Made by a program: the position numbers and the translations under genes. A stretch of DNA of 64,000 bases from Bacilli bacterium (GTDB taxonomy: Bacteria > Bacillota_I > Bacilli_A > RF39 > UBA660). The stretch covers positions 805 through 64,804 of the forward strand of contig JAGAYJ010000006.1 of NCBI GenBank assembly GCA_017940575.1. The letters are read 5' to 3'. Positions 1 to 64,000 of this stretch are shown here, piece by piece. How positions within the stretch are numbered: the first letter of the stretch is position 1; each line of letters begins with the position of its first letter. A model generated the notes under the pieces. That model was not told the DNA's origin, did no database searches, and was given only the letters and a program-made list of their open reading frames with translations.

Positions 1-346
1 TTTCTAACAAATTAAGAACATATTTTTTGTTACTATCATTCAAAGTCTTATTTATTTCTAAACCAAGAGTGCAGTTTTTATATATGGTTCTAAAATCAAG
101 TAGACTATCATCTTGTAACATATAGCCTATATTTATATCTTTACTTAAATCTATACTTCCACCTGATTTATCAAGTAGTCCACATAAAATTGATAGAATA
201 GTAGATTTCCCACATCCACTAGGTCCAACAATAGATACAAATTCTCCTTCCTTTAAATTAAAAGAGAAATCTTCAACTGCAAGTATTTCTTCATCTTTAG
301 TATGATATATTTTTTTTAAATTTTTTATTTTTAAAATATCCACCAT
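1..346 (-). CDS. ABC transporter ATP-binding protein, N-terminal part only (gene runs off window start); NitT/TauT-type importer ATPase likely
   Basis: Not in the ORF track. My reverse-complement translation from ATG at 346-344 reads MVDILKIKNLKKIYHTKDEEILAVEDFSFNLKEGEFVSIVGPSGCGKSTILSILCGLL..., with Walker A GPSGCGKST. AGGAGG lies just upstream on the - strand (350-355). Confidence 0.8.
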   Translation of the reverse strand, partial: MVDILKIKNLKKIYHTKDEEILAVEDFSFNLKEGEFVSIVGPSGCGKSTILSILCGLLDKSGGSIDLSKDINIGYMLQDDSLLDFRTIYKNCTLGLEINKTLNDSNKKYVLNLLE

Positions 347-421
347 ATACCTCCTAGCTAATTTATAATATGTTTTATATAATTATTTGAATATGTTAAT
401 AAACTAAAAAAAGGAAATAAA

Positions 422-1510
422 TTATTTGTTTATTTCCTTTAATATTATTTTTTTATTTTCCTTTAGTCTTTTAATATTAGGACTTATTTTAATTGCTTTA
501 TTAATGCATTTTAAAGCTTCTTTATAATTATTTTCATAAAAGTACGCTACTGATAATAAATCATAAATAGTATGATCCCAACTAAATACCTCATTTATAT
601 ATGATTTATAATGTGTTTTAATTTTTAAAGCTTCATTACAGTAAAATATTACATCTTTATATTTACCTAGTTCATATTCTAAAAGGGCACGTTCTACAAA
701 ACTATCACGTAGATATGGAGCTTCTTTTATAGCCTTATCTAGCCACATTCTAGCCTCATCATATCTTTTTAATGCTTTATATGAACGAGCTATAAATCTC
801 ATTGATGCACATCGCTCATCCTTCCATGTAGCGCTTTTTAAATTTAAATGTTTAATTAGCGTATCAATTGCTTTATTCCATTTTCTATAATACATATATT
901 CTCTTCCTAAATAATGCATATTTCTATCATCTTCAGGATCTTCTTTTACTGATAGTTCTAATAATGGTAAATAATTAGATCTAGATTTTGTTTTATCTGG
1001 ATAATGATTAACTGTGATATTGTCTGTATATACTTTTACTTCTTCTTTATTACCAATATATTTTAGTGTTTCATGTACAGGATGAATCCATATATAATCG
1101 TCTCGATTATGAATTTTTTCAATGTAAAAATTAACTTTTGGCGTGTTATTTTCATCTAATAACCAATTATAGTTATAAGCTAATCTAGTTGTATCAGTAT
1201 TCCATGTTTTCTCAAGTTCATCTCTCCATCCGGGGTTAAATACTTCATCTAAATCAGTACATACACATATATCAGCATCCATTGGAACCATAGAAAGTGA
1301 CTCACATCTTGCTTTATCAAATCTCCAAGGTGTAATAATGTGCTCTTTAACATGAATATTATGTTTTTTTAACTTTTCCACAGTATTATCTGTTGATCCT
1401 GTATCTAGAACATATATTTCATCTGCTTCTTTCATTGATTCGTACCATTTATCTACATATTTTTCTTCATTTTTACTTATGGCATATACACAAACTTTGT
1501 ATTTTTTCAT
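422..1510 (-). CDS. Family-2 glycosyltransferase fused to C-terminal TPR repeats
   Basis: N-terminus has GT2 motifs (VYAISKNEEKYV, LDTGSTDNT, TDLDE). The C-terminal half has TPR-like helical repeats (YYRKWNKAIDTL, YKALKRYDEARMWLDKAIK, YENNYKEALKCINKAIK). Its stop abuts the collagen-like gene. Confidence 0.75.
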   Translation of the reverse strand: MKKYKVCVYAISKNEEKYVDKWYESMKEADEIYVLDTGSTDNTVEKLKKHNIHVKEHIITPWRFDKARCESLSMVPMDADICVCTDLDEVFNPGWRDELEKTWNTDTTRLAYNYNWLLDENNTPKVNFYIEKIHNRDDYIWIHPVHETLKYIGNKEEVKVYTDNITVNHYPDKTKSRSNYLPLLELSVKEDPEDDRNMHYLGREYMYYRKWNKAIDTLIKHLNLKSATWKDERCASMRFIARSYKALKRYDEARMWLDKAIKEAPYLRDSFVERALLEYELGKYKDVIFYCNEALKIKTHYKSYINEVFSWDHTIYDLLSVAYFYENNYKEALKCINKAIKISPNIKRLKENKKIILKEINK

Positions 1511-1512
1511 AT

Positions 1513-2106
1513 TTATGGAGTAGGACCAGTTGGACCTTGTGGAATTGTTAGATTTAGAACAAAGTTAGGCGCAGTTCCTGTTATTGTTGCCTCAGCATCA
1601 GTACCAGGAGCCCCAGTTGTAACTGTACCAATTGTAAGTGTTGGTGTTTCGCCATCAATACCAGCAGGACCGGTAGGACCGATTTCACCAGCAGGACCAG
1701 TAGGACCGATTTCACCAGCAGGACCAGTAGGACCGATTTCACCAGCAGGACCAGTAGGACCGATTTCACCAGCAGGACCAGTAGGACCGATTTCACCAGC
1801 AGGACCGGTAGGACCGATTGCTCCAGCAGGACCAGTAGGACCAATTTCACCTTCAGGTATAGTAAAGTCTAAAATAACATTTTCATCTGTACCTACATTT
1901 GTAACAAGTGCATCAGTACCAGGTACTCCAGTTGTTGTTGTACCAACAGTGATAGTAGCAGGTCCGGCAGGACCAGTTGGTCCAGTAGGTCCTATAATTA
2001 CTTGACTCATACCGTTAAGACATTTTCTATCTCTTTTAATTTTTTCATATGCGCGTTCTAAATTTTTACCACATCTATCATCACAACAATTTAAATTATC
2101 ATTCAT
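1513..2106 (-). CDS. Collagen-like triple-helix repeat protein (BclA-like spore or surface glycoprotein candidate)
   Basis: Long GPT/GPA Gly-X-Y tracts. Seven consecutive G[EA]IGPTGPA nonamers. Two copies of a T(I/L)T(V/I)GT.TTG.PGTDA...TIP(E/Q)G module. Cys-rich N-terminus (NCCDDRCGK). Confidence 0.85.
1663..1851. repeat. 7 x 27-bp near-perfect tandem repeat inside the collagen-like CDS
   Basis: Unit agcaggacc(a/g)gtaggaccgatttcacc is repeated head-to-tail and encodes GEIGPTGPA on the - strand. Confidence 0.9.
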
Positions 2107-2207
2107 ATAATATCTCCTTTCTAACTTATTTTATGAATCAGTATTACCACTGATAATTAATATAGTCTAAATTAAAGAAAGATGAATAAAATTAAATAGG
2201 TGATTAT

Positions 2208-3020
2208 ATGTCAAAGATAGGAGTAATATCTGATATACATGCGAATATAGATGCTCTAGAGCTAGTTCTTAAAGATATGGAGAAAAATGGTGTAGATGAA
2301 ATTATTTGCTTGGGTGATTTAGTAACAAAGTATTTTTATCCGAAGGAGTGTGTGGATGCTATTAAGGAAAATTGTTCTATAGTAGTGAAAGGTAATTGCG
2401 ATGATTTAGTAGCTAATGATGAGAGATATAAATATGCAAGAGGAAAACTAGGACTTAGTAGAATTGAATATTTAGATAACTTGCCAATAACTTACAAAAT
2501 GAAAATAAATAATGCTTTTTTTAATATGTTTCATGCAACACCAAATTCACTAGATAAAATATTTAATCCATTATTTTCTAAAAATGAATTGACACCATAT
2601 AAAGATAAAATAATAACTGATCCAAATGAAATGTTTATGCGTGATAATGAAATTGTAGTATGTGCTCATACACACCAAAGTTATATTGGAAGAGTTAAAA
2701 ATAATGAATTTAAACTACTTATGAATAATATTATTTTAGAAGAAAGAGAAAAAATAATTATAAATGTTGGTAGTGCTGGCGAACATAGTCATATGACATG
2801 TTTTAATAATAAAGTGGATACTATAATTGATCCTATTTTAACATATCTAACGATTGAAAATATAAATGCTTTTTTATATGCTAGAATTAAGTATGTTCCA
2901 TATAAAGAAACTTTAAAAAAAGTATATTTAGATATTTTAAAAAAAGAGCGTGAATCCCTTATACCGTATTCTCCTAGAGATAAAGAAAAAATAGAGAAAT
3001 CTCTTAAATTAATGAGGTAA
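2208..3020 (+). CDS. Metallophosphoesterase (calcineurin-like, YfcE/MJ0936-type)
   Basis: Motifs ISDIHAN (DxH), LGDLV (GD), GNCD, CAHTHQS (GHxH-like). Confidence 0.7.
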   Translation: MSKIGVISDIHANIDALELVLKDMEKNGVDEIICLGDLVTKYFYPKECVDAIKENCSIVVKGNCDDLVANDERYKYARGKLGLSRIEYLDNLPITYKMKINNAFFNMFHATPNSLDKIFNPLFSKNELTPYKDKIITDPNEMFMRDNEIVVCAHTHQSYIGRVKNNEFKLLMNNIILEEREKIIINVGSAGEHSHMTCFNNKVDTIIDPILTYLTIENINAFLYARIKYVPYKETLKKVYLDILKKERESLIPYSPRDKEKIEKSLKLMR

Positions 3021-3023
3021 TTT

Positions 3024-4058
3024 ATGAATATATTTAAAATAATCAAAACAAAAATATTATATAAAAAATCATTTAAAGATGAAGTTATTAATACCTTAAA
3101 TGTAAGCTTTCTAAATGTGCTTAAAAAAACAGATAAATATAGAAGTGTAGGTGTAGAGTTTGTTAAAAATGGTAAGTATGCGGTTGTTATTATGGCTGGT
3201 GGAATGGGTAGTAGACTTGGACTTAATATACCAAAAGGATGTATTAAAATAAATGATAAATCATTATTTGAGATATATGTTGATAAGTTAAAAAAAGTTA
3301 ATAGTGAATTAAATATTGAGATTCCTATATATATAATGACTTCAAAGAATAATAACATTTCCACACAAAAATTTTTTAAAAGTAATAATTTTTTTAGTTA
3401 TCCACAGGATAAAGTTAAATTTTTCGTACAAGATGAACTACCTATTTTAAATAAAAGTGGAAAAGTAGTTAATTATAATAAATCTATATTAATGGGTCCT
3501 AATGGAAATGGAGATGTATTTAAGTCTTTAAAAAGAAATAATTTAATAAATGATATGAAATTAAATAATATTGAATATGCTTTATTTGTTAATATAGATA
3601 ATCCTCTAAATAATTTAGTTGACTTTGATTTTATTGGAGCAACTATAGCTAAAAAATATAAATTATCATCTAAAACCATTAAACTAGATAAACCAAATGA
3701 ATGGATATTTATAAAATATAATAAAAGACCTTATATGTTACCTTTGGGTTATATAGGTAAGTTTTTTAATAAATTAGTAAATGGTGAATACTTATATAGA
3801 TATAAAAATATTTCATATCATTTAATACATATTGATTTAATTGAAAAGTTTTCTAAAATTAATCTTAAATATCATAGAGCATATAAGTTAACTAAAATAG
3901 ATAAAGATAAAGAAATTGAATCATTTAAATTTGAAAAGTTTATATTTGATGCATTTTACTATGCAGATGATATGTTATTATATGAGACAGATAATAAAGA
4001 ATTTTATCCAATAAAAAATATTAAGGATTTAGAGTATTTTAAAAAAAATAACCATTAA
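3024..4058 (+). CDS. UDP-sugar pyrophosphorylase (UDPGP/UAP family nucleotidyltransferase)
   Basis: VVIMAGGMGSRLGLNIPKGC matches the MAGGxGxRLG...PKG signature. GPNGNGDVF resembles the PDGNGG motif of UAP/UDPGP enzymes. Confidence 0.6.
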   Translation: MNIFKIIKTKILYKKSFKDEVINTLNVSFLNVLKKTDKYRSVGVEFVKNGKYAVVIMAGGMGSRLGLNIPKGCIKINDKSLFEIYVDKLKKVNSELNIEIPIYIMTSKNNNISTQKFFKSNNFFSYPQDKVKFFVQDELPILNKSGKVVNYNKSILMGPNGNGDVFKSLKRNNLINDMKLNNIEYALFVNIDNPLNNLVDFDFIGATIAKKYKLSSKTIKLDKPNEWIFIKYNKRPYMLPLGYIGKFFNKLVNGEYLYRYKNISYHLIHIDLIEKFSKINLKYHRAYKLTKIDKDKEIESFKFEKFIFDAFYYADDMLLYETDNKEFYPIKNIKDLEYFKKNNH

Positions 4059-4060
4059 GG

Positions 4061-4879
4061 TTATTTTATTGTTTCTAGTATTTTATTATTATTTATTTCT
4101 TTTAGACTTTTTTTAGGTGTTGGTAATTTCTCAGGCATAGTACCACCATTTTTCTTTATAACATCACGAACATTTTTACCAACTTCATAGTGAGCTTTAT
4201 TTGCATTTATCTGACCATTTATTTTTTCATTTTTAATTTTAGATTCAGTTTGTACTATTCTAAATAGATTATCGGCAAGTTCTTCACTTCCCATGTTATC
4301 TAGTATATCTTCTCTATAGCGAAGATTTTTTCTTTTAGATATATCATTTGCAGTCTCACCATTATAAAGTCCTTTATAGCCAGCATTATGAAATTTATCA
4401 AAATTCTTAACTCCTGCTTTTAAAGCAGTTTGATTTAATTCATAGTTTCCCAATTTGGTTAAACTTCTTATGTATAATCTTTTTTCATCTTCTGATAATT
4501 TATTATACTCACTTTCTAGTATTTCTTGACGTCTAGTTTGTATAGCAAAATAGGTTTGAGCAAGTGCTACTACTTCTTTCCTAGAATCAGCATTTTGAGC
4601 AATTAGATAACATGCATAACGTGATAATTTATAGTCATTTACTTTTCTTTTTGCTCCTTTTGCAATATTGATCATTTTGTTGACTTCAACAAAATGATCA
4701 TTTATATTATGATTACTGTTTTTACAAGCATTAATTGCTTTGTTTATTACAATTTTAAAATTTCTCCATTCATTATATTCTAATACTTTTTGAAGTTCTC
4801 TTGCACTCCAGTATTCATTACCTTCTTCATCAATATGTTTAATATTATCAAATAATGTTTTATTTTCAAGTTTAGTCAT
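4061..4879 (-). CDS. dinD: DNA-damage-inducible protein D (DinD family)
   Basis: WSARELQKVLEYNEWRNFKIVINKA...DHFVEV...DYKLSRYACYLIAQNADSRKEVVALAQTYFAIQTRRQE closely follows the conserved DinD core as I recall it. Confidence 0.8.
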   Translation of the reverse strand: MTKLENKTLFDNIKHIDEEGNEYWSARELQKVLEYNEWRNFKIVINKAINACKNSNHNINDHFVEVNKMINIAKGAKRKVNDYKLSRYACYLIAQNADSRKEVVALAQTYFAIQTRRQEILESEYNKLSEDEKRLYIRSLTKLGNYELNQTALKAGVKNFDKFHNAGYKGLYNGETANDISKRKNLRYREDILDNMGSEELADNLFRIVQTESKIKNEKINGQINANKAHYEVGKNVRDVIKKNGGTMPEKLPTPKKSLKEINNNKILETIK

Positions 4880-4994
4880 ATAAACCCTCCTTTGTGATTG
4901 CTTATTATATATAATTGTTATGTTGATATTTGTCGAATAGTGTTGATAATTTAATTTTATTTAAAAAAAACACTTACAAATGTAAGCGTTTAGT

Positions 4995-5969
4995 TTATAT
5001 GTTTTTAACTAATTTATTATAGTCAACAAATTTATCTAATTCTTTTGCATTTTTAATAATCTCTTCTATGTGTTCAAAGTCTTTCTTATCAATATAAGTA
5101 GTATCATACCATGCATCTATATCCATATAGTTTTGAACCATTTTCTCTAAATCATTTATAGATGAATCAGGAAAATAACTACTAATTTTTAAAGCAACAT
5201 CATGAGCACTATTTTTATGAATATAATCTAAGGCTTTATTAATAGCTTTTTTAAATCCTTTTAATTCTTTTAAATGTTTATCAATATAACTTTTCTTAGC
5301 GTTATAAGCTGTATATGGAACATCTCCTCCAAGTTTTCCAACAGAAGCTACAATATAACCGTATCCTTGATTAACAAGGCTAGTTGCAGTTGGTTCAAAT
5401 AAAGCAACAAAGTCTCCATTACCACCTATAAAAGCACCAGTTGTTGCACTAAAGTCATAACTAGTATCAAAGTTCATATCAGTAGTTTTAAGTCCATTTT
5501 TATTTATGGCATACTCTAAAGTCATAGCAGGCATTCCAGCTTTCCTTCCAGCTATTACGTGTTTACCCTTTAAGTCATTTACCTTAAAGTTTTTAATTTT
5601 TTCTCTTGAAACTAAGAAACTACCATCTCTCTTAGTTAAGCCTGCAAAGTTAACTAAATAGTCTTTCTCTCCATTCTTATATACATATATAGTTGCCTCA
5701 CTTCCACAAAATCCAATATCAACATCTCCTGATAATACACTAGCTGTTACTTTATCCGCACCAGGTGTTAGAATAAATTCAACATCCAATCCTTCATCTT
5801 TAAAGTATCCTAGTGAGTCAGCTAAATATTGTGGTGCATAAAAAATAGAGTGAGTAACCTCAGCTACCTTAAGCTTTTTAAGTGAGTTATTTTCATCTTT
5901 TCTCTTAATTAAAATAGCTGTTGATATAATTACTAAAATAAGAATAATAGGTATAAAAATTTTCTTCAT
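4995..5969 (-). CDS. ABC transporter substrate-binding lipoprotein or anchored protein (NMT1/THI5, sulfonate/nitrate/taurine family)
   Basis: N-terminal TM/signal. Pattern KVAEVTHSIFYAPQYLA...GYFKDEGLDVEF...GDVDIGFCG is typical of NitT/TauT-family binding proteins. Confidence 0.65.
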   Translation of the reverse strand: MKKIFIPIILILVIISTAILIKRKDENNSLKKLKVAEVTHSIFYAPQYLADSLGYFKDEGLDVEFILTPGADKVTASVLSGDVDIGFCGSEATIYVYKNGEKDYLVNFAGLTKRDGSFLVSREKIKNFKVNDLKGKHVIAGRKAGMPAMTLEYAINKNGLKTTDMNFDTSYDFSATTGAFIGGNGDFVALFEPTATSLVNQGYGYIVASVGKLGGDVPYTAYNAKKSYIDKHLKELKGFKKAINKALDYIHKNSAHDVALKISSYFPDSSINDLEKMVQNYMDIDAWYDTTYIDKKDFEHIEEIIKNAKELDKFVDYNKLVKNI

Positions 5970-6008
5970 AACATCCTCCCATATGTATTATATTCAAGAG
6001 TTTTATAA

Positions 6009-6054
6009 TTGACATTAAATAAATAGTTTGATATAATTGTTAGGCGCCTAACAA
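6009..6054 (+). promoter_or_regulatory. Sigma-A-type promoter (TTGACA-17-TATAAT) overlapped by a perfect 18-bp palindrome; candidate MarR operator
   Basis: TTGACA at 6009-6014, 17-nt spacer, TATAAT at 6032-6037. TTGTTAGGCGCCTAACAA at 6037-6054 is a perfect inverted repeat with a GC core, 15 nt upstream of the marR-like ATG. Confidence 0.6.
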
Positions 6055-6068
6055 ATAGAGGTGATGAT

Positions 6069-6506
6069 ATGAAGAGTATTGGCTTTGAGATAAAAGAAAT
6101 TAATGATTTAATTATAAAAAAAATGATGAAGTCAGCTATGTGTGAAAAAAGATGTATGATATCTCCAACACAAGTAAAAATAATAGAGTATTTGTGCAAA
6201 ACAAAAGATGAAATAGTTTATCAAAAAGATATTGAAAAAACACTTAATTTAAAAAGATCAACTGTATCAGGCATCTTAGATACAATGGAGAAAAATAATT
6301 TAATATCAAGAAAAAGCGTTAAAGAAGATTTAAGATTAAAAGAAATTGTCTTAACTGATTATGCTCTTGATAAGTTAAATTTGATTAAAAGAAAAATAAA
6401 AGAAATTAATAATGCACTTGGGAAAAACATAAGTGAAGATGATTTAAAAGTATTTTATAGAGTAACAAAGCAGATAAAACAAAATATTATAAATGAGGAG
6501 GTTTAA
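6069..6506 (+). CDS. MarR-family transcriptional regulator
   Basis: 145 aa with a winged-HTH pattern (ISPTQVKIIEYLC...YQKDIEKTLNLKRSTVSGILDTMEKNNLISRK). First gene of the operon with two ABC exporter genes. Confidence 0.8.
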   Translation: MKSIGFEIKEINDLIIKKMMKSAMCEKRCMISPTQVKIIEYLCKTKDEIVYQKDIEKTLNLKRSTVSGILDTMEKNNLISRKSVKEDLRLKEIVLTDYALDKLNLIKRKIKEINNALGKNISEDDLKVFYRVTKQIKQNIINEEV

Positions 6507-6508
6507 TT

Positions 6509-8257
6509 ATGTTTAAGTTAATAAAATCACTTAATAAAAAAGATTTTTTTCTTGTATTTATTAGTGTATTACTAATAGTTTTACAAGTGTGGTTAGATTT
6601 AAAGTTACCTGATTATATGTCTGAAATAACAAGACTTGTTCAAAGTGAAACTACAACTGTATCTGATATAATAATTCAAGGATTTTATATGTTATCTTGT
6701 GCATTTGGAAGTTTAATATCAGCTATAATAGTTGGATATTTAACTAGTAAGTTATCAGCAACTCTTTCATATAAAATTAGAGAAAGACTATTTAATAAAG
6801 TAGAAGACTTTAATATGGAGGAGATTAAAAACTTTAAGACTAGTAGTTTAATTACTCGTACAACAAATGACATAACAAATATTCAAATGTTTATATCTAT
6901 GGGACTTCAAATGCTTATCAAAGCTCCTATTACTGCAATATGGGCAATTTTAAAAATACTTAATAAAAACTTAGAGTGGAGTATTATTACAGCAATTGCC
7001 GTATTTATATTAATCTTAATGGTAATAGTTTTAATGATTACGGTTCTACCTAAATTTAAAGCTGTTCAAAAGTTAATAGATAATATTAATAATATTGCCC
7101 GTGAAAACTTAACAGGTATTAGAGTAATACGTGCATTTAATGCTGAGAAATTCCAAACAGAGAAATTTAAAAGTGCAAATAGTGAGCTTACAAATGTTCA
7201 ATTATTCACACAAAAGATGATGTCTATAATATCTCCTGTTATGTATTTAGTTATGAATATGCTTACAATTAGTATTTATTTTATAGGCGCATATTTAATA
7301 GAAAATGCTCTTATGGCAGATAAGATAAATCTATTTAGTGATATGGTTGTATTTTCAAGCTATGCTATGCAAGTTATAATGTCATTCTTAATGCTTGCAA
7401 TTATATTTATAATGTATCCTAGAGCTAGTGTATCAGCTAATCGTATTAATGTGGTTTTAGATACAACTATTAGTATAAAAGATGGAAAAATAGATACAGA
7501 AAATAATATAAAAGGAGAAGTTGAATTTAAAGGTGTTTCATTTAAATATCCTGATAGTGAAGAATATGTAATTAAAGATGTTTCATTTAAAGCTAATAAG
7601 GGTGAGACTATTGCATTTATAGGATCAACTGGATCAGGTAAATCAACTTTAATAAATTTAATTCCAAGATTCTATGATGCAACAGAAGGTGAAATACTAA
7701 TAGATAAAGTTAATATTAAAGATTATAAGTTAAGTACTCTTCATAAAAAAATAGGATATGTATCTCAAAAAGCAGTTTTATTTAAAGGTTCAGTAAACTA
7801 TAATGTTGGATATGGTGATGATACTTGTAAAGAAAATGTTAAAGAAGCTATTAAAGTGGCTCAAGCAAGTGAATTTGTTGAAAAAATGAGTGATAAATAT
7901 GAATCAGTTATATCACAAGGTGGTACTAATATATCTGGTGGTCAAAAACAAAGAATTTCAATTGCTCGTGCGATTGCTAAAAATCCAGAGATTTATATAT
8001 TTGATGATTCTTTTAGTGCACTAGATTATAAAACCGATTATTTACTTAGAAAAGAGTTAAGTAAGTATACAAAAGATTCAACAATATTTATAGTAGCCCA
8101 AAGAATTGGTACAATTATGAATGCTGATAAGATTATTGTTTTAGATAATGGTAATGTAGTTGGAATGGGAAAACATAAAGAATTATTAAATAGTTGTGAT
8201 GTTTACAAGGAAATTGCATACTCACAATTATCAAAGGAGGAGTTAGAAAATGCCTAG
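6509..8257 (+). CDS. ABC exporter, fused permease/ATPase half-transporter (multidrug-type, heterodimer partner 1)
   Basis: Six N-terminal TM segments. Walker A GSTGSGKST, signature ISGGQKQR, Walker B IYIFDDSFSALD. Confidence 0.9.
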   Translation: MFKLIKSLNKKDFFLVFISVLLIVLQVWLDLKLPDYMSEITRLVQSETTTVSDIIIQGFYMLSCAFGSLISAIIVGYLTSKLSATLSYKIRERLFNKVEDFNMEEIKNFKTSSLITRTTNDITNIQMFISMGLQMLIKAPITAIWAILKILNKNLEWSIITAIAVFILILMVIVLMITVLPKFKAVQKLIDNINNIARENLTGIRVIRAFNAEKFQTEKFKSANSELTNVQLFTQKMMSIISPVMYLVMNMLTISIYFIGAYLIENALMADKINLFSDMVVFSSYAMQVIMSFLMLAIIFIMYPRASVSANRINVVLDTTISIKDGKIDTENNIKGEVEFKGVSFKYPDSEEYVIKDVSFKANKGETIAFIGSTGSGKSTLINLIPRFYDATEGEILIDKVNIKDYKLSTLHKKIGYVSQKAVLFKGSVNYNVGYGDDTCKENVKEAIKVAQASEFVEKMSDKYESVISQGGTNISGGQKQRISIARAIAKNPEIYIFDDSFSALDYKTDYLLRKELSKYTKDSTIFIVAQRIGTIMNADKIIVLDNGNVVGMGKHKELLNSCDVYKEIAYSQLSKEELENA

Positions 8258-10373
8258 AGGAAATAGAGGACCAAAAGAAAAACCAAAAGATTTAAAAAGT
8301 TCGATTAAAAAACTTTTTACTTATTTAAAAAACTTTAGAGTTCTAATTTTTATATCAATCATTCTAGCTACTCTTGGAGCAATTCTATCTATAATAGGTC
8401 CAAATAAATTATCTGATTTAACTGATGAGATAAGTAGTGGACTTGTTATAAATCAAAAAAACATGGAAGAAATATCAAAGAAAGTTACTTCTAATTTAAC
8501 TGAAGATAAAATGCCTATCATAATATCTTCTATTATGATGGATTCAAATATATCAGATACTGATAAATTATCTTTATCAAAATTTGATTTTAAAAATGGC
8601 GATATTAAAACACTTCCTCTTAGTATTCAAAATAAATTATTCAATGAATTTACTTTTAATAAAGAAGTGATAAGTGTTAGTGATCAAGTTGAATTTGTAT
8701 CTATTATGAGTTCTATAAAAACGAGTAAAGATTCTAATTTAATATATTCAAAATTAGATAAATTACCAGATAGTATTAAAAATCAAATCAAACCTAAAAT
8801 GAATTTAAATAATATTAAAAATATAGGAGTATTCTTAATAACTTTATATTTATTAAGTGCATTATTTAATTTAATTCAAGGCTTTATTATGTCAGTTGTT
8901 TCTAATAGATTTGCAGAAGAGTTAAGAGATAAAATATCTGTTAAGATAAATAAACTTCCTCTTAAATATTATGATTCAAAACAAATAGGTGATATATTAT
9001 CACGTATTACTAATGATGTAGATACAATATCTCAATCAATGAATCAAAGCCTATCTTCTCTAGTAGGTGCGATTACATTATTTATAGGTTCAATTATAAT
9101 GATGTTTGTAACTAATGGAATTATGGCTATAGCTGCAATAGTATCATCTTTAATTGGTTTTGTATTTATGTTTATAGTATTATCTAAATCTCAAAAGTAT
9201 TTTTCTAAAAGGCAAGTAGAGTTAGGTAAACTTAATAGTCATATTGAAGAGGTGTATTCAGCTCATAACATAGTTAAAGTGTATAATGGTAAGAAAGACG
9301 CTAAAGAAAAGTTTGATAAGCTAAACAAGTCAGTTTATGACTGTAATAGAAAGAGTCAATTTTTATCAGGACTTATGCCTCCTATGATGGGATTTATTGG
9401 AAACTTAAGTTATGTTGTTGTATGTGTTGTTGGAGCATCACTTGTTATAAATGGTAATATTACATTTGGTGTAATTGTAGCGTTTATTCTTTATGCAAGA
9501 TTATTTACATCTCCACTATCTCAAATCGCACAAGGCTTAACTTCTCTTCAATCAACTGCTGCAGCAAGTGAGAGAGTATTTGAATTCTTAGAAGAAGAAG
9601 AGATGATGGATGAATCTAGCTTAACTAATAAAATAGATGTAAGTAAAGTTAGTGGTAGTGTAGAATTTAGTCATGTTAAATTTGGATATAATCCTGATAA
9701 ATTAATTATAAAAGACTTTAATGCTAAAATTAAACCAGGCAGTAATATTGCAATAGTAGGTCCAACAGGAGCAGGTAAAACAACACTAGTTAACTTACTT
9801 ATGAAATTTTATAATATTACAAGTGGTGATATTAAAATAGATGGTATATCTATTAATTCACTTACACGTGAAAACATTCATGATTTATTTATAATGGTTT
9901 TACAAGATACTTGGGTATTTAATGGAACTATTAGAGATAATGTTAAATATAATAGTAATGCTACTGATGAAGAGATTTGGGAAGCTTTAAAAACAGTTGG
10001 AGTAAGTCACTTTGTAAAATCACTTCCAGGTGGACTTGACTTTGTAATTAAAGATAACGACTCTATCTCACAAGGACAAAAGCAATTATTAACTATTGCT
10101 CGTGGTATGATTAAAGCATCTCCACTTCTAATTTTAGATGAAGCAACATCTTCAGTAGATACTAGAACAGAAGAATTAGTAAGTAGAGCAATGGATAATT
10201 TAACACACGGTAGAACTTCATTTATAATTGCTCATAGATTATCAACTATCAAGAATGCTGATGTTATCTTTGTTATGAAAGATGGAGATGTTATAGAGTC
10301 AGGTTCTCATGATGAGTTGATGAGTAAAAATGGATTTTATAGTGAACTTTATAATTCACAATTTGAAAATTAA
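8250..10373 (+). CDS. ABC exporter, fused permease/ATPase half-transporter (partner 2) with a long insert after TM1
   Basis: Walker A GPTGAGKTT, signature ISQGQKQL, Walker B LLILDEATSSVD. About 130 aa of non-membrane sequence lies between the first and second TM segments. Overlaps the upstream gene by 8 nt. Confidence 0.9.
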   Translation: MPRGNRGPKEKPKDLKSSIKKLFTYLKNFRVLIFISIILATLGAILSIIGPNKLSDLTDEISSGLVINQKNMEEISKKVTSNLTEDKMPIIISSIMMDSNISDTDKLSLSKFDFKNGDIKTLPLSIQNKLFNEFTFNKEVISVSDQVEFVSIMSSIKTSKDSNLIYSKLDKLPDSIKNQIKPKMNLNNIKNIGVFLITLYLLSALFNLIQGFIMSVVSNRFAEELRDKISVKINKLPLKYYDSKQIGDILSRITNDVDTISQSMNQSLSSLVGAITLFIGSIIMMFVTNGIMAIAAIVSSLIGFVFMFIVLSKSQKYFSKRQVELGKLNSHIEEVYSAHNIVKVYNGKKDAKEKFDKLNKSVYDCNRKSQFLSGLMPPMMGFIGNLSYVVVCVVGASLVINGNITFGVIVAFILYARLFTSPLSQIAQGLTSLQSTAAASERVFEFLEEEEMMDESSLTNKIDVSKVSGSVEFSHVKFGYNPDKLIIKDFNAKIKPGSNIAIVGPTGAGKTTLVNLLMKFYNITSGDIKIDGISINSLTRENIHDLFIMVLQDTWVFNGTIRDNVKYNSNATDEEIWEALKTVGVSHFVKSLPGGLDFVIKDNDSISQGQKQLLTIARGMIKASPLLILDEATSSVDTRTEELVSRAMDNLTHGRTSFIIAHRLSTIKNADVIFVMKDGDVIESGSHDELMSKNGFYSELYNSQFEN

Positions 10374-10399
10374 TCAGTACATTGTACTGATTTTTTTAA
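10374..10399 (+). terminator. Rho-independent terminator after the ABC exporter operon
   Basis: Hairpin tcagtaca-ttg-tactga followed by a T-run. Confidence 0.6.
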
Positions 10400-10423
10400 T
10401 AATGACAATGTAATGATAATGCG

Positions 10424-10452
10424 TTGACATATAGAAAATTATAATATATAAT
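10424..10452 (+). promoter_or_regulatory. Consensus sigma-A promoter of the toxin-antitoxin operon
   Basis: TTGACA (10424-10429), 17-nt spacer, TATAAT (10447-10452). Confidence 0.6.
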
Positions 10453-10473
10453 ATTATTTGAAGGAGGGATAGC

Positions 10474-10767
10474 ATGAGTAGTATTCCTGGTACCACTAAC
10501 TTGAATGTTAGAGTAGATTCAACTCTAAAACAAGAAAGTGATATTTTATTTAAGAATTTAGGTTTAAATATGAGTACTGCTATTAATATGTTTTTAACAA
10601 AATGTGTAAAAACATCAAGTATTCCATTCAAAATAGAAGAACCTAAACCAAGTAAAGAATTACAAAAAGCATTAAAAGAAGTAGATTATATGATAAAGCA
10701 TCCTGATAAATATAAAGCTTATAATTCTATTGAAGAATTATTCAAGGATTTAGACAGTAATGACTGA
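10474..10767 (+). CDS. RelB/DinJ-family antitoxin
   Basis: NLNVRVDSTLKQESDILFKNLGLNMSTAINMFLTKCV...IPF is the RelB/DinJ ribbon-helix-helix pattern. Overlaps the toxin gene by 8 nt. Confidence 0.8.
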   Translation: MSSIPGTTNLNVRVDSTLKQESDILFKNLGLNMSTAINMFLTKCVKTSSIPFKIEEPKPSKELQKALKEVDYMIKHPDKYKAYNSIEELFKDLDSND

Positions 10768-11062
10768 TTTAAAAACTAAAACAAAATATAGTATTAAATA
10801 TACTAATGATTTTAAAAAGAATTATAAAAAAATAAAGAAACAAGGTAAGGATGTTTTAAAACTGATGTATGTTGTTGATAAATTAGCTAATGGTGAAAAG
10901 CTAGAAGAAAAATATAAAAATCATTTATTAGTTAATAGTAAGAATTATAAAAATTGTGGCGAATGTCATATTGAGCCTGATTGGTTGTTAGTATATCGTT
11001 ATATAAATGATGAATTATACTTAGTACTTGTTGCTACTGGTAGTCATTCAGAATTGTTTTAA
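10760..11062 (+). CDS. YafQ/RelE-family type II toxin (mRNA interferase)
   Basis: C-terminal ...HLL...CGECHIEPDWLLVYRYINDELYLVLVATGSHSELF matches the YafQ signature (H..L.G....ECHI.PDWLLIY....L.L.RTGSHS.LF). Confidence 0.8.
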   Translation: MTDLKTKTKYSIKYTNDFKKNYKKIKKQGKDVLKLMYVVDKLANGEKLEEKYKNHLLVNSKNYKNCGECHIEPDWLLVYRYINDELYLVLVATGSHSELF

Positions 11063-11066
11063 AAAT

Positions 11067-11091
11067 AGAACATAATATTGTTCTTTTTTTC
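11067..11091 (+). terminator. Rho-independent terminator after the TA operon
   Basis: agaaca-taatat-tgttct followed by a T-run. Confidence 0.6.
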
Positions 11092-11112
11092 ATACAATTA
11101 TTTAGGTGAGTT

Positions 11113-12183
11113 ATGAAAAAGATACTACTATTATTAATTTTACTTATTCCTTTTAACATACGTGCCGTTGATACATCTGCAGAATCAGCTATACTTATGG
11201 ATATGGATTCAAATAGAATTTTGTATGCAAAAAATATAAATAAGCAAAGAAGTGTCGCTAGTATATCTAAGATAATGACTGCTTATCTTGCAGTAGAATC
11301 AGAAAAACTAGATAAAAAAGTAACAATAGGTAGTGAGATAGATAAATCATATGGTTCTGGTATATATATTAAAAAAGGAGAAATACTAACTATTCGTGAT
11401 TTACTTTATGGACTGATGCTTAGAAGTGGTAATGATGCATCTTATTCAATTGCTAAAAACATATCAGGAAGTGTTGATAATTTTGTATCAGAGATGAATA
11501 AAAAAGCAAGTGAATTAAATTTAAAAAATACAATATTTAATAATCCAAATGGACTAGATGAAGATAAAGGAAACTATTCAACAGCTTATGATATGGCAAT
11601 ACTTACAAGTAACGCTATGAAGAATAAAGAGTTTAGAGAGATAGTTAAAACTAAAAAATATAATTTAAAGACAAACATGAATACTTATATATGGCATAAT
11701 AAAAATAAACTTTTAAATATGTATAAATATGCAACAGGAGGAAAAACTGGATATACTAAAATAGCTAAAAGGACACTTGTTAATACCGCAAGTAAAGATA
11801 ATCTAAATTTAGTTGCGGTAACGCTTAACGATGGAAATGACTTTAAAGATCAGATGGACTTATTTGAATATGGTTTTAATAATTATAAAAATTATAATAT
11901 TTTAAAAAAAGGAATAATAGATATTGTAGATGATAATTATTATAAAAAATATGATTTATATATAAAAAATGATTTTACATATCCACTTTCTAATGATGAG
12001 TTAGATTTAATTGTCATTAAGTTTAATTTAGAAAAAATTAGAAATGTAAAAAAAGATATGAAAGCTGGTTATATAAGTGTTTATTTGGGCAATTTATTAA
12101 TTCATAAGGAAGACATTTATATTAATAAAAAAATTAAAAAAAGTTTTAGTTTAAAAAATTTTGTAAAGGATATTTTTAAATGA
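11113..12183 (+). CDS. dacB: D-alanyl-D-alanine carboxypeptidase (peptidase S11), sporulation-type
   Basis: Signal peptide. SxxK (SISK), SxN (SGND) and KTG (KTGYT) motifs. Followed by spmA-spmB as in the Bacillus subtilis dacB operon. Confidence 0.85.
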   Translation: MKKILLLLILLIPFNIRAVDTSAESAILMDMDSNRILYAKNINKQRSVASISKIMTAYLAVESEKLDKKVTIGSEIDKSYGSGIYIKKGEILTIRDLLYGLMLRSGNDASYSIAKNISGSVDNFVSEMNKKASELNLKNTIFNNPNGLDEDKGNYSTAYDMAILTSNAMKNKEFREIVKTKKYNLKTNMNTYIWHNKNKLLNMYKYATGGKTGYTKIAKRTLVNTASKDNLNLVAVTLNDGNDFKDQMDLFEYGFNNYKNYNILKKGIIDIVDDNYYKKYDLYIKNDFTYPLSNDELDLIVIKFNLEKIRNVKKDMKAGYISVYLGNLLIHKEDIYINKKIKKSFSLKNFVKDIFK

Positions 12184-12764
12184 TAAATATAATATGGGGT
12201 TTATTTATAATAACAGGTATTATATATAGTTTGATGACAGGTAATATTGAAGTTATTAACAATGAAATACTTAAAAGTTGTGAAGTAAGTCTTAATCTTG
12301 TTATGCAGATATTTCCAGTTATGGCGCTTTGGCTTGGCATAATGAAAATAGCTGAAGTATCAGGTTTACTTAAAAAATTATCTGAGGCTTTATCTCCAAT
12401 ATTAGGTAGACTATTTCCAGATATTCCTAAAGGACATGAATCTATTTCTTTAATGGCATCAAATATTATATCTAATATGGCAGGGTTAGGAAGTGCTGCA
12501 ACTCCATTTGGATTAAAAGCTATGAAATCACTCCAATCTTTAAATAAAAAGAAAGATACAGCTACTCGTTCAATGATTACTTTTTTAGTCTTAAATACTA
12601 GTGGTGTTACAATTATTCCAACAACTATTATTTCTTTAAGATTAATGTATGGTAGTATTGGTCCCACTGAGATAGTTTTGCCATGCATAATAGCAACTTT
12701 TTTCTCAAGTTTTTTTGGCCTTTTATTTGATAGATATTTAGGTGATAAATATGCAACTCACTAG
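12180..12764 (+). CDS. spmA: Spore maturation protein A
   Basis: Nucleoside-recognition/Gate-type membrane protein. MINIIWGLFIITGIIYS...ATPFGLKAM pattern. Position after dacB. Confidence 0.8.
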   Translation: MINIIWGLFIITGIIYSLMTGNIEVINNEILKSCEVSLNLVMQIFPVMALWLGIMKIAEVSGLLKKLSEALSPILGRLFPDIPKGHESISLMASNIISNMAGLGSAATPFGLKAMKSLQSLNKKKDTATRSMITFLVLNTSGVTIIPTTIISLRLMYGSIGPTEIVLPCIIATFFSSFFGLLFDRYLGDKYATH

Positions 12765-13272
12765 TATGATAATACCATTAATGGTTTTATTTATAATCAT
12801 TTATGGTTTTTTAAAAAAAATAAATATTTATGATGAATTCATAAATGGAGCACTTGAATCATTTGATATGACTTTAAAAATATTTCCTTGTTTGCTTGCA
12901 ATGATATTTGGTGTTAATATTTTTTTAAAAAGTGGTCTAATTGATTTGATATATATAATTATTAAACCCATATTTTTATTTTTAGATATTCCAATAGATG
13001 TATTTCCAATGATGTTAATGAGACCTATTTCAGGCACTAGTACACTTGCTATATTAAATAATATATTTGAGTCTTTTGGCCCAGATTCATATTCAGGTAG
13101 ACTTGCAAGTGTTATACAAGGTGCTACTGATACAACTTTTTATGTTATAACACTTTATTTCGGTAGTATTGGAATTAAAAAAATTAAGTATTCTCTTTAT
13201 GCTGGTTTGTTTGCTGATTTAATTGGTATAATAGCTGCTATTATAGTCACAAAATTATATTTTGGATATTGA
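12751..13272 (+). CDS. spmB: Spore maturation protein B
   Basis: Membrane protein directly after spmA. I prefer ATG 12751 (AGGTGA 5 nt upstream) over the track's GTG at 12742. Confidence 0.8.
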   Translation: MQLTSMIIPLMVLFIIIYGFLKKINIYDEFINGALESFDMTLKIFPCLLAMIFGVNIFLKSGLIDLIYIIIKPIFLFLDIPIDVFPMMLMRPISGTSTLAILNNIFESFGPDSYSGRLASVIQGATDTTFYVITLYFGSIGIKKIKYSLYAGLFADLIGIIAAIIVTKLYFGY

Positions 13273-13317
13273 TAAAAAAAGTCATTTATGATATTCTTAA
13301 TTACGGAGGATGATTGT

Positions 13318-13767
13318 ATGAAGAATGTTTTAAAAACTAGTTTATTAATTTTATCTTTAATGGTTTTATTTACAGGATGTGGTAGTAAAACTAAAACTTT
13401 ATCATGTTCAATGAGTAGTGATGTTAATGCTATGATGTCAATGACTCAAACATTTGACGCTATATTTAATGGTAGTGAATTAACTAATATTAATCAAAAT
13501 ATTAAGATGTCTGTTAAAGATGACTATGTTTCTTATATTGATTCAATGGCTGATGGTGTAAAAGCTCAATATGATACTGTTAAAGATAAAGATGGTGTTG
13601 AATTTAAAGTTGATGTTAAAGATAATATCATTGATACTACTTTAAATGCTGAGTTAAAAAAACTTGATGATGAGGCTAAGAAAAAGCTAAATATTAGTAA
13701 TTATGAATCTGAAACATATGAAAATGCTAAAGCAAGTTTAGAAAAATTAGGTTATACTTGTAAATAA
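13318..13767 (+). CDS. Lipoprotein (YehR/DUF1307-like)
   Basis: Lipobox LFTGC after MKNVLKTSLLILSLMV. The start is moved to internal ATG 13318, since the track's N-terminal extension lacks signal character. Confidence 0.55.
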   Translation: MKNVLKTSLLILSLMVLFTGCGSKTKTLSCSMSSDVNAMMSMTQTFDAIFNGSELTNINQNIKMSVKDDYVSYIDSMADGVKAQYDTVKDKDGVEFKVDVKDNIIDTTLNAELKKLDDEAKKKLNISNYESETYENAKASLEKLGYTCK

Positions 13768-13791
13768 GAATTCTTTTGAATTCTTTTTTTT
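13767..13791 (+). terminator. Rho-independent terminator
   Basis: aagaattc-tttt-gaattctt followed by a T-run. Confidence 0.6.
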
Positions 13792-13830
13792 ATTTTTAAA
13801 ATATGATAAAATTAAATTAGGTGATTTTAA

Positions 13831-14553
13831 ATGGAGAGACTAAATAAATTTATTGCTTCATCTGGTTATACTTCTAGAAGAAAAGCAGATCTTTTAATTA
13901 TAAATGGAAAAGTCAAAGTTAATGGTAAGGTTATAAGAGAATTAGGTGTTAAAGTTGACTCTAATGATTTAGTTACAGTTGAAGGTAATGTTCTTAAAAA
14001 AGAGGAGAATAAAGAATACTTTTTACTTAATAAGCCAAGAGGAGTTATTACTGCTGTAACTGATGATTTAAATAGAAAGACAGTAGTTGATTTAATTGAT
14101 ACAGATAAAAGAATTTATCCGGTTGGTAGACTTGATTATGATACAACAGGTGCTTTAATTTTAACTAATGATGGTGAGCTTGCTAATTTACTAATGCATC
14201 CTAAAAATAATATTGATAAAGTATATATAGCAAAAGTAAAAGGTTTAATTGGTAAGGTGGAAATTACTAAGTTAGAACGTGGAGTTTATATTGATGGAGT
14301 TAAAACATCAAAAGCTAAAGCAAGAATTAGAAAGTATGATAAAAAGTCAGATTCATCAATTGTTGAATTAACTATTCATGAAGGACGTAACCATCAAGTT
14401 AAAAAGATGTTTGAGGCAATTGGATATGAAGTGGTTAAATTAAAAAGAGAAAAAATATCTTTTTTAAGTGTTTTAGATTTAAAATCAGGTGAATATAGAC
14501 AACTTAATATTAAAGAAGTTAAAAAACTTTATAATGATGCATTAAATAGATAA
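13831..14553 (+). CDS. rluB: 23S rRNA pseudouridine synthase, RsuA/RluB family with N-terminal S4 domain
   Basis: RLNKFIASSGYTSRRKADLLI (S4). Catalytic motif VGRLDYDTTGALILTNDGELAN. Also GRNHQVKKMFEA. Confidence 0.85.
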   Translation: MERLNKFIASSGYTSRRKADLLIINGKVKVNGKVIRELGVKVDSNDLVTVEGNVLKKEENKEYFLLNKPRGVITAVTDDLNRKTVVDLIDTDKRIYPVGRLDYDTTGALILTNDGELANLLMHPKNNIDKVYIAKVKGLIGKVEITKLERGVYIDGVKTSKAKARIRKYDKKSDSSIVELTIHEGRNHQVKKMFEAIGYEVVKLKREKISFLSVLDLKSGEYRQLNIKEVKKLYNDALNR

Positions 14554-14572
14554 TTATTTATCTATTTTTTTA
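14544..14572 (+). terminator. Rho-independent terminator overlapping the rluB stop
   Basis: aaatagataa-ttat-ttatctattt (perfect 10-bp stem) followed by a T-run. Confidence 0.65.
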
Positions 14573-14640
14573 TCTAGTTTTGTCGAATCTATTATTTTAT
14601 TTTTATATTGTGATACTCTATATGACCTGAGGTGATATTT

Positions 14641-15420
14641 ATGAATTATTATAATTTAATAAAAGAAGAGTTACTTGATAATGAGATAAATAAAAAAGTT
14701 AAAGATTATTCAAAAAAACTAACTATAGATATAGGCAAAAGATATGATTATTCTTCACTTTAAAGAATGCGTCAGTTTTATTGAAAGTTTAAAAATATTG
14801 CCCCAGTGGAGCAACTATCATGGAGTCATTATAAGATTTTAATTCCAATTAAAGATATTAATAAGATTAATTATTATATTGATCAAATAATTAAAAGAAA
14901 TTTATCAAAAAGAGAGTTAGAAAATATTATAAAAGGAAGAGAATATGAAAGGCTTCCTGATAAAACAAAAGAAAAAATAGTATCTAATGTTGATAATAAA
15001 ATAGAAGATTATATTAAAAATCCAATAATAATAAAAAACAAAAATAATTATGAAGAAATATCAGAAAAAATTTTACAACAAATGATTTTAGAGGATATAT
15101 CATCTTTTCTAAGTGAATTTGGAAGTGGATATGCATTTATAAAAAATGAATTTAAAATTAAAATAGGTAATAATTATATAGATTTACTTCTATTTAATAT
15201 TGAATTTAATTGTTATGTAGTAGTTGAACTTAAAGTAACTGATTTAAAAAAAGAGCATATTGGACAAGTAGAAGTTTATATGAACTTTATAGATAAAAAT
15301 TTAAAGAAAGATAATCAAAATAAAACTATAGGAATTATTTTAGTTAGAAGAGATAATAAATACATAATTGAATACTCAAGTGATTCTAGAATTATATCAA
15401 GAACATTTGAACTTGTATAA
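14641..15420 (+). pseudogene. Decayed DUF1016/YhcG-type PDDEXK nuclease gene (two in-frame stops, shortened N-terminus)
   Basis: A single reading frame gives MNYYNLIKEELL...GKRYDYSSL*RMRQFY*KFKNIAPVEQLSWSHYKILIPIKD...ELKV.... The MRQFY and LSWSHY blocks are hallmark DUF1016 motifs. Stops are TAA at 14761 and TGA at 14782. The track ORF 14806-15420 is only the C-terminal remnant. Confidence 0.65.
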
Positions 15421-15459
15421 ATAATAAAATATTTTACATAATATTTATAGGAGGCAATT

Positions 15460-15993
15460 ATGAAAAAGCTATTTTTAATATTTGTTATTATATTTACTGG
15501 GTGTACTAGTACTTTACTTAATACACCAACAAAAAAAGTTGAAATGTTTTTTAACAAGTATCAATCACTTGATGATGATGTAGTAAGTCAATTAAAAAGT
15601 GTAGTTGATAATGAAATAAGTTTTACTAAAGAGCAGGGACTTAATTATATAGAGATTATGAAAAGACATTATCAGTCTTTAAAATACAAAATAAAAGATG
15701 AAGTAATTAATGGAGATACAGCTATTGTAACTACAGAAATAGAAGTAAATGATTATTCTAAAATATTAAAAGATGCTGATGAATATTTAGAAAAACATAA
15801 AGAAGAATTTATAAAGAATGATAAGATAGATGAAACACTATTTAATGAGTATAGATTGAATAAATTAAAAGATGCATCTGATAGAGTTAAATATACAATT
15901 GATTTAACTTTAACTAAAATAGATGATAAGTGGGAGTTAGATGAAGTTAGTCGAGATAATAAAGATAAGATACAAGGTATTTATTCAAAATAA
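15460..15993 (+). CDS. Lipoprotein, function unknown
   Basis: Lipobox IFTGC after MKKLFLIFVII. Good RBS AGGAGG. Confidence 0.6.
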   Translation: MKKLFLIFVIIFTGCTSTLLNTPTKKVEMFFNKYQSLDDDVVSQLKSVVDNEISFTKEQGLNYIEIMKRHYQSLKYKIKDEVINGDTAIVTTEIEVNDYSKILKDADEYLEKHKEEFIKNDKIDETLFNEYRLNKLKDASDRVKYTIDLTLTKIDDKWELDEVSRDNKDKIQGIYSK

Positions 15994-16015
15994 AAAAGCC
16001 TAATTAGGCTTTTTA
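15993..16015 (+). terminator. Rho-independent terminator
   Basis: aaaaagcct-aatt-aggcttttt. Confidence 0.6.
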
Positions 16016-16224
16016 GTATTTAGAGTATGGAGTTTATATATAAAAAAAATTAGTTTTTAATTGGATTACTTATTTTTATCTCTAGCCTATTCATCTCCTT
16101 TCATTAATAATGATACATTTTAAATGTGAAAAAAATATGTGTTTTTTTTGAAAAATACATATAATACTCACTTTTTTTTTGCTTTTTTTTAGTGTATACT
16201 AGTATATAGAATAAGAGGGATAAT

Positions 16225-17790
16225 ATGATACTTAGAAAACCTTATGCAATATTAATTAAGAATTTTAAAATAATACATTTAATACTTTCTGTCTTAATGT
16301 TATATTTACTTTATAAGACTTATAACATTTTAGCATTTTTTAATAGCTATTTAAATACAATAGCAACTACCATTAGTAATGAAATTACTCGTTCCTTATT
16401 TGGTGTTTTACCAATAATAGTTAGTATTGGAATAATTGTAGGTTCTTTAATAATATTTGCTTTAATGAAATTTAAAGATAAGCCTGTTAAAACATACTTA
16501 TATAGTATAATTTCCTATATCGCTTTTATCGTTTACTATATAGTTACATTCAGTATAGTTAAATCATTAGAGCTAAATTTAGTAGATGTAAGAACTTTAA
16601 AGATACTTAGAGATTTAACAACCGTTGCTTTAATAGTAGAGTCAATAGCTTTTATAATTGTTCTTATTAGATCGACTGGATTTGATATAAAAAGTTTTAA
16701 CTTTAAAAAGGATTTGGAAGATTTAAATGTAGAAGTAGAAGATAGTGAAGAATTTGAAGTTAATACCGAAATAGATACATCAAAGTTAAAAAGAACATTT
16801 AATAAAAAGGTAAGACATTTAAAATATGCTTATTTTGAAAATAAGTTATTATTAAATATTATTGCAGTAATTATTATATTATTATTTGGTGGTTTATTCT
16901 ATTATAATAAAGCAGTTGTAAATAGAAAATATAAACAAAATGAATATATGACAACTAGTAGATTTTTATTTAATTTTACAAATTCTTATTTAACTAAATA
17001 CGATTATAAGAATAATATTTTATCTGAAAATACAGAACTTGTTATTATTAAGTTTAAAGTAAAAACATTATATGGATATAGTAATATAGGACTTGGAGCT
17101 TTTCAATTAAATGTTGATGGATATAAGTATCATCATAAAATGGATTTAAAAGATTCAGTATTTGATTTAGGAGTTACATTTAATGATCAAAGAATAAAGC
17201 CTGATTATCAAGATTTTATTCTTGTATTTGAAATTCCATCGTCAAAAGAAAATAGTAAAATGAAACTTAAATACTTTGATTATTTAAAAACATATGAAGT
17301 TAATATTAAACCACAATCATTAAATAATATTAAAGAATCTAAGTCAGCTAATATAGCAGATGAATTGGTATTTGATGATTCAGTTTTGAATAATGCAAGC
17401 ATTAAAATTGAAAGTGCTGAGATAAATAGAAGTTTTAAATCTGAGTATCAAACATGTCCAAATAATAAATGTAGTACTTATTATGAATATATTGTTCCAA
17501 GTACAAATAATGGAGCTGAATATCTACTTAAAATAGATGGTGTTTATAAAAATCCAGATGCTAATGAAAAGATAAATACATTATATAAATTTATAAAAAC
17601 ATTTGGTAAAATTAAATATTTAGATAATGGAACATATAAAACAATGGATATTGGTATAAATCAAGTAAAACCAAGAATGTCTACATCATCATCTATTTAT
17701 TTAGAATTAACAGAAGAAGCTTCTAATAAAGAACATATTATAATTGAATTTAATGTTAGAGGTAAATTGTACACTTATAGTGTAAAATGA
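16225..17790 (+). CDS. Polytopic membrane protein with a large C-terminal extracytoplasmic domain, function unknown
   Basis: About 5 N-terminal hydrophobic segments, an acidic linker (EDLNVEVEDSEEFEV), a further TM (LLLNIIAVIIILLFGGLFYY), then ~300 aa predicted outside. RBS AGAGGGA. Confidence 0.6.
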   Translation: MILRKPYAILIKNFKIIHLILSVLMLYLLYKTYNILAFFNSYLNTIATTISNEITRSLFGVLPIIVSIGIIVGSLIIFALMKFKDKPVKTYLYSIISYIAFIVYYIVTFSIVKSLELNLVDVRTLKILRDLTTVALIVESIAFIIVLIRSTGFDIKSFNFKKDLEDLNVEVEDSEEFEVNTEIDTSKLKRTFNKKVRHLKYAYFENKLLLNIIAVIIILLFGGLFYYNKAVVNRKYKQNEYMTTSRFLFNFTNSYLTKYDYKNNILSENTELVIIKFKVKTLYGYSNIGLGAFQLNVDGYKYHHKMDLKDSVFDLGVTFNDQRIKPDYQDFILVFEIPSSKENSKMKLKYFDYLKTYEVNIKPQSLNNIKESKSANIADELVFDDSVLNNASIKIESAEINRSFKSEYQTCPNNKCSTYYEYIVPSTNNGAEYLLKIDGVYKNPDANEKINTLYKFIKTFGKIKYLDNGTYKTMDIGINQVKPRMSTSSSIYLELTEEASNKEHIIIEFNVRGKLYTYSVK

Positions 17791-17792
17791 TA

Positions 17793-17820
17793 TTGTTTTA
17801 ACTAAAATATGTGCTATAAT
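17793..17820 (+). promoter_or_regulatory. Candidate promoter with extended -10 (TGcTATAAT) ahead of the adhesin/Tad genes
   Basis: TTGTTT (17793-17798), 16-nt spacer, TG at 17812-13, TATAAT at 17815-17820. Confidence 0.4.
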
Positions 17821-17841
17821 TAAATATGAGAGGATGATAAA

Positions 17842-18492
17842 ATGGGAGTATATAAAAAAGCTTTATTAACACTTTTTCTATTTCTTGGTATGAGTCATGT
17901 TAATGCCGCAGCTTGTGATAATACTTTAAAAGTAGATTATCAAAATAGAGCTAAGAATATTACTTATTCTTATACTTATAATGATTCTAATAATACTTTT
18001 AATTTGTTGTTTACAAATATTACAGATAGTTTATATTTGATTGACATGGAAAACATGCAAGAATATAGAAATCAAGGCGAAATTACAATGGGTAATGTAC
18101 TTCCAGGCAAAAGTTATAGATATGGAGTATTTACAAGTGATCAAAATCCTTGCAGTAGTTCTAGTATTTATTATATTTATGTAACCCTTCCTTTTTATAA
18201 TCCTTACTATAATGATTCTTTATGTGATGGAATAAGTAGTTATAAATATTGTCGTAAATTTATAAATAAATCTATTAGTTATGAAGAATTTACTGAAAAT
18301 GTTAATGAGTATAGAGATAACTTAAACAGTGAAGATACTAAAGAAGTTGTTGATGAAGAAACACTTTTAGAAAAAGTTTTTGATTATATAACATCTTTTT
18401 ACACTAATTATTATTTTATTATCTTACCAGTCATAATAATTATTTCTATAGTAATTATTATAAGACAAAATAAGAAAGACAGTTTGTTTTAG
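17842..18492 (+). CDS. Secreted, C-terminally membrane-anchored Cys-containing protein, function unknown
   Basis: Signal peptide ...GMSHVNAAA. C-terminal TM YYFIILPVIIIISIVIIIRQNKK. Several Cys residues. Confidence 0.6.
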   Translation: MGVYKKALLTLFLFLGMSHVNAAACDNTLKVDYQNRAKNITYSYTYNDSNNTFNLLFTNITDSLYLIDMENMQEYRNQGEITMGNVLPGKSYRYGVFTSDQNPCSSSSIYYIYVTLPFYNPYYNDSLCDGISSYKYCRKFINKSISYEEFTENVNEYRDNLNSEDTKEVVDEETLLEKVFDYITSFYTNYYFIILPVIIIISIVIIIRQNKKDSLF

Positions 18493-18502
18493 GAGGTGAA
18501 GT

Positions 18503-21500
18503 ATGAAGAAAAAAATTAGTTTATTATTATTTATAATACCTTTATTAATGTTTCCTTTAATGAATGTAGGGGCAGGCGATAATGAAGGAATAGAATTAAG
18601 AGAAATTACAAAAGTGGAACGTAAAAAGGGATATTTGATAAAATTTAGCGGTTCAAATAACCAATTAGTTCACAATGGTGATTTATTTGAAATTGAATTA
18701 AATAAAAAAGTTGCACTTTGCCTGGACCCAGGTCAACATATTTATGAGAATGCTAAATATAGGATGATTGGAAAAATAATGAAGGATGATTCAGACTCAA
18801 GCCACCCAAGCCCAAGTAATTTATTAATTAAGGCTTATTTATATGCATTAAGTAACTCCAGTACTAGCACTTTAGATGATAAACGTAGAAGAGCAGCTTC
18901 TCAGATTGTTGCATGGCAATGGGGTACTGCTGAATATACAAAAGGTTTATCTCAAGATGAAGAAGAAATATTAGCAATTAAGGATTCAATAAATATTAAT
19001 ATGAGCCTTGAAAATTTTAGGTATATTAGTGAAGATGCCTTTAAAAGTAAATATCCAAAAGGCACTTTAGAACGTTCATTATACGATGGACTTGAAAAAT
19101 TTGTTCCTAAAAATGTTAATAATAATTTAATAAAACATCTTTTTCAATTAGCAAATACTTTTATTGAAAAACAACATATTTTGGATACTGTTATTCCAGA
19201 TGATTTAGAATATTTAGGAATTTGGCAAGATACAAACAATCCTAGCAATCAAAGAGTATTAGCTTTATCTGATCAAGAAGCAGAAAAAGAATTAGAAAAA
19301 GAAAATTGTAAACAAGTTACATTTAATGCCTTATCTGATTGTTATGGCGATGATACACTTACATATGGAAGCATTTATCAAGAAACTGTAGGTGATTGTA
19401 AAAATTATTATGATAAAAAAACAAACAATAAATATTCTACATATGGTGTTAAAGATACTGATTTTGGAACATATTGTAGAATGTACTGTAATAAGTCATA
19501 TCGTCAAATCCTTCCAGGAAATATAGCAACTGCTGTAAACGTTGGAAGATACATTGTATGGCCTAATAATAATATTGAAAATAATAGATATAAAATAAAT
19601 GCTAATTTAGCAACATATCCAATGGAATTAACTTTAACTAAATCATGTCATATTGGACTTGCATATAGTGATGATACAAACAAATATCAAATTGAAACTG
19701 ATTATCAAACAGCTTATGGAAATTATATAAATTATATTAATTCAACAAGAGATTCTAATAATAAATTAGTTTATAATCAATATAAAAATGATAGTTATTC
19801 ATGTAAACCAACTTATGAAAACACATATAAAGCATTAAAAGAAGATGCTGATGATTATTGTAATAATAAAGTTGGCGAAGAGCCTACACCAGCAACTGTC
19901 AAAACTAATCCTCATGAATGTTGCTCTGGACCTGGTCGATGGGTTGGTGGCGTATTTGCATGTCCAACAACTACATGTTATGATGATGTGGAAACACAAG
20001 AACATAAAGATTGGAAAGAAAGAGTTAATACATGTAATGAAAAGAAAAAAGCTGCAGAAACAGCTTATGCTAACTTAGAAAAATGTGAAAAAATATCTGA
20101 GCATGAAAAAACAATTGCAGATATTATAGAAGATTTTAATAGTTGTGTTGGATATAATGCAAATATTAATTTAAATTTCTCTGTTCCAGGAATAAGCGTT
20201 TCATATAATGATGAAGAATATGGAACTACTATGGGACTTAAAGAAACATATGTTAGAAAAACGTGTACAAATTGTACTTCATCAATTGCTAAAATTCCAG
20301 CTGTTATTGCTTCAAACGCAACTGTAAATCTTACAAGGACAATTCAAACTAAAATTAATGCAATTAGTTCTAAAACAATTATTGGTGTTACAACTAAAAA
20401 ATATGATTTAGCTAATGGTTATTATTATTTTGTTAATAAGGATACAAATAAAGCTATAAGTACACTTAATACTAGAAACTATTCCATAATAGGATTTAGT
20501 AATATGCCTATTTCTTATAAAGCTAATTCAAAGAAAAAATATGATTTAAAAGTTATTATGTCATCTGTTACTGGAGATGCTAGTGTATTTAGTAAAGAAA
20601 TTGCTTCTAATAATTATGTATGTCATTATAAAGTAACAAAAACAACAAGTCCATCATGCGTATGTCCTGAGGGAACATTACATGCTGGAGAATCACTTGA
20701 TTGTTTATCTAAAAACAATAATGGAACTTGCCTAGATAATCAAGAACAATATTGTAATTCTAGTGCTGAAATTCCACATAATTGTACAAGTTCTGATTTA
20801 ACTTGTCCAAATGATCCATCAATGGATTTATCTGCTTGTGTTAATGCAGGTAAGACATATAATTGGTGTGTAAATAACTTCTGTGATGGAAAGGTACCTA
20901 ATCCTGATAATCCTGATGACCCTATTGTTCCAAGTAATCCAGTTAATCCTAATGGTGGTGGAAATGGTAATCGTGGATGGGTATGTCCTGCAGGAACAAA
21001 CGAAGGCATGGATTTATCTAGCTGTGTAATTCCTATGATGATAAAAGGTTATAGTGAAAAAGATGCATATGAATATTGTCGTGATGTAACTTGTCCTTAT
21101 GGTGGAATTAAAATAATCTATAGAGTTATAGATTTAGCAAATCCATTCCCAAGTAAGGATGCAGATAGTGTAGTTACACAAACAGGATTAAAAACAGGAA
21201 TGTTTAATGATCAATTAAAAGGTCGTTATCCAGGATCTAACTGGAATAGTACAAATGTTGTTAAGAAAAGAATTTTGAACAATAGAAATGTAGATGGTGA
21301 TAAAGTTTATAATAAACAACCTTTATACACATTTATTGTTGATTCAAGTAAAATAAAAGCAATTAGAAAATACAATGATGCTCAAAGAGATAGTTATGCT
21401 GATTTTAAACTAAATTGTTTAGATGGTAGAACTGCTTGTAAGAGTGACTTTGTACATAATTCAATATATGGTATAACAGGAGGTACATGTAAGAATGTTT

Positions 21501-21532
21501 CTAAAGGAAGCTTCTATACATGTGCTAATTAA
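18503..21532 (+). CDS. Large (1009 aa) secreted cysteine-rich protein; candidate adhesin with a thioester-domain-like (TQXA-like) N-terminal motif pair
   Basis: Signal peptide MKKKISLLLFIIPLLMFPLMNVGA. ALCLDPG (Cys73) and AASQIVAWQW (Gln134) resemble the Cys and TQxA(I/V)W motifs of thioester domains. A Pro-rich linker and repeated CP.GT...DLS.C modules lie in the C-terminal third. No LPXTG. Confidence 0.6.
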   Translation: MKKKISLLLFIIPLLMFPLMNVGAGDNEGIELREITKVERKKGYLIKFSGSNNQLVHNGDLFEIELNKKVALCLDPGQHIYENAKYRMIGKIMKDDSDSSHPSPSNLLIKAYLYALSNSSTSTLDDKRRRAASQIVAWQWGTAEYTKGLSQDEEEILAIKDSININMSLENFRYISEDAFKSKYPKGTLERSLYDGLEKFVPKNVNNNLIKHLFQLANTFIEKQHILDTVIPDDLEYLGIWQDTNNPSNQRVLALSDQEAEKELEKENCKQVTFNALSDCYGDDTLTYGSIYQETVGDCKNYYDKKTNNKYSTYGVKDTDFGTYCRMYCNKSYRQILPGNIATAVNVGRYIVWPNNNIENNRYKINANLATYPMELTLTKSCHIGLAYSDDTNKYQIETDYQTAYGNYINYINSTRDSNNKLVYNQYKNDSYSCKPTYENTYKALKEDADDYCNNKVGEEPTPATVKTNPHECCSGPGRWVGGVFACPTTTCYDDVETQEHKDWKERVNTCNEKKKAAETAYANLEKCEKISEHEKTIADIIEDFNSCVGYNANINLNFSVPGISVSYNDEEYGTTMGLKETYVRKTCTNCTSSIAKIPAVIASNATVNLTRTIQTKINAISSKTIIGVTTKKYDLANGYYYFVNKDTNKAISTLNTRNYSIIGFSNMPISYKANSKKKYDLKVIMSSVTGDASVFSKEIASNNYVCHYKVTKTTSPSCVCPEGTLHAGESLDCLSKNNNGTCLDNQEQYCNSSAEIPHNCTSSDLTCPNDPSMDLSACVNAGKTYNWCVNNFCDGKVPNPDNPDDPIVPSNPVNPNGGGNGNRGWVCPAGTNEGMDLSSCVIPMMIKGYSEKDAYEYCRDVTCPYGGIKIIYRVIDLANPFPSKDADSVVTQTGLKTGMFNDQLKGRYPGSNWNSTNVVKKRILNNRNVDGDKVYNKQPLYTFIVDSSKIKAIRKYNDAQRDSYADFKLNCLDGRTACKSDFVHNSIYGITGGTCKNVSKGSFYTCAN

Positions 21533-21541
21533 GGAGGTAAT

Positions 21542-21943
21542 ATGAAAGAGTCATTTTGGAGTGTATTTATCGTTATGATTGGCGTTATATCTCTAGCTTT
21601 CATTTACTTCTTTCAAACTGTTACATCTACAGATGAACAAAACTATACAATTTTAAAAGAAGTAACGGAAGCATCTATGTGGGATGCCGTTGATTGGACA
21701 GAATATAGAGCAACAGGAAATGTCAGAATTAATAGAGAGAAGTTTGTTGAAAACTTCATGAGAAGATTTGCTGAAAGCGTTTCTTTAGGAAATGTTTATA
21801 AAATAGATATTTATGATGTTAATGAATATCCACCTAAAGTAAGCTTAAAGGTTTCATCGAAATTAAATTCAAATGTGACCGATGAAATAGTAGAGTTCGA
21901 TATTGTAAATAAAATAGATGCAATATTAGAAACACCATATTAA
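21542..21943 (+). CDS. Small protein with an N-terminal hydrophobic helix (possible minor pilin or pseudopilin-like)
   Basis: MKESFWSVFIVMIGVISLAFIYFF, then a soluble ~105-aa domain. Sits immediately before the cpaB-like gene. Confidence 0.45.
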   Translation: MKESFWSVFIVMIGVISLAFIYFFQTVTSTDEQNYTILKEVTEASMWDAVDWTEYRATGNVRINREKFVENFMRRFAESVSLGNVYKIDIYDVNEYPPKVSLKVSSKLNSNVTDEIVEFDIVNKIDAILETPY

Positions 21944-21963
21944 AGAAAGGAAAGGGAAAAAAT

Positions 21964-22797
21964 ATGAATAATTTTATGATTTCAATTAAAAGATTTTTTC
22001 AAAACAAAAATACAGTAACAATCATTGGAGTTATATTAATTTTATTAGTATTATTCTTAGGATATCGTTACCAAATTAATAGAGCAGTTAACCCAGTATC
22101 AGGTATACCAGTTGCTACTCAAACAATTCAACCAAGAACATTAATAGAAAGTGATATGGTAGATACTATTCAAGTAGCACCTATAGTACTATCTGAAAAT
22201 GTAATTAGAACAAAATCTGCTGTTGTTGGAAAATATACTGCAGTTAATACAGTAGTTCCAGAAGGAAGTATGTTCTATAAAAATACAGTTGTAACAAAAG
22301 ATGAACTTCCAGATGCTGCATTTGTAGACATCGAAAAAGGTCAAATTCCATACAACTTCCCAGTTACTATGGCATCTACTTATGGTAACTCAATTTATCC
22401 AGGAAATTATATTGATATCTACATGAAATCATATAATGAAAGTGGAGAATTAATGGTTGGTAGATTAATTGAAAACGTTAAAGTATTAGCAGTAAAAGAT
22501 TCTTCAGGTAAAAATGTATTTGAAAACTCTGAAGAAACAAGAGTACCAGCTTATATAATCTTTGGATTAGATTATGAATTAAATATTCTACTTAGAAAAG
22601 CTAGCTACATGGATGAATTCTCAGTAGATTTATTCCCAGTACCACATGGTACACAAGTTAAAACTGGTGAAGGTGAAACAGTTGTAAGTAGCCAAACATT
22701 AAAAGACTTCATAAATGCTAATACAGTACCTAACGATGAAATAACTGCACAACAAGAAGCTGATGCAGCAAAAGAATCTGTTGAAACTAACGAATAG
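21964..22797 (+). CDS. cpaB: Flp pilus assembly protein CpaB/RcpC-like (SAF domain)
   Basis: N-terminal TM. SAF-like segment IPVATQTIQPRTLIESDMV...VVGKYTAVNTVVPEGSMF. Then PGNYIDIYM...ENVKVLAVKD...IIFGLDYELNILLRKA, as in CpaB C-terminal domains. Confidence 0.7.
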   Translation: MNNFMISIKRFFQNKNTVTIIGVILILLVLFLGYRYQINRAVNPVSGIPVATQTIQPRTLIESDMVDTIQVAPIVLSENVIRTKSAVVGKYTAVNTVVPEGSMFYKNTVVTKDELPDAAFVDIEKGQIPYNFPVTMASTYGNSIYPGNYIDIYMKSYNESGELMVGRLIENVKVLAVKDSSGKNVFENSEETRVPAYIIFGLDYELNILLRKASYMDEFSVDLFPVPHGTQVKTGEGETVVSSQTLKDFINANTVPNDEITAQQEADAAKESVETNE

Positions 22798-22811
22798 AAA
22801 GTTAAGGTATC

Positions 22812-23924
22812 ATGGAAGATAGTATGTTCTCCCAAATTGATTTTGGGGATTTACAACAATACTTAGATAACGATGATATAACAGATATTTCATATGATAA
22901 TGGTGGTCAAATCCACTTAAAAACATTATCAAGAGGTATATTCAGGATAGAAAATCCTAATATAAATAATGCATTTATGGAAAAATTAGCATTCCAATGC
23001 TCAAACGTAATGGGTAAGACATTTAATATGGCTCACCCATTCCTTGATGCAGAAGGGTCTGAACTTCGTTTAAACTTTGTTCATGAATCCATAGCTAAAA
23101 ATGGTATAGCTTGTGTTATACGTAAAACACCAGCTAAAATCAGACTTGAAAAAGAAAAATTGCTAAAAGAAAAATATATTGATTTAGATATACATGATTT
23201 TTTAATTCAATGTGTACTTGGACATTGTAATATCATTGCTTGTGGAGAAACTGGTTCTGGTAAAACAGAGTTTATAAAATACTTAGCTTCTAAAACAAGA
23301 CCAGATGAAAAAATAATTACAATAGAAGATACACTTGAACTACATTTGGATAAAATATTTCCACATAGAGATATTGTTACAATGAAGACAAATAATATAG
23401 CATCTTATTCAGATGTACTTGTCACTTGTATGAGACAGAATCCTAAATGGATACTTTTATCAGAGGTACGTAGTGCTGAGGCTGTAATGGCGGTAAGAAA
23501 CTCAATTTCATCAGGTCACTATATCTTATCAACAATACATGCTGATAGAGCATCTTCAATACCAAACCGTATGTATAGTTTGCTTGAGTCAAATCAAGAT
23601 ATGGATCAATATATGAAATCAGTATATCGTTATATACAATTAGGTGTATATATAAGAGGTTTTCAAGATAAAGCAACAAAACGATTTGTTCGTGAAATTG
23701 CTGAAGTAACAGAATTTTATGTTACTGAAGATAATGAACCAAGATATAATGAAATTTATAAAAAAACAACAACAGGTCATGTTGTTAGACACAAACCATC
23801 CAAATACTTAATTGATTACTTGGATAGACAAGGCGTAACGCTTGATGAAAACTTAATTCATGAAGGTGAAAGTGGTACACCTATAGATACTGAGAATTCA
23901 ATTGAGACTATTGGTGGTGAATAA
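22812..23924 (+). CDS. tadA: TadA/CpaF-type (T2SS-E/VirB11 superfamily) secretion ATPase
   Basis: Walker A ACGETGSGKTEF. Walker B/Asp box ILLSEVRSAEA. His box STIHADRASS. Size of 370 aa. Confidence 0.8.
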   Translation: MEDSMFSQIDFGDLQQYLDNDDITDISYDNGGQIHLKTLSRGIFRIENPNINNAFMEKLAFQCSNVMGKTFNMAHPFLDAEGSELRLNFVHESIAKNGIACVIRKTPAKIRLEKEKLLKEKYIDLDIHDFLIQCVLGHCNIIACGETGSGKTEFIKYLASKTRPDEKIITIEDTLELHLDKIFPHRDIVTMKTNNIASYSDVLVTCMRQNPKWILLSEVRSAEAVMAVRNSISSGHYILSTIHADRASSIPNRMYSLLESNQDMDQYMKSVYRYIQLGVYIRGFQDKATKRFVREIAEVTEFYVTEDNEPRYNEIYKKTTTGHVVRHKPSKYLIDYLDRQGVTLDENLIHEGESGTPIDTENSIETIGGE

Positions 23925-23934
23925 GGAGGATATT

Positions 23935-24843
23935 ATGGTTACTTTAATAGTTTTCTTAATTATAGCATTTATAATTGTCTTTGTAATGGCCTATAGATAC
24001 AATTCAGGAGATAGTTTTTATAAATATATATCAAAACAATCAAATCTTTTATATGAAAAATTTGCTCCTTATTCATTTAAAGAAATAAGAGAAAAAGTTA
24101 AAGATTTAGGTCAAGAGTATACTAAAAAACAATATATGATACAAATTGGTGTATTCTCAATTTCAGCAGCAGTTATATCATATTTGTATTTTTATAATTT
24201 ACTAATTTCTTTAATTTACATTATTGCTTCAATTGTTGTAATTCCAGTATTAACATTTTATAGATGTAAACGTATTTATTCAGAATTTATTTTTGAACAA
24301 ATTCAAGTTTATACAACAAATGTTATTATGGAATTCGCAACTACACAATCATTTGTAAAAGCACTAGAAGGTGTTTATGATTCAGGTGTCTTAGAAGATC
24401 CTGTTAAAAGTGATGTTAAGACAATGATAGATATGTCATATGAAAATGGTACTATAGATGCGGCTGTAGCGTTTATGAATGAGAAATATGATTATTATAT
24501 TGTTAAAAATATGCATCAATTATTTATTCAAATTACAAATGAAGGTTCTAAAAATTCAAGTGATGCTTTAGAAAATATGTCACTTGATATCGATATGCTT
24601 GTTGAAAATGTATATCGTGATAGAATGGATAGAGCACAATTCCATAAAAAATTCTTACAATTTGGTATTGTTTTATATTTAATGGTTATGTTAGTACAAT
24701 TCTTACTTGGAACAGAATCTTACATAAAATTACTTGATACTAATTTACTTGTTCAAGTATTATTACATGCAATTATTATTGTTAATTCATACTTCTTACT
24801 TAATGGTGAGAAATACTATAATGAGAATGTGGGGGCTGAATAA
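23935..24843 (+). CDS. tadB: TadB-like platform protein (T2SS-F domain family)
   Basis: The start is moved to ATG 23935 (AAGGAGG 6 nt upstream). Topology is N-terminal TM, a TM pair, a ~150-aa cytoplasmic helical domain and a C-terminal TM pair, as in TadB/TadC. Confidence 0.6.
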   Translation: MVTLIVFLIIAFIIVFVMAYRYNSGDSFYKYISKQSNLLYEKFAPYSFKEIREKVKDLGQEYTKKQYMIQIGVFSISAAVISYLYFYNLLISLIYIIASIVVIPVLTFYRCKRIYSEFIFEQIQVYTTNVIMEFATTQSFVKALEGVYDSGVLEDPVKSDVKTMIDMSYENGTIDAAVAFMNEKYDYYIVKNMHQLFIQITNEGSKNSSDALENMSLDIDMLVENVYRDRMDRAQFHKKFLQFGIVLYLMVMLVQFLLGTESYIKLLDTNLLVQVLLHAIIIVNSYFLLNGEKYYNENVGAE

Positions 24844-25628
24844 TGGAATTTTTAATTATTGGTGTAATTCTTTTATTCATACTTCAATATAGTAAAAGAA
24901 TTAATTTAAGAAAATTTGTTGGTGATACTGAACCATACTTTAGATCATTAATGGAAGAAGATTATGAATTCTTACTTAAACTTAAATATGGTAACGATGT
25001 AGATGTTAATGAAATATTTGGTACAAGAGTTAGAAATGGTTTAGTAACAATCGTAATACTTATATTTGTATTTGTAATGTCTAAACCAAGCTTTATAAAT
25101 GTTTTACTTGCTTTTATACTAGGATTTGTAGTATTTAAAATGCCTTATTCTAGTTTACAAACTTATTATAAAAACAACTTACATCATATAGATCAAATGC
25201 TTCCATATTATTTAAAGAGTTTGGAAATCTTAATCCAACATTATACTGTTCCAGTAGCGCTTAGAAGAAGTATTAACACAGCTCCTGAAATCTTTGTTCC
25301 AGGACTTAAAAGATTAGTTGATAGAATTGAACAAGGTGATTCTTCAGTTGATCCTTATATGGATTTCGCAAAAGAATATCCTGTACGTGATTCTATGCGT
25401 ATGATGCGTTTACTTTACCGTTTAGGTTTAGGAGACCAAGAAAACAAACAAGAACAATTAGTTATGTTTTCACGTACTGTATCAACTCTTCAAAATAAAG
25501 CTCGTGAACAAAAATACAAAGAACGTTTGGAGAAAATGGAAAACAAAACAATGCAAATGTTATTCGTAACAGGTGGAGGTATATTATTATTACTTCTATT
25601 CTCAATGTTACAAATGATGAATTTATAA
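24843..25628 (+). CDS. tadC: TadC-like platform protein (T2SS-F domain family)
   Basis: Same topology. LPYYLKSLEILIQHYTVPVALRRSI... resembles the T2SSF motif. TAATG overlap with the upstream gene. Confidence 0.6.
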   Translation: MEFLIIGVILLFILQYSKRINLRKFVGDTEPYFRSLMEEDYEFLLKLKYGNDVDVNEIFGTRVRNGLVTIVILIFVFVMSKPSFINVLLAFILGFVVFKMPYSSLQTYYKNNLHHIDQMLPYYLKSLEILIQHYTVPVALRRSINTAPEIFVPGLKRLVDRIEQGDSSVDPYMDFAKEYPVRDSMRMMRLLYRLGLGDQENKQEQLVMFSRTVSTLQNKAREQKYKERLEKMENKTMQMLFVTGGGILLLLLFSMLQMMNL

Positions 25629-25657
25629 TTAGAACATAAAATTGTTCTAATTTTTTT
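25629..25657 (+). terminator. Rho-independent terminator after the tadC-like gene
   Basis: ttagaaca-taaaat-tgttctaa followed by T7. Confidence 0.65.
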
Positions 25658-25762
25658 GTCTTCTTTTAACTAGTTTTGTCGAATTACTTGATTATATATG
25701 TTTTTATTTTAAAATAAACAATTAATTATTCTTTTAATATTAGTTAGAAAGAAGCTGATTAG

Positions 25763-26671
25763 ATGAATGAAATTATTGAAAAAGAATTAAATATAGAAGA
25801 TATGATATATGAGATAAGAGGTAAACAAGTAATGCTTGATAGTGATTTAGCTTATTTATTTGATTATGAAACAAAAGATTTAAATAGAAATGTTAAAAAT
25901 AATATGAAAAGATTTCCAATAAATTATTGTTTTCAATTGACTGACGAAGAATATTCTAACTTGAGGTGCAAAAATTTCACCTCAAGTTTAAAAAATAACT
26001 ATGGTGGAAGAAGATATAATCCATATGTTTTTACAGAACATGGAATTACGATGCTGGCAGGAATATTAAAAAGTGAAAAAGCTATTAAGATGAGTTTAAA
26101 AATAGTTGATACGTTTATAAGAATGAGACATTTCATTAAAGATAATATGCTTACTCAACAAAATATAAATAATATAGTTTTAGAAGATCATACTCATATT
26201 TTAAAAATGGATGATGATTTAAAATTACTACAAGAAGCTTTTGATAAATTAGAAGATAAAAAAAGAGTTAATGAAATATATTTAGATGGAGAGTTTTATA
26301 AAGCTTTTTCAAGAGTTATAGATATATTTAATGAAGCTAAGAAAGAGTTAATAATAATAGATAGTTACGCTGATAAAAAGCTATTAGATATTATTAAAGA
26401 TTTAAATATAAAAGTAACTATAATTACAAAAGAAAAAGGAAAACTAAATAAAACTATAATAGATGAATATAATAAAGAATTTAATAATTTAAAAGTTATT
26501 TATAATGATTCATTTCATGATAGATATTTTATAATAGATAGAAATATAATATATCACTCAGGTACATCAATAAACTATATGGGAAGTAAAACATTTAATA
26601 TTAATTTAATACAAGATAAATATGTATTTGATTTATTAATAAAAAAAATTACTCAAATAATTTGTCAATAA
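25763..26671 (+). CDS. ORF6N/KilA-N-type DNA-binding domain protein with a C-terminal HDR...GTS module
   Basis: N-terminus IYEIRGKQVMLDSDLAYLFDYETKDLNRNVKNNMKRFPINYCFQLT is the ORF6N pattern. C-terminus LIIIDSYADKKLLD...FHDRYFIIDRNIIYHSGTSINYMGSKTF. Confidence 0.7.
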   Translation: MNEIIEKELNIEDMIYEIRGKQVMLDSDLAYLFDYETKDLNRNVKNNMKRFPINYCFQLTDEEYSNLRCKNFTSSLKNNYGGRRYNPYVFTEHGITMLAGILKSEKAIKMSLKIVDTFIRMRHFIKDNMLTQQNINNIVLEDHTHILKMDDDLKLLQEAFDKLEDKKRVNEIYLDGEFYKAFSRVIDIFNEAKKELIIIDSYADKKLLDIIKDLNIKVTIITKEKGKLNKTIIDEYNKEFNNLKVIYNDSFHDRYFIIDRNIIYHSGTSINYMGSKTFNINLIQDKYVFDLLIKKITQIICQ

Positions 26672-26693
26672 CTGTAAATAACACAAATAATAT

Positions 26694-26722
26694 TTGATAA
26701 ATAATTAATATAGTGTTATACT
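26694..26722 (+). promoter_or_regulatory. Promoter for the pilin/tadZ-like sub-operon
   Basis: TTGATA (26694-26699), 17-nt spacer ending in TGT, TATACT (26717-26722). Confidence 0.5.
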
Positions 26723-26757
26723 ATAAATGTAGAAAAATATAATAAGGTGGTGAGAAA

Positions 26758-26940
26758 ATGAAAGAAGCATCTGGAGAAGCAAATATGACTGTAGTTACAA
26801 TCATCTTAATCGGTATTATAGTTGCTGTAGCTACACCATTAATTAATAGTATGATGAATAATACTAAAACTAAAGCTGAATGTATGAATAATGGTGGTTA
26901 TATTGAAAATGGTAAATGCGTTGGAGCTACTTCAAATTAA
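26758..26940 (+). CDS. Small (60 aa) pilin-like protein, candidate major subunit
   Basis: MKEASG leader, a 22-residue hydrophobic helix (MTVVTIILIGIIVAVATPLI), and a C-terminal Cys pair (AECMNNGGYIENGKC). Strong RBS AAGGTGGTGA. Confidence 0.55.
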   Translation: MKEASGEANMTVVTIILIGIIVAVATPLINSMMNNTKTKAECMNNGGYIENGKCVGATSN

Positions 26941-26951
26941 TTGGTGATTAG

Positions 26952-27377
26952 ATGAAAGAAGCAATTGGACATATTCCATTATATAATTTTTTAATAATAT
27001 TTATCATTATAACTTTTGGATTTTTATCTGCAACTTTAACTTACTATAAAGCATTTAAAGTTAATAGTAGAATTGCATATACTTTAGAAGAATTTGAAGG
27101 CTATAATAGTGAATCTATTAAAGAAATTAATAGAGTCTTAGGTACAATGGGATATAGAACAGGTAGTGCTAAGAATTGTCCTAAAAAGTCAATTGGTAGT
27201 GCATTATCTACAAAAGGAATAAATCATCCTGTTTGTATTTATGAGTCTAAGCAAAAAAATGGATATTTTAATTATGGTATTGTAACCTATATATATCTTG
27301 ATATTCCTGTATTGGGTGGAACATTTAAAGTTCCTGTATATACAGAAAGTGAAAGAATATTTAAATTTTCAAGTTAG
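26952..27377 (+). CDS. Pilin-like or pseudopilin-like protein (paralog 1)
   Basis: MKEAIG leader + hydrophobic helix. Two Cys. Clearly paralogous to 27390-27833 (YKAFKVNSRI / TKAFKVKNRI; GIVTYIYLDIPVLG / GVVAYIYMEIPIIG). Confidence 0.55.
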   Translation: MKEAIGHIPLYNFLIIFIIITFGFLSATLTYYKAFKVNSRIAYTLEEFEGYNSESIKEINRVLGTMGYRTGSAKNCPKKSIGSALSTKGINHPVCIYESKQKNGYFNYGIVTYIYLDIPVLGGTFKVPVYTESERIFKFSS

Positions 27378-27389
27378 AGTGGTGATAAT

Positions 27390-27833
27390 GTGAGAGAGGC
27401 AATTGGTAATAGTTTTGTACTTAATTTTATCATCACTTTTATCATCTTGTTTATTTTAATTTTTGTTGGTACAACTACTTATACGAAAGCTTTTAAAGTA
27501 AAAAATAGAATAGTTGATATCATTGAAAATTATGATGGAAATATATCGAATGGTAATAGATTAAATAGTTCTGTACAAGATGAAATAAATGAAAAATTAG
27601 GTCAAATAGGTTATAGAATAGAACCAAATTCTGAGTGTAAAACTGATGGTCGTTTTTCTAAAGGAACTGTTTTATCAAAAACAAGTAATTATAGGTATTG
27701 TATTTATAGATTTACGACTAATAAAGGTAACTATTATGGAGTTGTTGCGTATATTTATATGGAAATACCAATAATTGGTGCAAAATTAGAATTCCCAGTT
27801 TATGGTGAAACTAAAATTTTTTATGATTTATAA
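27390..27833 (+). CDS. Pilin-like or pseudopilin-like protein (paralog 2)
   Basis: GTG start. MREAIG leader + hydrophobic helix. Two Cys. Paralog of the preceding gene. Confidence 0.55.
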   Translation: MREAIGNSFVLNFIITFIILFILIFVGTTTYTKAFKVKNRIVDIIENYDGNISNGNRLNSSVQDEINEKLGQIGYRIEPNSECKTDGRFSKGTVLSKTSNYRYCIYRFTTNKGNYYGVVAYIYMEIPIIGAKLEFPVYGETKIFYDL

Positions 27834-27849
27834 TGAGGGGATGGGTTAG

Positions 27850-28857
27850 ATGAATGTAATTATTTCTAATAAACATCAACAAACTCTTGAAATGTTAGAG
27901 ATTGATGTTATTAAATCTTTAAATGGTGAATTTGATGTAGATGATATTATTAGTCAATTTAAAAATTTCTATTTTCAAAGAATGATTATTGATATTACTG
28001 CTTTAAAAAACTATAAAGATATTAAAACACTTCAAAAATTATCTATTTCACTTGATATGGATAAAGTGATTTTATTACTTGATGATTCTGTTGATGATGG
28101 AACAGGTGATTTCTTATCTAAATTAGTTTCAATGGGAATATATAATTTTACACGTAATGTAGATGGTATAATGTACTTATATAACAATCCAAATAGTTAT
28201 AGAGATGTTGCACATATTCAACAATTAGATGTTAATACTACAGATCAAGTAAGTGTCAATACAACAGTTGTTGAAAATATTTATACAGGAACACGTATTA
28301 TAGGTATAAAAAATGTAACAAAGCAAACTGGAGCAACTACACTTTCATACATGATGAAAAAACAATTAGAGAAACATTATAGTGTTGTAGCACTTGAAGT
28401 TAATAAAGATGAATTTAGATATTTTAGAGATAAAAATATGTATTCAGTTAAAGATGTTGAGCTTGGAAATGCTATAGCAAAATATAATGATCGTGATGTT
28501 ATTATCGTTGATGTTAATGATTCTCTTCAAGCAGAAAGTGTTTGTCATGAAATCATATATTTAGTAGAACCATCAATTATAAAACTTAATAAGTTAATGA
28601 CAGTTAATCCAACTGTATTTAAGAAAATTAAAGGTAAGAAAATTATATTGAATCAAAGTATTTTAAGCCCAAAAGATGTACTTGATTTTGAGTATGAATC
28701 TGGTGTTAAAATATATTTCAATATGCCACCTTTAGATGAGAGAGAAAGAAGTATACATATACTTAATAAATTCTTAGTTATGCTTGGATTTTCAAAACAA
28801 CAAGATAGTGAAGAAGATAATAAAAAATTCAATATTTTAGGCTTATTTAAAAAGTAA
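27850..28857 (+). CDS. TadZ/CpaE-like ParA/MinD-fold protein with an N-terminal receiver-like domain and a degenerate P-loop
   Basis: The N-terminal ~120 aa are receiver-like (VIISNK...IIDITAL...VILLLDD). The ParA-like core is RIIGIKNVTKQTGATTLSYMMK...VVALEVN...VIIVDVND, but the KGGxGK(T/S) lysines and glycines are not conserved. Confidence 0.5.
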   Translation: MNVIISNKHQQTLEMLEIDVIKSLNGEFDVDDIISQFKNFYFQRMIIDITALKNYKDIKTLQKLSISLDMDKVILLLDDSVDDGTGDFLSKLVSMGIYNFTRNVDGIMYLYNNPNSYRDVAHIQQLDVNTTDQVSVNTTVVENIYTGTRIIGIKNVTKQTGATTLSYMMKKQLEKHYSVVALEVNKDEFRYFRDKNMYSVKDVELGNAIAKYNDRDVIIVDVNDSLQAESVCHEIIYLVEPSIIKLNKLMTVNPTVFKKIKGKKIILNQSILSPKDVLDFEYESGVKIYFNMPPLDERERSIHILNKFLVMLGFSKQQDSEEDNKKFNILGLFKK

Positions 28858-28861
28858 AATG

Positions 28862-28890
28862 TTGACAAAAAAAGGAAAATAATATAATAT
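28862..28890 (+). promoter_or_regulatory. Promoter ahead of the T4SS module
   Basis: TTGACA (28862-28867). Either TATAAT at 28883-28888 (15-nt spacer) or TAATAT at 28885-28890 (17-nt spacer). Confidence 0.45.
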
Positions 28891-28933
28891 TGTAAATGAA
28901 GAGTGTTATTCACTCAAATGGGAGGTTTAGATT

Positions 28934-29299
28934 ATGTTAAATATTTTAGAGATTACTTGTGGTACTAGTGTTAGAATACCAGACATACTTCCAAATTTAG
29001 TACATTACTTAATTTTATTTATTCAAATCTTTATTCCAATTGTTTTAATCGTTCTTGGAATGCTTGATATGGGTAAAGCTGTAATGAGCAATGATGAAAA
29101 AGTAATGAAAGAAAACCAAAACAAATTAATTAAAAGAGTTATTTATGCTGTATTAGTTTTCTTAGTAGTTGCTATTGTTAAGACAGTTGTAAGTATGGTT
29201 GCTAATGTAAGTAAAGATGATAGTGCTGCAGAAAGCGGAAATATTTCTACTTGTATTGAATGTTTCGTTAACGGAACTGAATCAAGCAAATGTAAATAA
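28934..29299 (+). CDS. VirB2/TrbC-like small two-TM pilin-like conjugal transfer protein
   Basis: Hydrophobic hairpin LVHYLILFIQIFIPIVLIVLGMLDMGKAVMSNDEKVMKENQNKLIKRVIYAVLVFLVVAIV fits the Firmicutes/Mollicutes pilin-like family pattern (..P.LLIV.G..DF.KAV...DE...K...K.IKR.I.A..VF). Confidence 0.55.
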   Translation: MLNILEITCGTSVRIPDILPNLVHYLILFIQIFIPIVLIVLGMLDMGKAVMSNDEKVMKENQNKLIKRVIYAVLVFLVVAIVKTVVSMVANVSKDDSAAESGNISTCIECFVNGTESSKCK

Positions 29300-29310
29300 T
29301 AATCTAAAAA

Positions 29311-29346
29311 AACAATAATAATTATGTTTATTATTGTTTTTTTTTA
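29311..29346 (+). terminator. Hairpin + T-run directly after the VirB2-like gene (possible attenuating terminator), followed by TGcTATAAT
   Basis: aacaataata (29311-20) pairs perfectly with tattattgtt (29329-38), followed by a T-run. An extended -10 tgctataat follows at 29347-55. Confidence 0.55.
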
Positions 29347-29385
29347 TGCTATAATATATTTGTGATAGTGTAATGGAGTGATAAT

Positions 29386-30489
29386 ATGAAAAAATGGTTA
29401 AAATATATATTAATTACATCTATATTTATGTTTATTGGCATGTCATCAAGTATGGCGTTAACACCTAAATTCACATGCACTTATAATGTTAAAGTTGATG
29501 ATTTAAAAATTGGTGCTAGTGGTTCAAAAAAATATGTTGTATCAGTATATAATGAAACAACTGCAACTTCAAATGTTAGCGTTGGTGAGACAATTGATGA
29601 TAGTGGAAATCTTTATGTTGCATTTAATGGAGGAGAAAAATCTTTTCATAAACAATTTGCAAAAGCCGCAACTGATGGTAATTTATGCCCTGTAATTAAA
29701 ATATCATCATACAATAGTTCAGACATTCAATTCAATTTAATTGGTCATGACACAACAGGCCAAGCTTCAAAAGAATATGAAGGTACTATTAAAATTATGT
29801 CAAAAGAAGTTAAAGTTGAAACAGAGAATGAAGTATGCTCTTTTACAACACAAGAAATTAAATCACAATCAGCGTCTATTACAGTTCATTTTTATAATCA
29901 GGGTTCAAAAAAACTTTGGGCAATTTATAAAAATATGGATGGTCAGGACCCACGTTTGATAGATAAAACAGACTATAATAAATCAATAGTAGACGGTGAA
30001 TACTCATATAGAGTATCTGAAAGTGATTATGATAATTTTTGGACAAACGGTAAATGTGATAAAATAGGTCATTATGTTCAATCATCAAATGGAGGTCTAT
30101 TTACAATTCAATCAGAAAAACCAAGCGATGCTGAAAATGGTGAGGCAGGTTCGACTGTAACACCAACTGAAAAACCTGATTCACCTCAAGTGGTTAATTT
30201 TGGTGGATGCGCAGATATGCCAAAAACAACTGAATTATTAAGACAAGTGTATAGATTAGTTAGATATTTAATTCCTGTTTTAATAATAGTTTTAAGTATT
30301 GTTGATTTTATAAAAGTTGTTGCAAATGGTGATGATAAAGAATATAAAAATGCATGGAATAAATTTATTAAAAGAATTATTATTGGAATTGTAATTATTA
30401 TTGTTCCAACAATTATTAGCATGCTTATTGGATTGAGTGGCTTAGATACTGCTTATGGAATAAAAGATATTATTTGTGTCATTAAATAA
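29386..30489 (+). CDS. Secreted ~270-aa domain fused to a C-terminal VirB2-like two-TM module
   Basis: Signal peptide MKKWLKYILITSIFMFIGMSSSMA. The C-terminus GGCADMPKTTELLRQVYRLVRYLIPVLIIVLSIVDFIKVVANGDDKEYKNAWNKFIKRIIIGIVIIIVP aligns with the whole of 28934-29299. Confidence 0.55.
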   Translation: MKKWLKYILITSIFMFIGMSSSMALTPKFTCTYNVKVDDLKIGASGSKKYVVSVYNETTATSNVSVGETIDDSGNLYVAFNGGEKSFHKQFAKAATDGNLCPVIKISSYNSSDIQFNLIGHDTTGQASKEYEGTIKIMSKEVKVETENEVCSFTTQEIKSQSASITVHFYNQGSKKLWAIYKNMDGQDPRLIDKTDYNKSIVDGEYSYRVSESDYDNFWTNGKCDKIGHYVQSSNGGLFTIQSEKPSDAENGEAGSTVTPTEKPDSPQVVNFGGCADMPKTTELLRQVYRLVRYLIPVLIIVLSIVDFIKVVANGDDKEYKNAWNKFIKRIIIGIVIIIVPTIISMLIGLSGLDTAYGIKDIICVIK

Positions 30490-30507
30490 TGAGAGGAGGG
30501 GTAACTA

Positions 30508-32508
30508 ATGGAATCAAATTTCATATTAAACTCATTTAGAACAATTATTTCTGCAATAGATAGAGCAATATATGGTTTAATAAGTTTCTTATATGAAATA
30601 ATGGAAATATTGGCAAGACATGAATTATTTTCTGCCGATGTAATTGACAGTTTTGCAACAAGAGTTTATACATTACTTGGACTTATAATGGTTTTTAAAG
30701 TTACTTTTTCTCTTATAAACTATTTAGTTAATCCAGATATGATAAATGATAAAACACAAGGGGCCGGAAATATTGCTAAAAATATAGTTATAACATTAGT
30801 TTTAATTATAGTTACACCATATTTGTTTGACTTTGGCTATAAACTTCAAAATGCAATATTAGATGATAATGTACTTCCAAGATTAATACTAGAAACAGAA
30901 GATACAAGTAGTGCTTCACTTGAAATTATAATGGATCCTAATGTTTGTAAAGATAAAAGAACATATGCTGATAATTATGGTGACTATATGGCTATTATGA
31001 CTTTACGTCCATTTTATCAATTTGACAAAGATGTTTTGAGTAGAAATAGAAATAGTGATGTTGAAAATGCTTATTGCTATGCAACAAATACAGGTACTTT
31101 ATTACAATCATCTATTTATAAAGCAGATGAAGGTGTAATTAGTCAAAATAATGTAGGCAGTTATTTGATTGATTATTCTATGATTTTATCAACAGTAGCA
31201 GGAGTTGTTGTTGCATTATTATTGTTGACATTGTGTATGGATGTAGCTGTTCGTACAATTAAATTAGCTTTTTTAGAAATTGTTGCACCTATTCCTATTA
31301 TCTCATATATTGATCCAAAATCTGGAAAAGATGGTATATTTAAAAAATGGTATAAAGAAGTTATAAGAACATGGGCTGGTTTATTTGTTAAACTTACAGC
31401 AATATATTTTGCAATTTATGTAATAAGTTTAATTGGAACTGCTGATTTAAGTTCTGAAGAACATGGTGTTTGGATTATGTTATTCTTGATACTTGGTGCT
31501 TTAATGTTTGCTAAACAATTTACAAAACTAATTGAAGATATATTTGGCATTAAACTTGATGGAATGGGATTACATCCAATTAAAAAAATTCAAGAACAAG
31601 CTGCAGGTGGAAAGGCAATAACGAATTTTGGATCAGGAGTTGTTGGAGCTGCTGGAGGTGCCATTGCAGGTGCTAGAGCAGGTTATAATGCTGGTGCTTT
31701 AGGTCGTGGTATTGCTGTAGGAGCTATGACTGGTTTTTCAAATGGTAAGGGAGATAAGAAACCATTTACTACTGGCATGAATAAAACATATAAAAATTTA
31801 ACAGGTAATGATATGGTAAATATGACACCTACTTCATTGTTAATGGGTCTTGGTAGCAAAGCTAATAATAGGGTTGGCGAGGTAAAAGATGCTCTTAAAA
31901 TAGCTAATGAAAGACTTAGAAATGAAGAAACTAGGTTAAATAATGCTGCATACCTAAGTTCACGTGCAAGTGAAGTTTTGAGTAAATATAAGATTGATCC
32001 AAACAATATGAAATCGTCTAATAGTTATATAAAAGATGCTGAAGTTCTTGAAGAAAAAAATAAAAATATAGAAAATAGATTAGAATTATATAACAAAGCT
32101 AAAAATTATGTAAATTCTTATACTCCATCAAAGGATGCAAATGGTAATGATGTTTATGATCAAAGATATATTGATTATAAAAAATTGGTTGATAAATATG
32201 ACTCAACAGGTATGGTAAGTCAATTTGAAAATGCACTTGAAATTAATAGACAAAACATTGATAAGAACCGTTCAATTGCAGAAGCTGTTGATAACTTCAG
32301 AACTAGTATGGATGCTCAACAAAAAGCTCGTAAAGCAATAGCTGATATTAATAAAGAAATTAGCACATTATCTGATGAGAAAAAACAACGTCAAACATTC
32401 TGGCAAGTTGATACATCACCTAAGAAATCTGTTAAAGAAGCATTGGCGAACAATCAACCTCCAGTTACAAACGGAATTGATTATTCTCCAAAAGATGATG
32501 ACCAGTAA
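30508..32508 (+). CDS. VirB6/TrbL-like polytopic T4SS channel protein with Gly-rich and coiled-coil C-terminal extension
   Basis: Multiple TM segments over the first ~350 aa. Gly/Ala-rich tract (AAGGKAITNFGSGVVGAAGGAIAGARAGYNAGALGRG). Long charged C-terminus. Position between the VirB2-like and VirB3/VirB4 genes. Confidence 0.6.
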   Translation: MESNFILNSFRTIISAIDRAIYGLISFLYEIMEILARHELFSADVIDSFATRVYTLLGLIMVFKVTFSLINYLVNPDMINDKTQGAGNIAKNIVITLVLIIVTPYLFDFGYKLQNAILDDNVLPRLILETEDTSSASLEIIMDPNVCKDKRTYADNYGDYMAIMTLRPFYQFDKDVLSRNRNSDVENAYCYATNTGTLLQSSIYKADEGVISQNNVGSYLIDYSMILSTVAGVVVALLLLTLCMDVAVRTIKLAFLEIVAPIPIISYIDPKSGKDGIFKKWYKEVIRTWAGLFVKLTAIYFAIYVISLIGTADLSSEEHGVWIMLFLILGALMFAKQFTKLIEDIFGIKLDGMGLHPIKKIQEQAAGGKAITNFGSGVVGAAGGAIAGARAGYNAGALGRGIAVGAMTGFSNGKGDKKPFTTGMNKTYKNLTGNDMVNMTPTSLLMGLGSKANNRVGEVKDALKIANERLRNEETRLNNAAYLSSRASEVLSKYKIDPNNMKSSNSYIKDAEVLEEKNKNIENRLELYNKAKNYVNSYTPSKDANGNDVYDQRYIDYKKLVDKYDSTGMVSQFENALEINRQNIDKNRSIAEAVDNFRTSMDAQQKARKAIADINKEISTLSDEKKQRQTFWQVDTSPKKSVKEALANNQPPVTNGIDYSPKDDDQ

Positions 32509-32557
32509 TAATATAAATACTTTGAATTTTTAATCGAATAAAAAAGAGGGTGAAAGC

Positions 32558-32884
32558 ATGAATGATAATATATATTTGATACCTGCTAATAGTAAAAAAT
32601 CTATGATGATATTTGGAATGTTTTATCCTTTTGATTTAATCCTTTTCGGAACTGGTTTAGCAATAACACTAATACTATTAATGGTTTTACCACTTAGTAG
32701 TTTAATTGTTAGCTTGTTAGCCATTTCCCCTGGATTGATTACAGGACTTTTGGTTTTTCCACTTCCAAATTATCACAATACATTAACAGTGTTAATTGAT
32801 TTATGGGAATTCTTTACTACTAGACAGAGATATGTATGGAAAGGTTGGTGTGTGATGGATGAGCTCCAAAAGAATAAAGAGTAA
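32558..32884 (+). CDS. PrgI-family (VirB3-like) small membrane protein
   Basis: 108 aa with two TM segments and a C-terminal ...FFTTRQRYVWKG. Located immediately upstream of VirB4, as for PrgI/Orf17-type proteins. Confidence 0.55.
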   Translation: MNDNIYLIPANSKKSMMIFGMFYPFDLILFGTGLAITLILLMVLPLSSLIVSLLAISPGLITGLLVFPLPNYHNTLTVLIDLWEFFTTRQRYVWKGWCVMDELQKNKE

Positions 32885-33410
32885 ATATACTAATGAAGAA
32901 TTTGTTCCTGTTAAAAGTATTACAAATGGAATGATAATCTTAGATAACAATGATAAAGTAAGTGGTATTAAAATAATGCCAAGAAATATATTTATAGCTG
33001 ATCAAGAAACACAAAATGCTATAATTGCAAATCTTCGTAATGTTTATAATATGATAGATTATGAATTTTGGATTATAGCTGCTGATAGACCAGTTGATAT
33101 AAATGTATTCTTATCTCAATTACAACTTTTATATAATTCAGTACAAGATCAAGCTAGAAAAAAACTAATACTAGAAGATATAAATAAAGCTAATATGTTT
33201 ATGGATAATAATATTGTTGATACAGAATATTTCTTACTTTTTAAAGAAAGAAATAATGAAGTTATAATGAAGAGAATTAGAAATTTAATTAATTCATTTG
33301 CTAGTGCTGGTTTAAATACTCATCAAGTAACTAATGATGACTTAAGAATCATTTTAGATAATTTCTTAAATGGTGGTCAAACTACTACATTTGGGACGGT
33401 GATCGGATAA
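32859..33410 (+). CDS. Stand-alone N-terminal region of a VirB4-family ATPase (separate gene here)
   Basis: EEFVPVKSITNGMIILDNNDKVSGIKIMPRNIFIADQETQNAIIANLRNVYNMIDYEFWIIAADRPVD resembles the first ~180 aa of long Firmicutes VirB4 proteins (pattern ..IP...i.dGii...dg.y.k...f.diN....). TAATG junction with the ATPase gene. Confidence 0.55.
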   Translation: MSSKRIKSKYTNEEFVPVKSITNGMIILDNNDKVSGIKIMPRNIFIADQETQNAIIANLRNVYNMIDYEFWIIAADRPVDINVFLSQLQLLYNSVQDQARKKLILEDINKANMFMDNNIVDTEYFLLFKERNNEVIMKRIRNLINSFASAGLNTHQVTNDDLRIILDNFLNGGQTTTFGTVIG

Positions 33411-41969: not shown

Positions 41970-43255
41970 TTTAACTCTTTTTTTATATGAATTAATTGAT
42001 GCATTGTTACAATTATGATATTTACGCTTAAAGCAACAATAAGTGACCATAGTCCTATTTTTAAATAGGAAAGAATGAATAATAAAAGTGTTCTAATAAT
42101 CATGCCATAAAGAGTTCCTTTCATAGCTGTTGAAGACTTTCCCATAGCTTGAAGACTAGATGTTAGTGGAGCTTGTATATAGTGTAGTAAACAAATTGGT
42201 GCAAGGATTTTAATATATATAATACCATTTGTAGTATTATATAAAAGTCTAAGAGGAATATCTGGTATAAACATAAAAATAATTGTACATGGGACTCCAA
42301 TAATAAGTGAGTAAAAAATAGCTTGATTAATTTTTCTTTTAATAAAACTTTTATTACCTTTTGAGTAAGCATTACTAACAATAGGAATCAGAGCTTGTGA
42401 AATTGCCATAGTAAAAAATGATGGAAGAAGAATTAAAGGCATAACATATCCGTTAATTATTCCATATTCATTAATAATATAATCATTAGTATAAAATTTT
42501 GATAGTACAAAAGTTAAAATAATTGGTTCTAAGAAGTATCCTATATTTCCAATTAATCTACTTCCAGTTGTAGGTAGGCTTATATCAAGTATTTTTTTAA
42601 AACTATTAAAACTTAATTTAAAATCTTTTTTCTTAATTTTTATATTTTTGGGAGAGCATACTAAAAATATTATAATTGAAGATAACTCACTTACAATAGA
42701 TATTAAAAATAAAAATGCTACTGTGTATTCTATGCTTATTTTATTTAATCTAGGAACAAATAGAATAATTAATATAAGTCTTATAACGTCTTCTAATACA
42801 TTTGAAATCACATGTGGATACATTCTAGTTTTACCAAAAAAATAAGCCCTTAAAATAGATGATATAGATACAAAAGGAAGTACAAGAGAAATTGCAATTA
42901 AACCTAGATAACAGCTTTTTTCATGTAGAAGATTAATTGCAATAAACTTAGAAGTTAAAACCAGTACTGCAATTACAATGAAGTTAATAATCATTGAAAT
43001 TGGAATAAGCCCTAAAACAATATTTTTATTATTATATTTTTCTTCGGCAACTAACTTTGATATAGCAACTGGAAAACCAAGTTGAGTAATTGCTATAAGT
43101 AGACTATATGTTGGCATAATTAACATATAAAGTCCTATGCCTTTTGATCCTATTAAACGAGTCATAGTAATTTTTATAATCATTCCAAGAGTTTTTGTAA
43201 TAAAACCGCCAATTATTAATAATAAAGTTATTCTAAAAAAGTTATTTTTTTTCAT
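41966..43255 (-). CDS. MOP-superfamily flippase, SpoVB-like (shorter than B. subtilis SpoVB)
   Basis: About 12 TM. N-terminus FITKTLGMIIKITMTRLIGSKGIGLYMLIMPTYSLLIAITQLGFPVAISKLVAE follows the SpoVB/MurJ-like pattern. Synteny with comN-like and secDF as in Bacillus. Confidence 0.65.
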   Translation of the reverse strand: MKKNNFFRITLLLIIGGFITKTLGMIIKITMTRLIGSKGIGLYMLIMPTYSLLIAITQLGFPVAISKLVAEEKYNNKNIVLGLIPISMIINFIVIAVLVLTSKFIAINLLHEKSCYLGLIAISLVLPFVSISSILRAYFFGKTRMYPHVISNVLEDVIRLILIILFVPRLNKISIEYTVAFLFLISIVSELSSIIIFLVCSPKNIKIKKKDFKLSFNSFKKILDISLPTTGSRLIGNIGYFLEPIILTFVLSKFYTNDYIINEYGIINGYVMPLILLPSFFTMAISQALIPIVSNAYSKGNKSFIKRKINQAIFYSLIIGVPCTIIFMFIPDIPLRLLYNTTNGIIYIKILAPICLLHYIQAPLTSSLQAMGKSSTAMKGTLYGMIIRTLLLFILSYLKIGLWSLIVALSVNIIIVTMHQLIHIKKELN

Positions 43256-43346
43256 AAATACCCCTTAAAAACCTTTAAAAATATATAAAAATAATCTATA
43301 ATATATATATGCAGAATATTTGTCTTTTAGTATAGGAGGAATATTT

Positions 43347-43625
43347 ATGATAGATGACATTAAATCATTAGAAGAATTGTATAAAAGAGTTAGACCAGCC
43401 TTAACTACAAAAAAAGAGGAAATGCGTAGAAATGGTTATGTCTATATTAAAGAAGAAGATATATGGAATTATTTAAAAGAAATAAAGTGGAAGAAGTCTG
43501 TAGATCTATCTTTATATCAAATGACATCTGATATTTTAGATACTAATGAATTAGTCATCGATGAATATTTAAGGGGAAAATTAAATTTAAAAAATAGAAG
43601 AGTATATTTTAAAGAGGAAGAGTGA
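43347..43625 (+). CDS. ComN-like post-transcriptional regulator (YrzD family)
   Basis: The start is moved to ATG 43347 (AGGAGG upstream). LYKRVRPALTTKKEEMRRNGYVYIKEEDIWNYL...KW. Position between spoVB-like and secDF. Confidence 0.55.
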   Translation: MIDDIKSLEELYKRVRPALTTKKEEMRRNGYVYIKEEDIWNYLKEIKWKKSVDLSLYQMTSDILDTNELVIDEYLRGKLNLKNRRVYFKEEE

Positions 43626-43629
43626 TAAC

Positions 43630-45858
43630 ATGAAAAAAAATAAGCAAAAAAAAGGTATACTTAAAAACTTACTTGTTGTATTTGTATTAATTATATTTAC
43701 AGCACTTTTAATACCAGGTGTATTTGGTAGTTTAAAATTTGGACTTGATTTACAGGGAGGTTTTGAGGTTTTATATCAAGTAGAAACTGTTGATGATAGT
43801 GAAATTACAAAAGATGTAATGAATAGTACATATAAAGCATTACTAAAAAGAATAGATATCTTAGGAGTAAATGAACCAGTCATTACAATAGAAGGCAATG
43901 ATAAAATACGCGTTCAATTAGCTGGGGTTACTGATCAAGATGAAGCAAGAAAAATATTAAGTAGTGCAGCTACACTTACATTTAGAGATACATCTGATAA
44001 CTTACTAATGACAAGTAGTGTTTTAAAAGCTGGAGGTGCATCAGTTGGACAAGATTCTAAAGGACGTCCTGCTGTAAAACTTTCAGTATCTGATAAAGAT
44101 GAATTTTATAATGTAACAAAGAGAATTAGTGGTACAACTGATAAAACAATTGTTATATGGTTAGATTATGAAGAAGGTGTTAGTAAATTTGCAAATGAGC
44201 AAGGTAAATGTGGAACATCTGAATCTAAATGTTTATCTGCTGCAACTGTATCACAAGGATTTGCAAGTGATGTTATAATTCAAGGAGACTTTACAACAGA
44301 AGAAGTTAATAACTTAGTTAGTTTAATTAATTCAGGAAGTCTTCCAACAAAATTAAATGAATTATCTTCTAAAACAGTTGGTGCATCATTTGGTAGTGAT
44401 TCTTTATCTAAGATGGTTATTGCAGGATCAATTGGATTTGCATTTGTAGTACTTATTATGGTTAGTTTATATCGTTTTGCTGGATTTATATCTAGTGTTG
44501 GGCTTTTAATATATACAGTTTTAACATTTGGTATATTTTGGCTAGTAGGTGGAGTTCTTACTCTTCCAGGTATTGCTGCTATGGTACTTGGTATTGGTAT
44601 GGCAGTTGATTCAAATGTAATTAACTTTGAAAGAATTAAAGATGAGATGCAAAGCGGTATATCACTTTCTACTGCATTTAAAAAAGGAAATAAGAATTCA
44701 ATTTCTACTATTATTGATGCTAACCTTACAACATTTATAATAGCACTTATCTTATTTATTTTTGGTGAGAGTAGTGTTAAAGGATTTGCTACTATGCTAA
44801 TGATTTCAATTGTGACAACTATGCTTATAATGGTTGTATTTACAAGAGTGTTATTAAAACTATTTGTAGATGCAGATTTATTTGTTAAAAAACCAAAGTT
44901 ATTTATTGGTAGAATAAGAGAAAACATTAAATCATTTAAATTTGTTAATAGTGCAAAAAAGTTTGTTCTAATATCTATCTTATTAATTATAATAGGTGCT
45001 ATCTCACTTGGAGTTAAAAAAATGAACTTAGGTGTTGATTTTAAAGGTGGTACTTCTATTAATATTAAATCAGAGAATATTCTTAAAATAAAGGATGTAG
45101 AAAAATATATTGAAAAACTAGGATACACAATAAATGATGATGAGGTTATTGATGATAATACTGTTTATGTAAAAATAACAGATAAATTAACACAACAACA
45201 AATATTGAACTTAAAAAATAATTTAGAAAAAGATTATAAAGCATCAAGTGATATTGGTGTTGTATCTGATATGGTAAAACGCGAACTTATAAAGAATGCT
45301 ATTATGTCTTTATTACTTGCTGCTATAGCAATCATTATCTATATTTCTTTAAGATTTAGATTTAATTATGCAGTAAGTGCTATTGTTGCATTACTTCATG
45401 ATGTATTCTTAATATTTGCTACATTTAGTTTATTTAATTTAGAAGTAGAAACTATCTTTATAGCAGCTATCTTAACAATTATAGGTTATTCAATTAATGA
45501 TACTATTGTCGTATTTGATCGTATTAGAGAAAATATGAATAATGATAAACCAAAAAATAAAGATGAATTAAAAGTTGTAGTTGATAAGAGTTTAAATCAA
45601 GTTATTAAAAGAAGCTTTATTACAAGTATAACTACAATTGTTACAGTTTTATGCTTAATTTTATTTGGTTCACACGAAGTAATGGAGTTTAATATTGCTT
45701 TATTAGTAGGACTTGTTGCTGGAACATATTCATCAATATTTATTGCTGGTTGGTTATGGTATGTGATGGAATCTAAAGTGGTTGGTAAACCAAAAAGAAA
45801 AAAATGGTATGAAATAGATGAAATAGAAGAGAAAAAAGTAAAAGGGGTAAATAATTAA
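43630..45858 (+). CDS. secDF: Fused protein translocase subunit SecDF
   Basis: 742 aa. SecD start LKFGLDLQGGFEVLYQV. Second half LGVDFKGGTSINI (SecF). 12 TM. Confidence 0.9.
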   Translation: MKKNKQKKGILKNLLVVFVLIIFTALLIPGVFGSLKFGLDLQGGFEVLYQVETVDDSEITKDVMNSTYKALLKRIDILGVNEPVITIEGNDKIRVQLAGVTDQDEARKILSSAATLTFRDTSDNLLMTSSVLKAGGASVGQDSKGRPAVKLSVSDKDEFYNVTKRISGTTDKTIVIWLDYEEGVSKFANEQGKCGTSESKCLSAATVSQGFASDVIIQGDFTTEEVNNLVSLINSGSLPTKLNELSSKTVGASFGSDSLSKMVIAGSIGFAFVVLIMVSLYRFAGFISSVGLLIYTVLTFGIFWLVGGVLTLPGIAAMVLGIGMAVDSNVINFERIKDEMQSGISLSTAFKKGNKNSISTIIDANLTTFIIALILFIFGESSVKGFATMLMISIVTTMLIMVVFTRVLLKLFVDADLFVKKPKLFIGRIRENIKSFKFVNSAKKFVLISILLIIIGAISLGVKKMNLGVDFKGGTSINIKSENILKIKDVEKYIEKLGYTINDDEVIDDNTVYVKITDKLTQQQILNLKNNLEKDYKASSDIGVVSDMVKRELIKNAIMSLLLAAIAIIIYISLRFRFNYAVSAIVALLHDVFLIFATFSLFNLEVETIFIAAILTIIGYSINDTIVVFDRIRENMNNDKPKNKDELKVVVDKSLNQVIKRSFITSITTIVTVLCLILFGSHEVMEFNIALLVGLVAGTYSSIFIAGWLWYVMESKVVGKPKRKKWYEIDEIEEKKVKGVNN

Positions 45859-45870
45859 GGAGTTGATTTA

Positions 45871-46389
45871 ATGCTTTTAACAGATAAAAAAAATCGTAAT
45901 TATGCATATATTTCACTAGATGATATTATTGAATCTTTAGAAAAATCTAGTGAATTAAATGATTCCGAAAAAAAAGAACTAAAAAGATTATATTATTCAC
46001 AAGATTATATAGATGAAAAAATTAGAATATCTAAAAGAAGTAAATCTTATCAAATATTAAAAAATTGTAAAAACATAATAGATGGTGATACATATATTAA
46101 TTCAACTATGTTATCTGTAGCTTATACAAGAGCTTCTTATGAATTTAATTATGAAATGAAAGATCGTTTATTTAAATATTTAAAAAGATATTTTGATAAT
46201 ATAGCTGAAGGTAAATCAAATGAAAAGTTAAATCAAAAAATATTATGTGATGATAAGGTAATGGAATATGTCCATAAATATGATTCTATTGAAGAATATA
46301 CAAAATATTTAATAGGAACACGTATAAAAGAAACTAAAAAAACTGATAAGGTTGAGATTAAAAATAGGAGTTACGTAAAAGCAGCTTAG
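45871..46389 (+). CDS. Hypothetical protein
   Basis: 172-aa ORF with RBS AAGGAG. No motif recognised. Confidence 0.5.
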   Translation: MLLTDKKNRNYAYISLDDIIESLEKSSELNDSEKKELKRLYYSQDYIDEKIRISKRSKSYQILKNCKNIIDGDTYINSTMLSVAYTRASYEFNYEMKDRLFKYLKRYFDNIAEGKSNEKLNQKILCDDKVMEYVHKYDSIEEYTKYLIGTRIKETKKTDKVEIKNRSYVKAA

Positions 46390-46399
46390 GTGGTGTGCT

Positions 46400-48541
46400 A
46401 TGACTAAACATAAAAAAATTACAATAGATGATTTATTAGATAAATTATCTTACATGAATGAGGAAGAATTAAAACTTATAAATAAAAGTTATGATTTTGC
46501 CTCTAAAGTATATTTTGGAAGTAAAAGATTAACGGGTGACAATTATATTGATCACCCTTTAAACGTTGCATATATATTAACGGATATAAAAGCTGATGCT
46601 GATACTATATCGGCAGCTCTTTTGCACGATGTATATGAATTTGATCAGAATATAGATTTGTCTAGTTTTAATAAAAATATATGTAATTTAGTAAATGGTG
46701 TTGAAAAGTTAAAAAAATTGAATTTTGATATATCTACAGAATCTTCTATTGCAATGCAAAGAAAAATATTAGTAGGACTTACAGATGATGTTAGAGTAAT
46801 AATCATTAGACTTGCAGAACAATTACATGATATGAGAACTCTATGGGTTGTATCAGAAGAAGAACAAAAGAGAATGGCAAATGAAACAACATCTGTTTTA
46901 ACACCAATTGCGCACCGTTTAGGTATGAATAAAATAAAAGGAGAACTAGAGGATTTATCTCTTCGTTATTCAAAACCTGATGTATATTTTTCAATTGTTG
47001 ATAAATTAAACCAAACAAAGCAAGAGAGAGATAAAGATGTTCAAGAGATGATTGATGCTGTATCTAAAATATTAAATGATAATGGAATAAAACATCAAAT
47101 TAAAGGTAGATCTAAAAGTATATATAGTATTTATAAAAAACTGGATAAAGGTAAAAAATATAGTGAAATATATGACTTACTTGCGCTTCGCGTCTTTGTA
47201 GAAAAAGAAACAGAATGTTATCAAGCATTAGGTTTAATTCATTCAGCTTTTAAACCAATGCCTAAGAGATTTAAAGATTATATAGCTAATCCTAAAACTA
47301 ATATGTATCAATCACTTCATACAACAGTATTTGGTATATATGATAATTTATATGAAATACAAATTAGAACATATGAAATGGATGAAGTGGCAGAAAGAGG
47401 TATTGCTGCTCACTTCTCATATAAAGAACAAGGAAGTAATAAATTAGCATCTAAAAATGAAATGGAAAGTAAACTTCAGTTCTTCAGATCAATAATGGAA
47501 TTAAATAGTGAAGAAACTTCAGATGAAGAATTTGTTGCATCCGTAAAAGAGGAATTTAATTCAACTATTTATGTATTCACACCTAGAGGAGATGTAATAG
47601 AACTTCCAAGTGGAGCAACTCCAATCGATTTTGCATATAAAGTACATAGTGGTGTTGGTGATAAAATGGTTGGAGCTATTGTCAATAATGTAATGGTTCC
47701 ACTTGATTATGAACTTAAAAATGAAGATGTTGTTAAAATAAATACTAATAATAATTCAAAAGGACCAAGTCTTGAATGGATAAATATGGCAAAAACTGCT
47801 CAAGCTAAGGGGAAGATAAAATCATTTTTTAATAAAATAGATAAAGAAGAATATCTTAAAAAAGGTGAAGATTTACTTAACAAAGAACTACATAGAAAGA
47901 AAATTGCATATAATGAGTTTTTTAAGGATACAAATGTTGAAAAACTAAATAAAAGTTTAAAGATGGATTTAAATGAAATTTATATTGCAATTGGTAGTTC
48001 TAAATTAACACCTATAGCAGTTATAAATACAATTTATAATGATGGAGAATCAAAAGAAGATATACTTTTAAAAAAGGTATCTGCTACTAATAAAAATCAA
48101 AATATAAAACGAGATATTGTGGTTGACGGAATAGATGAGGTAAAACTTAAACTAGCTTCTTGTTGTAAACCTATTCCAGGAGATAATATCGTTGGTTATA
48201 TTACAAAAGGATATGGAATATCAGTACATAGAATGAGTTGTCCAAATTTAAGTGACTTAAATGAAAGACTTATTTCTGTAAAATGGGGAGATGTTGAAAA
48301 CAAAAAATATTCAGCAACACTTCTTATCAAAACAGAAAAGAAGGATAATATTTTGCTTGAAATTATATCTAAAGCGTCTAATAATAATATAAATGTTGAG
48401 TCAATTAATACATATAATAATGATGATGATATATTATTTGAATTAACTATTTTAGTAGAAAACACCGAAGTTTTAGACAAATATATGAGTGCTGTTAAAA
48501 GTATTCCTTCATGCCTTAGTGTAGAAAGGAGTATGTCATGA
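46400..48541 (+). CDS. relA: Bifunctional (p)ppGpp synthetase/hydrolase (RelA/SpoT homolog)
   Basis: HD domain (HPLNVAYIL...LLHDVYE). Synthetase block (KSIYSIYKKL...YDLLALRVFV, YQSLHTTV). TGS (IYVFTPRGDVIELPSGATPIDFAYKVHSGVG). C-terminal ACT-like domain. Confidence 0.9.
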   Translation: MTKHKKITIDDLLDKLSYMNEEELKLINKSYDFASKVYFGSKRLTGDNYIDHPLNVAYILTDIKADADTISAALLHDVYEFDQNIDLSSFNKNICNLVNGVEKLKKLNFDISTESSIAMQRKILVGLTDDVRVIIIRLAEQLHDMRTLWVVSEEEQKRMANETTSVLTPIAHRLGMNKIKGELEDLSLRYSKPDVYFSIVDKLNQTKQERDKDVQEMIDAVSKILNDNGIKHQIKGRSKSIYSIYKKLDKGKKYSEIYDLLALRVFVEKETECYQALGLIHSAFKPMPKRFKDYIANPKTNMYQSLHTTVFGIYDNLYEIQIRTYEMDEVAERGIAAHFSYKEQGSNKLASKNEMESKLQFFRSIMELNSEETSDEEFVASVKEEFNSTIYVFTPRGDVIELPSGATPIDFAYKVHSGVGDKMVGAIVNNVMVPLDYELKNEDVVKINTNNNSKGPSLEWINMAKTAQAKGKIKSFFNKIDKEEYLKKGEDLLNKELHRKKIAYNEFFKDTNVEKLNKSLKMDLNEIYIAIGSSKLTPIAVINTIYNDGESKEDILLKKVSATNKNQNIKRDIVVDGIDEVKLKLASCCKPIPGDNIVGYITKGYGISVHRMSCPNLSDLNERLISVKWGDVENKKYSATLLIKTEKKDNILLEIISKASNNNINVESINTYNNDDDILFELTILVENTEVLDKYMSAVKSIPSCLSVERSMS

Positions 48542-48978
48542 GATTACTTGTCCAAAGAAGTTTAAATTCAAGCGTGACTGTTGATAATAAAATAGTGGGT
48601 AAAATTGATTCAGGACTAGTAGTATTTGTTGGTTTTAAAACTGATGATTCTATTAATGATATAGAATATCTTGTAAAGAAACTTGTAAATTTACGTATAT
48701 TTGACGATTTAGATGGTGTAATGAATAAGTCAATACTCGATGTTGGTGGAAAAGTGCTTAGTATTTCACAATTTACTTTATATGCTGATACTAAAAAAGG
48801 AAATAGACCTAGTTATGTAAATTCAATGAAACAAGAGGATGCATCTAAAATGTATGACATATTTAATGAAAAATTAAAACAATATGTTGATGTTGAAACT
48901 GGAATATTTAGAAGTGATATGAAAGTTTGTATTACAAATAATGGGCCAGTTACAATCATGTTAGAAAGTAGAGGATAA
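48538..48978 (+). CDS. dtd: D-aminoacyl-tRNA deacylase
   Basis: MRLLVQRS...VVFVGF...SQFTLYADTKKGNRPSY...NNGPVTIML. Canonical relA-dtd linkage. Confidence 0.9.
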   Translation: MRLLVQRSLNSSVTVDNKIVGKIDSGLVVFVGFKTDDSINDIEYLVKKLVNLRIFDDLDGVMNKSILDVGGKVLSISQFTLYADTKKGNRPSYVNSMKQEDASKMYDIFNEKLKQYVDVETGIFRSDMKVCITNNGPVTIMLESRG

Positions 48979-48979
48979 T

Positions 48980-50047
48980 ATGATAAAAAATAAAATAGAT
49001 TATAAATTAATTAACTGTGCACTTATAATGGCAATTATATTCTTACTTTATAAAACTGGTGGACTTTGGCTTGGCATAATAAGTAAAATATTTGGAATCT
49101 TACTTCCATTTATTATTGCTTTTGCAATTGCATATGCACTTGAGCCTTTAGTTGAATTTTTAACAGAACATAAATTTCCAAAAGGCGTAGCTGTATTTAT
49201 AATTATTTTATTATTTATAGCAATTATAGGCGTTTTTGGATTCGTTGTAGTACCACTTTTATTTAATCAATTAGGTAGTTTATTTAATGGAATAATTAAA
49301 TTTATAAATGAGGTTTCATTTGATTTAGACTTAAATGTTGTAAATTTAAAAGAAACATTAACTAATAGTTTTGATCAAATAATAGATTCAATGAGTAGTT
49401 ATATATCAAGTGGAGCTATTAATGCCATTAGTACTTCAATTGCACTTTTGTCAAAAGTATTTATTACATTTGCAGCATGTATTTATATGTTAATAGATAT
49501 GGATAGCTTTAGAAGTAAGGTAAAAAAATATCTTAAAAAGACATCTAAAAAAATGTATAAATATGTTGTTATATTAGATGAAGAGATGCATAATTATTTA
49601 AGTGGATTTGCAAAAATTATGATTATATCTTTATTTGAATATACTTTATGTTATACTGTTATAGGTCATCCTAATGCTATATTACTTGGATGTTTAGCAA
49701 TGGTGGCAAATCTTATTCCATATTTTGGAGGTATGATTAATAATACTGTTGCTGCTATTACAGCATTTGTAATTAGTCCATCATTATTTATTAAAACAAT
49801 AATATTATTTGTAATTTTATCAATTGTTGATGGTAATGTTATAAATCCAATCGTATATGGAAAAACAAATAAAATTCATCCATTAGTTGTAATTATGAGT
49901 GTATTTGCTGGAGGAGCTTTATTTGGAATACTTGGTATAGTTATATCTCTTCCATGTGCAATTATATTTATTGCAACAATTAAATATTTTAAAGAGGATG
50001 TATTAGACAAAATAGAAGATATTAAGGAATCAAGAGTAGAAAACTAA
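48980..50047 (+). CDS. AI-2E family transporter (PerM/YtvI-like)
   Basis: Eight TM. LIPYFGGMINNTVAAITAF...VDGNVINPIVYGK motif. Confidence 0.75.
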   Translation: MIKNKIDYKLINCALIMAIIFLLYKTGGLWLGIISKIFGILLPFIIAFAIAYALEPLVEFLTEHKFPKGVAVFIIILLFIAIIGVFGFVVVPLLFNQLGSLFNGIIKFINEVSFDLDLNVVNLKETLTNSFDQIIDSMSSYISSGAINAISTSIALLSKVFITFAACIYMLIDMDSFRSKVKKYLKKTSKKMYKYVVILDEEMHNYLSGFAKIMIISLFEYTLCYTVIGHPNAILLGCLAMVANLIPYFGGMINNTVAAITAFVISPSLFIKTIILFVILSIVDGNVINPIVYGKTNKIHPLVVIMSVFAGGALFGILGIVISLPCAIIFIATIKYFKEDVLDKIEDIKESRVEN

Positions 50048-50121
50048 AAAAGATTATATATTAATCTTTTTTTTTGTTAAAAAAAAATGTATAATGTTAA
50101 TAGAATAAGGAGAGGGTCAAT

Positions 50122-51894
50122 ATGTTAGGAAAGATTTTTTCTATTGAAGAAAACACTGTAATTGTTGATTTAAAAATCGATTTAGAGAAAGAAGAAAATA
50201 TTTTATCTCATCATGTTCTTATGAAAGATGATAAGAGAAGTATAATAGGTGAGATAGTTGATATAAAAAATAATCAAGCTTATATTAATTTGCTTGGAGA
50301 AATAATAAATGATGAATTTGTTTTTGGTGTTATTAGAAAACCTTCATTTAAGTCAAAAGTAACTTTAGTAGAACAAAGTAAAATAAATAAGATAATTGGA
50401 CTTGACTCATACGAGGAAGACAAAGATTTATATATAGGTGAAAGTCCAATATATGAAGGGGTCAAATTAGGAGTAGATATAGATTCATTTTTTAATTCTC
50501 ACTTTGCGATATTTGGATCAACTGGTTCAGGTAAATCATGTAGTGTAGCAAGAATAATTCAAAATTTATTTTCTAAAAAAGATCCAATTCCTTATAGAGC
50601 AAGTATATTTTTATTTGATGCATATGGTGAATATCATGCAGCATTTTCTAAGTTACATGAAGTTGTTCCACAAATTAATTTTAAAGCATATACAACAAAT
50701 CTAGGAATAAGTGATAGTGAATTACTTCGAATTCCACTTTGGTTACTTGGAGTTGATGATATTGCCCTTTTACTTGATGCAGATAAACATTCACAAATTC
50801 CAATTATTGAAAAAGCATTAAAATATGTAAATTTATTTTCTAATAAAGATGCATCAGTTGTAAAAAGTAAAAATGATATTTTAGCTCGTGCAATACTTGA
50901 TATATTATCTAGTGGTAGACCAGCTCCACAAATAAGAGATCAAATATTTTCTGTTTTAACTGGATATAATACACCGGAGTTAAATCTTGATACAATTATT
51001 TATCAACCTGGTTATAGTAGACCTTTAAAACAATGCTTACTTATTGATGCGTCAGGTAAGATTAGAGATATGGAATTAGTTATGAACTTTATGGAAGGAT
51101 TTTTAACTGATGATTATGAATTAACTCTTCCAGATGGTAAAATAATGTATACACTTCAAGATTTAAAAGATGCATTTGATTTCGCACTCATTTCAGAAGG
51201 TGCTTTAAAGAGTGATAAAATATATGATGAAGCTAATATTTTAAAAGTTAGAATGCATACTTTAGCTAATAGTGAAGTGTCAGCATATTTTGACTATCCT
51301 GAATATGTTAGCAAAGATGCATATATTAAAAAACTTCTTACTGCAGATAATGGTGCTAAAGCGCAAATTATAAATTTTAACATTAACTATATTGATGACA
51401 GACTTGCTAAAAATATAACTAAAATATATTCAAAACTTTTATTTGATTATGCAAAAGGTATGGAAAAAAGAGCAAGTTTACCTTTCCATATAATTCTAGA
51501 AGAAGCACATAGATATGTTCAAAATGATAATGATAAATACTTACTTGGTTATAATATATTTGAACGTATTACAAAAGAAGGAAGAAAATATGGTGTAATA
51601 TTAGGACTTATCTCACAAAGACCTAGTGAATTATCTGAGACATCACTTTCTCAATGTAGTAATTTCTTAATATTTAAAATGCTTCATCCAACAGATGTAG
51701 AATATATTAGAGAAATGGTTCCAAATATTACACATGAAGTTGTTAAAAGACTTAGAATTTTACAACCAGGTAACTGTATTGCATTCGGTAGTGCATTTAA
51801 AGTACCAGTTTTAATTAAAGTAGATATGCCAAATCCAGCACCATCAAGTAGTAGTTGTGAAATTGGCAAAATGTGGTTTGTACATAAAAAATAA
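50122..51894 (+). CDS. HerA-like (DUF87) FtsK/HerA-superfamily ATPase with an N-terminal HAS-barrel-like region
   Basis: Walker A AIFGSTGSGKSCSV. Walker B FHIILEEAHRYV. Also GLISQRPSELSETSLSQCSNFLIFKM. No NurA/Sir2/nuclease partner is adjacent. Confidence 0.7.
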   Translation: MLGKIFSIEENTVIVDLKIDLEKEENILSHHVLMKDDKRSIIGEIVDIKNNQAYINLLGEIINDEFVFGVIRKPSFKSKVTLVEQSKINKIIGLDSYEEDKDLYIGESPIYEGVKLGVDIDSFFNSHFAIFGSTGSGKSCSVARIIQNLFSKKDPIPYRASIFLFDAYGEYHAAFSKLHEVVPQINFKAYTTNLGISDSELLRIPLWLLGVDDIALLLDADKHSQIPIIEKALKYVNLFSNKDASVVKSKNDILARAILDILSSGRPAPQIRDQIFSVLTGYNTPELNLDTIIYQPGYSRPLKQCLLIDASGKIRDMELVMNFMEGFLTDDYELTLPDGKIMYTLQDLKDAFDFALISEGALKSDKIYDEANILKVRMHTLANSEVSAYFDYPEYVSKDAYIKKLLTADNGAKAQIINFNINYIDDRLAKNITKIYSKLLFDYAKGMEKRASLPFHIILEEAHRYVQNDNDKYLLGYNIFERITKEGRKYGVILGLISQRPSELSETSLSQCSNFLIFKMLHPTDVEYIREMVPNITHEVVKRLRILQPGNCIAFGSAFKVPVLIKVDMPNPAPSSSSCEIGKMWFVHKK

Positions 51895-51899
51895 AAAAA

Positions 51900-53060
51900 C
51901 TATCTCTGAATGGGATAGTTTTTATATTCGCTTTCAATCATTTTTATTTTATCAGACTCATCTAATATAGATGCATAACAGCAAGTAGATCTAAACTCAA
52001 TATCTAACATTCTAGATTTTATATCTGAAAAATTTGTAATAATAGGTATATCAATATCATCTTTAATATCTTTAATAATGAGTCTACCATTACTATTAAA
52101 TCCAAGTACTCTAATATATTCTAGTTTATCGAATGATTCTGCTTCTTCTTTTGTAAAATTACAAAGTATATGAGTAAACATACGGTTTAGTTTATTATAA
52201 GTATATCTTTTTGTTTTAACTTTTAAAATAAGTTCATCAAGTGATTTAGATGTTACTATATATTTTTTTATTCTATTATGTATTCCTTCATCAACGGTTT
52301 GAATCAAATCTAAATTATTATTTATCATAATGTTATATTTTAATAGGTTAAAATAATTATCAATAAACATAAGTTTTTTATTTAAAAATCTAGTTGTATA
52401 TTCAGGAACAACACTAGATACATCTTCATCATTTTTAAGTGCATATCTAATACTTGTAGCACTTGAATAAAAGTCTTCTAATTCTTTAGCATTATAATCA
52501 TTATTTCTTTTAATTGTAAATGGTTTTATTTTACTTTTTTGTTTTATTATTTCTCTAATATATGTTATACCTAATATATCATTAGGTTTATCCATTTTAA
52601 TACCAGTTATATCGGTTAAAGCTTTAGATAAGGCAGTTGGATAATTAACACCTTCACTTAAATAAGCTTTAACTAAATTATCGTATTTTTTATTATTAGT
52701 TTGAACTTCTGCTAGGGTAGTTAGTTTATTTATATCATTTGATTCACTTCCAAATACTAAGTAATCTACATTTAACTTATCTAGTATTTCAATAGAGGCA
52801 CGAGCGAATATATCAGCGCCTTGGGTTGCGAAGACAAAAGGAAGCTCAACTACTAGGTCAACTCCATAATATAGAGCAATCTCAGTTTTATCCCATTTAT
52901 TTATAACAGAAACATCACCTCTTTGAGTAAAATTACCGCTCATAACAAGAACTATGTAAGCGTCTGGAAACATTTTTTTAGTTTCTTCTAAATGGTGTAA
53001 GTGCCCATTATGAAATGGATTATATTCACAAATTATTCCAACTTTTTTCAAAATAATCAC
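51900..53060 (-). CDS. tmcAL: tRNA(Met) cytidine acetate ligase (YlbM/DUF795 nucleotidyltransferase)
   Basis: GIICEYNPFHNGHLHHLEETKK...VLVMSGNFTQRGD is the TmcAL N-terminal signature. Confidence 0.8.
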   Translation of the reverse strand: MIILKKVGIICEYNPFHNGHLHHLEETKKMFPDAYIVLVMSGNFTQRGDVSVINKWDKTEIALYYGVDLVVELPFVFATQGADIFARASIEILDKLNVDYLVFGSESNDINKLTTLAEVQTNNKKYDNLVKAYLSEGVNYPTALSKALTDITGIKMDKPNDILGITYIREIIKQKSKIKPFTIKRNNDYNAKELEDFYSSATSIRYALKNDEDVSSVVPEYTTRFLNKKLMFIDNYFNLLKYNIMINNNLDLIQTVDEGIHNRIKKYIVTSKSLDELILKVKTKRYTYNKLNRMFTHILCNFTKEEAESFDKLEYIRVLGFNSNGRLIIKDIKDDIDIPIITNFSDIKSRMLDIEFRSTCCYASILDESDKIKMIESEYKNYPIQR

Positions 53061-53129
53061 CTAAACATATTATAACACATTTGCATAATTTAAAAAAATA
53101 TTATATACTTATATAGCCGAGGTGATAAA

Positions 53130-53621
53130 GTGATTATTGATATAACTAAACTAAAAAGTAATATTGTTGATAAAATAGATATTGATGAGTCTATTAATGT
53201 AGACGAAGAATTGTTAAAAGAAACAGATATAATTGAACTTAAAGATACTAGTGTTAAAGGATTTATTACTAAGGATGACTTAAATAGTTACAATTTAAAT
53301 GTAATCATATCTGGAACTATGGTTTTACCTTGTTCAGTATCACTTAAACCAACAAACTATGATTTTTCATGTTCAATAGATGAAAATATAGAAGAATTAC
53401 TTGAAGAATTAGGAAAAACTTTAAAAAATAGCGAAAATACTATTGATATTTTTCCAATAATATGGGAAAATATATTAATGGAAATTCCCATGCATATCGT
53501 TAATGAAGATATTCATGATGTGAAATTATCAGGCGATGGATGGAGAGTTATAACTGAGGTAGAAGATGATTCTGAATCAGTAAATCCAGAACTACAAAAA
53601 CTAAAAGATTTATTAAAATGA
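53130..53621 (+). CDS. yceD: YceD-family (DUF177) protein
   Basis: 163 aa with an acidic C-terminus, immediately upstream of rpmF (conserved yceD-rpmF pair). GTG start after GAGGTG. Confidence 0.7.
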
Positions 53622-53637
53622 AAAGCGAGGTGTTAAT

Positions 53638-53820
53638 ATGGCAGTACCATTTAGAAGAGTTTCTAAAACTAGAGGTAGAAAAAGAAGAACACATTACAAT
53701 ATAAGTGCTAATACAACTACAACTTGTCCTAAATGTGGAGCAACTGTAAAACCACATAGAGTTTGTAAGGCTTGTGGAACTTATAAAGGAAAAGAAGTTG
53801 TTACTAAAGAAGCAGAATAA
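53638..53820 (+). CDS. rpmF: 50S ribosomal protein L32
   Basis: [20 protein letters not shown]...CPKCG...[15 protein letters not shown]. Confidence 0.95.
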
Positions 53821-53865
53821 TTGCTTTTTTTTTTATAATAATATATAATTATTCTAGGTGATAAT

Positions 53866-54225
53866 ATGAAAAAAGGCTTTACACTTGTTGAGTTAGTTGC
53901 AGTAGTTGCATTACTTGGAGTTTTACTTTTATTTTCTTATTCTAAAGTATCTGATATTGCTGAGAAAAAGAATAAAGAATTATTTGAAAATAAAAAGACT
54001 TTAGTTATTAATGCTACAAAAGATTATATTAGTAATACAAATAGTTTAAGTCAAAATATTGGTGATGTTCATTGTATTGAAATAGAAACATTGGAAGATG
54101 AAAACTTAATTCCTGTTGATATAGAGGATTTAAAGAAAAAGTATAATTATGTAAAAGTAATAATCGGATCTAAGAATAGCTATAATTTGGTTAACTTTAA
54201 TAGCAAAGCATCTTGTGAAAGTTAA
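53866..54225 (+). CDS. Type IV pilin/pseudopilin with canonical prepilin cleavage-methylation motif (ComGC-like)
   Basis: MKKG|FTLVELVAVVALLGVLLLF gives a G at -1, F at +1 and E at +5. Confidence 0.75.
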   Translation: MKKGFTLVELVAVVALLGVLLLFSYSKVSDIAEKKNKELFENKKTLVINATKDYISNTNSLSQNIGDVHCIEIETLEDENLIPVDIEDLKKKYNYVKVIIGSKNSYNLVNFNSKASCES

Positions 54226-54244
54226 TAATGGAAATATTTAGAAG

Positions 54245-54273
54245 TTGAAAAATAAAAAATATAATGCTATAAT
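54245..54273 (+). promoter_or_regulatory. Consensus sigma-A promoter driving the candidate small RNA
   Basis: TTGAAA (54245-50), 17-nt spacer, TATAAT (54268-73). Confidence 0.6.
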
Positions 54274-54279
54274 GAAATT

Positions 54280-54442
54280 GTCAAAGATAAGTATAAAAAA
54301 ACCGACACTTTATGCGATTGGTAATCTAATTCATGGAGGTTGTTGAAGACCTAGATTTATCTAGGGATCCTGAAATTCATGATGTGATGACCACCTGGTT
54401 AGACAGGTTTTATCGTACTTGCTTATCTTTGACTTTTTTTTT
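54280..54442 (+). ncRNA. Candidate structured small RNA (~160 nt; 6S-like architecture, or a cis-acting leader of ftsK)
   Basis: The 5' end gtcaaagataag (54280-91) pairs perfectly with cttatctttgac (54422-33), followed by T9. There is an internal perfect hairpin cctagat/atctagg (54350-65) and further arm complementarity (aaaacc/ggtttt, ggaggt/accacc). No plausible ORF on the + strand. Confidence 0.5.
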
Positions 54443-54484
54443 GTCTTAAAATATGTTATAATTCTTATATAATAGAGGTGGGTT

Positions 54485-56671
54485 ATGGCAAAGAAAAAAA
54501 AGAGAAAAAGTGAAAAAAAAGAAAAGACATATAGTTTTGAACTTATTGGTCTTTTAGTTATTTTAATTGGCTTAATCGGTATTATTCCAAATACAGGAGT
54601 AGTTGGTAATTTTATAAGTAATTTCGCATCATTCTTAGTTGGAACTTGGTATAATGTTTTACTTATAATAGTTATAATTGTAGGAATATATATGGTAATT
54701 AAAAGATGCAAACCTGATTTTTTTAATTCTAAGATAGTAGGTATGTATTTATTTATAATAAGTATTTTAGTATTATCACATTTAGAATATATTAAAAGTG
54801 GTAAATTAGAAGGTTTTAATATTATAACTGAGACAATAAATAACTTTATGGCTTCTAGTACTCTTTCTAAAACAAGTATGGGTGGTGGAGTTATTGGAGC
54901 AGTATTTTCTAGTATATTTTTATGGTTATTTGACCTTAAAGGAACACATATTGTAACTTGGGCTTTATTTATAATAGGTGTTATTATGTTTACTGGATTT
55001 TCTATTTATGATGTAATAAGAGCATGTACAAATAAAATTAAAGATAATGCTAGTAAACTAAAAGCATCTGATAAAGAAGAAATCAAAGTTAAACAAGAAA
55101 AATATGAAAATGATACTGATAACAAAGTAGTATATGGTTCAATAGAAGAGCTAATTCATAAAGATGATGCGCCAGTTGTAAAAGAAGAAGAGGTAGAAGA
55201 AGTAGTTGAAAATGATTATGTTGGATATCATTTACCTGAGATAAAAATATTAAATGAGCCAACACGTAAAAAGAATAAAGAAAGTACTGAGACAATTAAT
55301 CATAATGTAGAAGTATTACATCAAGTATTTAGTGACTTTGATATAAGTGGTAAAGTAGTTGCTATTAACCCAGGGCCTACTGTAACACAATATGAAATGG
55401 AAGTTAAATCAGGTACAAGACTTAATAAAATACTTTCTATTCATAGTGAAATAGCACTTGCACTTGCTGCAAAAGATGTTAGAATTGAAGCACCAATTCC
55501 TGGTAAAAGTACAATTGGTATAGAAATACCTAATAAGGTATCTTCAATGGTTACAGTAAGAGAAGTATTAGAGACTGTTCCAAAGAATTTAAAAGATTCA
55601 AAATTACTTGTTACTCTAGGTAAAGATATAATGGGTAAACCAGTATGGACTGAAATTAATAAAACACCTCATTTACTTGTTGCTGGATCAACTGGTTCTG
55701 GTAAATCAGTATGTATCAATAGTATTATAGTCTCACTATTAATGCGTTCTAAACCAAATGAAGTAAAACTAGTACTTGTTGATCCTAAAAAAGTAGAACT
55801 ATCTATGTATGAAGATATTCCACATTTACTAACACCAGTTGTTACTAATCCAAAAAAAGCTAATGAAATTCTTAAAAAATTAGTAGAAGAGATGGAAAAT
55901 AGATATGAAAGGTTTAAAGATACTGGTACTAAGAATATAGCTGGATATAATGCTTATATTGAAAAGAAAAATCAAACATCTGAGACTAAACAAGCTAAAA
56001 TGCCATATATTGTAATTATAATAGATGAGTTAGCTGACTTAATGCTTGTTGCTGCTAAAGAAGTAGAAGATTCAATTATGCGTATTACACAAATGGCTAG
56101 AGCTGCAGGAATGCATTTGATTGTAGCAACTCAAAGACCATCTACAGATGTAATTACAGGTGTTGTAAAAGCAAATATTCCATCACGTATTTCATTTGCT
56201 GTTTCATCAAGCATTGACTCAAGAACTATTCTTGATATGGTAGGAGCCGAAAAACTTCTTGGTAAAGGAGATATGTTATTTTTACCACAAGGTGAAAATA
56301 CTCCAATACGTATTCAAGGTACATTCATAGATGATGATGAAATTAAAAAGGTAGTTGACTATGTAAAACATGAGCAACCTGCAAGTTATGATAAAAGAAT
56401 GGAGTCAGATGAAGAGAAAGGCGCTACTACATTAGTAGGCGGTGAGTCTGATGCTAAAGAAGAACCTTTATATAATGAAATAGTTGAGTTTGTTGTAGAA
56501 CAAGGAAAAGCAAGTTCTTCATTAATTCAAAGAAGATTTAGATTAGGTTATAATAGAGCAGCTAGAATTATGGATTTACTTGAGGAAAGAGGTATAGTTG
56601 GACCTGCAACAGGATCAAGTAAACCAAGAGAAGTTTTAGTTGGAATTAATAAAAATAATGAAGATGAATAA
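54485..56671 (+). CDS. ftsK: DNA translocase FtsK/SpoIIIE
   Basis: N-terminal TMs. Walker A VAGSTGSGKSVCIN. Walker B IVIIIDELADLM. Also ATQRPSTDVITG. C-terminal gamma winged helix (SSLIQRRFRLGYNRAARIMDLLEERGIVGP). Confidence 0.9.
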   Translation: MAKKKKRKSEKKEKTYSFELIGLLVILIGLIGIIPNTGVVGNFISNFASFLVGTWYNVLLIIVIIVGIYMVIKRCKPDFFNSKIVGMYLFIISILVLSHLEYIKSGKLEGFNIITETINNFMASSTLSKTSMGGGVIGAVFSSIFLWLFDLKGTHIVTWALFIIGVIMFTGFSIYDVIRACTNKIKDNASKLKASDKEEIKVKQEKYENDTDNKVVYGSIEELIHKDDAPVVKEEEVEEVVENDYVGYHLPEIKILNEPTRKKNKESTETINHNVEVLHQVFSDFDISGKVVAINPGPTVTQYEMEVKSGTRLNKILSIHSEIALALAAKDVRIEAPIPGKSTIGIEIPNKVSSMVTVREVLETVPKNLKDSKLLVTLGKDIMGKPVWTEINKTPHLLVAGSTGSGKSVCINSIIVSLLMRSKPNEVKLVLVDPKKVELSMYEDIPHLLTPVVTNPKKANEILKKLVEEMENRYERFKDTGTKNIAGYNAYIEKKNQTSETKQAKMPYIVIIIDELADLMLVAAKEVEDSIMRITQMARAAGMHLIVATQRPSTDVITGVVKANIPSRISFAVSSSIDSRTILDMVGAEKLLGKGDMLFLPQGENTPIRIQGTFIDDDEIKKVVDYVKHEQPASYDKRMESDEEKGATTLVGGESDAKEEPLYNEIVEFVVEQGKASSSLIQRRFRLGYNRAARIMDLLEERGIVGPATGSSKPREVLVGINKNNEDE

Positions 56672-56731
56672 ATGCTTGAAAATATTTAAATATTTGATAT
56701 AATTTATATAGAATAAGATAGGAGGTTAAAT

Positions 56732-57346
56732 ATGGATAATAAAGATTTTGATGAAATTGAAGATATATTTGACGATGATATTGAAGAAAACTACGATGTT
56801 CCAGTATTTGAACCACAAGCTAGTGATGTAGATATGGCTGATTCAGTAAATGATGAGGTTCCTTCTGTAGATACAGTTAATCAAGTAGATGAGGTTCCAG
56901 TATATGAAAACATTGCATCACCAGAAACTTTAGAAAGCAAAATGGTTAACGAAGAAGTAGAAACTCCAATATTTGAGGGAACAATATCAAGTGATTCAAA
57001 TACTATGAATGAAGATACTATAAATGGAGATTCTTCGTTAGAAGAAAATATTGAAGTTACTCCAGTACAACCTGAACCAGTTTACGAAGATACAACTGTT
57101 GATAATGAAGTAAGCTATGGTCCAGTTGCGTTAGAACCAGCTTATAGTACTGAAGTTAATGAACATCCAACTGCAGTAGTTTCTTTAAACAATAATTATG
57201 AAGAGGAAAACGAAAATGTAAAATTAGAAGATATTCCAAATATTAAATTAAGTGATAATAAATCATTAAAGTTTGTACTTATAATTGGAATTATTATTTT
57301 TGTTGCAATTATGTTACTTCCACTTTTAAACAAATTCAGTATATAA
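56732..57346 (+). CDS. Acidic, low-complexity protein with a C-terminal TM anchor
   Basis: D/E/V/N-rich for 170 aa, then LKFVLIIGIIIFVAIMLLPLL. Confidence 0.5.
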   Translation: MDNKDFDEIEDIFDDDIEENYDVPVFEPQASDVDMADSVNDEVPSVDTVNQVDEVPVYENIASPETLESKMVNEEVETPIFEGTISSDSNTMNEDTINGDSSLEENIEVTPVQPEPVYEDTTVDNEVSYGPVALEPAYSTEVNEHPTAVVSLNNNYEEENENVKLEDIPNIKLSDNKSLKFVLIIGIIIFVAIMLLPLLNKFSI

Positions 57347-57371
57347 TAAAACTACACAAAAGTGTAGTTTT

Positions 57372-57674
57372 TTAATCTATTACAGATAGTCTAATTATCT
57401 CATCCATATTATCATCATTTAAAGTTATATTTTTATGTATCTCACCACATTTAGAACACTTATAAATAATTTTATATTTATCTTTAAACTTTTCAATTCC
57501 AATAGGTATCATTAAACCACGACAAGTATTTAATCTATCACCTGGATTAATATCTAGATGTTTTGAATATAGACAGTATGGACAATGATCTCTTGCAGTA
57601 TACATAGCTTTCTTAACATTCATTCCACAATTCTCACAAATAAAATTTTCATCAATCATATTAAAAACTTTCAT
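57372..57674 (-). CDS. RNHCP-domain zinc-ribbon protein
   Basis: FICENCG...RDHCPYCLYSKHLD...CRGLM...CSKCG matches the RNHCP domain pattern. Confidence 0.7.
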   Translation of the reverse strand: MKVFNMIDENFICENCGMNVKKAMYTARDHCPYCLYSKHLDINPGDRLNTCRGLMIPIGIEKFKDKYKIIYKCSKCGEIHKNITLNDDNMDEIIRLSVID

Positions 57675-57753
57675 AAAATCACCTTCAAGCTATTAAAATT
57701 ATACCATAAAATAATAAATATATGATATAATAATTGTACTTGGATGTGATAAT

Positions 57754-58479
57754 ATGGAATATGTTGTAACAATTGATAATTTCGATGGTCCACTTGATTT
57801 ATTACTTCATTTAATAAAGAAAATGGATATTGATATAAATGAAGTTAGCATAGAAGAGATTACTAAACAATATTTAAACTACATAAATACTATGAAAGAG
57901 ATGAACCTAGATATAGCAAGTGAGTATTTAGTAATGGCTTCAGAGTTAATGGAGATCAAGTCTATATCATTACTTCCTAAATCACATATTGAAGAAGATG
58001 AATATGTAGAAGATCCAAAAGAAACTTTAATAAAAAGATTAATAGAATATAGAAAATATAAAGAACTTGTTCCAAGTTTCCAAGATTTAGAAGATGAAAG
58101 AAAGAAAGAGTATACAAAGAGCCCTAGTGATTTATCTGAGTTTAAAGTGGTTGACGAAGAGATTGATTTAGGTGATTTATCTCTTGATGATTTAATGAAT
58201 GCCTTTAAAGATTTCTTAAAAAGAAAAGAATTAGAAAAACCACTTAATACAAAAATAACAAAACGTGAATATTCAGTAAAAAAACGTAATAATGAGATTA
58301 GAGATATATTAAAGAAAAAGAAAAAAATAGAATTTGAAGAATTATTTGATATAATGAGTAAAGATTATATCGTTGTTACATTTTTATCAATTCTAGATCT
58401 TGCTCGTAAACAAGATTTATGTATTAAACAAGATGATAATTTTAAAAAGATTTATTTAAGCTTAAGGGAAAGTGATTAA
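57754..58479 (+). CDS. scpA: Segregation and condensation protein A
   Basis: FDGPLDLLLHLIKKMDIDINEVSIEEITKQYLNYI. Followed by scpB. Confidence 0.9.
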   Translation: MEYVVTIDNFDGPLDLLLHLIKKMDIDINEVSIEEITKQYLNYINTMKEMNLDIASEYLVMASELMEIKSISLLPKSHIEEDEYVEDPKETLIKRLIEYRKYKELVPSFQDLEDERKKEYTKSPSDLSEFKVVDEEIDLGDLSLDDLMNAFKDFLKRKELEKPLNTKITKREYSVKKRNNEIRDILKKKKKIEFEELFDIMSKDYIVVTFLSILDLARKQDLCIKQDDNFKKIYLSLRESD

Positions 58480-59041
58480 TATGAATTTAACAGCTGTAAT
58501 AGAAGGTATACTTTTTTTAAAAGGTAATGAAGGAATAAGTGTTGAAGAGTTAAAAGAAATACTTAATGTTGATGAGCCAACTTTAGTTCCTTACCTAGAT
58601 ACTTTAAAAAAAATGTATGAAGAACCTAATAGAGGACTTAAAATAGATTACTTAGGTGGTAGGTTAAAACTAACTACTAAAAAAGAACATAAAGAATATT
58701 ATGAGAAATTAACAGAAGAAGAAATTTCATCAACTCTTTCTCCAGCTGCACTTGAGGCACTTGTAATTATTGCTTATAATCAGCCAATAACACGTATTAA
58801 AGTAGATGAGATTAGAGGTGTATCAAGCCAACACCTAGTTAGAAAATTACTTCTTAAAGGATTAATTAAAGAAGTTGGAAAAAGTGATCAACCAGGTAGA
58901 CCTAATTTATATGGAACAACTAGTGAATTTCTAGATTACTTTGGACTTAAAACCATTAATGACTTACCTAAAATTGAAGAACCTGAAAGTTTAGATGAAG
59001 AGACAAATTTATTTGAATCAAAATATACAGAAACATTGTAA
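58472..59041 (+). CDS. scpB: Segregation and condensation protein B
   Basis: IEGILFLKGNEGISVEEL...LSPAALEALVIIAYNQPITRIKVDEIRGV...GRPNLYGTTSEFLDYFGL. Confidence 0.9.
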   Translation: MINMNLTAVIEGILFLKGNEGISVEELKEILNVDEPTLVPYLDTLKKMYEEPNRGLKIDYLGGRLKLTTKKEHKEYYEKLTEEEISSTLSPAALEALVIIAYNQPITRIKVDEIRGVSSQHLVRKLLLKGLIKEVGKSDQPGRPNLYGTTSEFLDYFGLKTINDLPKIEEPESLDEETNLFESKYTETL

Positions 59042-59074
59042 AAAGTATTATAATTTGTTATAATGCTTTTAGAT

Positions 59075-59158
59075 GCTCGCATGGCGGAACTGGTAGACGC
59101 GCACGACTCAAAATCGTGTAACTATGTTGTGAGAGTTCGATTCTCTCTGCGAGCACCA
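59075..59158 (+). tRNA. tRNA-Leu (anticodon CAA), CCA encoded
   Basis: Acceptor stem gctcgca/tgcgagc. D-arm GGCGGAACTGGTAGACGC. Anticodon loop CT-CAA-AA. Long variable arm. T-arm GTTCGATTC. 3' ACCA. Confidence 0.9.
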
Positions 59159-59170
59159 TTTATATAATTT

Positions 59171-59197
59171 AAAGAACTTTTCAAAAGTTCTTTTTTC
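59171..59197 (+). terminator. Rho-independent terminator after tRNA-Leu
   Basis: aaagaactttt-c-aaaagttcttt followed by a T-run. Confidence 0.6.
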
Positions 59198-59272
59198 TTT
59201 ACATATACTATACAAAAAGTATTTTTCAAAAAAAATAATTATGATATACTTTATGTAGAATAGGTGATAATG

Positions 59273-59779
59273 ATGAATAATTTTGAAAATGTAGATTTAA
59301 CTTATTACGGAGAAGATATCTTTATAAATAATAATAAAGAGTATCATGCTATGCAGGATAAAATAAAAAAATATCTACAATTTATTGTTGATACAATATT
59401 AGATAATGAACTTCAAACTAAAAGTATAGAAGCTAATCAGTTTGTATTAGATTTAATGGATGTTATTGAAAATATATCGAGTGTTAAAAATTATGATGGT
59501 AGTATAAATAAAATAATTGTATCTGATAAATATATAATTTTTGATTATTTTAAAATTGTTGATGATGAAAAAGTATTTAAAAAAGTGATAATTGATAAAG
59601 AAACAAATGATTTTAATTTTATAGATGATAATTTACTTACAACTTATTGCTTTTCAAGTGATGGCATTTCTAAAGAAGTATATGAAATGTCTGATTCAAT
59701 ATATATGCTAAATGATGATACTATTAAAGAATCAATAGCTGATATAAAGGATATTACTATTTCTAGAAAAGCAGTTTAA
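59273..59779 (+). CDS. Hypothetical protein
   Basis: ORF with AGGTGA upstream. The start is ambiguous (59264 GTG, 59270 or 59273 ATG). Confidence 0.5.
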   Translation: MNNFENVDLTYYGEDIFINNNKEYHAMQDKIKKYLQFIVDTILDNELQTKSIEANQFVLDLMDVIENISSVKNYDGSINKIIVSDKYIIFDYFKIVDDEKVFKKVIIDKETNDFNFIDDNLLTTYCFSSDGISKEVYEMSDSIYMLNDDTIKESIADIKDITISRKAV

Positions 59780-59789
59780 AGGAGATTGC

Positions 59790-60275
59790 ATGAATTTTAT
59801 ATTCACTGAAGTTAAGATGGGAAAAATTAAATGTACAAAAGAATATAATGAAGTAATTGGAACTAATTCGATTGCATCTTGTATAGGTGTTCTTTTATAT
59901 GATAAACTAAATAAAAAAGCTATTGTTGGCCACTTTAATTCAAATGAATATGGTGGTTATGAAGAAGAAGATGCTAAAAGAATATTTGAGTGCTTAATTT
60001 ATAATATGAAAATTAATAATTTCAGTAATGATGTAAGTTATTTAATTGTTCCAGGCATTGTTGGAAATAAAGATAGAATATCTATAGTTGCTTTAGAGCT
60101 TGAAAACAATTTATCCAATTTTGAAAAAATGAATATAGATAACAGTTCTATTAGAATGCATGATAAAACAGAATCATTAGAATTTGTTTTTGATCCGATT
60201 AATAATGTATTTTTAACAGATAAGTATTATCCAAATGATAATGATTATATAGTAGATACAAAGAAGCTTAAATAG
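59790..60275 (+). CDS. Hypothetical protein (weak CheD-like N-terminal resemblance only)
   Basis: GTNSIASCIGVLLYDKLNKKAIVGHF loosely resembles the CheD Cys/His region. Not enough for a functional call. Confidence 0.45.
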   Translation: MNFIFTEVKMGKIKCTKEYNEVIGTNSIASCIGVLLYDKLNKKAIVGHFNSNEYGGYEEEDAKRIFECLIYNMKINNFSNDVSYLIVPGIVGNKDRISIVALELENNLSNFEKMNIDNSSIRMHDKTESLEFVFDPINNVFLTDKYYPNDNDYIVDTKKLK

Positions 60276-60360
60276 CTTCTTTTTTCACGTAATTTTCATA
60301 ATTCTTACAAATATTTCACATTTTAAGAAATTATAATGATGTCAGAAAGGAAGAAAAAGT

Positions 60361-61056
60361 ATGATTGAAACATTTAGAAGAACAGAAAAAAAATTCATTT
60401 TAACAGAGGAACAATATAAAAAACTTCTAGATAAAATTAGAGATAGAATTTATAAAGATCCTTACTATAAAAGTACAATTTGTAATATATATTTTGATAC
60501 AGATAATTATGACTTGATTATAAATTCTATTGAAAAACCTATATATAAAGAAAAAGTTAGATTAAGAAGTTATAATGTTCCAACTCTTAATGATGAAGTA
60601 TTTTTAGAGATAAAGAAAAAATATAAAGGTGTTGTTGGAAAAAGAAGAATCACATTGAAATTAAAAGATTTCTATAATTATATAGAAAAAGGAATTATAC
60701 CTAATTGTAATAGTCAGATAATGAATGAGATTGACTATTGCTTTAAAAATTATAAACTAAAACCAGTTATGTTTTTAGCTTATGATAGATTATCATATTA
60801 TGATAAAGATGATAAAAACTTTAGAATAACGATTGACCAAAATATAAGAAGTAGAGAGAATAATTTAAAACTAGAAAAAGGAGATAAAGGAGATTTATAC
60901 TTTAAGGATAATGTTTATATAATGGAAGCTAAAGCTTTAAACTCATATCCATTATGGTTTATAAAAACATTATCAGAACTTAAAATATATTCAACATCAT
61001 TTTCCAAATATGGAAATATTTATAGTAAAAAGATAGGAGATGGTAATTATGTTTAA
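60361..61056 (+). CDS. VTC-domain (CYTH-like, polyphosphate polymerase domain) protein
   Basis: RTEKKFILTEEQYKKLL...YFDT...KVRLRSY...LEIKKKYKG...R matches the bacterial VTC-domain pattern. Confidence 0.7.
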   Translation: MIETFRRTEKKFILTEEQYKKLLDKIRDRIYKDPYYKSTICNIYFDTDNYDLIINSIEKPIYKEKVRLRSYNVPTLNDEVFLEIKKKYKGVVGKRRITLKLKDFYNYIEKGIIPNCNSQIMNEIDYCFKNYKLKPVMFLAYDRLSYYDKDDKNFRITIDQNIRSRENNLKLEKGDKGDLYFKDNVYIMEAKALNSYPLWFIKTLSELKIYSTSFSKYGNIYSKKIGDGNYV

Positions 61057-61711
61057 TAGTATTATAGGAACTAGTATAACAATAGAAAATTTTATTATAT
61101 GTTTAATTACTTCATTTATTTTGGGTCTTGTTGTATCAATTGTTCACATTAAGACTTGCAAATCTAACAAAAACTTTATATCAACACTCGCAATACTTCC
61201 AATGTTAGTTACAATGGTAATACTTCTTGTAAATGGTAATTTAGGTACAAGTGTTGCTATTGTAGGTGCATTTTCTCTAGTTAGATTTAGAAGTATTCCT
61301 GGTAATTCAAAGGAAATATTAAATGTATTTTTTGTAATGGCTATAGGTTTAGCTTGTGGTACTGGATATATAGGATATGCTTTAGTATTTACACTTATTA
61401 CAGCACTTATTTCATTAATACTTAACCTAATTAATTTTGGTGATAGAAGTAATAATGATAAAGTACTTAAAATATTAATTCCAGAGAATTTAGACTATAC
61501 AAATGCATTTAACGATATATTTGAAAAATACTTAAAAAGCTATGAATTAATTCAATCAAAGACAACTAATATGGGAAGTTTATTTGAACTCACATATAGC
61601 GTTGATGTAAAACAGGATATGAATGAAAAAAAATTTATTGATGAGATAAGATGTAGAAATGGTAATTTAAAAATATCACTTTCTCATCCCTTAACAGGAG
61701 GTGAATTATAA
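61049..61711 (+). CDS. DUF4956-type membrane protein
   Basis: Three or four TM with GAFSLVRFRS motif. Conserved partner of VTC-domain genes. I prefer ATG 61049 (GGAG 9 nt upstream). Confidence 0.65.
   Translation: MFNSIIGTSITIENFIICLITSFILGLVVSIVHIKTCKSNKNFISTLAILPMLVTMVILLVNGNLGTSVAIVGAFSLVRFRSIPGNSKEILNVFFVMAIGLACGTGYIGYALVFTLITALISLILNLINFGDRSNNDKVLKILIPENLDYTNAFNDIFEKYLKSYELIQSKTTNMGSLFELTYSVDVKQDMNEKKFIDEIRCRNGNLKISLSHPLTGGEL

Positions 61712-64000: not shown

Follow-up and report, generated by a model that had tools for sequence, protein, structure and literature searches.

Thioester domains (TEDs) are the chemical "warhead" by which Gram-positive adhesins bond covalently to their target; to our knowledge, bacteria have no known means of attaching covalently to a target other than thioester adhesins, and TIEpLS20 carries the one TED that we know to have been tied experimentally to Gram-positive conjugation. 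The locus described here raises the question of whether a large secreted protein, encoded beside a Tad-like pilus and a T4SS in an uncultured gut Bacilli bacterium, carries such a warhead at its N-terminus, which residues would form the bond, and what the protein would be for. The window is a stretch of 64,000 nucleotides (GCA_017940575.1 JAGAYJ010000006.1:805-64804), and all features discussed below lie on its + strand. The reading that we favour, and hold to be fairly likely, is that the 1009-aa protein is a Sec-exported modular surface adhesin with a highly divergent compact thioester domain as its head.

The gene (18503..21532) is preceded by an AGGAGG ribosome-binding site 7 nt 5′ of its ATG, and its product shares its architecture, namely a putative TED head, a Cys-rich stalk and a conserved C-terminal module, with 8 close homologs and about 35 homolog clusters (50% identity). 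Residues 1-24 (18503..18574; MKKKISLLLFIIPLLMFPLMNVGA, with GD following) read as a Sec-type signal peptide. A preliminary description of this DNA had located the ORF, Cys73 (nt 18719-21) and Gln134 (nt 18902-04) correctly, and its remark that an LPXTG anchor is lacking agrees with a scan of the 1009-aa sequence, which ends in ...FYTCAN and in which neither an LPXTG-like motif nor a C-terminal TM segment was found. Among the 37 cysteines of the protein, Cys73 is the only one in residues 1-268; the other 36 lie in residues 269-1007.

The head is marked by three motifs. Cys73 (18719..18721), the predicted thioester cysteine, sits in the sequence ALCLD, of which LCLD conforms to the [YFL]CΦζ motif; across the family, where the consensus is [LF]C, this cysteine is invariant. 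Downstream follow S133-Q134-I-V-A-W138 (SQIVAW, 18899..18916), a motif of the TQxxΦW type that includes Gln134, and Gln250 (19250..19252) in NQRVL, a motif of the ΦQζΦΦ type. In the nine closest homologs, which reach down to 36% identity, Cys73, Gln134, Trp138, Trp241 and Gln250 are all invariant. Across 18 diverse N-domains, Cys73, Ala111, Trp138 and Gln250 are the only invariant residues; Gln134 and Trp241 are kept in at least 90%, and one family member has no Gln134 equivalent. Two motif positions are more relaxed: the Thr position of TQxxΦW varies among Ser, Ala, Thr and Gly in the family (Ser in the window protein), and Gln250 is preceded in the window protein by Asn, which is not hydrophobic, while the homologs mostly have [YFM]QxΦΦ. 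The motif residues are conserved in the approximately 35 homolog clusters. A chance origin of the motifs is ruled out by this conservation pattern together with a shuffle test: just 12 of 20000 protein shuffles yield [YFL]CΦζ followed 40-80 residues on by [STA]QxxΦW, the motif pair that the preliminary description had singled out, and 3 of 20000 yield all three TED motifs in order.

Curated TED HMMs under-detect the domain. The two models named in the preliminary description were Pfam TED (PF08341) and TIGR03934, which we take to be the TQXA-domain model; the window protein is unmatched by the former even at E<=10, no NCBIfam model matches it at E<=10, and a thioester/TQXA model is absent among the NCBIfam families listed for 33 remote relatives. 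Pfam TED matches only two of these 33 relatives, P0033 (23.1 bits, cut-off 22) and P0038 (20.9 bits), and a single-sequence phmmer search of the PDB with the window protein returned noise alone. Profiles built from the family reach further. The N-domain profile A2 has a sole match in the PDB, the SaTIE-TED (6fx6, E=0.19); profile A4, built from the 18 diverse N-domains, finds the same sole match at E=4.9e-4, and with the full-length profile A1 it is again 6fx6 alone. In the A4 alignment Cys73 falls on SaTIE Cys296 and SQIVAW on TQMLIW (by our own mapping, Cys296 corresponds to chain position 47 and T349-Q350-MLI-W354 to chain positions 100-105). Scanned against 1.84 billion representatives, the 9-sequence N-domain profile reaches P0033 (E=7.7e-5) and P0038 (E=4.6e-4). 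The latter carries SpaA stalk domains matching BaTIE, and its alignment covers the entire domain, with YQRILS falling on NQRVLAL, which holds Gln250. The TED identity first proposed for the head is thus upheld by family profiles, and weakly by the predicted fold; profile and model evidence together support reading the N-terminal domain (residues ~30-256, 18590..19270) as a very divergent remote homolog of bacterial TEDs.

If the head is a TED, which glutamine would bond to Cys73? The thioester bond of SaTIE joins Cys296, the cysteine for which it has been demonstrated, to Gln467; in TEDs the bonding Cys belongs to a [YFL]CΦζ motif on β-strand C and the bonding Gln to a weakly defined ΦQζΦΦ motif on strand Q, the final β-strand. 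The TQxxΦW motif, by contrast, sits on helix α2 beside the bond and hydrogen-bonds to the Cys backbone, and its Gln and Trp are in all characterised TEDs neither bonding nor essential for the bond (PMC6194298). The preliminary description had paired Cys73 with Gln134 and noted that their spacing of 61 residues is shorter than in characterised TEDs. A TED with such an unusually short-spaced thioester has in its favour that both residues are conserved and that in real TEDs neither glutamine is far from the Cys (PMC6194298), so that Cys73 and Gln134 are probably near in space; we nevertheless consider it very improbable. The HMM alignment puts Gln134 on SaTIE Gln350 within TQMLIW, not on the bonding Gln467, and Gln134 is dispensed with by one family member whereas Gln250 is invariant. 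The 61 residues are, moreover, a normal distance between Cys and TQxxΦW (54 in SaTIE). The partner of Cys73 predicted from alignment and model is instead Gln250, 177 residues away, which does not vary in either alignment of N-domains, that of 9 or that of 18 sequences, aligns to YQRIL of P0038 and directly precedes the last β-strand; SQIVAW would be the accessory motif of helix α2.

The predicted structure points in the same direction. The AF2 model of the N-domain, made from an alignment of nine sequences only, has a pTM of 0.77 and a core pLDDT of 85-92, and consists of four strands, three main helices and two strands, the order A-B-C-D-α1-α2-α3-P-Q described for TEDs (PMC6194298). The model places Cys73 at the end of strand 3, Q134 and W138 in helix 2 (helix 103-120 of the model) and Q250 at the last strand. 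The TED fold is a six-stranded antiparallel β-barrel with a three-helix bundle (PMC6194298), and the only Foldseek matches with a probability >0.1, for the domain and the full-length model alike, are Cpa (2xi9/2xid) and the SaTIE-TED; for a model from a 9-sequence MSA, these matches are weak (E 0.02-0.09, TM-scores <=0.35).

Two classes of TED have been defined. In class II, a seven-stranded β-sandwich of ~75 residues is placed between α3 and strand P and forms a slipknot, while class I TEDs (SfbI, Cpa, CpTIE, PnTIE) have an α0 helix, a 15-20 residue indel, between strand D and α1 and a ~10-residue linker from α3 to P (PMC6194298). In the window head, the region from W138 to W241 is predicted to be helical or disordered rather than a β-sandwich, and the minimal homologs P0006-P0008 have ~48 residues between the motif Trp and the LYIW strand, too few to accommodate the class II insert once α3 is counted. 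The α3-to-P linker of the model is short (helix 187-207, then strand 216-222), and no α0 helix is predicted between strand D and α1, a segment only a few residues long in the minimal homologs. Because neither α0 nor the β-sandwich was found, the head resembles a minimal TED that belongs clearly to neither class; in the smallest homologs the compact head spans ~165 residues. A head lacking both class-defining inserts could help to define the minimal requirements for a thioester.

The degree of divergence may also be taken to suggest that the fold derives from TEDs while the thioester is not formed or not used, the head binding non-covalently or serving a structural purpose. Cys73 might then pair by disulfide with a partner, for example the Cys-containing 216-aa protein encoded next to it. 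Such a reading accommodates a sequence that has diverged beyond the curated TED models, the replacement of Thr in the TQ motif and the abundance of cysteines in both the protein and its 216-aa neighbour. It sits poorly, however, with the invariance of Cys73, Gln250 and Trp138 through N-domain identities to the window protein of 16-53% and through replacement of the head between strains, given that the bonding Cys and Gln are the only residues conserved in every TED (Miller et al., PMC6194298), and we judge it unlikely. More doubtful still, indeed barely conceivable, is that the N-domain is an enzyme of the cysteine peptidase or transglutaminase type in which Cys73 would be the catalytic nucleophile, engaged for instance in remodelling the cell wall or surface for the secretion apparatus. 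A single invariant Cys in the domain of a secreted protein would suit an enzyme of this kind, and the same block includes a gene for a C39-like hydrolase; the domain has, however, no invariant His, Asp or Asn, so that a catalytic dyad or triad cannot be completed, and the peptidase reading is rejected on this ground. In addition, no peptidase family or structure was matched in Pfam, NCBIfam, PDB profile or Foldseek searches, and the significant remote matches are all TEDs.

Returning to the adhesin reading, the head is followed by two regions of a different kind. The Cys-rich middle region (residues 269-700, 19307..20602) is modelled by AF2 as β-sheets and long helices and is probably a disulfide-bonded stalk. 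The mean pLDDT of the full-length model is 55.8, with values mostly of 65-90 for residues ~290-460 and 500-640 and a helix at 499-549. No relatives of residues 269-700 were found in Pfam, the PDB or Foldseek; weak SMC/Rad50-type NCBIfam matches in some of the 33 relatives are read as coiled-coil signal or noise. Pfam matches no SpaA, Cna or Ig domains in the 1009-aa protein, which thus has neither the isopeptide/ester stalk nor the LPXTG sorting signal by which TIE proteins are recognised. The most conserved part is the C-terminal module (residues 701-1009, 20603..21529), with the highest density of invariant columns and the motifs …GIKIIYRxIxLxNPFPSxDAD…GMFND…GRYPGxNWNS…ILNNR…. It matches no known family in Pfam, NCBIfam or a PDB profile search, and a homolog search with the C-terminal 320 residues returned 3 fragments only. 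AF2 fails on residues 865-1009 (pLDDT <40), and Foldseek with the full-length model gave no matches for the stalk or the C-terminal part. We propose that residues 701-1009 may act as a docking or retention module.

The genomic setting suggests what such an adhesin might serve. Two genes (16225..18492) precede the target in every related locus that extends far enough, the first encoding a 521-aa protein with multiple TM segments and the second a 216-aa protein that has both a signal peptide and a TM anchor at its C-terminus; neither is matched in Pfam, and both are candidate partners or anchors of the target protein. Downstream lies a Tad-like pilus module (21542..28857), assigned by Pfam and synteny, with DUF5411, an RcpC/CpaB-like protein, a T2SSE ATPase, TadB/C-like proteins, a 60-aa Flp-like pilin and two pseudopilin-like proteins, the pilin-like proteins sharing M[KR]EA[SI]G leaders as read from their translations. 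A TadZ-like protein may also be encoded there, and an ORF6N gene at 25763-26671 within the module is specific to the window. A monoderm-type T4SS module follows (28934..41203), with Pfam matches for a T4SS_pilin-like protein, a TrbL/VirB6-like protein, a VirB4-like ATPase, a glucosaminidase with a C39-like hydrolase, and a VirD4 coupling protein. The order of genes (521-aa, 216-aa, target, DUF5411, RcpC, TadA, TadB, TadC, pilins, T4SS genes) is the same in all 24 related loci. That the gene is an invariant member of this operon makes the role suggested at the outset, an adhesin for the Tad/T4SS apparatus, a plausible one, for which TIEpLS20 provides an experimental precedent (PMC8092201); the 1009-aa protein probably acts as contact adhesin for the pilus and DNA-transfer machinery encoded next to it. 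Neither a relaxase nor an integrase turned up among the window ORFs scanned; with no relaxase detected, the T4SS may not be conjugative. A megablast search of the PLSDB plasmids gave no match. The organisms that carry these loci come from gut and rumen metagenomes.

A TED adhesin could also be imagined to act in colonisation, binding mucus, dietary or epithelial ligands of a host or substrate via the Tad-like pilus instead of making mating contacts for the T4SS. The Tad pili of gut bifidobacteria offer a parallel, the gene's immediate neighbour is the Tad-like module, not the T4SS core, and both the gut and rumen origin of these organisms and the lack of a relaxase among the ORFs scanned would suit this role. 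Most characterised TEDs, moreover, bind host proteins (PMC6194298, PMC8092201). On the other hand, the Tad and T4SS genes run in the same direction as a single block that is conserved as a unit wherever contigs reach far enough, and TIEpLS20 shows that TEDs can serve conjugation (PMC8092201). We regard colonisation as a serious possibility, if not a likely one.

A comparison with the near-identical strain L028 bears on what the head may do for a contact adhesin. DNA identity between the window and L028 drops to 32-81%, with indels, in a hypervariable head cassette (18558..19550), and is 93-100% in the flanks. The 5′ edge of the variable tract is sharp and directly follows the signal peptide, the DNA of which is 99% identical in the two strains, and all three motifs are retained in both alleles. 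This looks like allelic replacement of the N-terminal head; a search of the window for further TED head copies that could serve as silent cassettes revealed none. Mutagenesis of the DGR type is considered unlikely because the alleles differ by indels and by identity down to 32%. The variability fits a target-recognition module, and the sharp bounds of the replacement, seen between strains that are otherwise nearly identical, point to a determinant of specificity for the partner or target.

Taken as a mechanism, the contact-adhesin reading would run as follows. Cys73 on the third β-strand and Gln250 just before the last would form an internal thioester, and S133-Q134-IVA-W138 on the adjacent helix would have the accessory role that TQxxΦW has in known TEDs. 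On the model of SfbI, Cpa and TIEpLS20, a surface nucleophile of the target, such as a lysine amine, would attack the thioester and leave the producer covalently tethered to the target surface. The head would be borne on the Cys-rich, probably disulfide-stabilised stalk of β-structure and coiled coil, and the conserved C-terminal module would retain the adhesin on the cell or on the Tad-like pilus/T4SS apparatus, its likely contacts being the two membrane proteins encoded upstream or minor pilins. In this way the adhesin may establish or stabilise the contact between cells that the adjacent T4SS requires, with the variable head setting target specificity.

If this is true, TED chemistry would extend to a lineage missed by the curated models, to a way of building stalk and retention without isopeptide domains or a sortase signal, and to a combined Tad-pilus and T4SS apparatus of uncultured gut and rumen Bacilli. 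A bolder version, which we put forward as speculation that is unlikely to hold in full, has the locus not as a mobile conjugative element but as a Tad-pilus and relaxase-less T4SS that uncultured low-GC Bacilli of gut and rumen carry on the chromosome and inherit vertically, and the protein as a new kind of minimal thioester warhead, borne by a disulfide-rich stalk, that covalently harpoons other cells for the exchange of DNA or effectors, with head swaps setting partner specificity. Relaxase-less monoderm-type T4SSs have been reported in Patescibacteria, and the locus would resemble them.

Several known systems help to place the protein. PilV of the IncI/I2 conjugative type IV pili (R64, TP114) is a functional analogy only, with no homology: it is an adhesin of a type IV-family pilus on a DNA-transfer system in which a variable part sets recipient specificity, as proposed here, but it is a minor pilin that binds non-covalently and has its C-terminus varied by a shufflon (PMC9045228), whereas the variation seen here lies in the N-terminal head and no silent cassettes were found in the window. 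Cpa (Spy0125), the thioester adhesin at the pilus tip of Streptococcus pyogenes (2xi9/2xid), is the top Foldseek match, a weak one (E=0.04, TM 0.35). Cpa likewise is a pilus-associated TED with the short α3-to-strand-P connection of class I; its pilus is sortase-assembled and it has isopeptide domains and the class I α0, in contrast to the Tad/Flp-type (type IVc-like) pilus and apparently absent α0 of the window system. The SaTIE-TED, alone among solved chains in being detected by the family profile, matches the window head in predicted upper-lobe topology and in the alignment of its Cys and TQxxΦW motifs, with a Cys-to-TQ spacing of 54 as against 61. The class II TEDs SaTIE, BaTIE and EfmTIE86 have the ~75-residue β-sandwich and are sortase-anchored via isopeptide domains (PMC6194298); the corresponding segment is predicted to be helical or disordered in the window protein, which has no sortase signal.

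The closest functional precedent is TIEpLS20 (p34) of the Bacillus subtilis conjugative plasmid pLS20, which is needed for pLS20 conjugation in liquid and is inactivated by C68S (PMC8092201). The two proteins differ in build. TIEpLS20 has a class II TED with a β-sandwich slipknot, followed by three Cna-like Ig domains, and is related to BaTIE at an HHpred probability of 99.8% (PMC8092201), whereas the window head is compact, has no insert, is reached by family profiles only, and is followed by a 36-cysteine stalk and C-terminal module in place of Cna domains. Outside the TED no sequence similarity was detected between them, and the window locus differs further in its chromosomal-looking location and its added Tad-like pilus module. 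What they share is the overall plan: a Sec signal peptide, a TED or TED-like domain at the N-terminus whose only Cys lies in [YFL]CΦζ (Cys68 in TIEpLS20, with Gln256 as its predicted partner), no LPXTG, lipobox or known anchor, a C-terminal region of unknown fold with a proposed role in retention, and a gene placed inside a Gram-positive T4SS operon (PMC8092201).

The open reading frame at 18503..21532 (+) is real: it encodes 1009 residues, with an AGGAGG sequence 7 nt 5′ of its ATG. Read from the sequence, the N-terminus (MKKKISLLLFIIPLLMFPLMNVGA|GD) has the typical form of a Sec signal peptide. Cys73 (nt 18719-21, in ALCLD) and Gln134 (nt 18902-04, in SQIVAW) lie exactly where the preliminary description had placed them, and its remark that LPXTG is missing holds as well, neither an LPXTG-like motif nor a C-terminal hydrophobic segment being found in the protein. 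Cys73 is the sole cysteine of the first 268 residues; the remaining 36 fall within residues 269-1007. In 20000 shuffles of the protein, [YFL]CΦζ followed 40-80 residues on by [STA]QxxΦW arose 12 times, and all three motifs of thioester domains (TEDs) in order 3 times; the motif pair is not a product of chance.

The protein belongs to a small, unannotated family. A set of 5.8 billion proteins yielded 8 homologs (84-33% identity), and the N-domain profile matches 35 clusters at 50% identity among 1.84 billion representatives (E≤1e-3); the matched proteins are mostly 850-1100 aa long, and their consensus carries the conserved motifs over the whole length. The expectation that the motifs noticed at the outset would be conserved in homologs is borne out: L66, L72, C73, A111, Y114, Q134, I135, W138, W241 and Q250 are invariant in the N-domains of a 9-sequence alignment. 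In a wider set of 18 diverse N-domains (16-53% identity to the protein), only C73, A111, W138 and Q250 remain invariant, with Q134 and W241 at least 90% conserved. A cysteine-peptidase reading of the N-domain is disfavoured because no His, Asp or Asn is invariant in the aligned N-domains.

Curated models are silent on the TED-like domain that had been proposed. The protein has no match to the Pfam TED model (PF08341) or to any NCBIfam model even at E≤10, and the NCBIfam families listed for 33 remote relatives include no model of a thioester or TQXA domain. Family profiles, by contrast, do link the N-domain to TEDs. Searched against all PDB sequences, a profile of 9 N-domains has a single match, SaTIE-TED (6fx6, E=0.19); an 18-sequence profile again finds this entry alone (E=4.9e-4), and it is also the sole match of a full-length profile. 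Counted through the profile alignment, the Cys73 column falls on position 47 of the 6fx6 chain, which we map to SaTIE Cys296, whose thioester has been confirmed by crystallography (PMC6194298); by the same mapping, SQIVAW aligns to T-Q-M-L-I-W, SaTIE residues 349-354. In an exhaustive library scan the N-domain profile also reaches two remote relatives, P0033 (E=7.7e-5) and P0038 (E=4.6e-4), which score 23.1 and 20.9 bits, respectively, against the Pfam TED model (cut-off 22). The P0038 alignment covers the whole domain and places YQRILS on NQRVLAL of the protein studied here; P0038 further carries SpaA stalk domains matching BaTIE.

Structure prediction agrees with these profile matches. The AlphaFold2 (AF2) model of residues 22-262 (pTM 0.77, core pLDDT 85-92, with a poorly predicted insertion at model residues 122-151) runs from four β-strands through three main helices to two β-strands; strand 3 ends at Cys73, helix 2 holds Q134 and W138, W241 sits in the penultimate strand, and the last strand starts two residues after Q250. 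In the TED 'upper lobe' described by Miller et al. (PMC6194298) the order is A-B-C-D-α1-α2-α3-P-Q, where strand C bears the Cys, α2 the TQxxΦW motif and strand Q the bonding Gln, and the modelled N-domain has this layout. The top Foldseek matches of the N-domain model in the PDB are Cpa, the S. pyogenes pilus-tip thioester adhesin (2xi9_B, E=0.038), SaTIE-TED (6fx6, E=0.088, probability 0.87) and Cpa 2xid_B, all others having probabilities of 0.07 or less; 6fx6 and 2xid again rank first with the full-length model, which is itself poor. The Foldseek TM-scores, at most 0.35, are weak taken alone, though they agree with the sequence evidence. Homology of the N-domain to TEDs is probable.

The pairing Cys73-Gln134 put forward in the preliminary description is not borne out, and the predicted thioester pair is Cys73-Gln250. 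Miller et al. (PMC6194298) assign the bonding residues of TEDs to two motifs, [YFL]CΦζ and the weak ΦQζΦΦ. In a third, TQxxΦW, the Gln and Trp adjoin the thioester and hydrogen-bond to the Cys backbone without being essential for bond formation. Since the TQxxΦW Gln is not the bonding residue, the spacing of 61 residues, initially flagged as short, is an ordinary Cys-to-TQxxΦW distance (54 in SaTIE). Cys73 and Gln250 are 177 residues apart, and the equivalent pair is ~115 apart in the minimal homologs P0006-P0008. Proximity of Cys73 to Gln134 would not discriminate between the two partners, since either glutamine should lie close to the Cys; one family member lacks Gln134 yet retains Gln250, which fits Gln250 rather than Gln134 as the partner. 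An active Cys73-Gln250 thioester is, on balance, the likelier state of this domain.

The class II hallmark, a β-sandwich of ~75 residues between α3 and strand P, is absent from the N-domain: the corresponding segment is helical in the model and too short in the minimal homologs. There also appears to be no α0 helix, the element that class I TEDs carry between strand D and α1. P0033, which lies above the Pfam TED cut-off, seems similarly compact as judged from its sequence; therefore compact TEDs may exist within the recognised family. We regard the N-domain as a minimal TED variant and a clean member of neither structural class.

Comparison with L028, a near-identical strain's locus on a contig from another study, shows that this head is variable. 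The DNA of the two is 93-100% identical over the upstream genes, the signal peptide, the residues beyond ~350 and the downstream genes, but from nt ~18558 to ~19550 of the window identity drops to 32-81%, with indels. This tract encodes the mature TED head and its 5′ edge is sharp, directly after the signal peptide; the Cys, xQxxΦW and NQRVL motifs are kept in both alleles. The difference suggests allelic head replacement or diversifying selection; such a pattern would be expected if strains exchange or diversify a module for target recognition. No silent head cassettes were found elsewhere in the window.

Residues 269-1009 have no relatives in Pfam, NCBIfam, PDB sequences or Foldseek. AF2 predicts β-sheets and long helices for residues ~290-640 with moderate confidence, including a 50-residue helix at 499-549. 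This body may form a stalk stabilised by disulfides, as suggested by its 36 cysteines, of which 27 are invariant. Strictly speaking, the protein does not count as a TIE protein, since it has no Cna or SpaA isopeptide domains. AF2 fails on the last 145 residues (865-1009; window 21095-21529; pLDDT below 40), though these are the most conserved part of the family; the segment, which matches no known family, bears the motifs GIKIIYR…NPFPS…GMFND…GRYPGSNWNS…ILNNR….

The window is chromosomal in character, with housekeeping-type genes for PBP5, a pseudouridine synthase, SecDF, RelA, FtsK and ScpA. At ~15.4-41.6 kb (~15400-41650) lies one co-oriented block. It contains genes for a 521-aa protein with multiple TM segments and a 216-aa protein that combines several Cys with a signal peptide and a C-terminal TM anchor (together 16225-18492; neither with a Pfam match), followed by the putative adhesin (18503..21532), DUF5411, an RcpC/CpaB-like protein, a T2SSE ATPase, TadB/C-like proteins, a 60-aa Flp-like pilin with two pseudopilin-like proteins of 141 and 147 aa (26758-27833), and a possible TadZ-like protein, so read from its sequence and lacking a Pfam match. 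The T4SS genes, which come next, encode T4SS_pilin-like, TrbL/VirB6-like and VirB4-like proteins, a glucosaminidase with a C39-like hydrolase, and VirD4. The order 521aa-216aa-adhesin-DUF5411-RcpC-TadA-TadB-TadC(-pilins-TadZ-T4SS) is identical in 24/24 related loci wherever the contig is long enough, 21 of these loci belonging to GTDB species genomes with labels such as uncultured Bacilli, Tenericutes or Erysipelotrichaceae; the protein is therefore a fixed component of the Tad-like/T4SS apparatus. The 521-aa and 216-aa proteins, whose genes always directly precede it in these loci, are candidate anchoring partners.

Several further features of the block deserve mention. In the Flp-like pilin and both pseudopilin-like proteins alike, an M[KR]EA[SI]G leader precedes a hydrophobic helix, an arrangement that points to class III (prepilin) signal peptides. 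The block yielded no identifiable prepilin peptidase gene. Between the TadC-like and Flp-like pilin genes lies an ORF6N/Rha-like (KilA-N-type) gene (25763-26671) that is found at this site in 0/24 related loci and so looks like a recent insertion into the operon. The T4SS cell-wall hydrolase (37018-38463) combines a glucosaminidase with a Peptidase_C39-like/papain-like domain; the commoner pairing in such enzymes is a lytic transglycosylase with CHAP or NlpC/P60. The distant homologous locus L001 carries a 60-aa thioredoxin-like gene (PF13192; 7317-7499) immediately 5′ of the block, and this gene may bear on disulfide formation in these Cys-rich exported proteins. A MarR-ABC-ABC trio precedes the block both in the window (6069-10373) and in L001. 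Together with the housekeeping genes that flank the block and the lack of a detectable relaxase or integrase among the window ORFs scanned with Pfam, this trio hints that the apparatus is chromosomal and inherited vertically, unlike a typical ICE.

In the best-supported model, the protein would be exported by Sec as an adhesin whose distal head captures a nucleophile on the target surface through the Cys73-Gln250 thioester; this surface may be that of another bacterium or may present a host or gut ligand. The Cys-rich stalk would present this head, the conserved C-terminal module would retain the protein on the cell or the apparatus, and the adhesin would serve the neighbouring Tad-pilus and T4SS machine by stabilising contact. 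The original proposal of an adhesin serving the Tad/T4SS block survives in part, as a TED-like adhesin of that block, but with Gln250 as predicted partner in place of Gln134. Its thioester chemistry is a prediction, and it is about as likely as not that the protein acts in contact formation by the T4SS and Tad apparatus.

TIEpLS20, encoded in the conjugation operon of the B. subtilis plasmid pLS20, is the closest functional precedent. It combines a signal peptide with an N-terminal TED (Cys68 and its predicted partner Gln256) and lacks a sortase signal; mating in liquid needs TIEpLS20, and a C68S mutant is inactive (PMC8092201). The two proteins differ in TED type, compact here and class II in TIEpLS20, in the Cna domains that only TIEpLS20 possesses, and in their unrelated bodies, Cys-rich in the present protein. 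Unlike TIEpLS20, the putative adhesin is associated with a Tad-like pilus, and its surroundings look chromosomal and contain no detectable relaxase; in this they recall the monoderm-type T4SS without relaxase that has been described in Patescibacteria (PMC12102498).

Follow-up and report, generated by a model that had tools for sequence, protein, structure and literature searches.

A conserved N-terminal motif marks candidate pilin-like subunits of a Tad-like module joined to a Gram-positive T4SS in uncultured gut Bacilli

Three consecutive small open reading frames of an uncultured Bacilli bacterium begin with a common motif and lie in a conserved block of genes ordered as follows: a secreted giant protein, DUF5411, CpaB/SAF, a CpaF/VirB11-type ATPase, two T2SSF-like platform proteins, the 60-, 141- and 147-aa proteins, and VirB2-like, VirB6, VirB4 and VirD4 components. 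A Tad-like module and a Gram-positive T4SS are joined here in one 25-kb block that is related to the conjugation operon of pLS20. We consider it likely that the three small proteins and the DUF5411 protein are pilin-like subunits of this module. The best explanation overall, which we hold with moderate confidence, is that they serve a Tad-like filament module embedded in the T4SS. The four proteins are probably the filament subunits of a pilus-assembly motor that forms part of a machine for DNA or protein transfer in these bacteria, and related Gram-positive conjugative plasmids, considered to be without pili, have the same motor module. The features of the window, the 64,000-nt stretch of DNA that was analysed, are collected in Table 1.

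Table 1. Features of the conserved block and of one further pilin gene; in the text, genes are called by their start positions
Feature	Position	Strand	Remarks
Secreted Cys-rich protein, 1009 aa	18503-21532	+	Signal-peptide-like N-terminus, no Pfam match; kept here in 56/80 loci
DUF5411 protein, 133 aa	21542-21943	+	Candidate fourth pilin-like subunit; Pfam DUF5411 1e-52
CpaB/RcpC-like SAF-domain protein	21964-22797	+	TIGR03177 pilus_cpaB 2.7e-9, Pfam RcpC 8e-6, both below curated cut-offs
CpaF/TadA/VirB11-type secretion ATPase	22812-23924	+	Pfam T2SSE 1.7e-24; true start maybe a few codons downstream
Platform protein 1, TadB/GspF-like	23902-24843	+	Likely real start near 23935 (MVTLIV...)
Platform protein 2, TadC-like paralogue	24843-25628	+	hhalign 98.3% to gene-39 relatives, 93.6% to gene-38 relatives
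ORF6N/Rha-like gene	25763-26671	+	Pfam ORF6N 5e-33; at this position in 0/80 related loci
60-aa Flp-sized pilin-like protein	26758-26940	+	MKEASGEANMTVV..., start MKEASG; candidate major subunit
141-aa pilin-like protein	26952-27377	+	MKEAIGHIPLYNF..., start MKEAIG; candidate minor subunit, paralogue of the 27390 gene
147-aa pilin-like protein	27390-27833	+	MREAIGNSFVLNF..., start MREAIG, GTG start codon; candidate minor subunit
Conserved cytoplasmic protein, 335 aa	27850-28857	+	Present in 74/80 loci, at a possible TadZ-like position
Two genes with VirB2-like (T4SS_pilin) two-TM modules	28934-29299, 29386-30489	+	Pfam T4SS_pilin 5e-7 in the C-terminus of 29386
T4SS core	30508-35194	+	VirB6/TrbL-like 30508, small two-TM 32558, 183-aa 32859, VirB4-like ATPase 33410
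Cell-wall hydrolase 37018 (glucosaminidase + C39-like), 228-aa protein 38456, VirD4 coupling protein 39155	37018-41203	+	Pfam
Canonical type IV (Com-like) prepilin, MKKG/FTLVELV	53866-54225	+	Pfam N_methyl 2e-6, above cut-off; outside the block

Each of the three small genes is preceded by a GGTG-type Shine-Dalgarno sequence. The M-[KR]-E-A-x-G start that the original prediction ascribed to them is real (MKEASG, MKEAIG and MREAIG). TM prediction and the sequences likewise bore out a single hydrophobic segment right behind the motif and two Cys in the C-terminal part of each product, and the 141- and 147-aa proteins, 39% identical in alignment, are indeed paralogues. Among the 66 window genes, an M[KR]E[AS] start is found only in these three and in 21542. 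Residue +1 after the Gly is E, S, H or N and residue +5 is T, L or Y, in agreement with the earlier statement that the window proteins have neither Glu at +5 nor EY after the Gly. No Pfam or NCBIfam model matched the three proteins, which GenBank labels "hypothetical protein". This includes the Pfam models N_methyl (none at E<=0.1), Flp_Fap and TadE, the latter two being a weak test because bona fide monoderm Flp candidates (R. albus, Curtobacterium) miss Pfam too. The analysis thus far defines three unannotated protein families.

The comparison of homologues drew on at least 80 related loci from uncultured gut Bacilli of low GC content (~1.4 Mb, ~1,490 ORFs; 192 species hits). Their alignment showed that the MKEAxG-type leader is conserved across related loci, homologues of the three ORFs from at least 80 of them keeping the motif as M-[KR]-E-[AS]-x-[GAS]. 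In 80 loci it was present in 212 members of four families, DUF5411 being the fourth, and in 0 of ~1,200 other ORFs, counts that rule out chance or translation-start bias as its source. Conservation in four families together with absence from all other ORFs argues for a pilin set, and the motif is best read as a signature that lets the machine handle its subunits on the cytoplasmic side of the membrane. Conservation was strongest in the 60-aa family (180 distinct sequences), where the first 12 residues are nearly invariant: M1, K2, E3, E7, A8, N9 and T11 do not vary, and G6 is found in 178/180. Further on, P27 is kept in 173/180 and the number of Cys is even in 179/180, while the C-terminus varies, with many Cys and Gly residues. 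At position 6, the 141-aa family has G in 76 and S in 4 sequences; the 147-aa family has G in 46, A in 23, S in 4 and N in 4, so that 31/77 carry a residue other than Gly. The 147-aa protein has 305 homologue clusters, none of them named. One homologue gave a sub-threshold match to Pilin_N (E 0.03).

In the DUF5411 family, the N-terminus reads M-K-E-S-F-W-[GAS], with G in 49, A in 8 and S in 3 sequences at position 7. The original remark that 21542 has no Gly therefore applies to this copy, which carries Ser7, but not to the family, in which this position is mostly Gly and the motif is one residue longer. DUF5411 is related to gene 36 of the pLS20 family (hhalign 94.9%, E 5e-8), and gene 36 itself matches Pfam DUF5411 at 6e-5; tblastn with the DUF5411 and 147-aa proteins against plasmid records gave no match. 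A similar combination has been described for Roseburia, Ruminococcus and Eubacterium (PMC9523054), where predicted secretion operons contain DUF5411, an ATPase of the CpaF type, a protein resembling PilC/GspF and a large protein of the invasion/adhesin kind. That account is a context-based prediction and is silent on the N-terminal motif, on pilin candidates and on a link to a T4SS.

The order ATPase, platform, platform, small protein and two ~145-aa proteins is kept in ~70/80 loci. The 22812 ATPase scores 86.6 bits against T2SSE (cut-off 24.9), and its best solved relative in the PDB is CpaF (1.6e-16). Its nearest matches are the "CpaF/VirB11 family" ATPases encoded on pLS20-like, Paraclostridium and Enterococcus plasmids, at 31-33% identity and 142-149 bits, whereas canonical monoderm Tad ATPases reach only 63-66 bits. 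The 23902 product has no direct Pfam match, and a PDB profile search with its family returned nothing meaningful. By phmmer it matches, at 7e-14, a Priestia protein that NCBI annotates as T2SS F family, and by hhalign its family aligns at 92% with annotated T2SSF proteins and at 99.2% with relatives of pLS20 gene 38. When the gene-38 and gene-39 sets were themselves aligned with T2SSF, hhalign gave 96.8% and 91.7%, respectively. A search of a representative library with 23902 yielded 245 matches, many of them fragments, and ten of the longest distant ones showed no T2SSF Pfam domain, so the link between 23902 and T2SSF is drawn only through the annotated plasmid relatives found by phmmer and through hhalign. 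Direct hhalign comparison of 23902 with 24843 was negative with lineage-only alignments; their paralogy appeared only with enlarged sets. The 21964 product matches an annotated SAF-domain protein of the Priestia plasmid module (phmmer, 9e-22). For the 27850 product, neither Pfam nor PDB profiles gave a match, and hhalign against TadZ-like proteins was negative. The 25763 gene is an insertion specific to this genome and lies outside the system.

Alignments show that the module has its homologues in genes 36-40 of the pLS20 plasmids, a conjugative family from Gram-positive bacteria. The pLS20 operon runs in genes 34-41 through the adhesin Tie, gene 36, the VirB11-like gene 37 and genes 38-41, and genes 38, 39 and 36 correspond to 23902, 24843 and DUF5411 at 95-99% hhalign probability. 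Similar modules are present on Paraclostridium, Enterococcus (pZB18), Priestia, Lysinibacillus, Peribacillus and Exiguobacterium plasmids. Their common architecture comprises a large surface protein, a small protein with an N-terminal TM segment, the ATPase, two polytopic proteins, a ~120-aa protein with an N-terminal TM segment and tiny hydrophobic proteins, followed by VirD4, VirB6 and VirB4; the Exiguobacterium locus, cut at the start of its record, shows no adhesin or T4SS genes. In six related plasmid operons, the position equivalent to 18503 is occupied by large surface adhesins (Tie, Ig-like or isopeptide proteins), and it is by position only that an adhesin role is suggested for the 18503 product. 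As in the pLS20-type T4SS, a single operon of the window combines the VirB11-like ATPase module with VirB4, VirB6, VirD4 and a cell-wall hydrolase. A CpaB/SAF gene is found in the window and in Priestia but not in pLS20.

The small subunits differ, carrying MKEAxG here and MLDQN[AT]DR and MxExS[IV]M in the plasmid counterparts. Common to the window and pLS20-type proteins is an acidic residue 3, joined in the smallest protein by an acidic residue 7 (MKEAAGE vs MLDQNAD/MLDQNTD); the Gly is not shared. The relation of the 141/147-aa families to DUF4320/pLS20 gene 40 is marginal (hhalign 82% over 39 columns only, for the 147-aa family), and no homology was detectable between the 60-aa family and gene 41. 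Subunit homology that is this weak (39 columns to DUF4320) or absent (60-aa family) counts against the explanation favoured here. Genes 36 and 38-45 of pLS20 are listed as unknown, genes 36 and 40 being described only as N-terminal-TM proteins of unknown function, and the family is stated to encode no pilus homologues (PMC8557374). None of these systems has ever been reported to form a filament (PMC8557374, PMC11730352), and a literature search found nothing on DUF4320 or on a Tad-like pilus in Gram-positive conjugation.

In the T4SS part of the block, Pfam matches to TrbL_4, AAA_10 and P-loop_TraG fall within 30508-35194, and the gene order is kept in the related loci, where genes related to 28934 can number as many as six. 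The block is flanked by housekeeping genes. Among the window genes scanned, there was no sign of a relaxase, an integrase or a replication protein, and megablast of 21000-29000 against plasmids and phages gave no match. In contrast to the pLS20-type systems, which reside on mobile plasmids, the block is chromosomal here, with no relaxase or integrase seen in the window and with its gene order kept across at least 80 loci. Its retention as a fixed chromosomal feature in a large clade of small-genome uncultured gut Bacilli hints at contact between cells or with the host rather than at plasmid spread.

We compared the module with established filament systems. Monoderm Tad/Flp loci (Bifidobacterium; R. 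albus pRUMAL01 and Curtobacterium plasmids) match the window in the order ATPase, two T2SSF platforms, small pilin and TadE/TadF-sized proteins, the three small genes standing right behind the ATPase and the two platform genes in the position of flp, tadE and tadF. The Curtobacterium locus also has a SAF/CpaB gene upstream. The module differs from Tad/Flp in having no G/xxxxEY motif, no TadE/Flp match, no recognised TadZ and a distant ATPase, and in being joined to a T4SS. With classical type IV pilins and Com pseudopilins (PilA, ComGC), the window proteins share a 5-7-residue leader ending in a small residue, ~20 hydrophobic residues, a probable C-terminal disulfide, a predicted helix-plus-sheet plan and Gly and Pro helix breakers eight residues apart. 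In the 60-aa family these are G/A19 and P27; type IVa pilins have theirs, G14 and P22, at the same spacing. Unlike PilA and ComGC, the window proteins have no Phe or Met at +1, no Glu at +5 and no N_methyl match (53866 has one), and their leader is not basic. In archaeal type IV pilins and archaellins, the -1 residue may be G, A or S, and Glu5 is not required. Compared with archaeal class III signals (FlaK/PibD/EppA), the window leader lacks the typical basic -2 residue, and the host is a bacterium.

Structure prediction agreed in part with the lollipop fold that had been expected of a pilin. In the AF2 model of the 147-aa protein (pLDDT 82), helix 2-47 is followed by helix 60-73 and four strands, and the DUF5411 model (pLDDT 72.7) has helix 2-48 and three strands. 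Both are thus modelled as a ~47-residue helix followed by a 3- or 4-stranded sheet, a plan that is pilin-like in shape and says nothing of membership. The long N-terminal helix and small beta-sheet were recovered, but Foldseek of the two models against the PDB gave no match at E<0.1 and no solved pilin; a PDB profile search with the 147-aa family also returned nothing meaningful. The six-residue leader has a net charge of 0 to -1, and the 12 residues past the TM segment one of +1.4 to +3.8. By the positive-inside rule, a non-basic leader and a positive stretch behind the TM segment favour the opposite topology, which speaks against a pilin. The even number of Cys in 179/180 members of the 60-aa family suggests disulfides and hence a C-terminus on the outside.

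The original prediction that the window holds no prepilin peptidase was upheld by a Pfam scan of its proteins with at least three TM segments other than 6509-8257, 8250-10373 and 43630-45858, all those scanned being something else; the counterpart of 8250-10373 in related contigs has precomputed ABC_membrane and ABC_tran matches. With the A24 peptidase of Ruminococcus albus as query, tblastn found no match in the window or in the 80 loci (~1.4 Mb). No A24 peptidase was found in the 10 kb past the 3' end of the window, and three related contigs on the 5' side, ending ~0.5-2.2 kb past the window, added none. The annotated parts of six related plasmid modules likewise have none, the paper cataloguing the pLS20-family genes nowhere uses the word "peptidase", and no FlaK/PibD-like enzyme was found. 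Several candidates were rejected. The 16225 product (521 aa, 5 TM), which lacks a Pfam match, showed no GxGD/GxHD motif on visual inspection. In 37018, the C39-like domain is extracytoplasmic and in a wall-hydrolase context. The unnamed polytopic ORFs in the loci proved to be YfhO, CDP-alcohol transferase, cation efflux, YitT and FtsX proteins. From established knowledge, the canonical prepilin 53866 makes it very probable that an A24 peptidase is encoded elsewhere in the genome. In Bifidobacterium, tadV lies outside the tad locus, so the Tad/Flp peptidase may be unlinked (PMC13091076), although the R. albus locus keeps an A24 peptidase. Prepilin peptidases are also shared between systems, and none is found in any MSH locus (PMC6668835). 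Given these precedents and 53866, the missing linked peptidase is no anomaly.

Removal of the leader by an A24 peptidase is nevertheless somewhat doubtful. The cleaved class III-like signal proposed originally did not find support: Gly6 gives way to A, S or N in 31/77 sequences of the 147-aa family, the leader has no net positive charge, and the pLS20-type counterparts keep the acidic residue 3 but not the Gly. The idea of a new pilin family fared better, since the families are unannotated, have no Pfam or NCBIfam match and occupy a flp-tadE-tadF-like position. Overall, the original reading recognised a real and conserved leader but missed its wider T4SS/pLS20 setting.

In the favoured explanation of pilin-like subunits in a Tad-like filament module, the 60-aa protein would be the Flp-sized major subunit and the 141-aa, 147-aa and DUF5411 proteins the minor ones. 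The subunits would insert with the N-terminus in and the C-terminus out, and the six-residue leader might be cut after its small residue by an A24 peptidase encoded elsewhere, possibly shared with the 53866 pilin. The ATPase and platform would then push out through the wall a short filament or pseudopilus, which may present the upstream giant surface protein or help the T4SS to reach a target cell.

The proteins might instead be filament subunits of the same module that are never cleaved, with Met1, a basic residue 2 and an acidic residue 3 forming the mature end. The acidic residue near the tip would do the charge-neutralising job of Glu5, and no prepilin peptidase would be needed. Such a reading accords with the lack of an A24 peptidase in the window, the 80 loci and the annotated parts of the six plasmid modules, with a six-residue "leader" that is non-basic, with the sharing of acidic residue 3 rather than Gly with the pLS20-type counterparts, and with the tolerance of Asn at position 6 of the 147-aa family. 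We regard it as rather unlikely, since G6 in 178/180 major subunits and the dominance of G/A/S in all four families follow the classic -1 rule, and since the canonical prepilin makes a peptidase in the host very probable; host peptidases such as ComC could serve the plasmids. To our knowledge, no type IV filament assembles uncleaved subunits.

It is also unlikely that the four proteins are ordinary bitopic membrane parts, uncleaved and non-polymerising, for example alignment or wall-spanning subunits of the ATPase, platform or T4SS, whose motif would be a docking peptide for the ATPase or platform. One N-terminal tag on four unrelated families is the pattern of a pilin set, the genes are ordered as flp-tadE-tadF, and a 60-aa protein whose first 12 residues hardly vary and whose head is tiny and disulfide-rich is not easily seen as a scaffold. 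Moreover, a platform and hexameric ATPase of this family have no known job but moving pilin-like subunits (PMC6668835). Against these points stand the lack of a pilin family or fold match, the positive cluster behind the TM segment, the peptidase that was not found, and the listing of pLS20 genes 36 and 40 as N-terminal-TM proteins only (PMC8557374). Finally, the 60-aa product could be a secreted Cys-rich peptide (a toxin, a pheromone or defensin-like) with a Sec signal, the other two being unrelated membrane proteins. Although two homologues reach the Pfam AtDEF-like threshold (25.5 bits vs 25) and its variable C-terminus is rich in Cys and Gly, this is very improbable: the hydrophobic stretch exceeds 20 residues and comes with an acidic N-region, near-invariance of the first 12 residues is unlike Sec signals, and the same tag is found on three larger proteins.

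Taken together, the "unknown" genes of pLS20 and the window genes form a Tad-like module of an ATPase, two T2SSF-like platforms and N-terminally tagged small proteins, and DUF5411 gains a candidate role as a minor pilin-like subunit. If the proteins are plain membrane anchors, the conserved T4SS block would still have gained a useful, if ordinary, annotation. More speculatively, and in our view improbably, pLS20-type T4SSs and their chromosomal relative may build an extracellular filament with the Tad-like motor from leaderless, peptidase-independent subunits; if true, Gram-positive conjugation would have its missing pilus, and a type IV filament that needs no peptidase would be known for the first time. 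For testing the filament idea, pLS20 in B. subtilis offers a tractable host. Should the small proteins polymerise, they would provide a concrete candidate for how monoderm T4SSs cross the thick wall or reach a partner.

Three consecutive ORFs, each preceded by a GGTG-type ribosome-binding site, encode proteins of 60, 141 and 147 aa with a shared leader, confirming the observation of the original prediction. In each protein, a single predicted transmembrane (TM) stretch directly follows the motif, with two Cys downstream; the 141- and 147-aa proteins are 39% identical. None of the three matched a Pfam or NCBIfam family; in GenBank, they carry locus tags J6G98_00990 to 01000 and are listed as hypothetical proteins from a MAG labelled "Bacilli bacterium" (window G+C, 26.4%). 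Homologues of the 147-aa protein fall into 305 clusters, none functionally named (any names given are "hypothetical protein"), and the N-terminus M-[KR]-E-[AS]-[IVF]-[GAS]-N is kept down to 45% identity. With one genome scanned per species, relatives turned up in 192 species, and the best 80 loci are nearly all from uncultured "Bacilli", "Tenericutes" or "Mollicutes" MAGs of animal guts (25-34% G+C).

In these 80 loci, the strict motif M[KR]E[AS] was present in 212 members of the 60-aa, 141-aa, 147-aa and DUF5411 families and in 0 of about 1,200 ORFs outside them, placing it beyond chance. In the 60-aa family, 180 distinct sequences share invariant M1, K2, E3, E7, A8, N9 and T11, and G6 occurs in 178 of them. 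Within MKEAxGEAN[ML]TV, the residues N-[ML]-T form an N-x-T sequon that opens the hydrophobic helix and is invariant in the 180. DUF5411 members begin M-[KR]-E-S-[FYLM]-W-[GAS]. ORF 21542, a full-length member (Pfam, 1e-52), had been described as lacking the Gly; this holds for the window copy (MKESFWS) and not for the family, most members of which have Gly there.

The genes belong to a block in which a Tad-like module is joined to a Gram-positive type IV secretion system (T4SS). Its gene order, running in the table from the 5-TM protein to VirB4 but for the ORF6N/Rha-like gene, is kept in most of the best 80 loci. The 521-aa protein, for which no Pfam family was found, is conserved and opens the block in 43 loci. 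In the window, the block runs on with a wall hydrolase and VirD4. The VirB2-like gene is single here; related loci such as L034, L041 and L046 have up to six copies in tandem, often alternating with a ~365-aa secreted protein. The ORF6N/Rha-like gene between platform and pilin-like genes is an insertion in this genome only; together with the Bro-N genes, one in the window and another just past it (L086:15451-16296), it looks like a small mobile or phage-derived regulator.

Features of the window in and around the conserved block
Feature	Coordinates or start	Strand	Remarks
Bro-N gene	4061-4879	-	
RelB/YafQ-type toxin-antitoxin pair	10474-11062	+	adjoins dacB
5-TM protein	16225-17790	+	521 aa; five N-terminal TM segments, large extracellular domain
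Small surface protein	17842		
Secreted Cys-rich protein	18503		1009 aa
DUF5411 protein	21542		
CpaB/SAF-like protein	21964		
Secretion ATPase	22812		
Two polytopic proteins	23902, 24843		
ORF6N/Rha-like gene	25763-26671	+	
60-aa protein	26758-26940	+	N-terminus MKEASGEANMTVVTIILIG
N-x-T sequon	26782-26790		residues 9-11 of 60-aa protein
141-aa protein	26952-27377	+	N-terminus MKEAIGHIPLYNF
147-aa protein	27390-27833	+	GTG start; N-terminus MREAIGNSFVLNF
Cytoplasmic protein	27850		335 aa
VirB2-like two-TM gene	28934-29299		1 to 6 per locus
VirB6/TrbL	30508		
Two small genes			
VirB4	33410		
Wall hydrolase	37018		
VirD4	39155		
rpmF	53638		
Textbook type IV/Com-like prepilin	53866-54225	+	MKKG/FTLVELVAVV; Pfam N_methyl
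ftsK	54485		

The flanks consist of housekeeping genes, with DacB, SpmA/B and RluB on one side and a MurJ-like protein (Pfam Polysacc_synt/MatE), an AI-2E-family transporter, a HerA-like protein (DUF87) and FtsK on the other. Since no relaxase or integrase was seen among the scanned window genes either, the block looks like a fixed chromosomal machine and not a typical mobile element. The toxin-antitoxin assignment comes from the Pfam labels that these genes carry in L089-L091. In two genomes (L039, L070), the block is split or adjoins pgsA-recA-rny, and whichever half is there still carries the pilin-like genes; thus, these genes accompany the ATPase half as well as the T4SS half. At least eight related loci (L026, L027, L029, L031, L053, L054, L059, L070; e.g. 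L029:6846-9260) carry a YfhO-type GT-C glycosyltransferase of ~800 aa exactly between the platform and pilin-like genes (Pfam 7e-154 for the L029 member, with which BLAST grouped the other seven). Upstream of the pilin genes, L015:4958-9178 encodes a 135-aa 4-TM putative GtrA-like protein, read from sequence, and a 654-aa 10-TM protein. Such genes may indicate that the subunits, or the wall at the machine, are glycosylated.

The ATPase belongs to the T2SSE family; among solved structures, the Tad motor CpaF is its best match (1.6e-16). Its closest relatives in plasmid records are "CpaF/VirB11 family" ATPases of Gram-positive conjugative plasmids (31-33% identity, 142-149 bits; Bacillus pLS20 family, Paraclostridium, Enterococcus pZB18, Priestia, Lysinibacillus, Peribacillus and Exiguobacterium), whereas canonical monoderm Tad ATPases reach only 63-66 bits. 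Apart from the Exiguobacterium locus, which is cut off at the start of its record and shows no adhesin or T4SS genes, the plasmid modules have the same layout: a ~125-aa N-TM protein lies between an adhesin and the ATPase, and behind the ATPase come two polytopic proteins, a ~120-aa N-TM protein, often DUF4320, and tiny hydrophobic proteins. T4SS genes (VirD4, VirB6-like) lie further along where the fetched stretch extends (pBatNRS213, Paraclostridium, pZB18, Lysinibacillus). Gene 45 of the pLS20-family operon (78 aa in pBatNRS213), for which two TM segments are listed (PMC8557374), occupies the operon position of an NCBI-annotated "TrbC/VirB2 family protein" in Enterococcus and Peribacillus, a likeness by position only (L081:12967-13203; L083:10467-10745; L095:8026-8298).

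Further comparisons extended this relationship along the module. By phmmer, Priestia proteins matched 21964 (SAF protein, 9e-22), 23902 ("type II secretion system F family protein", 7e-14) and 24843 (the neighbouring protein, 1e-13). By hhalign, the 23902 and 24843 families aligned with relatives of pLS20-family genes 38 (99.2%) and 39 (98.3%), and annotated T2SSF proteins aligned with the gene-38 set (96.8%), the gene-39 set (91.7%) and the 23902 family (92%). DUF5411 aligned with the gene-36 set over residues 1-83 (94.9%; gene 36 against Pfam DUF5411, 6e-5), and the 141/147 family with a DUF4320-like set over 39 columns (82%). The module thus has the three type IV filament hallmarks other than the peptidase: an ATPase, a pair of platform proteins, and small proteins with a hydrophobic N-terminus. 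Judged by sequence, it is a chromosomal cousin of pLS20 genes 36-40. Genes 36 and 38-45 were published as unknown, with no pilus homologues in the family (PMC8557374); the absence of VirB2 homologues stated there may need a second look.

We consider the small proteins probably pilin-like. The positions of the three genes mirror flp-tadE-tadF (cf. PMC13091076), and one N-terminal tag is common to four otherwise unrelated families. In the AF2 model of the 147-aa protein (pLDDT 82), an N-terminal helix of 47 residues is followed by another helix and a sheet of four strands; the model of DUF5411 (pLDDT 72.7) has a similar plan. In the 60-aa family, the Cys number is even in 179/180 sequences, and G/A19 and P27 are spaced eight residues. 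The small proteins matched no pilin Pfam family, Foldseek retrieved no solved pilin, and both Glu at +5 and the EY motif are absent. The charge pattern is also unusual (N-terminus, 0 to -1; stretch behind the TM segment, +1.4 to +3.8). Since the proteins did not pass by sequence as classical type IV pilins or as Flp/TadE, we did not file them in those families. In its working, the system would come closest to a monoderm Tad system built onto a T4SS.

The original interpretation was upheld only in part; its reading of the motif as a class III signal with an unidentified peptidase is no more than tentative. There is indeed no A24 prepilin peptidase among the window proteins scanned with Pfam (all with at least three predicted TM segments except 6509-8257 and 43630-45858; 8250-10373 was judged through the precomputed ABC_membrane and ABC_tran matches of its counterpart in related contigs). 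Nor did a tblastn search of the window and the 80 loci reveal one when the R. albus enzyme served as query, and none turned up among the polytopic unknowns of related loci or in the 10 kb past the window. This absence is less anomalous than claimed, because there are precedents: in Bifidobacterium, tadV is encoded away from the tad locus, and some species lack it (PMC13091076), and peptidases are common to several systems, all MSH loci being without one (PMC6668835). Furthermore, the window carries a textbook prepilin, 53866, so a prepilin peptidase is very probably encoded somewhere in the genome. The gene stands alone between rpmF and ftsK, and no com or pil gene is close to it.

Cleavage of the leader behind the small residue would leave an acidic residue at +1. 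In the 147-aa family, 40% of members have A, S or N at position 6, and the pLS20-type counterparts have no Gly there and retain an acidic residue at position 3. Both observations weaken the cleavage idea. The other reading is a leaderless protein in which an acidic residue near the uncleaved tip would stand in for Glu5. In the smallest proteins, an acidic residue is kept at position 7 as well (MKEAAGE in this system; MLDQNAD or MLDQNTD in the pLS20-type counterparts; MQISGE in Lysinibacillus). Both readings fit the data; we hold cutting by an A24 enzyme to be a tentative proposal and the leaderless model to be rather unlikely. A CPBP-family intramembrane glutamic endopeptidase gene lies a few kb upstream of the ATPase module in Enterococcus pZB18 (L083:650-1096). 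It is a possible alternative processing enzyme, with no counterpart in the window.

A context-based study recorded DUF5411 in Clostridia beside genes for CpaF and PilC/GspF and took the matter no further (PMC9523054), and our literature search found no paper describing the N-terminal motif or naming these proteins pilins. The main additions here are the tie to pLS20-type conjugation machinery and the wide chromosomal spread in uncultured gut Bacilli.
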